From an uncultured virus (IMG/VR IMGVR_UViG_3300032322_002078) (taxonomy: Duplodnaviria > Heunggongvirae > Uroviricota > Caudoviricetes): 20,000 bases of DNA. The notes below the pieces were generated by a model. That model was not told where the DNA came from. It was given only the letters and a program-made list of their open reading frames with translations, and searched no databases. A program made the translations under genes and the position numbers. Of this stretch, positions 1-20,000 are shown piece after piece. How positions within the stretch are numbered: position 1 is the first letter of the stretch; each line of letters begins with the position of its first letter. The DNA is taken from the IMG/VR virus record IMGVR_UViG_3300032322_002078; one strand, given 5' to 3'.

Positions 1-17
1 AACCTATAACTACTTTT

Positions 18-395
18 TTACGAATTACCATAAACATTCATTCCGTATAGGTTCAGCAAGGAGTAAGCCAGCATAATGTCTAGCTTTTGCTCTAGCGTTG
101 TGTATGTGTCTGATTCTTTTGGAGGATTAAACATGTCATCTATTATCTGCCTGTGGTAGTTAGATATATAGAATATTGTTCTTATTCTTCTATCGCTGGC
201 GAATTCCGGAATCTTTATCTCGTCGCCTGGTCTGATACACTGAAGCGCATAGGCGATTAACTCCTGGTAGATATCCGGAATTCTTTTCCTTTCGCCTTCG
301 TCGATAAAAACATCGTCTTTTTTACCCCTTACAGCTTTGTGTATTTCAGCCGGCGCGTCATAATTTATAGTAACGACCTTTGTTCCTTTTTTCAT
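18..395 (-). CDS. Hypothetical protein (~125 aa), possibly DNA-binding
   Basis: Part of ORF 18..476. ATG at 395 (MKKGTKVV) is preferred because it lies just downstream of a minus-strand TATATTTG promoter element and avoids overlap with the upstream gene. Confidence 0.7.
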   Translation of the reverse strand: MKKGTKVVTINYDAPAEIHKAVRGKKDDVFIDEGERKRIPDIYQELIAYALQCIRPGDEIKIPEFASDRRIRTIFYISNYHRQIIDDMFNPPKESDTYTTLEQKLDIMLAYSLLNLYGMNVYGNS

Positions 396-411
396 TGCTT
401 TTGAGTGTTTG

Positions 412-419
412 CAAATATA
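412..419 (-). promoter_or_regulatory. Bacteroidota-type -7 promoter element (TATATTTG)
   Basis: CAAATATA on + reads TATATTTG on -, matching TAnnTTTG, 16 nt upstream of ATG 395. No clear -33 box. Confidence 0.5.
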
Positions 420-447
420 ACAAATATTTTTTATTTTGTATACTTGG

Positions 448-738
448 CTACACGGACTCCTGAAAACAGTATCCAAACGACTGCAGTTTTGTTATAACCG
501 ATTCCACTGATTTTGACTTAACTTTAAAGCAGATCTCTAGGCCGTTGGTTTCAAAAACGCCTAAAAGCTGATCGGGTTGACCTGATTTTTTATCTGACGC
601 CTTGATTTTAAATGATATGAAGTACGGCGCCCCTGTCGCGGCTTTTCCTGAGGCCGATTCTCCGTCAGCGGCCTGCTGTGGAATTGACAATCTTTTTGCT
701 TTGTTGTTTTTAAAGATTACTTCTGGATCTGTATACAT
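448..738 (-). CDS. Hypothetical protein (96 aa)
   Basis: ORF with an A-rich leader (AAAACAAAACCCATG), co-oriented with its neighbours. Shares a PEVIFxNNK motif with the adjacent ORF. Confidence 0.7.
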   Translation of the reverse strand: MYTDPEVIFKNNKAKRLSIPQQAADGESASGKAATGAPYFISFKIKASDKKSGQPDQLLGVFETNGLEICFKVKSKSVESVITKLQSFGYCFQESV

Positions 739-748
739 GGGTTTTGTT

Positions 749-1024
749 TTATAATGGTTCTACTTGTGTTTCTATTGGCAGCGGGTCTAGTATAAATCTT
801 ATGGCTTTAGGATCCCGGTAAACCACAACCCCGTCTCTCTGCAGAATGCCGGCGACCATTCCGACGCCCCCGGAATGAATTGTATTGAATGGCGCCCAGA
901 ACATAAACCAGCCGCGATCTGAGGCGTTTTTATTATTTACAAAAATAACCTCCGGACTAGTTGTCCTGATATCCGGTGCTAGGCTAGCTGTTTTAAAGTC
1001 TTTATCTTCCATGGTTAAATACAT
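749..1024 (-). CDS. Hypothetical protein (87-91 aa)
   Basis: ORF overlapping the end of terL. Alternative start at 1012. Contains PEVIFVNNK. Confidence 0.65.
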   Translation of the reverse strand: MYLTMEDKDFKTASLAPDIRTTSPEVIFVNNKNASDRGWFMFWAPFNTIHSGGVGMVAGILQRDGVVVYRDPKAIRFILDPLPIETQVEPL

Positions 1025-2912
1025 CTGGCCGAGATATAGAAGTTGCTTTTCCGGTCTCGGTATCTAAGTAAATTGTTTTCTTTTCGATAACCCGCCTTCC
1101 TGCGCGAGTGGTCACGTAACTAACTGTTCTTTTTACCTTGTTGTGCAGGCTGCTTTTTTCTATGGCTTCTCTCACGCCTCTGGACTGAAGAAGAAACGAT
1201 ATGAAAGCATCTAGTAAGTCAGTGTTGTCAATCATGAATTTCTTGATCTCATCTATAAGGGGTTTAAGATGGAGCTGATCTATGTCGTTTTTTATAAACT
1301 TAACGAGTTCACCGGCGGCGGTTTGAGCGCTAACCGCATCTTTGTACCATCCCAAAGGCTTTGTCTTTTTGGCTGGATTCAGGTATGCAGGCTCCCTGGA
1401 AAGCCTCAAAGAATAACCATTCCTCTTGAAGCTATCGATTAACATCTGTCCACGATTTCGCTCAACCATGAGTTCTTCTACTCCGTAATAGTCCATAAGC
1501 AGTAACGCATTCATCATGGCTGCGTCGGCATCATGAGTTCTTTCCACATGAAAAGCAACCGGTTTTTTGGAAAACACCTCCCCAATTAATACAGCATTTT
1601 TGGACCTATTGGAATCTGATTCTCCTTCTTCGTGACCGAATGGTATGGGGTCATTCCCGGCTCCATACTTGACTTCTTTCTGAGGGTGCTCGAGAATATG
1701 AAACTCACCTGAAGTCTGGTTTAACACGGGTTCGATAATGCCGGTTGGTCTGCGCTTTAGGTCCCATCTTGTTACGGGTCGCTGTTCGCTTCTGATCCTT
1801 ATACTGGCCTCGTTAATTATGTCATTTATGTCCTCGGTAAAAATGCTTTGCGTATTGATGTCGAAAAGCTCTTCGATAGTCAGCGGATACGCTTTTATGA
1901 ACTGATTGAGCTTTTTCTTGCTCTTGGCTCTATCTAGCCTCTCCCTGGTCCTTAAGATGTACTCCATGGCGCGTTTTTCATCGCTGCGCCCGTTGGGACA
2001 GAAGTTCAAAATTCTTCCGGTTGCGTTACCGTCTTCATCGTATTCCGGAGCCTCTGTTATGCAAAGTGTTCCAGGGACAAAAAGAGTGTGGACGTCATTG
2101 TTGGATGCATCCAACCAGTATTCCTGCATTCTAATAGAGCCCTGAGCTGAAGCGATACCGGCGCTACCGCCCAATACGATTGGGTTCACCTTTCTGAGCC
2201 CGGCCATCATGGAGGCCTGAGCGGAAGCCACTACTTCATCGGGACGCGGATGCAGGAAAACCTCATCGATAAATGCAGATGTTCCTCGATATGCCTCAAA
2301 GTTAGATGCGTCCGCCGGTTTGTCGCTGGTCTGAATTGATATGATCTTTGAGTTCAGGCCTCCGATACCCCCGCTGCCGTCATCATACCCAAAATGGAGG
2401 TACCCGGTCTGCCTGCTGGAAACCGTACTTGGTTTTATATCGGGATCCAGGTTTGAATAGAATACAAGTAGTTTGTCCTTGTGGAGCTCTTCGAGCCTTT
2501 TTTTGTCCGCTGAGGTTATGAGGTTTGTTGAACCCGGATTGGTCAGGGCCTCATACATAGGAATGGCTGATCCAAAAATTGACGACAACGCAAAACCCCT
2601 CCTTTTGGCTATGAAGTAATCCAAGAACATCCGCTTGGCGTACTCGTATTCCTCAAACACCGTTATATCTCCATCTCTTACATCCGGAGTTATCAGTACG
2701 TTCGTAGCTGTTTTATAGGTTCCCTGTGTTACTGTGAAGTAGTGCCTGCCCGTTAAGCCACCGTAACCGCTGTACCACCTAGCTCGTTGGGTGTCCCACC
2801 ACTTATCCTCTTCGTAAACCGTCTTAAATATAGATGGTTTTCCCTCCCATTTGAACAGGGGTTTTTCTTTATCCTTGGAGGTGATTATATTTATTTTTGG
2901 TATGTCAGACAT
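1002..2912 (-). CDS. terL: Phage terminase large subunit
   Basis: 636 aa. N-terminal ATPase with terminase-type Walker A (AKRRGFALS), Walker B (AFIDE) and motif III (GGSAG). C-terminal RNase H-like nuclease motifs (GNDPI, MVERN, DLLDA). Confidence 0.9.
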   Translation of the reverse strand: MSDIPKINIITSKDKEKPLFKWEGKPSIFKTVYEEDKWWDTQRARWYSGYGGLTGRHYFTVTQGTYKTATNVLITPDVRDGDITVFEEYEYAKRMFLDYFIAKRRGFALSSIFGSAIPMYEALTNPGSTNLITSADKKRLEELHKDKLLVFYSNLDPDIKPSTVSSRQTGYLHFGYDDGSGGIGGLNSKIISIQTSDKPADASNFEAYRGTSAFIDEVFLHPRPDEVVASAQASMMAGLRKVNPIVLGGSAGIASAQGSIRMQEYWLDASNNDVHTLFVPGTLCITEAPEYDEDGNATGRILNFCPNGRSDEKRAMEYILRTRERLDRAKSKKKLNQFIKAYPLTIEELFDINTQSIFTEDINDIINEASIRIRSEQRPVTRWDLKRRPTGIIEPVLNQTSGEFHILEHPQKEVKYGAGNDPIPFGHEEGESDSNRSKNAVLIGEVFSKKPVAFHVERTHDADAAMMNALLLMDYYGVEELMVERNRGQMLIDSFKRNGYSLRLSREPAYLNPAKKTKPLGWYKDAVSAQTAAGELVKFIKNDIDQLHLKPLIDEIKKFMIDNTDLLDAFISFLLQSRGVREAIEKSSLHNKVKRTVSYVTTRAGRRVIEKKTIYLDTETGKATSISRPDVFNHGR

Positions 2913-2915
2913 CTT

Positions 2916-3401
2916 CTAGCTGGTCGCCCTTATTTTGTGATGAATGCCATTTGTTTTAACCGCGTCTCCGGAAAAATAATCCGTTGGAATAAAGCCCATT
3001 GGTTTTAGTATCTCAAACACTAGCTCTTCGTTATGATACTTGTCGATGATCTCTAGGCATTTTATTTTGAATTTATTGACGGCCTGCTGACTCACGGCAT
3101 CGTACCGCTCAGCGCACATGTGTATGGCCTGCCGATCTGCATGAATATAAAGCGCCTTGAGCTCATTGAGTTCTAGCGCTAGGCTGTACTCGGCATCGCT
3201 AAGCGGCTCTGATTCGTTCCAGATTTCGTTGTAATCCACATCCTCTCCGAACTCAAAAAGCGCGACATCGTCATCCGATATCATGGTGTTGTGTCGAACA
3301 AACCTTTTGATATACGGACTTTTTTTGAATCGTAGCTTTCTTACCCGCTTGCTTACGACTCCTGGCTGCGCTTCAGAACTCTTATTGTTTTGGCTTTCCA
3401 T
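2916..3401 (-). CDS. Hypothetical protein (161 aa)
   Basis: ORF tightly packed upstream of terL on the same strand. Confidence 0.7.
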   Translation of the reverse strand: MESQNNKSSEAQPGVVSKRVRKLRFKKSPYIKRFVRHNTMISDDDVALFEFGEDVDYNEIWNESEPLSDAEYSLALELNELKALYIHADRQAIHMCAERYDAVSQQAVNKFKIKCLEIIDKYHNEELVFEILKPMGFIPTDYFSGDAVKTNGIHHKIRATS

Positions 3402-3793
3402 GCCAGGTATTTTTTTAATTCTTTTTCAGTTGTCGGCATCATGTGCACATTTGTTGCGTACTGATGATGAATGTAATCAGATATGGCCTCGTAAAACTCT
3501 ATCCGGATTTCAAACGGCATGAATTCAATCATTGTCATGAATTGATGCAGTTCTATTCTTTCTTCTCCCTTGGGATCGTAGTACCGAATGTAGGCATACA
3601 GGTAAGCCTCGTCAACTATTGCAAAACCATGTATTTCAAATATTTTATACATCTCCTGCCTCATTTTTGCAGGATTTACAGAAGATGTTCCGTGGTCTGA
3701 GTAAAACCCATCTATCTGTTCTTTAATGGGCTTTTCGCGGATCAGCGTTTTGCGCTTTTTTATCCCTGATTTGTTTGTTTGCCGTGGGCCCAT
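3353..3793 (-). CDS. Hypothetical protein (146 aa)
   Basis: ORF in the minus-strand operon with short overlaps on both sides. Confidence 0.7.
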   Translation of the reverse strand: MGPRQTNKSGIKKRKTLIREKPIKEQIDGFYSDHGTSSVNPAKMRQEMYKIFEIHGFAIVDEAYLYAYIRYYDPKGEERIELHQFMTMIEFMPFEIRIEFYEAISDYIHHQYATNVHMMPTTEKELKKYLAWKAKTIRVLKRSQES

Positions 3794-4284
3794 TTCTCTG
3801 TTCTGCTTAGCTTAACTTTGGATACGCGCTCTACTTGCTGTGGGGAAATGTACTGAGCCCGGATCTGGGCTAGGCTTTCCACAAGAGCTGGTATGCTCTG
3901 CGACATTGTTTTAATGAGATCTACACGACCTTTCTCTTCTTTAAAAGCCATTTCGATAGGATCTTTCTTTGGACCTTTTTTCTTTGGAGCGTCATCGTCG
4001 TCGTCATGACCGGCCTCCATCGATGCAGATGCCTCGCGAATACTGTCGTCTATAATTTCTTCCCGGGGGTCGGACTCACTCAAAAATTTCAATCGCTGCG
4101 ACTGGTACATCAGGGAAAGCGAGAGCGATTCATAGGCTTCGTATTCCAAAGAGCTGTAAAACCTAATGAGCTCAAGAACAGGCTTCATAGCTGGTTCTGA
4201 TTTCACTAGCTTCTCTAGTATCGATATGGCTTGTTCGGGTATATTTCCGGACTGCTGTGACTCTGTAGCTTTATTTTTGGCCAT
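3760..4284 (-). CDS. Hypothetical helical protein (~174 aa); weak candidate for terminase small subunit
   Basis: ATG at 4284 (MAKNKATES). Helical, charged composition. The TerS idea rests on position and size only. Confidence 0.65.
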   Translation of the reverse strand: MAKNKATESQQSGNIPEQAISILEKLVKSEPAMKPVLELIRFYSSLEYEAYESLSLSLMYQSQRLKFLSESDPREEIIDDSIREASASMEAGHDDDDDAPKKKGPKKDPIEMAFKEEKGRVDLIKTMSQSIPALVESLAQIRAQYISPQQVERVSKVKLSRTEKWAHGKQTNQG

Positions 4285-4287
4285 GTG

Positions 4288-4295
4288 CAAAGCTA
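4288..4295 (-). promoter_or_regulatory. Bacteroidota-type -7 element (TAGCTTTG) for the terminase operon
   Basis: TGCAAAGCTA on + is identical to the element at 10211-10220. It lies 3 nt from ATG 4284. Confidence 0.6.
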
Positions 4296-4305
4296 AATAA
4301 ATTTT

Positions 4306-4686
4306 TTATTTTGTTGATGTTCGACTCCAGGAAAAGGGTTTGTGTTTTTCTTTTTTTGCCTCTTCTTTAGCTGTTCGGTTTTCTGCTTTTTTAATTTCGC
4401 GATTCTTTTTGATGTCCTGGTTGTACTCCCATCTTTTTTTCTCTATTATAGATCCCTTGACTTCGTAAACAAAGGGTCGCTTAGATTCGTCTTGGTATTT
4501 TCCGAATGCTGGTCTAAGGTCGAGTATTTCACCTATTTCGAACCTAGTGAGATTATGTGTGAGAATTACGTCTCCCACAGCAAGAGTAGGTCCAGGGGAT
4601 TGAATTTTCATTACACCGGTATGTCTGTCATACCACATTTGAATGACGGATATCGCTGTGTCGGGTTGTTGTTTTTCTTTTTTCAT
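4306..4686 (-). CDS. Hypothetical protein (126 aa)
   Basis: ORF with ATGA start/stop overlap with the upstream gene. Confidence 0.75.
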   Translation of the reverse strand: MKKEKQQPDTAISVIQMWYDRHTGVMKIQSPGPTLAVGDVILTHNLTRFEIGEILDLRPAFGKYQDESKRPFVYEVKGSIIEKKRWEYNQDIKKNREIKKAENRTAKEEAKKEKHKPFSWSRTSTK

Positions 4687-5009
4687 AGGGGGTCTACGTG
4701 TATGATTACGGGTTGAAGAGTTCCTTTGGTTAATTCGATTTCGTGCTGATGATACAGAGCTGTTTTCTTGAGATCATAAAAACTGCCTGTAGAAAAATGC
4801 TTGTTGAAGTCCCTGCAGGTAATCAGGTGTCTTTCTTTGGTGCTGAGGTTCAGGCATTCATAAACATCATCCCATCTATCGTTTATGGATTGCTTGTTGA
4901 GTATCCTTACAAACGTCACCAACATCTGATTTCCTTTCGATGTTTTAAACACCCATCTACACTGGTCATCCAGATGCATTGTTATTTTTGGTCTGAGGTC
5001 CGATATCAT
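4683..5009 (-). CDS. Hypothetical protein (108 aa)
   Basis: ATGA overlaps on both sides, consistent with translational coupling. Confidence 0.75.
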   Translation of the reverse strand: MISDLRPKITMHLDDQCRWVFKTSKGNQMLVTFVRILNKQSINDRWDDVYECLNLSTKERHLITCRDFNKHFSTGSFYDLKKTALYHQHEIELTKGTLQPVIIHVDPL

Positions 5010-5323
5010 GAAAGCAGCTGTTTTAGTTCCTGTATTTCGGTTTCGTGGTTTTTAACAAAGAACTCCATGGCTCCCAAAGCCTGGATGTTGCGGATCGATA
5101 TTATGAGCTCTTCGATGTCGCGATCTATGGTATGGGAGTGCACGTCTCGGATCGATATGATCCTGTCGTCGGGGTAGGCTTCACTGAAGTCTTCGGCGGC
5201 CGCCACGATATCCACTGCGTTGACGATATAGGAATGCGTCTCGGTAAGGATCTCGTAGCTGCCGTCGATAGACAGTGTTTCACCCCTAGGCGGTTCTTTG
5301 TATCTACCTGGGTTTCCTCTCAT
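5006..5323 (-). CDS. Hypothetical protein (105 aa)
   Basis: Abuts the upstream stop (TAA-ATG) and overlaps the downstream start. Confidence 0.75.
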   Translation of the reverse strand: MRGNPGRYKEPPRGETLSIDGSYEILTETHSYIVNAVDIVAAAEDFSEAYPDDRIISIRDVHSHTIDRDIEELIISIRNIQALGAMEFFVKNHETEIQELKQLLS

Positions 5324-6121
5324 TTAGAAGAAAAGTCGTTCGGATATAATCAATCCCAAGGCTTCCCGGAGGCTGGTTTCTGGGTTTTTTGCATTCAAAA
5401 CCATTAGCTTACCCATTCCTCGCGCATATCTCTCCTCAAGAGCATTGGTTATAATGTCTATTCGACTTTCCAGCTCTTTACTGAGTTCGTCGTTGCGGCT
5501 CAGAACTACTATGTATCGCGCCTGAAGTTCTTCTAGCTGCTTGAGCAGATCTTCTTTTGTTGCTGATATGCGCTTGGCACTGGGTTGTTCTGAGCTTGGA
5601 GATGCCCGATGAACCTGCTCTTGCTTGTGCTGTGGCTTTTCCTGGTCCGGTTCCTCCTGGGCATTTTCTTCGACCGGTTTTTCTTCAGGATCTTTCTCAG
5701 CAGGTTGTTCTTCCTTAATTGCGGGCTCGGGTTTCTTCTTGGCATCGGTGAGCTGTTGTTTCTCCTTGGCGTGGATAGGCTGTTGTTTTTTCTCGGCAGG
5801 GGTTTCCTGGGCTTTGGTCTCCTGTGGCTTTTTCTCGCCCTGGTCTTCAGCCTGGGTGTTTTGACTGCCCTCCGCCAAGCGTTTTATCACAACGTAGATC
5901 GACGTCGCGTTGAAGTTCTTGACGTCATCAACCACTAAGTCGACGAACTGCTCTTCTCCGGGTTTATCCATGTCGACCTGCAGGTACCTCGGGAATGATG
6001 CGAATTGAGCCTGCTGGGTTTCCGGGCGGATGCCGAGCTTCGACAGATCGGCTTCACGGAATGCGCGAAAGTCCATACCGCTGTACATCGCGATAACAAA
6101 TTTTCTTGATTGTGTTGTCAT
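5324..6121 (-). CDS. Hypothetical protein (265 aa) with E/K/Q/P-rich disordered linker and C-terminal coiled coil
   Basis: Long ORF with an A-rich leader. The low-complexity centre and heptad-like C-terminus are visible in the translation. Confidence 0.8.
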   Translation of the reverse strand: MTTQSRKFVIAMYSGMDFRAFREADLSKLGIRPETQQAQFASFPRYLQVDMDKPGEEQFVDLVVDDVKNFNATSIYVVIKRLAEGSQNTQAEDQGEKKPQETKAQETPAEKKQQPIHAKEKQQLTDAKKKPEPAIKEEQPAEKDPEEKPVEENAQEEPDQEKPQHKQEQVHRASPSSEQPSAKRISATKEDLLKQLEELQARYIVVLSRNDELSKELESRIDIITNALEERYARGMGKLMVLNAKNPETSLREALGLIISERLFF

Positions 6122-6132
6122 GGTTTTTGGAT

Positions 6133-6459
6133 TTATTTGATTTTAGATAAATGAACTTTTATTGCGTTTTTCTTATTGAGAGCGCTGACGTAATCAAAGC
6201 CGGGCCTGATGTCGTATGTGTAGCGCTGTACTGTGGTGTATTCATCGGATATGCCATGGAATAACCGGCGAACCCTAACTCTTTCGAGATGAGACTTCAC
6301 TAGCACTACCTCTTTGACTTCCAGGGTCTCGGGGTTGATCTCGAAAACCTTATGGCCCCTGTGGGGGGTGATCCTCAAGACGTGCTGTTTTAACTTCTGC
6401 ACCTCGGCGCGGATCTCCACGCCGTCGATGTCTTTGTTGTGTTGCTGTGTTTCTTTCAT
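6133..6459 (-). CDS. Hypothetical phage protein (108 aa)
   Basis: ORF packed between the helicase and the next gene, with an A-rich leader. Confidence 0.75.
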   Translation of the reverse strand: MKETQQHNKDIDGVEIRAEVQKLKQHVLRITPHRGHKVFEINPETLEVKEVVLVKSHLERVRVRRLFHGISDEYTTVQRYTYDIRPGFDYVSALNKKNAIKVHLSKIK

Positions 6460-6470
6460 ATTGGTTTGTA

Positions 6471-8633
6471 TTAAAATGGGGGGTCATCGGACAGTCCGAA
6501 GTCATCCACAAAGTTTCTGCTGTTGAATCCGTTGTTGTAGCGATCAGGTTCTTCGGCAACCGGTTTATTACCGACGGGCTTTCCGGTCTTCCAGAACTCA
6601 AAGATATCGAAGTCGTAGTAAGGTTGAGACGCATCGGCTTTAATCATGAATCTACCCCGCGACGGCTTGTAGATCATCTTGATGGGTTCTTCTTCCGGAG
6701 TGGGCCTGCCTCCGGTTTCCATGACCTTGATTTTGTCGACATGGATATCGGTGTACATCCAGTAGTCGGCGTTCTTGGTGTTGCGGTGAACCGTGATGAA
6801 ATCATCGGCGCGACTAGCGAATTTATTACCGCCCTCGATTTCATACATCTTCGGTGGCTTGTCTGGATCTCTGCCGACCCTGCGGGCGCCGTCCGTACCG
6901 GTGTGGGCATTGAGGTATATCGACACGCCGGTCCTTCTGATGAAGACCCTCATTTCAGTGGTGGCGGCGTAATCGTAGTCGTGTTTATTACCGCCTATCA
7001 TGCGGAGCTTCTTAGCTAGTTCGTCGTCTACCACAAGCGAGTTGTAGGGGTCAATCATGACGGCGTTGTAATGGCTTTCGGACAGCAGCTCTTCGGTGAT
7101 GTTGAGGATATCCCTGAAGCTGTAGACGTGCTCATTGGTGATGAATGTGAAGTGGTTCCGGATAAAGGCCTCGGCGCTTTGGAACTCGGCGTCACTGAAA
7201 GCCGACATCTGCTTGCCTGCATGGGTCTCCATGATCTTGCGGATGACGAATTCATAGTCGTTCTCGCCGGTATAGATCACCCACCGCCAGCCGTGAGCCA
7301 TGGCGCTGACCGCAGCCATGAACCACATCCAGGTCGACTTGCCGACATTAGCCAGGCCGTGTATGATGTTGAACTGGGCGGGTTTGAATCGCATGAAGTC
7401 ATCGATGTGGCGATGCCCCACACTAAGGCCTTCGGGAAGACTACCGCTACGCACCATGTTGAGGTAGGGTACGGCATTGGTGAAGTCACCGATAAATGAA
7501 CTTATATCGGAATTCGTGTTGTCGGGATCATCCATCTTGCTGTCGTCGGGGACCCGAACGGATTTGGCGGGACCGGGATCCTGCTGTTGGGCCGCCCCTA
7601 GCTTACCGTAACGGGTCTGAGCTGATTGTTTGGCGGATCCGTAGCCCAGCTCTTGCAGAGCTTGTATGGCGGCATGGGTATCGCCGCCGTGCTCCAACAT
7701 GGTGTAGATACCGAAAGGGCTGTAGGAAGGCGTCCTGCCGTTGTGCTCGGTTTCGAAAACCGTACTGGAACTAAACACCACAAGGCGATTGGTGTCGAGG
7801 TGGTAGTATGCGCTGTGCTCTCTGCTGTTATAAGGTTTTCCAGGCCTGAGTAGCTTGACTGTATTGGGGTTTGTGTTGCCTTTTGCGGTCCAGCCGTAGC
7901 TCTCCAGAAGTGTGATGCCATCGGTTCTGTTGTTGTAGTCATCCCATGGCGTGATGTCATTAGAGGCGATTTGAGAGCGTTTTGATGACTGGGTGGTACT
8001 AGACACCGGATCTTCGGTAAAGGTCTCGGAGAACGAACGCAAGGTGGCAATACAGGCATTATACTCGGCGGATGTCAACACCCCGATGTTGTCGAAATTG
8101 TTTTTGAGGATGCTGTATCCCGGTGACGGCGCCACCAGAAAATAACCTCCCTCGCTACGGGTTTCTATCAGGACGCGGGTTGCGGTCTTGATTTTGGGGT
8201 TGGATTTTTGGAGCTCACGGAGTTCGTCGGCACTGCAGTCCCGCATGGCGAGTTTTCGGTTTCCCGGTAGTTTTATGTCGGGTTCGACCTTGACGATGAA
8301 ATGGTAGCCTCCCGATACGGTTTTCTGAATGACGGACTTCTTCAGGACGCCTGGGCAGGTTTCGGCGAGTTTGTTCTTGACTCTTGTGGCCAGATCTGAG
8401 GTGAGATCGTATTTGGTGTCGATGTCGAAGCAGATCAGATTGCCGCTGACCTCTCCGGCGATGATGGCGATACCCCATGCGGAGGCCGTCAGGGAGTCGA
8501 TCTCGGCGCCGGGTATGTTGTGGGTATATCCATTGCGTTTGAATGCAACCAAGGGCTGCTTTTGCTGGTTTACGGGGATTACTGAGTACCCCAGCGATCT
8601 TAATTTTTTACTCTGTTCTGAATTCGCGGTCAT
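6471..8633 (-). CDS. Bifunctional primase-polymerase (Prim-Pol/AEP) fused to SF4 (DnaB/Twinkle-like) replicative helicase
   Basis: N-terminal AEP motifs FDID, TVSGGYH and IETRSEGGYFLVAPS. C-terminal Walker A GLANVGKS, Walker B MIDPYN, LNAH and KIK motifs. Acidic DDPPF tail. Confidence 0.9.
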   Translation of the reverse strand: MTANSEQSKKLRSLGYSVIPVNQQKQPLVAFKRNGYTHNIPGAEIDSLTASAWGIAIIAGEVSGNLICFDIDTKYDLTSDLATRVKNKLAETCPGVLKKSVIQKTVSGGYHFIVKVEPDIKLPGNRKLAMRDCSADELRELQKSNPKIKTATRVLIETRSEGGYFLVAPSPGYSILKNNFDNIGVLTSAEYNACIATLRSFSETFTEDPVSSTTQSSKRSQIASNDITPWDDYNNRTDGITLLESYGWTAKGNTNPNTVKLLRPGKPYNSREHSAYYHLDTNRLVVFSSSTVFETEHNGRTPSYSPFGIYTMLEHGGDTHAAIQALQELGYGSAKQSAQTRYGKLGAAQQQDPGPAKSVRVPDDSKMDDPDNTNSDISSFIGDFTNAVPYLNMVRSGSLPEGLSVGHRHIDDFMRFKPAQFNIIHGLANVGKSTWMWFMAAVSAMAHGWRWVIYTGENDYEFVIRKIMETHAGKQMSAFSDAEFQSAEAFIRNHFTFITNEHVYSFRDILNITEELLSESHYNAVMIDPYNSLVVDDELAKKLRMIGGNKHDYDYAATTEMRVFIRRTGVSIYLNAHTGTDGARRVGRDPDKPPKMYEIEGGNKFASRADDFITVHRNTKNADYWMYTDIHVDKIKVMETGGRPTPEEEPIKMIYKPSRGRFMIKADASQPYYDFDIFEFWKTGKPVGNKPVAEEPDRYNNGFNSRNFVDDFGLSDDPPF

Positions 8634-10087
8634 ATCTGTCCTCTTAGTTTGGTTCTGACATCGGCTCTGATGTCATCGATGGGGCGGGGTTGGTTATTGT
8701 GGTCGACGATTTCTACGCCGTACTGCAGTTTGGGGTTGAGTTCGGGGTCGCCTTTGAAGTAGATCTGCAGGACGTAGTTCTCGGCGTCTTGTTTTGTGCG
8801 GAAGCCCTGTTTGGCAGTTGGTTTGGGTTGGTCGGGTTTTTTGTAGATGCCCTGGCGGTCGTTGCGAACGAATGTCCCGATGCGCTTGCCGACGTCGAAG
8901 GCTTCGGCTTTGGATATCCTCGGCTTTCCGCTTGGCAGTGGTTCCATCCAGTGCGCGACGAAGTCCTCTACCAGGGTGTCGGTGTAGCGGTCCCGGAATC
9001 TGTTGAGCTCGGTACGGAGGTCGAGCTCGTTCCAATCCCGAAACGATTTTTTGCGCGGTTTGGGGTCGGCGCCGCCCTCTGGGTGTGTGTTGATTTCTTC
9101 CTGGCTTTTTGTTGGGTTTTGGGTTTTTGCAGAAAATGCGGTTTTCGCAGGTTCTCCTTTCTTTTCCCCTCTGCACTCCCCTTTGTTTACCTCTCCTAGA
9201 TATATATAAAATTTTTTTTTGAATGTAATATTGTTTTTTTTAATATTATTTTCTGAATTGTTTACTTTACTAAATTCTTTTAATAAATAATCTTTATATA
9301 TTAATCCTAAATAATTAATACTAATAACGCGCACACGTGCGAGAGCACCATTTTTTTTGAGTCTGCCGGCCGTCGTGTATTGCAGAATTCCGTTTTTTGC
9401 CGGTGTTACAATGCTGATTATGTGGCTTTTATGTTTTTCTACTTTTTCGACAAAAACTGATTCGGTTAGGTTGTTAGGTTTTTGAGTTTGTAGTGTTTCC
9501 GGGCTTTCTTGAATTTTGCTTACTGGCCGAGTTAGGTTATTAGGTTTTTTTTCACTGTTGTCGTTGCTTCTTTCTGCATCGGAAACCAAATAACCTAACT
9601 CGGCGACTTTTGGTACTGTTTGGCCATGGCCGTTTTCGACAAAAACTGATTCGGTTAGGTTGTTAGGTTTTTGAGTTTGTAGTGTTTCCGGGCTTTCTTG
9701 AATTTTGCTTACTGGCCGAGTTAGGTTATTAGGTTTTTGTTGATCGGAAGTCAGATTGAATTCAGAAGTATTGAAATATTCCTGCTCGGCTGATTTTCGC
9801 TCGGTTAGGTTGTTAGGTTTTTCTTGGCTTGACTGCGTAAGATTTTTGACGACGGGTCTGCCCCCTTTTCTGCCATTAAGTTTTGATGTCAGAATGCGTC
9901 TGTCGGATTTCTGTATTGCGGATTTCATTACCTCGACAATATCTTTTAAGTGCGAGGGGATCTCGATGTGGTTCTGCCGGAATGCGTATTCACACAGAGC
10001 ATCATAGAACACCAGTCTGTCGGCGTCGTCGAAAGATCGAATGATTGTGTAGTCCTGGCTTGATATCGCCGGAGTCTGTTTTGCCAT
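8630..10087 (-). CDS. Phage replication initiator-like protein (~485 aa; DUF6291-like N-terminus) with internal origin repeats
   Basis: ATG 10087 (MAKQTP) is preferred over 10198. YDALCEYAF...NGRKGGRP N-terminus, five KPNNLT repeats, an N/K/I-rich segment followed by KGECRGE, and ATGA coupling to the primase-helicase, like the lambda O-P arrangement. Confidence 0.75.
   Translation of the reverse strand: MAKQTPAISSQDYTIIRSFDDADRLVFYDALCEYAFRQNHIEIPSHLKDIVEVMKSAIQKSDRRILTSKLNGRKGGRPVVKNLTQSSQEKPNNLTERKSAEQEYFNTSEFNLTSDQQKPNNLTRPVSKIQESPETLQTQKPNNLTESVFVENGHGQTVPKVAELGYLVSDAERSNDNSEKKPNNLTRPVSKIQESPETLQTQKPNNLTESVFVEKVEKHKSHIISIVTPAKNGILQYTTAGRLKKNGALARVRVISINYLGLIYKDYLLKEFSKVNNSENNIKKNNITFKKKFYIYLGEVNKGECRGEKKGEPAKTAFSAKTQNPTKSQEEINTHPEGGADPKPRKKSFRDWNELDLRTELNRFRDRYTDTLVEDFVAHWMEPLPSGKPRISKAEAFDVGKRIGTFVRNDRQGIYKKPDQPKPTAKQGFRTKQDAENYVLQIYFKGDPELNPKLQYGVEIVDHNNQPRPIDDIRADVRTKLRGQI
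9197..9326. other. AT-rich tract; putative DNA-unwinding element of the replication origin
   Basis: ~130 bp of almost pure A/T inside a moderately GC-rich gene, next to the iteron array. Confidence 0.65.
9444..9738. repeat. 106-bp perfect direct repeat (9444-9549 and 9633-9738)
   Basis: Base-by-base identity. The offset of 189 nt keeps the reading frame. Confidence 0.95.
9465..9822. repeat. Iteron array GTTAGGTTRTTAGGTTTTT: five direct copies and one inverted copy
   Basis: Direct copies at 9465, 9531, 9654, 9720 and 9804 (19 bp each). Inverted 15/16 match at 9584-9599. Confidence 0.85.
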
Positions 10088-10212
10088 CCCGAGATTATTA
10101 AGCCCCAGACCCCTGTGTTTGGAATGAGCACAGCCGAGCTCGGTACACAGGAGAATGGGGCAGTTTTTATGTCTTTCTATGGGGCCCTGCAATTCCACCT
10201 ACAGGGTTGATG

Positions 10213-10220
10213 CAAAGCTA
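10213..10220 (-). promoter_or_regulatory. Leftward Bacteroidota-type promoter (-7 TAGCTTTG) for the replication operon
   Basis: Matches TAnnTTTG. A CTTG -33-like box lies 21 nt upstream (10242-10245). Confidence 0.65.
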
Positions 10221-10223
10221 TGG

Positions 10224-10250
10224 AAAGACTTTATATTTGTGCAAGTCTTT
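10224..10250. promoter_or_regulatory. Inverted repeat AAAGACTT-N11-AAGTCTTT; putative operator
   Basis: Perfect 8-bp arms overlapping the leftward promoter. The spacer contains a plus-strand TATATTTG (10232-10239). Confidence 0.45.
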
Positions 10251-10665
10251 TTTAATATTTTTATGATTATTATCGTCTCAGCCTACGTATTTCTGCTGTT
10301 TATGTTCATGTTTAAGCCGACATCCATGTACCATAAAGGTCGTTTTGACAGACCCCCCTGGGGGCCTTACTTTTTTTTCCATGTGGTATCGGTAGCCCTG
10401 GCATACCTGATTGATCGTATTTGCGGGAGCTAAGGGGTCTTATACCCATTCTGAGCGGGCTCGCGCGCGAGAAAAAAATACCCCCCTGCTAGGCCGTTTT
10501 CCTAGCAAATACAGGCAATACAGCCCTGATTTAATCGCAAGCCAACCCACTAAAATAAAAAAATAGAAACCTGCTAGTTATTCGACGCGAATCAATCCAA
10601 AACATCAATAAAATAAAGTTTTGCAGCCCGTAACGCGTCGAACAACGCGTTACCTGATAATTAAT

Positions 10666-10673
10666 TATATTTG
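10666..10673 (+). promoter_or_regulatory. Rightward -7 element (TATATTTG)
   Basis: TAnnTTTG 25 nt upstream of ATG 10699. Preceded by the inverted repeat TAACGCGT-N6-ACGCGTTA (10631-10652). Confidence 0.55.
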
Positions 10674-10698
10674 CAATAAACCTTTGAAAGCCCTGATT

Positions 10699-11295
10699 AT
10701 GCTAGGAAAGCAAGAAGCTATGGAATTATGGAAAAAATATTACTTGCACACTGCAAACTCACTAAAGTGCCTGGGAAACAACGACCGTAACTACTTGGCA
10801 TTCAGGCGTTTGAAGCTGAATAATCACGTAAAATACTCACCCTCAAGAACTTACCTAAAACCTAGCTCTCACTTACGAGTCCGAGCCGCTGTTAAGTACA
10901 AATATATCGACTCAATGCCCTTAGTATCAGAGGTTTACAGTAACGCAAATCATTACGCGGTCAAGCTAGTAAATAACTTTGAATATCTATGTGCGTGGCA
11001 CGGCATAGCCGTCGACGCCGCATGTAAAAATATGCGCAAACAAGGCATAAACATAAGCGCTAGGGCGCTAAGTGACTACAAGCGAATCAGCACGATTTTC
11101 AACCCCGTTTATCAATTTGCCTTGGCAATTTATTTTGGTGAACCTTATGCAAGAATGGTGTCTCAGGACTACAGTTCACAAAAACTAAAACCTTACAGGT
11201 CCATACCACCCCAAACCCTATATAAAGACCTGATTAACAGTCCTTACCACGTCCGTGAGCGTTACCGACTCAAGGAATTCCTACCCAAAGCCTAA
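10699..11295 (+). CDS. Basic protein (~198 aa), possible Xre/HTH-like regulator
   Basis: ATG 10699 lies downstream of the promoter element. The segment GINISARALSDYKR...ALAIYFG resembles an HTH fold. Very K/R/Y-rich. Confidence 0.6.
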   Translation: MLGKQEAMELWKKYYLHTANSLKCLGNNDRNYLAFRRLKLNNHVKYSPSRTYLKPSSHLRVRAAVKYKYIDSMPLVSEVYSNANHYAVKLVNNFEYLCAWHGIAVDAACKNMRKQGINISARALSDYKRISTIFNPVYQFALAIYFGEPYARMVSQDYSSQKLKPYRSIPPQTLYKDLINSPYHVRERYRLKEFLPKA

Positions 11296-11462
11296 CCAAA
11301 AACATAACAAGCACATTATCAGCATCTTAAAGAATGCCTTTCATTTATACTTTTAAGACAATTTAGGTATAATTACAGGTACTTGTGCCCAAAACAGTGC
11401 ACCCCAAACAAAAAATAATCAGCCTGATAATCAGCACGTTAACACCCAAACTAAAAAAATAA

Positions 11463-11493
11463 TTTGGAGGTTTCAACATTCTAACTACCTTTG
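11463..11493 (+). promoter_or_regulatory. Consensus Bacteroidota primary-sigma promoter, likely the main early promoter
   Basis: TTTG (11463-66), 19-nt spacer, TACCTTTG (11486-93), with an A-tract upstream. Confidence 0.85.
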
Positions 11494-11504
11494 TTGCCGT
11501 TAAC

Positions 11505-11512
11505 GTTCTTTA
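11505..11512 (+). promoter_or_regulatory. boxA-like antitermination element (GTTCTTTA)
   Basis: One mismatch to the boxA core GCTCTTTA, immediately after the predicted transcription start. Confidence 0.5.
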
Positions 11513-12103
11513 TACCACGGGTTTTGAGTGCTTAATATATATACCATGCGTGACGCCTGCTATAGCACAACACAAACAGTCCCAAAATTAGTTTTCAAAC
11601 CAACGTCGTGAGACGTCGATAAACTAGGCAGGTCTAACTGAATTCGGAACCTGAATAAAATTAACTGAATTACTACGGGCGCACTTTAATAGCATGTTTT
11701 GCGCCGACTAAAAAAAATAAAACTGCACGTCGTTATTGCGTTTCCGCATCGACTGAATAAATAAGCGTTTATTCAGGTAAGCCGATAAAAATAACACAGG
11801 TTAGTCACCTAGGCTGCATGAATATCAACAAACCGAATCGACAAAATACATAAGGTTGTTGCAGGGCAGCGCTACACTACAGGCAAGGCAAGCCACACAT
11901 CGTAGTTAGTAAACTAGGCAACCGCGACGCAAAATCGTTAGGTTGAACGAAGGCACAAAACCACTAGCGAATTCATTTTCGCCGCGACGTGGGGACGGCA
12001 TAAGTGACCAAATGTAAAAGTGAGGGCAGTGCTCACAATAATAAACGTGGCGGTTATTTCAGGCGGGTGACACGCAACATGAACTAACCTTAAAAAAATA
12101 TAT

Positions 12104-12183
12104 AGGCAGCGCTTAGATAGTGCAGCCCCGTTTTACGGGGGACGTGGCTAGGCTAATAGAATCGAATTCAGCGCTGCCTACCA
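12104..12183 (+). ncRNA. tRNA-like element with 7-bp acceptor stem, discriminator A and CCA
   Basis: AGGCAGC/GCTGCCT-A-CCA, an ATCGAAT T-loop-like heptamer and a CCCC-GTTTTAC-GGGG hairpin. The D-arm is non-canonical. Confidence 0.4.
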
Positions 12184-12209
12184 AACAATTAATCAAATAA
12201 AATCAGCCT

Positions 12210-13415
12210 ATGAAAAAAACCAATATCTACGTAGTGAACGGCAAAACATTCACTAACGGACGCGAAGCCTGCCAATACGCCTGGGACGGCGGTTATTTAC
12301 CGAACCGAAGCCGTCCCGAATTGACAGATAAATTCAATCCTTTAATGATGCTGCAAACCGCGGCGCAAAACGGGTGCGAATTGTTTGTGAACGGCAAACC
12401 TTTTACCACGGGCGCCTCGGTGCCTAATCCTGAAAAACAGGAACCCGCGATTAAATCATCTAATAATAATAATAATAATCAGCCCATGAAGCCAAACCAA
12501 AACCTAGAGCAACCCGCGCAGCAATTAGCCGACGCCCTGCAAAACCTGCTAAGCAGTCAAACCCCTAAGCTAGACGAAAGTCGTGTAGTTGAATTAATCA
12601 AACAGCATAGCGTCGACGAAAGCCTGCTTATTGACCTCATTCAAGCCCATAGCGGTGTGAAGGTGGTCGAAATCAAAAAGCCCGACGTACCCAACATCAA
12701 AGTCGGTGTTCAGCACAAGAATTTCGAACGCCTAGTCCAATCAATTTCGGCGGGTGTTAATGTAATGCTAGTCGGCGAGGCGGGCAGCGGGAAATCGAGC
12801 GCCGCCGCGAATGTAGCCAAAGCGCTGAATTTAGATTTCGGCTTTATTAGTTGTGGACTCACAACAACTAAGTACGAATTCAGCGGGTTTATCGACGCTT
12901 CGGGCAGGTTCGCAAGCACTGAATTCTTTCGGGTGTTCACCAATGGCGGGGTGTTCCTCCTAGACGAATTCGACGCCGCTAGTCCCAACGTCGGCATAGC
13001 GCTTAACGAAGCCCTAGCCAATAAGCGAGCTAGTTTCGCCGACGGCTGCTATGATGCCCACCCCGATTTCATCTGTATCGCAGCCGCCAACACTTACGGC
13101 AACGGCGCCACGATGGATTTCGTCGGTAGGCAGAAATTAGACGCCACCACACTAGACAGGTTCGTGGTGTTGAATTGGGATATCGACGAGGATTTCGAGA
13201 ACGCCATCTCGCCCAATAAAGACTGGACTCGGAAAGTACAAAAGTATCGCGCAACCGTTAAGCGCCTAGCTATCCGACACAGCGTTACCACTAGGGCAAG
13301 TATCAACGGCGCCAAGTTAATCGCGGCGGGCATACCTGAGAATGAGGTCGTGGATATGGTTATCTTCAAAGGTCTGAGCACAGACGTCCGCAAACAAATA
13401 CAGGCAGCGCTTTAA
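12210..13415 (+). CDS. MoxR/CbbQ/CobS-like AAA+ ATPase
   Basis: Walker A GEAGSGKS, Walker B FLLDE, sensor 1 AAANTYGNGA, arginine finger LDATTLDRF, sensor 2 TTRA. Confidence 0.9.
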   Translation: MKKTNIYVVNGKTFTNGREACQYAWDGGYLPNRSRPELTDKFNPLMMLQTAAQNGCELFVNGKPFTTGASVPNPEKQEPAIKSSNNNNNNQPMKPNQNLEQPAQQLADALQNLLSSQTPKLDESRVVELIKQHSVDESLLIDLIQAHSGVKVVEIKKPDVPNIKVGVQHKNFERLVQSISAGVNVMLVGEAGSGKSSAAANVAKALNLDFGFISCGLTTTKYEFSGFIDASGRFASTEFFRVFTNGGVFLLDEFDAASPNVGIALNEALANKRASFADGCYDAHPDFICIAAANTYGNGATMDFVGRQKLDATTLDRFVVLNWDIDEDFENAISPNKDWTRKVQKYRATVKRLAIRHSVTTRASINGAKLIAAGIPENEVVDMVIFKGLSTDVRKQIQAAL

Positions 13416-13431
13416 TCAGCGCTGCTTTTTT
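13402..13431 (+). terminator. Intrinsic terminator-like hairpin at the end of the AAA+ gene
   Basis: GCAGCGCT-TTAATC-AGCGCTGC followed by T6. The stop codon lies in the loop. Confidence 0.7.
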
Positions 13432-13456
13432 ATTAATCCATAAAACATAAACAGCC

Positions 13457-14341
13457 ATGAGTTTATTCAATCAGCTAGTGCCGAAATACTATCCCGAGCA
13501 CAGCGTATTCGAATCGGTTTCCTCACCTAGTCTAAGTGACTACGTGAAATTCCTCACCACAACCAAGCCCGATAACGGCAGACCTGTCCTACCCGATAGT
13601 TACGAACTCTGCATGTCAGAAGCCGAAGAGCGCAGGCAGTGGGCGGGTGGTAGTATGGCAGACGCCATGCGAATAATAACTCAGGGTTACGAGCCCGAGG
13701 CGCTTAAGGAAATCGAATTCCAAACACTAGAGCAGCAGGGCGCACTAGAGATACATCGCGATATGATGGGATGTGTTCCCGACGTCGGTGCCTATCTAGC
13801 GGGTGCACCCGATTGCATGGTTGACTTCAGTCTTACAGCGCCGAAGAAATTCGCTTCGCTTTACATTTCGTATTCCTATAGCTGGCAAATAGATGCCGAT
13901 GTGGTTGAATACTACAGCGCCAAGATTTACAACCTCTACAACACCTTACTAGCGCAGAACTACGAGGTCGAAATCATTGCGTATTCAGTAATCACACTAG
14001 GCAGCGCGAAAAACGACAGAATGATTGTGCACAGCTTTCCGCTTGCGCAATTCGGATACAAGATATCGCCTCAATTACTAGCGGCGGTGTTTCACCCCAC
14101 GTTCTTACGCAGAATCAGGGTGCCGTATATGTTTATGAACCACAGCAGCGATTCCGCTGGAGTCACTAGAAGCATACCTGCTGGACTCCAGCTAGAGCTT
14201 AATCAGAACGGCGCCGTCGTGTTGAAATCCCTGAGTGAAATCTCTGGACTTATCGACCAAAAGTTATCGAAGGAATCCAAAAAGAAAGCCATCGACGACA
14301 CCATCAGCGCAGCGCTGAAACAACTAGCTGATAATAATTAA
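13457..14341 (+). CDS. Probable VWA-like partner of the AAA+ ATPase (294 aa)
   Basis: Adjacent to a MoxR-type ATPase. Contains a DVGAYLAGAPDCM motif, a degenerate MIDAS-like ISYSYS after a beta strand, and HPTFLRR. Confidence 0.65.
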   Translation: MSLFNQLVPKYYPEHSVFESVSSPSLSDYVKFLTTTKPDNGRPVLPDSYELCMSEAEERRQWAGGSMADAMRIITQGYEPEALKEIEFQTLEQQGALEIHRDMMGCVPDVGAYLAGAPDCMVDFSLTAPKKFASLYISYSYSWQIDADVVEYYSAKIYNLYNTLLAQNYEVEIIAYSVITLGSAKNDRMIVHSFPLAQFGYKISPQLLAAVFHPTFLRRIRVPYMFMNHSSDSAGVTRSIPAGLQLELNQNGAVVLKSLSEISGLIDQKLSKESKKKAIDDTISAALKQLADNN

Positions 14342-14372
14342 CTAAGACCGAGGGGTGCGACTCCATACGCAC
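14342..14372 (+). repeat. Intergenic structured repeat B, copy 1
   Basis: CTAAGACCGAGGG-GTGCG-ACTCCATA-CGCAC, 28/31 identical to 16781-16811. Confidence 0.9.
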
Positions 14373-14379
14373 ATTCAAA

Positions 14380-14601
14380 ATGAAAAATGTAGTTAAACTA
14401 ACCCAATTCAGATGGGACGAACCGCATGCACCTGTTTTAATCGGGACAGAGAGCATCATCAGAGCCGAAGAGTTTGTGATGAAACACCACGACGGCAGGT
14501 GGATGGTGGTTACTAAAATCCAAAGCAGAGGCGCTATGGCTGTAACAACCTACGTCACGGAGTCAGTTGAAGAAATACACAACGAAATAACGAAACCATA
14601 A
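14380..14601 (+). CDS. Hypothetical protein (73 aa)
   Basis: Co-oriented ORF in the early cluster. Confidence 0.75.
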   Translation: MKNVVKLTQFRWDEPHAPVLIGTESIIRAEEFVMKHHDGRWMVVTKIQSRGAMAVTTYVTESVEEIHNEITKP

Positions 14602-14613
14602 AAACACACAGCC

Positions 14614-15246
14614 ATGAACGACGCATATATTTACAGCGAAAAAATAACCGTGACCATCGCAGGGAAAGCAGAGCTAGTCCGCTACGAGCACATCGGAACC
14701 ACGGAGAATGAAGGACACGACACCCATGCCGTTATCCACAGAGACCTAGCGCATGTTTTCAGAACCGCTAGCGAAGCCTGGGCTAGAGCCAACCGCCTAC
14801 CTGCGGCTCCCAATATGCTCAACGCCACCATCCCGCTAGACATATACGAAGAATGGGCTAGGAACCCCGAGGGTAAGAATATCTACGCGGAGCCCGATGG
14901 CATCGACACCTTGGGTTATGATGCCCTATGCCTGTATGCATGCCTTCGCACTCAGATTCGCGTAGCCGATAGCAGTGTTCACCCCAATCCAGCCGAGGCG
15001 CTACTAGGCTTCCTAGAGCTGTCAGGCATGGAGAGCTCCGACATCATAGATGCAGAGCTTCGTGAAATCCTATCCGACCGCAGTCATCCCGAGCACGCCG
15101 AGGTATGGGAGAACTGTCTCGCGGTGATGATAGTGAAAGACAGAGAGCAAAACGCTTACAAACTAGCGTTCAATGAGCATCTTTATCTTATCCCCGTAGG
15201 CATTCCCATACCTAAACAATACTATACTGAATTGAATCATGGCTGA
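14614..15246 (+). CDS. Hypothetical protein (210 aa)
   Basis: ORF with the recurring ACAGCC-ATG leader. Confidence 0.8.
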   Translation: MNDAYIYSEKITVTIAGKAELVRYEHIGTTENEGHDTHAVIHRDLAHVFRTASEAWARANRLPAAPNMLNATIPLDIYEEWARNPEGKNIYAEPDGIDTLGYDALCLYACLRTQIRVADSSVHPNPAEALLGFLELSGMESSDIIDAELREILSDRSHPEHAEVWENCLAVMIVKDREQNAYKLAFNEHLYLIPVGIPIPKQYYTELNHG

Positions 15247-15445
15247 TTTAAGACTCGAAACAGGGATGGACGTCTTCAAGGCGTCCGCCCTGCTAGAGGG
15301 TTTTTATTATGAAAACCCTACAGCCCAGCAAATCCAAGAAGCTAAAGAATTCCTAAACCGACAGACATGGAGACATTATATATCGTCAAAGACAAATCAG
15401 GAAGAGGTTTCCGACCTCAGCAGCACGACCGCAGCTCTGTTTTAG
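15239..15445 (+). CDS. Hypothetical protein (68 aa)
   Basis: 8-nt overlap with the upstream gene and 79-nt overlap with the next ORF. Confidence 0.5.
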   Translation: MADLRLETGMDVFKASALLEGFYYENPTAQQIQEAKEFLNRQTWRHYISSKTNQEEVSDLSSTTAALF

Positions 15446-15576
15446 AACTCCTTGAATACCTAGGCGCTACCGACGACGATGGCGAACCCATTACGGACGA
15501 CAACCTCGATGAGGTCTTGCCCGAGGGCGCCGAGCTCGACCTAGGCGGCACCACAATTTTAGCAGTACGAACTTAA
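15367..15576 (+). CDS. Small acidic hypothetical protein (69 aa)
   Basis: D/E-rich ORF filling the gap to the next gene. Confidence 0.65.
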   Translation: METLYIVKDKSGRGFRPQQHDRSSVLELLEYLGATDDDGEPITDDNLDEVLPEGAELDLGGTTILAVRT

Positions 15577-15588
15577 ATACGAACACAC

Positions 15589-15774
15589 ATGGACTATTTC
15601 CAGCATCCCGACAGAATCCCCGATGACATCCAAGCCGTTTTGTTTACTTGCGAAGACCCTGATGACTACAGTCAGCTAGAGCAAACCCGCATGGCTTGCG
15701 TAGCGCTTGGATGGGACTTCGATTATGACTTGAATTCAAACCCTTTTAATCTAAAACCAATAAAACCCCAATAG
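15589..15774 (+). CDS. Small acidic hypothetical protein (61 aa)
   Basis: Tightly packed ORF with an AC-rich leader. Confidence 0.75.
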   Translation: MDYFQHPDRIPDDIQAVLFTCEDPDDYSQLEQTRMACVALGWDFDYDLNSNPFNLKPIKPQ

Positions 15775-15776
15775 CA

Positions 15777-16712
15777 ATGAAAAAAGTATTTAGCAGCCCC
15801 GATGACGTCACTCACTTGTTTGCGCAACGCAGCCAAGAAGAAGCCCGTACTTCTAGCAATTCTGTATACATGCAGCAGAGCTGGAATTCGAAAAAACCAT
15901 ACGCCGACCTGATTTACTCCTATGGCAGGCATTATTTGCTAGGTGTGTTTCTTGATGCAGCCGACAGCAGAGAGATATTGATTATAAACGACAGCGGCTA
16001 CAGTGTTTCGACATCTAGGCACATAAGCTCTTTGCGTAGCGCGTCCTCACACCTCGAGACCTACGGGCTTACGGAATACGGACTCCGTCATGTGCACAGT
16101 CGAATCAATAACCTTTACGAAAAGCTACTTAACGCAAGGAAGCCCGAAATGTATGTTGCGGCTATAGTGAAGCTAGCCGACAACCTGAACGCATTCAAAG
16201 ACAAGACAGGGCGCTATCTGATAAACGATGGCGACAGGAGCATGAATTTACTCAAGCCATCAGAGCTAACCAAGGAACACAAAGGCATGCTCAAGCACAT
16301 CAAGCAATGGCTGAGCTGTTTGAACCCTGAGCAAATCCGAGCCGCTGGCGAAGCCGCTAGGCAAGCCGCCATCAAAGAAGCCGCTAAGCAAGTCAGGCGT
16401 GAGAAAAAACTACTAGCGAAGTGGCTCAGCGGTGAATCCAACGGCTCGGTCTACGGTTTAAGCGAGGACTACCTCAGGCTCAACGCCAACAAGACCATGG
16501 TGGAGACCACGAAAAACGTATCGGTCAGCATACAGGAAGCCGCCAAGCTCTACAAGCTCATACAGGCAGGAGTCGACATCAGGGGTTATGTTATCAATGG
16601 CTACACCGTGACCAGTATCAACGGCAGTCTTAACATAAATTGCCACAGCATCAATATCAAGAACATGCATAAGGTCGGCAAGACCATACTTAAAATCCTA
16701 GAATCCAAGTAA
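15777..16712 (+). CDS. Hypothetical phage protein (311 aa)
   Basis: Long ORF with YSYGRHY and YSVSTSRH segments and an Ala/Lys-rich helix. Function unknown. Confidence 0.85.
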   Translation: MKKVFSSPDDVTHLFAQRSQEEARTSSNSVYMQQSWNSKKPYADLIYSYGRHYLLGVFLDAADSREILIINDSGYSVSTSRHISSLRSASSHLETYGLTEYGLRHVHSRINNLYEKLLNARKPEMYVAAIVKLADNLNAFKDKTGRYLINDGDRSMNLLKPSELTKEHKGMLKHIKQWLSCLNPEQIRAAGEAARQAAIKEAAKQVRREKKLLAKWLSGESNGSVYGLSEDYLRLNANKTMVETTKNVSVSIQEAAKLYKLIQAGVDIRGYVINGYTVTSINGSLNINCHSINIKNMHKVGKTILKILESK

Positions 16713-16718
16713 AGCGAA

Positions 16719-16764
16719 CCCCTGCTGCGACATTGCTTAATCGGTCTCAGAAGCCGAGCAGGGG
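16719..16764 (+). repeat. Intergenic structured repeat A, copy 1
   Basis: CCCCTGC-TGCGACATTGCTTAA-TCGGT-CTCAGAA-GCCGA-GCAGGGG. Confidence 0.9.
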
Positions 16765-16780
16765 CAAATTAATTCATAAT

Positions 16781-16811
16781 CTAAGACCGAGGGATGCGGC
16801 TCCATACGCAT
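16781..16811 (+). repeat. Intergenic structured repeat B, copy 2
   Basis: CTAAGACCGAGGG-ATGCG-GCTCCATA-CGCAT. Confidence 0.9.
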
Positions 16812-16819
16812 GTAATACC

Positions 16820-17056
16820 ATGACAACAGAATTATACGAATTACAAGAGATTCGGCAATCAGAAGACTACAAAGGTCTAACCTCCTACCTAGCCGTGGCT
16901 ATCGCCGAAGGCTTCTGCGAAGGCGAGGGCGCATCACAACGGCAGCAGCAAGCCGCTTGGCAATGGCTGCACGACACAAGAAAGGCTTACTCCTTACAGG
17001 GTTGGTTCGGGCGCACAGCAACACAATTGATAGAAGAAGGAATTATAAACCCATAA
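16820..17056 (+). CDS. Hypothetical phage protein (78 aa)
   Basis: ATG 16820 is preferred because the TTG extension runs through the structured repeats. Contains AWQWL...SLQGWFGRTA. Confidence 0.8.
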   Translation: MTTELYELQEIRQSEDYKGLTSYLAVAIAEGFCEGEGASQRQQQAAWQWLHDTRKAYSLQGWFGRTATQLIEEGIINP

Positions 17057-17068
17057 GAAACCTACACC

Positions 17069-17575
17069 ATGGCAAATACTTGCAATAACTCAATCTATTT
17101 CTACGGAAAAGACCTCAGCAAAATCAAAGAAATTATTGCTGACGCAATCAGAACCAATGACAAACTCCAGCAGGGCTGGCTTCCGGAATTCGCGAAGCCC
17201 GAGCACTGTCTTGCGCGATACTTTTTTGACGTCTGCATAAACCATGTGACCGAGGGCGAAGAGCTAGCGGTGAGCTGCTGGACTAAATGGGCTCCGCCTT
17301 TAGAAGAGCTAGTGGCAATCTGCAAGGAGGCAAATGTGTCTTGCCTGTGCCTGTACGATGAACTCGGGTTCCTGATTTACGGTCAGTTTCAATACGATGT
17401 CAGCACGGATACGCAGAAAGACATATCTCTGACCGACGAAGACTTCGACAGGGTGCAGGAAGACAAAGAAAGCGACGTCTACATTTTCGATGGAGAGGTA
17501 GTGGAGTCATGCTACACGGCTTACGCAGAAATACTTGACCAGAAGCTAGAAAAAGAAAACCAACTAACAATTTAA
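17069..17575 (+). CDS. DUF1281/YubB ferredoxin-like domain protein
   Basis: MANTCNN start, WTKWAPP and LYDELG motifs, recognised by eye. Confidence 0.7.
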   Translation: MANTCNNSIYFYGKDLSKIKEIIADAIRTNDKLQQGWLPEFAKPEHCLARYFFDVCINHVTEGEELAVSCWTKWAPPLEELVAICKEANVSCLCLYDELGFLIYGQFQYDVSTDTQKDISLTDEDFDRVQEDKESDVYIFDGEVVESCYTAYAEILDQKLEKENQLTI

Positions 17576-17587
17576 AAACAAAATAAG

Positions 17588-17911
17588 ATGACAACAAAAG
17601 AAGCACAAAACACAGTCTTATTCACAAGAGCGCAAAGACTGAATAACGAGTGTACACATGAGCAGTATTACTCACAATTTGTAAACGAATACATTCTAAA
17701 AACTGTAAATTCAAGGCTATCTAAAGACAAGATAAAAGCGGCCTTGCAAAAAGGCAAAAATCTAAATTCAATTCCTTTATCAACTTGGGATTCAATCGCA
17801 CGTAATTTATACGATGTGTCTTCAAAAATGAAATTAGCTGGCGACTATTTAACCCTGTCAGGGGGTGTGTGCATTGCTAAGCAAGCGGCACGAATGTTAG
17901 TTTCTGAATAA
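17588..17911 (+). CDS. Hypothetical protein (107 aa)
   Basis: Co-oriented ORF, more AT-rich than its neighbours. Confidence 0.8.
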   Translation: MTTKEAQNTVLFTRAQRLNNECTHEQYYSQFVNEYILKTVNSRLSKDKIKAALQKGKNLNSIPLSTWDSIARNLYDVSSKMKLAGDYLTLSGGVCIAKQAARMLVSE

Positions 17912-17920
17912 CCCTTCAAC

Positions 17921-17964
17921 CCTCGCTGCGACATTGCTTAGAAGCGCTCAGAACGCTTGCGAGG
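17921..17964 (+). repeat. Intergenic structured repeat A, copy 2
   Basis: CCTCGC-TGCGACATTGCTTAG-AAGCG-CTCAGAA-CGCTT-GCGAGG. Confidence 0.9.
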
Positions 17965-17989
17965 TGCTAAACCTTAAACATTTACTAGT

Positions 17990-18367
17990 ATGAAAACACT
18001 TGCACAACAACTGGCCTCAAGAATCCAGGCTTACAAGAACTGCGTAAAAGCAGGTAACGAACTCTACAGAGACATACACAAAAATAAAATAGAAGAGCTC
18101 TGTCAGCTGCTACCTAATGGCAGCGGTATTGACTCAGGTGTAGAGCTGATAATACGGGACTGCGACTCCGAAAAGCTAGTCTTTAGTTTTGGCTTCCACC
18201 ACATGGACGAGCACGGAGGTTACGATGGATGGACGCAGCACACCTTAATAGTGACGCCATCCTTCTCAGGGATAAACCTAAAGATAACAGGCAAGAATAG
18301 GAACGGGATAAAAGAATACCTGCATGACTTGTTCTATCACGTCTTTACTCAAAAACTAACGGATTAA
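17990..18367 (+). CDS. Hypothetical phage protein (125 aa)
   Basis: ORF containing LPNGSGIDSG and FHHMDEHGGYDGWT. Confidence 0.85.
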   Translation: MKTLAQQLASRIQAYKNCVKAGNELYRDIHKNKIEELCQLLPNGSGIDSGVELIIRDCDSEKLVFSFGFHHMDEHGGYDGWTQHTLIVTPSFSGINLKITGKNRNGIKEYLHDLFYHVFTQKLTD

Positions 18368-18374
18368 TAAAGCC

Positions 18375-18542
18375 ATGAAAGCAGACATAACCCCCGACGA
18401 GGTAAATAAGCTCTACAAGAAGCTGGACAACAAGCATTTCTTTATAGTTGTTTTTGGAACCAAAAGATTCCATCAAGTCTCTGATGAAGTTTTGAAAAAA
18501 ATGCACGATTACCTAGTAAAACGAGTTAAACAAACCAACTGA
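18375..18542 (+). CDS. Small hypothetical protein (55 aa; not in the ORF track)
   Basis: Translated by hand as MKADITPDEVNKLYKKLDNKHFFIVVFG...VKQTN*. It has an AAAGCC-ATG leader and fills the gap exactly. Confidence 0.7.
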   Translation: MKADITPDEVNKLYKKLDNKHFFIVVFGTKRFHQVSDEVLKKMHDYLVKRVKQTN

Positions 18543-18550
18543 CTTATACC

Positions 18551-18925
18551 ATGAAAAAAACTCATTATTACCTATTCGGCTCGCAAGCCGTTAGCATCCT
18601 GATGGACAGTGATGAACCCAATGCTCTTGAGCAAATAGCGGATGCCGAACATGCGTTATTCTCTTATAACGAAGACTTTCAGCATCCCACCGAATTGCTA
18701 CTGGCCTACGATGGATGGGGCGCATTCACTGAGATATCAGAGGAGACCTACCAAGAAATCACAGCGCTGAATGACATCGATGGCAAATCCGACGAACTAG
18801 TTAGCGCCCTGATTAAAGGCGAAACCGTAGTAGTGCGGGATAGATTCCTGCCTGCCGTAACCAAGAAGCTGCGCGAAATCAAAAAGAATTGCACCATAAC
18901 GCTTTCCCAAATCAAAAACCCATGA
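18551..18925 (+). CDS. Hypothetical protein (124 aa)
   Basis: Co-oriented ORF with ATGA overlap to the next gene. Confidence 0.8.
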   Translation: MKKTHYYLFGSQAVSILMDSDEPNALEQIADAEHALFSYNEDFQHPTELLLAYDGWGAFTEISEETYQEITALNDIDGKSDELVSALIKGETVVVRDRFLPAVTKKLREIKKNCTITLSQIKNP

Positions 18926-19245
18926 GCACAACCCCCATCTACAAATTCCCTAGGCGCTGCACGCTCACGCGCACAGGTATGCATGCCGGATTCGTAATTG
19001 AAGAACCCATGTTAAGTAACATCGGAGAAGACGGGCATCTTTACGCCCTAACTCAAGACGGCGCAGAGTCTCTATGTCAGATGCTCTACGGAGAATCCTA
19101 CCTAGAGCTCGCCGAATCCGACTTGGCGTACTACACCGAATGGGATGCAGAAGACCCTGCTGAACAACTCTACATCAGCCCGAATCCCGACGGCAGCAAT
19201 GCTATATCTTCACAGCTCTACAATAAACACTTAACCCTTCAATAA
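18922..19245 (+). CDS. Acidic hypothetical protein (107 aa)
   Basis: Start 18922 is chosen for the ATGA coupling and its AAAAACCC leader. Confidence 0.75.
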   Translation: MSTTPIYKFPRRCTLTRTGMHAGFVIEEPMLSNIGEDGHLYALTQDGAESLCQMLYGESYLELAESDLAYYTEWDAEDPAEQLYISPNPDGSNAISSQLYNKHLTLQ

Positions 19246-19256
19246 AAACAACAGCT

Positions 19257-19865
19257 ATGTACACCATCATCTTTCTTATCCGCGGCATCGTCGCCCAAAC
19301 CAAATTATTTTATCACCTGCACAACGCCGACGCCGAGTTCGACCGACTAGCGGCTTCGCTCATACCGGACTACAGAGAAACCATAGGTTATCTGTCCGAC
19401 ATCGAGGAGCGCATTGACCTCACTCGAATAAGGTTAGACCACGAAGGCAAGGAGATAATATACAGCCGAGAGTGCAGTGAACCTATGGATTCCAAGACCA
19501 CCCACGTTCTCACAGGAGACCTCGCGGCTCATTTTTATTCAGAGGGAGGTATAGCGGCTATACTAGAAGAGCTGCCGCATCAGAAGTTCGGGTTGAGCAG
19601 CTACGATAACGGAAGCCATCCCGAAGACATTATGAATATCACCATTGGTGAGTCCGCGTTCCAAATAATTGAAAAATGGGAATTCGATTTGTTATTCGCA
19701 ATAATGCATCATAGCCATTCGGATTGGCAGACCATAAGCACAATCCTCGAAAAGTCTAGGGAACTAGCACTAGGAATAAGTTTAGACCTCAGCGGAATTC
19801 CCGAAGGCTGCCAGGGTAACTACATCTATTATTTCGAGAACAGAGTTTTCTACCCCCTGATCTAA
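19257..19865 (+). CDS. Acidic hypothetical protein (202 aa)
   Basis: ORF with an ACAGCT-ATG leader. Confidence 0.8.
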   Translation: MYTIIFLIRGIVAQTKLFYHLHNADAEFDRLAASLIPDYRETIGYLSDIEERIDLTRIRLDHEGKEIIYSRECSEPMDSKTTHVLTGDLAAHFYSEGGIAAILEELPHQKFGLSSYDNGSHPEDIMNITIGESAFQIIEKWEFDLLFAIMHHSHSDWQTISTILEKSRELALGISLDLSGIPEGCQGNYIYYFENRVFYPLI

Positions 19866-19884
19866 CCTCAAAAACCCCATCCAA

Positions 19885-20000
19885 ATGAAGATATCTAAAA
19901 TCATCCCCGTAAAGCTGCGCAACATCAAGCAACCCACTAGCTGGGCGGAGTACATCGTGTTCAATCAAGTGCCGGAAAGCGACTCATTGAACTCTTCGAA
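19885..20000 (+). CDS. Hypothetical protein, truncated by the window end
   Basis: ATG 19885 (MKISKIIPVKLRNIKQ...), open to the window edge. Confidence 0.6.
   Translation, partial: MKISKIIPVKLRNIKQPTSWAEYIVFNQVPESDSLNSS

Follow-up and report, generated by a model that had tools for sequence, protein, structure and literature searches.

What does the early operon of an uncultured Caudoviricetes phage from a lake carry ahead of its first gene, where several hundred nucleotides hold no sizeable open reading frame (ORF)? This question is raised by positions 11463-12209 of the 20,000-nucleotide stretch of viral DNA analysed here (the window), which an earlier note, made from the letters alone, had read as a candidate large structured RNA heading an AAA+/VWA operon. 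We find in the interval what seems to be a phage leader RNA of a new kind, since its start signals and a folded tRNA-like end recur in five relatives and its middle varies by phage. In our preferred reading, which we hold with even confidence, this is a ~690-nt untranslated leader RNA at the head of a rightward early operon, with both ends conserved and the middle exchangeable, that would be protected through a boxA and cut at a punctuation element mimicking a tRNA. The genes around it are as follows.

10621-11295, + strand: conserved upstream ORF, 224 aa from a TTG start (likely true start, ATG at 10699)
12210-13415, + strand: MoxR/CbbQ/CobS-type AAA+ ATPase, first gene of the operon, with a clade-specific N-terminal domain of ~70 aa
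13457-14341, + strand: DUF7192 protein, second gene, the "VWA" partner of the earlier note (putative VWA fold)

The upstream ORF, which found no match in Pfam or PHROG, is syntenic with a 193-aa ORF preceding the element in all relatives, and BLASTP aligned it with positions 1146-1727 of lineage L004 (E 1e-14, 26% identity). A tblastn search with the AAA+ protein matched 427 of 50,697 phage records, and as none of these covers 80% of the query, we find no cultured relative with its N-terminal domain. Closer relatives of the AAA+ protein, P0002 with 75% identity and P0003 and P0004 with 57%, came to light as proteins only. An Atlas search with that domain returned no usable look-alike, and by sequence the DUF7192 protein has no relative in the PDB.

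The stretch between the upstream ORF and the AAA+ gene, 11296-12209, far exceeds any other ORF-free gap of the window in length, the remaining gaps on both strands spanning at most 78 nt with the exception of 10199-10620 (ORF table). The earlier reading of this stretch as non-coding was borne out, in that the gap has no ORF of at least 40 aa (the longest, on the minus strand, has 38 aa) and reading through any single stop codon opens no long frame (at most 126 codons). Moreover, lake-water strains show four single-base indels in 11858-12092, and the flanking coding pieces of the same strains show none among 15 and 19 substitutions. The gap does contain several ORFs of 20-38 aa, and its overall folding energy is ordinary, as would suit a junk gap or decayed or unannotated small genes making short peptides. 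Such a chance origin is nonetheless extremely improbable: there is no small ORF common to the window and its relatives, so that the conserved small peptides for which the earlier note had allowed are not seen; the strain indels shift every frame; and six lineages have the promoter, an invariant 10-mer, the junction, and the tail in the same order.

In fact, the five related uncultured phage lineages have the layout of the window throughout, with the conserved 193-224-aa ORF followed by operator-like palindromes, a Bacteroidota-type promoter, the invariant CGTTCTTTAT, 365-690 nt of non-coding sequence, a 3' three-way junction, AC(U/C)AAAC, and the next start codon. The order of ORF, gap, and operon is kept in the window, L004 (= L002, L010), L005 (L006), L007, L008 (L009), and L156, a sample of only six lineages, two pairs of which are close. 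Collinear exact blocks of at least 9 nt connect the window with L007 and L008, the chains being matched by 1 and 0, respectively, of 1000 dinucleotide shuffles. With a profile of the relatives, nhmmer gave only weak matches in the window (E 0.34 and 0.83). As for further members, BLASTN of the gap against the 50,697 phage records gave no match, and IMG/VR scans with the window's own 27-mer, a 20-mer upstream block, and the window-type arm pattern added no new ones. The tRNA-like pattern retrieved 63 IMG/VR loci, which were 62 ordinary tRNA contexts and L004's contig, and the L004/L005 core retrieved L004's contig only. Genome contigs searched with an AAA+ profile and a 24-mer of the L004/L005 core yielded nothing.

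At the 5' end, the following elements can be recognized.

11415-11437, no strand assigned: operator-like palindrome CTGATAATCAG, with AATCAGC half-sites on both sides, ~30 nt 5' of the promoter
11463-11493, + strand: promoter of the Bacteroidota type, with TTTG at -33, a 19-nt spacer, and TACCTTTG at -7
11504-11513, + strand: boxA-like motif CGTTCTTTAT, invariant in 6/6 lineages at the equivalent place
11505-11512, + strand: boxA core GTTCTTTA, equal to GYTCTTTA, 12 nt after the -7 box
11515-11523, + strand: block CCACGGGTT, common to L005 and L007, where it lies just 5' of the boxA-like motif, not 3'

The promoter proposed earlier (TTTG-N19-TACCTTTG) is present and conserved, as L005, L007, and L008 have TTTG-N18-TATCTTTG in the corresponding position. 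This arrangement is what we take to be the Bacteroidota promoter consensus, and the host, judged by promoter type only, is probably a member of that phylum. Upstream, the palindrome is the window's best nhmmer match to the relatives (the weak one of E 0.34), and a CTGAT(A/T)ATCAG motif is also found 5' of the promoter in L004, L005, and L156. The suspected boxA-like site likewise held up, its 8-nt core being equal to the published one and invariant in all six lineages. Here, PMC5725501 gives the boxA consensus as GYTCTTTAANA, of which NusB-NusE reads 8 nt (PMC3177189). The phage motif agrees over these 8 nt and mismatches at positions 9 and 11, though the consensus is gamma-proteobacterial and may not be that of a host probably belonging to the Bacteroidota. 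Among 153 loci, CGTTCTTTAT occurs in 10 loci of the window's family and otherwise only at two chance sites in high-GC coding DNA. The motif can also pair with a downstream GUAAG-type segment, forming an 11-bp helix in L007, and since the pairing is strong only there, we dropped it as a conserved helix.

From the motif we suggest that the regulated promoter would start the leader, with the boxA-like element a few bases after the likely transcription start, and that the host NusB/NusE (Nus) complex would load onto RNA polymerase at boxA, as it does in rRNA leaders and lambda nut sites. Polymerase loaded in this way could run through several hundred untranslated bases, and on through the operon, escaping both Rho-dependent and intrinsic termination. 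The role of antitermination leader favoured by the earlier note would fit the invariant boxA core. There is no terminator-like site between the promoter and the AAA+ start, the only + strand sites within 10000-13000 being at 10055 and 12824, and a search for rut-like C>G skew gave only -0.10, in the first quarter of the window RNA. A leader joined to its first gene with no terminator between them would also suit a purely cis-acting 5' leader that is never released, where boxA and hairpins tune read-through, mRNA stability, or translation, the junctions stabilise or attenuate, and the middle is a tolerated spacer. We judge this alternative somewhat unlikely, and its remaining evidence is weighed below with the junction and the middle.

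As for the 3' end, two elements lie directly before the first gene.

12103-12180, + strand: three-way junction, at the place of the relatives' tRNA-like structure and with an arm in common
12180-12186, + strand: tail ACCAAAC (A-CUAAAC in the relatives), with the AAA+ start 23 nt later

The junction is closed by an 11-bp stem (12103-12113/12170-12180), its arm at 12118-12150 consists of a conserved internal loop (UGCAG/GACGUGG) and a hairpin (CCCCG-UUUUA-CGGGG), and a 4-bp mini-hairpin (GAAU-CGA-AUUC) adjoins its 3' strand. Though absent from the helices listed earlier, this structure at 12095-12190 folds with z = -3.43, and none of 200 shuffles was as good. Blocks of 9 and 11 nt are shared with L007 and L008, and 12093-12160 has no variants in a strain with 14 differences over the preceding 204 nt (~6%). 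Moreover, the inner hairpin covaries across lineages, with CCCCG/CGGGG in the window and CCGAU/AUCGG, CCGAA/UUCGG, UCUAGC/GCUAGA, and UUCAC/GUGAA in the relatives. Our model R1 of the element matched the window only partially and weakly, at 12118-12150 (18.3 bits, E 0.029, model positions 33-66).

It is in the relatives that the junction discloses its nature. The earlier note saw no tRNA hallmark, and on this point the relatives correct it, as a clear T-arm (GGUUCGAGUCC) occupies in them the place that the 3' junction has in the window. All five (L004, L005, L007, L008, and L156) have the features by which we define a tRNA-like structure, namely a T stem of 5 bp that carries a UUCGANU loop of 7 nt and directly precedes the acceptor 3' strand, a D-loop analogue containing GG, and a stack of ~12 bp of acceptor plus T (7+5 bp). 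RNAalifold predicted a cloverleaf-like consensus fold of 24 pairs, with one long arm (3-5-nt loop) and no D stem. In the five junctions, 97.5% of cells are paired vs 36-47% with slid partners, and nine pairs changed on both sides vs 0-2 in the slid controls; L156, which was left out of building R1, scored 94.9 bits (E 2.5e-28). Several G-U pairs place these junctions on the + strand. Homologues with covarying helices thus exist, mainly in this 3' tRNA-like junction. The window copy is degenerate, with the T-loop and the D-loop analogue (AAGGCG) missing, and it may not be an RNase P substrate.

Further along, gene boundaries of the relatives repeatedly carry smaller tRNA-minihelix-like junctions with CUAAAC after them, in which 90.8% of cells are paired (vs 37-52% slid) and 9 of 17 pairs change on both sides. 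The window holds one look-alike of these small junctions, at 17920-17979.

We propose that the three-way junction would mimic the acceptor/T-arm stack of a tRNA, the relatives' version being tRNA-like in full, with its T-loop, D-loop analogue, and 12-bp acceptor-plus-T stack. As a punctuation mark, it would be cut by RNase P on the 5' side and by RNase Z or E on the 3' side, freeing from the mRNA a 0.4-0.7 kb RNA that would bear lineage-specific cargo. Nus loading, cleavage, and stability of the product are what we infer. The unreleased cis-acting leader is favoured instead by the loss of tRNA hallmarks in the window junction and by the small junctions of similar kind that separate ordinary genes farther along the operon; against it, a hairpin that only stabilises would not require a T-loop, a D-loop GG, and a 7+5-bp stack.

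Other identities for the junction were considered and rejected. A true tRNA is contradicted by the single long arm, the missing D stem, and the lack of any tRNA gene from ARAGORN in the window and in L003, L004, L005, L007, and L008, as well as by the lack of an Rfam tRNA (RF00005) match at E <= 0.01 on the 71.5-kb contig with L004's junction. T-loop-like GGTTCRA precedes the AAA+ gene in 8 of ~75 other phage loci, and with ~6 expected by chance it is not enriched. The idea of an attP or tRNA fragment was dropped, as the junction forms a whole, covarying unit and L010's 71.5-kb contig (rated 49% complete) yielded no tyrosine integrase. The tRNA-like domain of tmRNA offers a closer resemblance, as it too has an acceptor stem, a stemless D-loop analogue, and a T-arm, and as one long irregular helix replaces the anticodon arm in the relatives' junction. 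Moreover, Rfam tmRNA is the only family with weak junction matches (E 0.008 and 0.0096, 16 bits vs a gathering score of 47). Nevertheless, the long arm is a closed ~45-nt hairpin, and so the junction has neither a tag reading frame nor pseudoknots. The third acceptor pair is U-A (L007, L008) or C-G (L004, L005, L156), not G-U (the G3:U70 of tmRNA), and ARAGORN found no tmRNA, so that with the sub-threshold Rfam score this identity was rejected as well.

The central part between these two ends is where the helices of the earlier note are located, and alongside these we list features of the predicted minimum free energy (MFE) fold and blocks shared with relatives.

11528-11532/11564-11568: helix GTGCT/AGCAC
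11589-11627, + strand: hairpin TAGTTT/AAACTA (11589-11594/11621-11626) with inner ACGTC-GTGA-GACGT
11678-11683/11700-11705: helix GGCGCA/TGCGCC
11737-11740/11745-11748: helix TGCG/CGCA
11798-11805/12083-12090: helix AGGTTAGT/ACTAACCT
11806-11810/12065-12069: helix CACCT/GGGTG
11547-11561/12062-12076, + strand: predicted long-range helix (MFE), 14/15 bp, closing the central part before the 3' junction
11753-11786, + strand: hairpin CUGAAUAAAU/GUUUAUUCAG, then block AGGTAAGCCGAT (MFE fold, shared blocks)
11826-11861, + strand: helix CAACAAACC/GGUUGUUG around block GAATCGACAA (11835-11844, common to L007)
11967-11982, + strand: hairpin GCGAA-TTCATT-TTCGC, then the first GACGTGG copy (11986-11992)

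A position-ruler check found every helix of the earlier list in its place, including those inside the proposed ~290-nt domain, along with the 11-mer repeat TAAACTAGGCA at 11620 and 11910. As a set, however, these helices are no more than chance would give, and natural strain variants (12083-84 AC>CA, 12066 G>A) break pairs in the two that were to close the domain. Against shuffles, the folding of the whole interval is unexceptional (z = -1.09, 3 of 20 shuffles equally good), the mean z of sliding 120-nt windows is -0.56 inside vs -0.62 in the flanks, and 12095-12190 alone stands out. The central 250-580 nt are lineage-specific, mosaic, and unalignable between four lineage groups, and on the + strand they fold no better than shuffles in 6/6 lineages (z +0.10 to -1.29), so that a structured cargo is at most putative. 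A hypervariable, thermodynamically unremarkable middle is what the cis-acting leader with its tolerated spacer predicts. Such a spacer leaves unexplained that 365-690 nt are kept in every lineage. It also leaves unexplained that a 418-nt stretch common to L004 and L005 is 77% identical vs 36-48% for the flanking proteins, and that local hairpins in this pair have compensatory changes in 16 of 65 changed pairs vs 10 of 146 in slid controls.

There are further observations on pairing in the middle. The folds of 4/4 relatives (L004, L005, L007, and L008) pair the 5' region with a segment just 5' of the junction, as the predicted long-range helix does in the window, where two strain variants, 12065 G>A and 12073 C>T, are compatible with pairing and a third, 12066 G>A, disrupts one pair. 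The 12-mer AGGTAAGCCGAT is common to the window and L008, the hairpin before it being CUCAAG/CUUGAG in L008, and the preceding hairpin in L007 is CCGAAC/GUUCGG. In a lake strain, the helix at 11826-11861 has 4 substitutions and 1 insertion, with 8 pairs still possible (worked by hand), and in two lake-water runs the hairpin at 11967-11982 has +A after 11969 and +T after 11975, which lengthen its stem from 5 to 6 bp and keep the 6-nt loop. The segment 11536-11686, holding the 11589-11627 hairpin, is identical over 151 nt in a lake-water strain with ~6% divergence further downstream. Strain substitutions at MFE-paired sites kept pairing in 6 of 9 cases, which is uninformative on its own since about half of transitions would keep pairs by chance. 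When the MFE fold of L007 was tested on L008 and vice versa, there was no excess of compensatory changes.

These data bear on whether the whole interval could be one large, ornate, self-standing RNA of the GOLLD or ROOL kind, with a middle as functional and as folded as its ends and perhaps working with the AAA+/DUF7192 proteins. In size, phage origin, and covalent linkage to a tRNA-like unit, the element does recall GOLLD and ROOL; a long-range helix closes the middle in five predicted full folds (the window and four relatives); the type-A middles of L004/L005 have hairpins with compensatory changes; and two window helices are preserved by strain indels. It is difficult to reconcile with this that the middles are unalignable between lineage groups with z near 0, that Rfam has no match, that variants break the domain-closing pairs, and that the 55-kb contig of L156 (rated 77% complete), for all its boxA motif and full tRNA-like junction, yielded no AAA+ homologue. 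A dedicated link between the element and the AAA+/VWA pair, as proposed earlier, is therefore unlikely. Of the earlier large structured RNA, the covarying 3' junction thus survives, and the single ornate RNA, improbable in our estimate, is weakly supported.

Alternatively, the locus could act as DNA, either as a replication origin (transcription-activated or R-loop-primed from the early promoter) or as a recombination-promoting module boundary, with RNA folds as by-products. Pointing to this are a divergent zone that adjoins primase-helicase genes and where AT skew changes sign, palindromes and AT-rich runs 5' of the promoter, a middle acting as an exchangeable cassette between conserved ends, and a minus-strand middle folding somewhat better than shuffles in L005, L007, and L008 (z -2.0 to -2.6). 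The skew switch and repeats, however, lie at 10200-10620, outside the element, and a search for an iteron array inside 11500-12100 found none. Moreover, the conserved motifs are asymmetric, all on the + strand, and the junction's strand-specific G-U pairs and compensatory changes select on RNA, not DNA. We thus regard a DNA-level role as improbable.

To place the leader RNA of our preferred reading among known systems, we searched Rfam (4227 models), and in line with the earlier note's idea of a possibly undescribed RNA, the window and its relatives match no family. At gathering scores the window has no matches; at E <= 10, the region 11200-12300 has three chance-level ones, InvR (20.5 bits vs a gathering score of 60), tsr25, and IsrM; and at E <= 1 the relatives give only mir-297, mir-135, and the two weak tmRNA matches. 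By architecture, the closest systems are rRNA leaders and lambda nut sites, with a strong promoter followed, at a distance of a few to a few tens of bases, by the 8-nt GYTCTTTA core. Like rRNA leaders, the phage element has a long untranslated transcript ending in a tRNA-like unit, and a hairpin precedes the boxA-like motif in L005 and L007, as boxB precedes boxA in rrn leaders. Unlike in lambda, an N-type protein and a proven boxB are both missing. The two-stem put-type RNA of HK022, which binds RNA polymerase directly, is dissimilar in that the conserved 5' part here is a linear motif and not a two-stem fold.

The P4 CI and P1 and P7 C4 RNAs are tRNA-like, located in the leader of their own operon, and matured by RNase P, and the phage element shares the first two of these properties. 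CI/C4 RNAs are ~70-80-nt antisense regulators with known target repeats, from phages of Proteobacteria. For the phage element there is no such Rfam match (Rfam presumably includes a C4 family) and no conserved complementary target; P4-like target repeats were dropped on this ground. CUGCACGUC (11724-11732) is complementary to parts of the window's junction loop, without counterpart in L007 or L008. As to GOLLD and ROOL, all are phage-borne non-coding RNAs of 0.5-0.8 kb and unknown function, and GOLLD was first seen in lake metagenomes. According to the bioRxiv paper, GOLLD has one conserved and one variable region, and GOLLD and ROOL occur near tRNA islands, sometimes with tRNAs in the linker. 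In contrast, neither of their Rfam models matches here, the phage middle is neither conserved nor detectably well folded, and nothing points to multimer cages. Lastly, in tRNA punctuation (mitochondrial transcripts; MALAT1-mascRNA), a tRNA or mimic embedded in a long transcript marks the cut, and in the phage group, too, mimics recur at gene boundaries. The known systems are, however, eukaryotic or organellar, and cleavage of the phage transcript, by analogy with them, is putative and the window copies are degenerate.

Taken in its fullest form, our reading would be that of an undescribed phage RNA system using rRNA-operon biogenesis signals. Here, boxA-Nus, a long-range helix, and cleavage at a tRNA mimic would free a stable 0.4-0.7 kb RNA, its central cassette swapped like an immunity or anti-defence specificity module, and minihelix mimics would punctuate the operon. 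We consider this full form unlikely, and offer it tentatively. If our reading is right, a group of uncultured freshwater phages would rely on the tRNA-processing and Nus machinery of the host for producing and trimming a long non-coding RNA at the head of an early operon, and tRNA mimics would mark later gene boundaries as well. Polycistronic processing by tRNA mimicry is textbook knowledge for mitochondria, and in the literature searched we found no description of it as an organising principle of a phage operon. The design of conserved ends and variable middle would, moreover, be a route to RNA cargo under diversifying selection, e.g. decoys or specificity determinants. Metagenomes could be searched with two short signatures, one being CGTTCTTTAT and the other UGCAG-hairpin-GACGUGGCU with a T-arm and CUAAAC behind it. 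Even if it is only a leader, the element would still be a clear boxA-headed phage leader outside the Proteobacteria.

Judging by gene calls and profile matches, the window is phage-like in content, with a plus-strand operon region running from about 10600 onward, and it includes the following genes.

1002-2912, minus strand, large terminase subunit
6471-8633, minus strand, primase-polymerase/helicase, with further genes on the same strand
12210-13415, plus strand, MoxR/CbbQ/CobS-type AAA+ ATPase, first gene of the operon
13457-14341, plus strand, DUF7192 protein, after the AAA+ gene

The 914 nt between the stop of the ORF at 10621-11295 and the AAA+ start are without any ORF of at least 40 aa, and reading through TAA, TAG, or TGA opens no long frame in this gap. 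Remaining gaps in the window are no longer than 78 nt, excepting the divergent region at 10199-10620. This region, a second long ORF-poor stretch lying between divergent operons, carries 21-nt direct repeats (10472 and 10557), inverted repeats, and a sign change in AT skew, and may serve as an origin or regulatory region. For the gap itself, strain variants were drawn from contigs of three lake-water studies, which align to portions of it with 90-99% similarity. Here, the stretch 11858-12092 shows four single-base indels, against zero in the adjoining coding pieces, confirming that the stretch is non-coding, as the earlier note had claimed. That the gap reflects chance, or encodes small peptides, we regard as highly improbable.

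The same note had proposed a large structured RNA, and all of its listed helices are present in the sequence, as are both copies of its repeat TAAACTAGGCA. Taken as a set, however, these helices are no better than chance, the interval giving z = -1.09 (plus) and -0.14 (minus) against shuffles, and 120-nt sliding-window folding averages -0.56 inside the interval versus -0.62 in the flanks. One proposed helix, AGGTTAGT/ACTAACCT, has two pairs broken by the strain variant 12083-84 AC>CA, and 12066 G>A puts an A opposite a C whichever of the proposed partner helices is considered. Among the other variants, four substitutions and one insertion in the helix 11826-34/11854-61 still leave 8 pairs, and two insertions (+A following 11969, +T following 11975) extend the hairpin at 11967-82 from 5 to 6 bp. 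In total, pairing survives 6 of the 9 substitutions that hit MFE-paired positions, which is no more than chance for transitions. The sole folding outlier is 12095-12190 (z = -3.43, matched by 0 of 200 shuffles), an 11-bp stem around two hairpins that was absent from the earlier list. The suggested Rfam search gave no matches in the window at gathering scores and three, a chance level, at E <= 10; no tRNA or tmRNA gene is present in the window. A large, ornate RNA comparable to GOLLD or ROOL would accord with the length of the gap; in the parts of the literature consulted, those RNAs are found close to tRNA islands, sometimes with tRNAs linked to them. We consider this alternative unlikely.

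The N-terminal extension of the AAA+ protein is confined to a small clade, and a profile scan led to eight metagenome loci in four lineages: L004 (the same as L002 and IMG/VR L010), L005 (with L006), L007, and L008 (with L009). A fifth record, L003, begins downstream of the element. No cultured relatives were found. In each of the four, a 193-aa homologue of the window ORF at 10621-11295 (E 1e-14) comes first, followed by a gap of ~1 kb, small ORFs, and the AAA+ gene. These gaps are similar as DNA and in all six tblastx frames, a signature of non-coding conservation. An upstream-ORF profile scan added a sixth lineage, L156, a 55-kb IMG/VR contig. This contig fragment (CheckV 77% complete) carries the element, with unrelated small ORFs after the junction, and no AAA+ homologue was found on it. 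The proposed partnership with the AAA+/VWA pair is thereby weakened, and the element appears to accompany the operon head and upstream ORF rather than the ATPase. As for the extension (residues 1-75, 12210-12430), it forms a clade-specific N-terminal domain of ~70 aa with invariant NGRE, C-Q, LP, RP, and DKFNP-MM, with a low-complexity linker after it, and it gave no family and no usable structural look-alike.

At the 5' end, three signals are retained among the relatives.

Window 11424-11434, palindromes CTGAT(A/T)ATCAG, upstream of the promoter
Window 11463-11493, -33/-7 promoter, TTTG-N19-TACCTTTG as the earlier note had read it
10-mer CGTTCTTTAT, invariant in all six lineages, with L156 as the sixth

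The promoter is of a form we take to be typical of Bacteroidota. Among 153 loci, counted before L156 was added, CGTTCTTTAT is limited to 10 loci of the element's family plus two chance sites in high-GC genes. Its GTTCTTTA exactly matches positions 1-8 of the boxA consensus GYTCTTTAANA, which is gamma-proteobacterial, with positions 9 and 11 mismatched. In the source portions consulted, this consensus was derived for gamma-proteobacteria (PMC5725501), and eight nucleotides are recognised in the NusB-NusE crystal structure (PMC3177189). Two more GYTCTTTA sites in the window lie on the plus strand within minus-strand genes. Separately, AATCAGC(A/C/G) is enriched in the window, with nine sites against 2.5 expected (0 of 200 shuffles reach nine).

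Plus strand, AATCAGC(A/C/G): 11085, 11417, 11429, 12201, 12477, 13414
Minus strand, AATCAGC(A/C/G): 9412, 9788, 15241

Two copies stand 2 nt before an ATG in the identical context AATCAGCCnATGAA, namely at the AAA+ start (12210) and at an in-frame internal ATG (12486), whose product could be an isoform without the N-terminal domain.

Following the 10-mer are a variable stretch of ~245-580 nt, the 3' domain, A-CUAAAC (ACCAAAC in the window), and, 10-30 nt on, the start codon. In the relatives, the 3' domain consists of a 6-7-bp closing stem, an unpaired A(C/G)CAAGGCG segment, a single long arm that ends in a hairpin and contains a conserved internal loop ((A/C/U)GCAG / G(A/G)C(A/G/U)UGG), and a T-arm (GGGGG-UUCGAGU-CCCCC) adjoining the closing stem's 3' strand on its 5' side. 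Four sequences gave pairing in 97.9% of cells, with both-side changes in 9 of 24 pairs. With L156 added, 97.5% of cells are paired versus 36-47% in slid controls (the same alignment with pairing partners shifted), and double-change cells number 20 versus 0-2; covariation among the homologues is found mainly in this domain. R1, the covariance model of the relatives' junction, scored 94.9 bits on L156, which lay outside model building. ARAGORN made no calls on the relatives, the Rfam tRNA model had no match across the whole L010 contig, and tmRNA was the only Rfam family to match the domain, weakly, at 16 bits. The domain is thus a mimic of the tRNA portion formed by acceptor, T-arm, and elbow, being itself neither tRNA nor tmRNA.

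On the window, R1 finds the arm alone (12118-12150), with 18.3 bits and, over 600 kb searched, E 0.029. Its loops UGCAG and GACGUGG are identical in L007 and L008, and the inner hairpin covaries, with CCCCG/CGGGG in the window versus CCGAU/AUCGG, CCGAA/UUCGG, UCUAGC/GCUAGA, and UUCAC/GUGAA. The 11-bp closing stem is longer than those of the relatives, GAAU-CGA-AUUC stands in the T-arm's place, and there is no AAGGCG segment. The window junction is thus a degenerate version that has lost, together, the T-loop and the D-loop analogue presumed to partner it. In a lake-water strain, 12093-12160 has no differences; the preceding 204 nt have 11 substitutions and three indels.

Homology of the rest of the window RNA to the relatives is barely detected by BLASTN and nhmmer, but collinear exact blocks reveal it: CGTTCTTTATA, GAATCGACAA, AGGTAAGCCGAT, AGTGCAGCC, and GGGACGTGGCT. 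Dinucleotide shuffles reach the chain of blocks of at least 9 nt in 1 of 1000 trials for L007, 0 for L008, 19 for L005, and 28 for L004. Block AGGUAAGCCGAU is preceded by a lineage-specific hairpin stem (CUGAAUAAAU/GUUUAUUCAG, CUCAAG/CUUGAG, or CCGAAC/GUUCGG). The AAA+ protein of L005 shares 73-75% identity with its counterparts in L007 and L008, but the RNA middle of L005 matches that of L004 (77% over 418 nt), whose proteins share only 36-48% identity with those of L005. L156's middle matches no other, and the promoter-to-tail span is shortest in L156 (about 365 nt) and longest in the window (690 nt). The middle is thus variable and mosaic. A core of ~150 nt (L004 2420-2560, L005 2828-2975) is roughly 95% identical although the neighbouring proteins of the two phages share only 36-48%, suggesting a recently exchanged cassette; no other copy was found in IMG/VR or GTDB genomes. 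An origin or recombination boundary acting at the DNA level would sit well with such mosaicism, while the junction's G-U pairs set the plus strand for the 3' domain; we judge it improbable.

Plus-strand middles in all six lineages fold no better than shuffles (z +0.10 to -1.29). In the L004/L005 MFE cross-test, compensatory double changes (16/65 and 11/67 versus 10/146 and 6/140 slid) give some sign of structure, though changed pairs kept overall are barely higher than control (0.40 versus about 0.35), and no excess of compensatory changes was found for L007/L008. In MFE folds of five sequences (window, L004, L005, L007, and L008), the 5' region is predicted to pair with the bases immediately before the junction, the window helix being 11547-61/12062-76 (14/15 bp). 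As a side observation, the minus strand beats shuffles (z -2.0 to -2.6) at L005 2631-2982, L007 820-1202, and L008 2840-3115, an excess not seen on their plus strands.

Further along the relatives' plus-strand operon, gene boundaries carry smaller three-way junctions that resemble tRNA minihelices.

L006 5405-5461 and 7021-7076, small junctions
L008 5382-5437, small junction
L004 5445-5495, small junction

A 5-6-bp stem closes each of them around a 4-bp hairpin and a second hairpin of 7-8 bp (5-7-nt loop), which abuts the stem's 3' strand to give 12-13 stacked bp; A-CUAAAC-UUUUAAAC and a start codon come next. These junctions covary, with pairing in 90.8% of cells versus 37-52% slid and both-side changes in 9 of 17 pairs. 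A weak look-alike in the window (17920-17979, z = -0.97) precedes the gene at 17990. This recurrence favours interpreting the leader's 3' junction as one member of a set of putative tRNA-mimic punctuation marks. Elsewhere, on two unrelated phage contigs, L040 (3196-3267) and L039 (1856-1920), a CobS-like AAA+ gene is preceded at 60-110 nt, on its own strand, by a hairpin and then a tRNA-like element that has a T-arm but lacks a D-arm; ARAGORN classes the L040 element as a tRNA whose type is unknown and whose anticodon has 4 nt. Overall, T-loop motifs were not enriched in the DNA preceding AAA+ genes.

The literature portions consulted on boxA in Bacteroidetes, tRNA-like phage non-coding RNAs, and GOLLD/ROOL describe no such element. 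While boxA, tRNA mimicry, and phage leader RNAs are each individually known, we know of no precedent for their combination, nor for the repeated tRNA-mimic punctuation. No terminator-like site lies before 12210, from leader to AAA+ start. A leader acting purely in cis is a less probable alternative. The reading we favour, at even confidence, is a boxA-headed non-coding leader that would be transcribed together with the operon, guarded against premature termination by Nus-type antitermination, and cleaved at its tRNA-mimic junction by tRNA-processing enzymes.

Follow-up and report, generated by a model that had tools for sequence, protein, structure and literature searches.

A rare structured element with invariant unpaired bases and covarying stems between accessory genes of uncultured tailed phages

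We describe a discrete element of about 46 nt, termed family A, which occurs twice in the 20,000-nt stretch of uncultured caudovirus DNA analyzed here (hereafter, the window) and folds only on the + strand. It is a rare, new structured motif that is absent from Rfam and whose structure is supported by compensatory changes. Both copies share one layout, in which P1 (6–7 bp) is followed by the invariant 14-mer TGCGACATTGCTTA, one purine, P2 (5 bp), the loop CTCAGAA, P2΄ and P1΄ (Table 1), and the exact 14-mer was found at two places in a scan of the 20-kb window, both of them family A copies. A preliminary description made from the sequence alone had reported two intergenic copies (16719–16764 and 17921–17964), each starting 6–9 nt after a stop codon, with the 14-mer and the loop preserved exactly at identical spacing and with stems that differ yet pair fully. 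All of this was borne out at both copies: the boundaries are exactly as reported, copy 1 starts 6 nt past a TAA at 16710–16712 and copy 2 starts 9 nt past a TAA at 17909–17911, and two further independent stem sets, described below, also keep full pairing. As likewise noted earlier, the U·G pair works only on the plus strand; T16745·G16753 of copy 1 would become a C·A mismatch on the minus strand. The closing pair of P2 is U·G in three of the five family A sequences. Such a pair ties the fold to the + strand, the sense strand of the genes. The clamp helix P1 and the apical hairpin P2, which total 11–12 bp in all five sequences, are predicted to stack via a continuous 3΄ strand, and the modelled fold displays 22 invariant or near-invariant unpaired bases, namely the one-sided bulge U-GCGACAUUGC-UUA-R and the loop CUCAGAA.

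Table 1. Coordinates of the family A copies, their parts and the neighbouring features in the window
Feature	Position	Strand	Remarks
Family A copy 1	16719–16764	+	model score 76.4 bits; covariation counts; RNAalifold
Copy 1 P1, CCCCTGC with GCAGGGG	16719–16725 with 16758–16764	+	7 bp
Copy 1 invariant 14-mer, TGCGACATTGCTTA	16726–16739	+	contains predicted mini-hairpin GCG-ACAU-UGC
Copy 1 linker, A	16740	+	
Copy 1 P2, TCGGT with GCCGA	16741–16745 with 16753–16757	+	U·G closing pair
Copy 1 loop, CTCAGAA	16746–16752	+	
Family A copy 2	17921–17964	+	model score 71.9 bits; covariation counts; RNAalifold
Copy 2 P1, CCTCGC with GCGAGG	17921–17926 with 17959–17964	+	6 bp
Copy 2 invariant 14-mer, TGCGACATTGCTTA	17927–17940	+	identical to copy 1
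Copy 2 linker, G	17941	+	
Copy 2 P2, AAGCG with CGCTT	17942–17946 with 17954–17958	+	
Copy 2 loop, CTCAGAA	17947–17953	+	
ORF upstream of copy 1, 311 aa	15777–16712	+	phrog_7247; stop 6 nt before element
Second repeat family	16776–16810		precedes the 78-aa ORF downstream of copy 1
ORF downstream of copy 1, 78 aa	16820–17056	+	weak DUF7417 match
ORF upstream of copy 2, 107 aa	17588–17911	+	phrog_25437
ORF downstream of copy 2, 125 aa	17990–18367	+	no family match

The covariation set comprised five sequences with four distinct stem sets. Among these, 10 of the 12 pairs were changed on both sides, and 95% of the 60 cells were paired, compared with 38–45% in slid controls; none of 500 shuffles reached the observed pairing value. 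RNAalifold independently gave P1 and P2 together with an invariant 3-bp mini-hairpin, and the model R1, built without the metagenome contig L132, recovered that contig (55.6 bits, E = 2.6e-12). The bare architecture, required to have a P1 of at least six Watson–Crick pairs and a flush inner hairpin, was present at 29 of 157,190 background positions, the true copies counted in. Single-sequence folding energies were unremarkable on their own (z from –1.2 to –2.4), and by our own arithmetic the repeated 14-mer would not by itself be significant in 20 kb. Family A is far beyond chance because the spacing, the full pairing, the recurrence with new stems, the covariation and the recovery of L132 combine. 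The earlier proposal of a structured single-strand motif under selection is thus supported, with two more independent stem sets that retain full pairing.

These stem sets were obtained from database scans, in which the same 21 invariant bases and the same spacing appeared with two new stem versions, one in the IMG/VR phage pair G001/G002 and the other in L132; the search for further copies with preserved pairing that had been proposed at the outset was therefore productive. In the collections scanned, family A was found in two IMG/VR records and one JGI contig. It spans at least three phage lineages without BLASTP-level protein similarity: blastp at 1e-3 gave no matches among the window, G001, L132 and phage HannyBb (the window being 20 kb and L132 only 2.7 kb), and one weak match was obtained between the window and G002 (E = 8e-5). 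Nor was a partner protein common to the family A phages found by blastp, which is weak evidence with a window of 20 kb and a contig of 2.7 kb. R1 had no match in the syntenic relatives L129–L131 (42–53% amino-acid identity), and the element is therefore dispensable. The 14-mer alone occurred at at least 119 loci in the collection scan. A looser scan for ACATTGCTTA-N4-8-loop gave 21 loci, the version with a degenerate loop 12 and that with a degenerate 3΄ part of the 14-mer seven; among the loci listed, the full architecture was present in G001/G002 only. The composite pattern was not matched in genome_contigs, and neither blastn of the phage collection with window positions 12001–20000 nor tblastn with TerL gave a match.

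We rejected the idea of host copies or of a host RNA partner, as R1 was silent in the three Bacteroidota genomes searched, and the exact 14-mer was present in four of 401 Bacteroidota genomes, the same number of matches as for the reversed control, with the family A architecture in none of the four. Pairing with rRNA was also rejected: with a Chryseobacterium rRNA operon, the 15-mer reached –14.2 kcal/mol in its most stable duplex, compared with –14.9 ± 1.6 for shuffled 15-mers.

A look-alike occurs in lambdoid prophages of E. coli (for example, in phage HannyBb, L012 and L128 4139–4206), where GGTGGT and ACCACC enclose the exact 14-mer together with a 10-bp inner hairpin; we did not count it as a member of family A. 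Such an architecture is rare by chance, its place is upstream of dicF/dicB within the early left operon, and L092 has a mosaic junction 2 nt 5΄ of the 14-mer, all of which would speak for membership. However, L092 is without the P1 5΄ arm, Salmonella phage 118970_sal3 and mEp460 retain ACCACC...GTGGT and the 3΄ arm of the hairpin but have neither the 14-mer nor the 5΄ arm, the R1 score is just 16.4 bits, and the look-alike is absent from K-12 Qin. We consider a relationship to family A unlikely, with some chance in its favor.

Family A sits among the co-oriented small ORFs of an accessory operon that is divergent from the replication and packaging genes and is probably early; both copies lie >4 kb into it. 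The element is co-oriented with the flanking ORFs in all four contexts and ends 20–55 nt before the next ATG. It begins 6, 9 and 7 nt past a stop codon in three contexts and 34 nt past a stop codon in the fourth, where another hairpin intervenes. Stop-codon read-through or recoding was rejected, the two window copies being in different frames relative to the upstream stop codons.

Several known classes of signal were compared with the element. An intrinsic terminator is a G+C-rich hairpin with an immediate U-tract. The letters after P1΄ are CAAATTAA and TGCTAAAC, with no T-run after either copy, and the terminator scan, which called a canonical terminator at 13402–13427 in the same operon, called neither, in agreement with the earlier view that this is not a terminator. 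No promoter-like consensus was called at either copy, and no TAnnTTTG motif was seen within or just after the element. Hairpin promoters of the N4 type have a 5–7 bp stem and a 3-nt loop and are formed on the template strand, whereas family A has a loop of 7 nt; of the candidates, such a promoter is the least favored because the wobbles of family A can pair on the + strand alone, and this is the non-template strand for the + strand genes. A giant virion RNA polymerase was not found in the 20-kb window, and the 1380- and 1955-aa proteins of G001 had no Pfam match and no DFDxD motif, both genomes being incomplete. In what a preprint on phage phi14:2 says of its early transcripts, these share no common upstream motif (10.1101/2020.03.07.982082). 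The Rfam scan proposed earlier was performed with cmscan (Rfam 15, E up to 10) and gave five weak matches in the window, none of them at the elements; for five loci including L002 (the G001 copy), there were four weak matches, again none at the element. The initial impression that this is not a known family therefore stands, ribozymes and riboswitches included.

Comparison with related genomes indicates that the edges of family A are points at which unlike sequence switches to like sequence, and that the element in most cases remains with the downstream gene. Relatives occur at lake, soil and wetland sites. This evidence comes, among the matches listed, from short contigs (127–679 nt) aligned at 80% likeness, and the results for X4 and X5 were identical and were counted once. 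At copy 1, relatives' contigs start matching at 16717 (X3 record 10; X4/X5 records 19/27), so that similarity to the upstream ORF is lost at this position and the 78-aa ORF remains linked to the element; one further X3 contig matches from 16768 onward, with 189 unlike letters before. At copy 2, X4/X5 records 21/29 start matching at 17918, and a lake-metagenome contig (X2 record 6) joins 17576 to 17918 through 350 other letters that replace the 107-aa ORF; in these records (6 and 21/29), the 125-aa ORF remains linked to the element. In X2 record 7, the match is confined to 17917–17964 and is flanked on either side by unlike letters. The G001/G002 pair shows no relationship before the stop codon, past which 150 of 152 positions are identical across the element into the next gene, the upstream gene being swapped between them. 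In the relatives, copy 1 differs by three substitutions on the 3΄ side of the stems (16754 C>T, 16757 A>G and 16758 G>A); were the 5΄ partners unchanged, two of these would pair as wobbles and the other would disrupt P1 at its innermost pair.

Small conserved intergenic stem-loop motifs repeated among small non-essential genes are described for T4-type phages as promoter-early stem-loops (PeSLs), which combine a sigma70-like promoter with an effective terminator (PMC2839356, PMC4122927; Arbiol et al. 2010, Comeau et al. 2014). As in those accounts, family A lies at points of gene insertion, deletion or replacement between related phages. Unlike the PeSLs so described, it has neither a promoter nor a terminator call, its conserved bases are unpaired while its stems covary, and it recurs in phages without BLASTP-level protein similarity.

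The mosaic junctions at both edges of the element, and the contig in which it stands alone between unlike flanks, might also point to folded single-stranded DNA, that is, to a hairpin used by a recombinase, an HUH nickase or a primase in moving or priming the cassettes, as with integron attC sites and ssDNA initiation signals. The fixed orientation relative to the cassette genes would suit such a role, covarying stems with conserved unpaired bases recall folded attC sites, and DNA hairpins tolerate T·G pairs. However, integron attC sites have R/L core sites and an integron integrase nearby, whereas no GTTRRRY core was seen at the 3΄ edge of the element, and no match to an integrase family, Rep/HUH or similar protein was found among the window ORFs or the 23 large G001 ORFs scanned with PHROGs (six of them also with Pfam), both genomes being incomplete. 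The prim-pol/helicase of the window likewise had no counterpart in G001 by blastp, and co-orientation with transcription in four of four contexts is more simply explained by RNA. Moreover, ordinary homologous recombination also predicts junctions at a conserved intergenic block, as in the published accounts of PeSLs (PMC2839356, PMC4122927). We therefore give the single-stranded DNA explanation a slim chance.

Our preferred reading, which we hold tentatively and at somewhat less than even confidence, is that family A may act in cis, as an RNA leader or a processing module within an early polycistronic transcript. The element would do its work as RNA in this transcript and would serve the following cistron as a portable leader or as punctuation. 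The stems would serve only to fix the shape of the invariant bases, so that these could be recognized by a trans-acting factor that the hosts or phages concerned have in common, most likely an endoribonuclease cutting in or next to the element. Such a cut would uncouple the downstream from the upstream cistron and leave the former with structure at its 5΄ terminus. The 21 or more shared bases would incidentally offer a site of recombination through which gene cassettes are shuffled, as with the PeSL motifs of T4-type phages.

A precedent for cutting between cistrons exists in the intercistronic RNase III sites of T7 early mRNA and of SP82, which share with family A a conserved hairpin with an internal loop, a position between early cistrons, the sense orientation and the lack of a U-tract. 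Substrates of RNase III have about two helical turns of double-stranded RNA, and a T7-type site fits poorly because the helix of family A is only 11–12 bp; with its one-sided 15-nt bulge, it is shorter than such a substrate, and its invariance resides in the unpaired bases. This short helix counts against a processing module of the classical RNase III kind. A further point against the preferred reading is that a cut within the bulge would undo P1. In addition, 22 invariant unpaired bases across divergent phages are more than most protein sites need, and a catalytic core or a nucleic-acid partner would account for such invariance no less well.

The same structural features would also be expected of an RNA operator for a non-cutting regulator, which would either repress or activate translation of the downstream gene or, in the put/nut manner, modify the transcribing RNA polymerase. 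The linkage to the downstream gene suits a leader operator, two copies lie in one operon, and a linear conserved block with a conserved-loop hairpin resembles boxA plus boxB in outline; lambda nut and HK022 put are likewise cis-acting RNAs of early operons with this combination. Against these similarities, family A is enclosed by a clamp helix and is not promoter-proximal, its 14-mer differs by eye from the boxA consensus, and no N-like protein was recognizable in the window. The element lies 20–55 nt upstream of the start codons without overlapping the initiation region, the sole canonical terminator seen in the operon is 3.3 kb upstream of copy 1, and blastp revealed no shared candidate protein. 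We regard an operator of this kind as distinctly unlikely.

Small ribozymes typically combine, as family A does, invariant unpaired bases with stems that covary freely, and a new self-cleaving ribozyme was accordingly considered. In the modelled fold, it would be a 46-nt three-way junction of P1, the mini-hairpin GCG-ACAU-UGC and P2, with the invariant junction and loop bases as candidate active site, which would cut the early polycistronic RNA without protein. Hammerhead, twister, pistol and hatchet ribozymes, which occur in phages and mobile elements, resemble family A in their size (about 45–55 nt, compared with about 46 nt), junction architecture, invariant unpaired nucleotides, covarying stems and scattered intergenic occurrence. 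The sense-oriented, scattered distribution in phages that share no BLASTP-level proteins would be explained by a self-contained activity that needs no partner, and the host genomes sampled yielded no copy. Family A matches no Rfam ribozyme model at E up to 10, so that it would be a new class, and its junction strands (U / UUAR / none) are unlike the hammerhead core. However, no convincing loop–bulge pseudoknot was apparent by eye (the longest complementary run being three bases), the motif is very rare in the collections scanned, and most conserved small motifs of such a kind do not cleave when tested. The probability of a ribozyme thus seems low to us. The more specific proposition, that a new self-cleaving class with 22 invariant bases is carried along as the 5΄ border of mobile cassettes in phages with Bacteroidota-like hosts, cuts their early RNA into single-gene messages and supplies the homology for shuffling, is one that we hold to be quite improbable.

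By analogy with tRNA, P1 might imitate an acceptor stem and P2 with its 7-nt loop a T arm, forming a minihelix that is recognized by RNase P or another tRNA enzyme and thereby processes the transcript. Helices of 7 and 5 bp with a 7-nt loop equal the acceptor/T-arm stack, there are no bases between P2΄ and P1΄, the U after P1 resembles U8, the mini-hairpin could be a reduced D-like hairpin, and ACCA follows both the G001 element and a simpler hairpin in the same operon. In contrast, no ACCA follows the other three copies, and the loop CUCAGAA has neither an equivalent of T-loop A58 nor a GG for the elbow contact. ARAGORN at default thresholds (-t and -mt modes) found no tRNA or tmRNA gene in the four contexts, and lowered thresholds yielded only inconsistent calls on the opposite strand. 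This mimicry is very improbable.

If the preferred reading of a leader or processing module is confirmed, family A would join the small number of structured RNA elements that have been defined in phages with Bacteroidota-type hosts, a group in which RNA processing and translation signals are poorly understood, and would constitute a compact, portable module of 46 nt. It would tie intercistronic RNA signals to the mosaic shuffling of accessory genes, two topics that are usually studied apart. Its pattern of stems and loop is what one would look for in a candidate ribozyme or in an RNA–protein pair of high specificity, either of which would be useful as a genetic part. Even the plainest interpretation leaves a concrete new motif outside Rfam, with compensatory changes that back its structure.

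The anatomy that the preliminary description had assigned to family A proved exact: an outer stem P1 (7 or 6 bp) encloses the invariant 14-mer TGCGACATTGCTTA, one purine and an inner stem P2 (5 bp) closed by the loop CTCAGAA, with zero bases between the 3΄ arms P2΄ and P1΄. Copies 1 and 2 start 6 and 9 nt past a TAA stop codon, with the next ATG 55 and 25 nt beyond their ends, respectively, and the exact 14-mer occurs in the window at these two sites only. An exact scan of IMG/VR and metagenome contigs for the 14-mer, six arbitrary letters and the loop yielded one further version in two overlapping phage records (G001 and G002) and another on a metagenome contig (L132). The coordinates and composition of these and other features are summarized in the table.

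Positions and composition of features (window coordinates unless a contig or locus is named)
Feature	Position	Strand	Remarks
Large terminase	1002–2912	minus	
Partial 14-mer	3896–3918	plus	CTCTGCGACATTGTTTTAATGAG; 2 mismatches; antisense to ORF 3760–4290
Prim-pol/helicase	6471–8633	minus	
Iteron-like direct repeats	9444–9822		two 109-nt copies 189 nt apart; 22-nt unit TCGGTTAGGTTGTTAGGTTTTT ×5; inside or at end of minus-strand ORF 8630–10198, beside divergent promoter region
Back-to-back TAnnTTTG motifs	10213–10239	both	TAGCTTTG (minus), TATATTTG (plus); ahead of ORF starting near 10700
Further TATATTTG	10666–10673		ahead of ORF starting near 10700
Segment without convincing ORF	11296–12209		~900 nt; many inverted repeats
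Small-ORF run	12210 to window end	plus	
Canonical, bidirectional-looking intrinsic terminator	13402–13427		10-bp stem then TTTTTTATT; after AAA-ATPase ORF
Second repeat family	14337–14371; 16776–16810	plus	89% identity; each just 5΄ of ATG (14380, 16820)
Family A, copies 1 and 2	16719–16764; 17921–17964	plus	
Family A, G001 (44.7 kb) and G002 (8.5 kb)			CCCCTT, 14-mer, A, ACCGT, loop, GCGGT, AAGGGG
Simple hairpin on G001	L154 102–132	minus	CCCCCTC-12 nt-GAGGGG then ACCA; past stop codon
Family A, L132			CTCACCG, 14-mer, A, CTGAG, loop, CTCAG, CGGTGAG
ORF after L132 copy	L132 225–1018		weak DUF7277 match; overlaps 107-aa ORF with cytidine/dCMP-deaminase zinc motif (PF00383, E 5.9e-10)
9-nt periodicity in ORF of a syntenic relative	L129 7903–8432		38 overlapping repeat copies; suggests a tripeptide-repeat, collagen-like protein
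14-mer in E. coli phage HannyBb and many E. coli prophages	L012 145–203; L128 4139–4206		14-mer and 10-bp inner hairpin enclosed by GGTGGT and ACCACC

The fold was assessed by covariation across five sequences with four distinct stem sets. Standard pairs filled 95% of 60 cells, 10 of the 12 pairs had changed on both sides, and the observed covariation was reached by none of 500 column shuffles; sliding the 3΄ partners by 1–3 columns lowered pairing to 38–45%. RNAalifold, with the alignment as sole input, gave the same P1 and P2 and predicted in addition an invariant 3-bp mini-hairpin (GCG-ACAU-UGC) within the 14-mer, so that the consensus would form a compact three-way junction (P1 / U / P1a / UUAR / P2 / no linker). 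Moreover, a covariance model that predates the discovery of L132 found that contig at 55.6 bits. P1 was always kept in single-sequence minimum-energy folds, P2 was recovered in two of four contexts, and folding z-scores were unremarkable; the case for structure rests on covariation, not energy.

The U-G pair said earlier to work on the plus strand only was borne out, as three sequences close P2 with U.G, a pair that the opposite strand would turn into C.A. The invariant G.U of the mini-hairpin would likewise become C.A, and in all four contexts family A is oriented as the flanking ORFs are. The plus (mRNA) strand is therefore the one that carries the fold. A folded single-stranded DNA site serving recombination or priming appears rather improbable.

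The window is a portion of a tailed-phage genome, and its plus-strand operon has four intergenic gaps of appreciable size, two of them occupied by family A. The layout in G001, where family A lies within a short small-ORF operon divergent from primase and helicase genes, mirrors that of the window. The simple hairpin on G001 belongs to the same small-gene operon as its family A copy, and ACCA also stands directly 3΄ of that copy's stem (CCCCTT/AAGGGG). In the second repeat family a conserved CTAAGACCGAGGG precedes a 5-bp hairpin (RUGCG-RCUCCAUA-CGCAY), the outer pair of which is G-C in one copy and A-U in the other; the downstream copy of this family begins 11 nt past family A copy 1. In the segment lacking a convincing ORF, Rfam gave weak matches only (InvR, 20.5 bits), and the arms GGCAGCGCT / AGCGCTGCC at ~12107–12180 reappear in the intrinsic terminator. 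The iteron-like repeats may represent a replication origin.

No listed RNA run contained the DNA of the window. Metagenome runs from lakes, soils and wetlands contained 10–15% of its words, and short contigs of relatives were compared with positions 15700–18400 at 80% likeness (tables X4 and X5 were identical and were counted as one). Similarity repeatedly started or stopped at family A borders. Unlike letters gave way to a match from 16717 (X3 record 10, X4/X5 records 19/27) or the match began at 17918 (X4/X5 records 21/29), and X2 record 6 joined 17576 to 17918, with 350 other letters replacing ORF 17588–17911. The match of X2 record 7 (127 nt) was limited to 17917–17964, with seven differences and unlike flanks on both sides. 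One X3 contig had 189 unlike letters and then matched from 16768, the downstream region being present there without family A. The joint 16816–17066 had a short side of 25 letters. Independently of these contigs, G001 and G002 could not be aligned upstream of the preceding stop codon, and past it were identical at 150/152 positions across a short hairpin, family A and the next gene. Of the seven junctions listed, five combined a differing upstream gene with a family A element still joined to the downstream sequence; family A stood alone at one and was missing at one, and at none of the seven was it kept with the upstream gene only. Copy 1 of the relatives carried three substitutions (16754, 16757 and 16758), all on 3΄ arms, whose 5΄ partners are not listed. 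These results show family A to be a portable folded module, specific to one strand, that has 22 fixed unpaired bases and is usually linked to the gene downstream. The cassette shuffling can arise as a side effect of any conserved block between genes, as shown for PeSLs in T4-type phages (PMC2839356, PMC4122927).

In agreement with the preliminary description, family A corresponds to no known family, Rfam 15 (E up to 10) giving no match at the elements in the window or at the G001 copy (L002), and it is not a terminator, since a consensus scan called neither copy yet called the textbook terminator in the same operon, evidence that ordinary terminators are in use at other sites of this phage. 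The scan made no sigma70-promoter-like call at either copy, and no TAnnTTTG, the Bacteroidota-type consensus, was seen in or just after family A; the TAnnTTTG motifs elsewhere in the window resemble −7 promoter elements of that type. Family A resembles PeSLs in evolutionary behaviour but fails their definition (promoter plus terminator), is placed like a T7 RNase III site but has too short a helix, and shows a conservation pattern like that of small ribozymes but matches no known class; it therefore lies outside every named family. A protein-free ribozyme appears rather improbable. ARAGORN at default thresholds called no tRNA at family A, and a tRNA-like minihelix is very unlikely. The bulge had no unusual complementarity to the rRNA operon of one Bacteroidota genome. 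The exact 14-mer was not enriched in 401 Bacteroidota genomes (four matches versus four for the reversed control), the architecture was absent from all four matches, and the covariance model found nothing in three Bacteroidota genomes.

Family A is rare: looser IMG/VR scans added no member among the matches listed, the species-genome collection contained none, and relatives with 42–53% identity to neighbouring proteins were without it. The partial 14-mer in the window (10.5 bits, E 1.8) is probably due to chance. At 1e-3, blastp found no protein common to the window, G001 and L132. The terminases of the window and G001 belong to the same PHROG (phrog_6681), which makes these two remote relatives and not strangers. 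Judged by prim-pol, Cellulophaga phages were the nearest isolates (28–35% identity over part of the protein), few ORFs of at least 90 aa had a Shine–Dalgarno-like motif upstream (4/41, 3/65 and 0/5), and TAnnTTTG was over-represented (20 versus 13.5 ± 3.6 in the window; 64 versus 41.3 ± 6.4 in G001). From sequence features, the hosts appear Bacteroidota-like.

An identical 14-mer occurs in E. coli lambdoid prophages, where complementary hexamers flank it and the inner hairpin differs. This site lies at a mosaic junction within the early left operon, beside a minus-strand membrane-protein ORF and upstream of the ydfC/dicF/dicB module, and a 161-nt query around it was matched over at least 80% in 800 of 5426 complete E. 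coli genomes. Relatives that do not have the 14-mer kept the 3΄ arm of that inner hairpin as well as the ACCACC...GTGGT hairpin, one variant was without the 5΄ hexamer, and the covariance model scored the look-alike weakly; it was not counted as a member.

We infer that family A would act as RNA, serving as a leader or as punctuation within the polycistronic transcript, with the stems as scaffold and the fixed bases read by a factor. Conserved hairpins that separate early phage cistrons classically serve in processing. Because of this role, and because such a site would account for the association with the downstream gene, we tentatively favour an endoribonucleolytic processing site that may set the 5΄ end of the downstream message, including effects on stability. 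The same data fit four alternatives: the folded single-stranded DNA site, the protein-free ribozyme and the tRNA-like minihelix named above, and a non-cleaving operator or antitermination RNA, which we regard as unlikely. That family A is a real, novel, structured element is well supported, and it merits a cleavage assay and end mapping.
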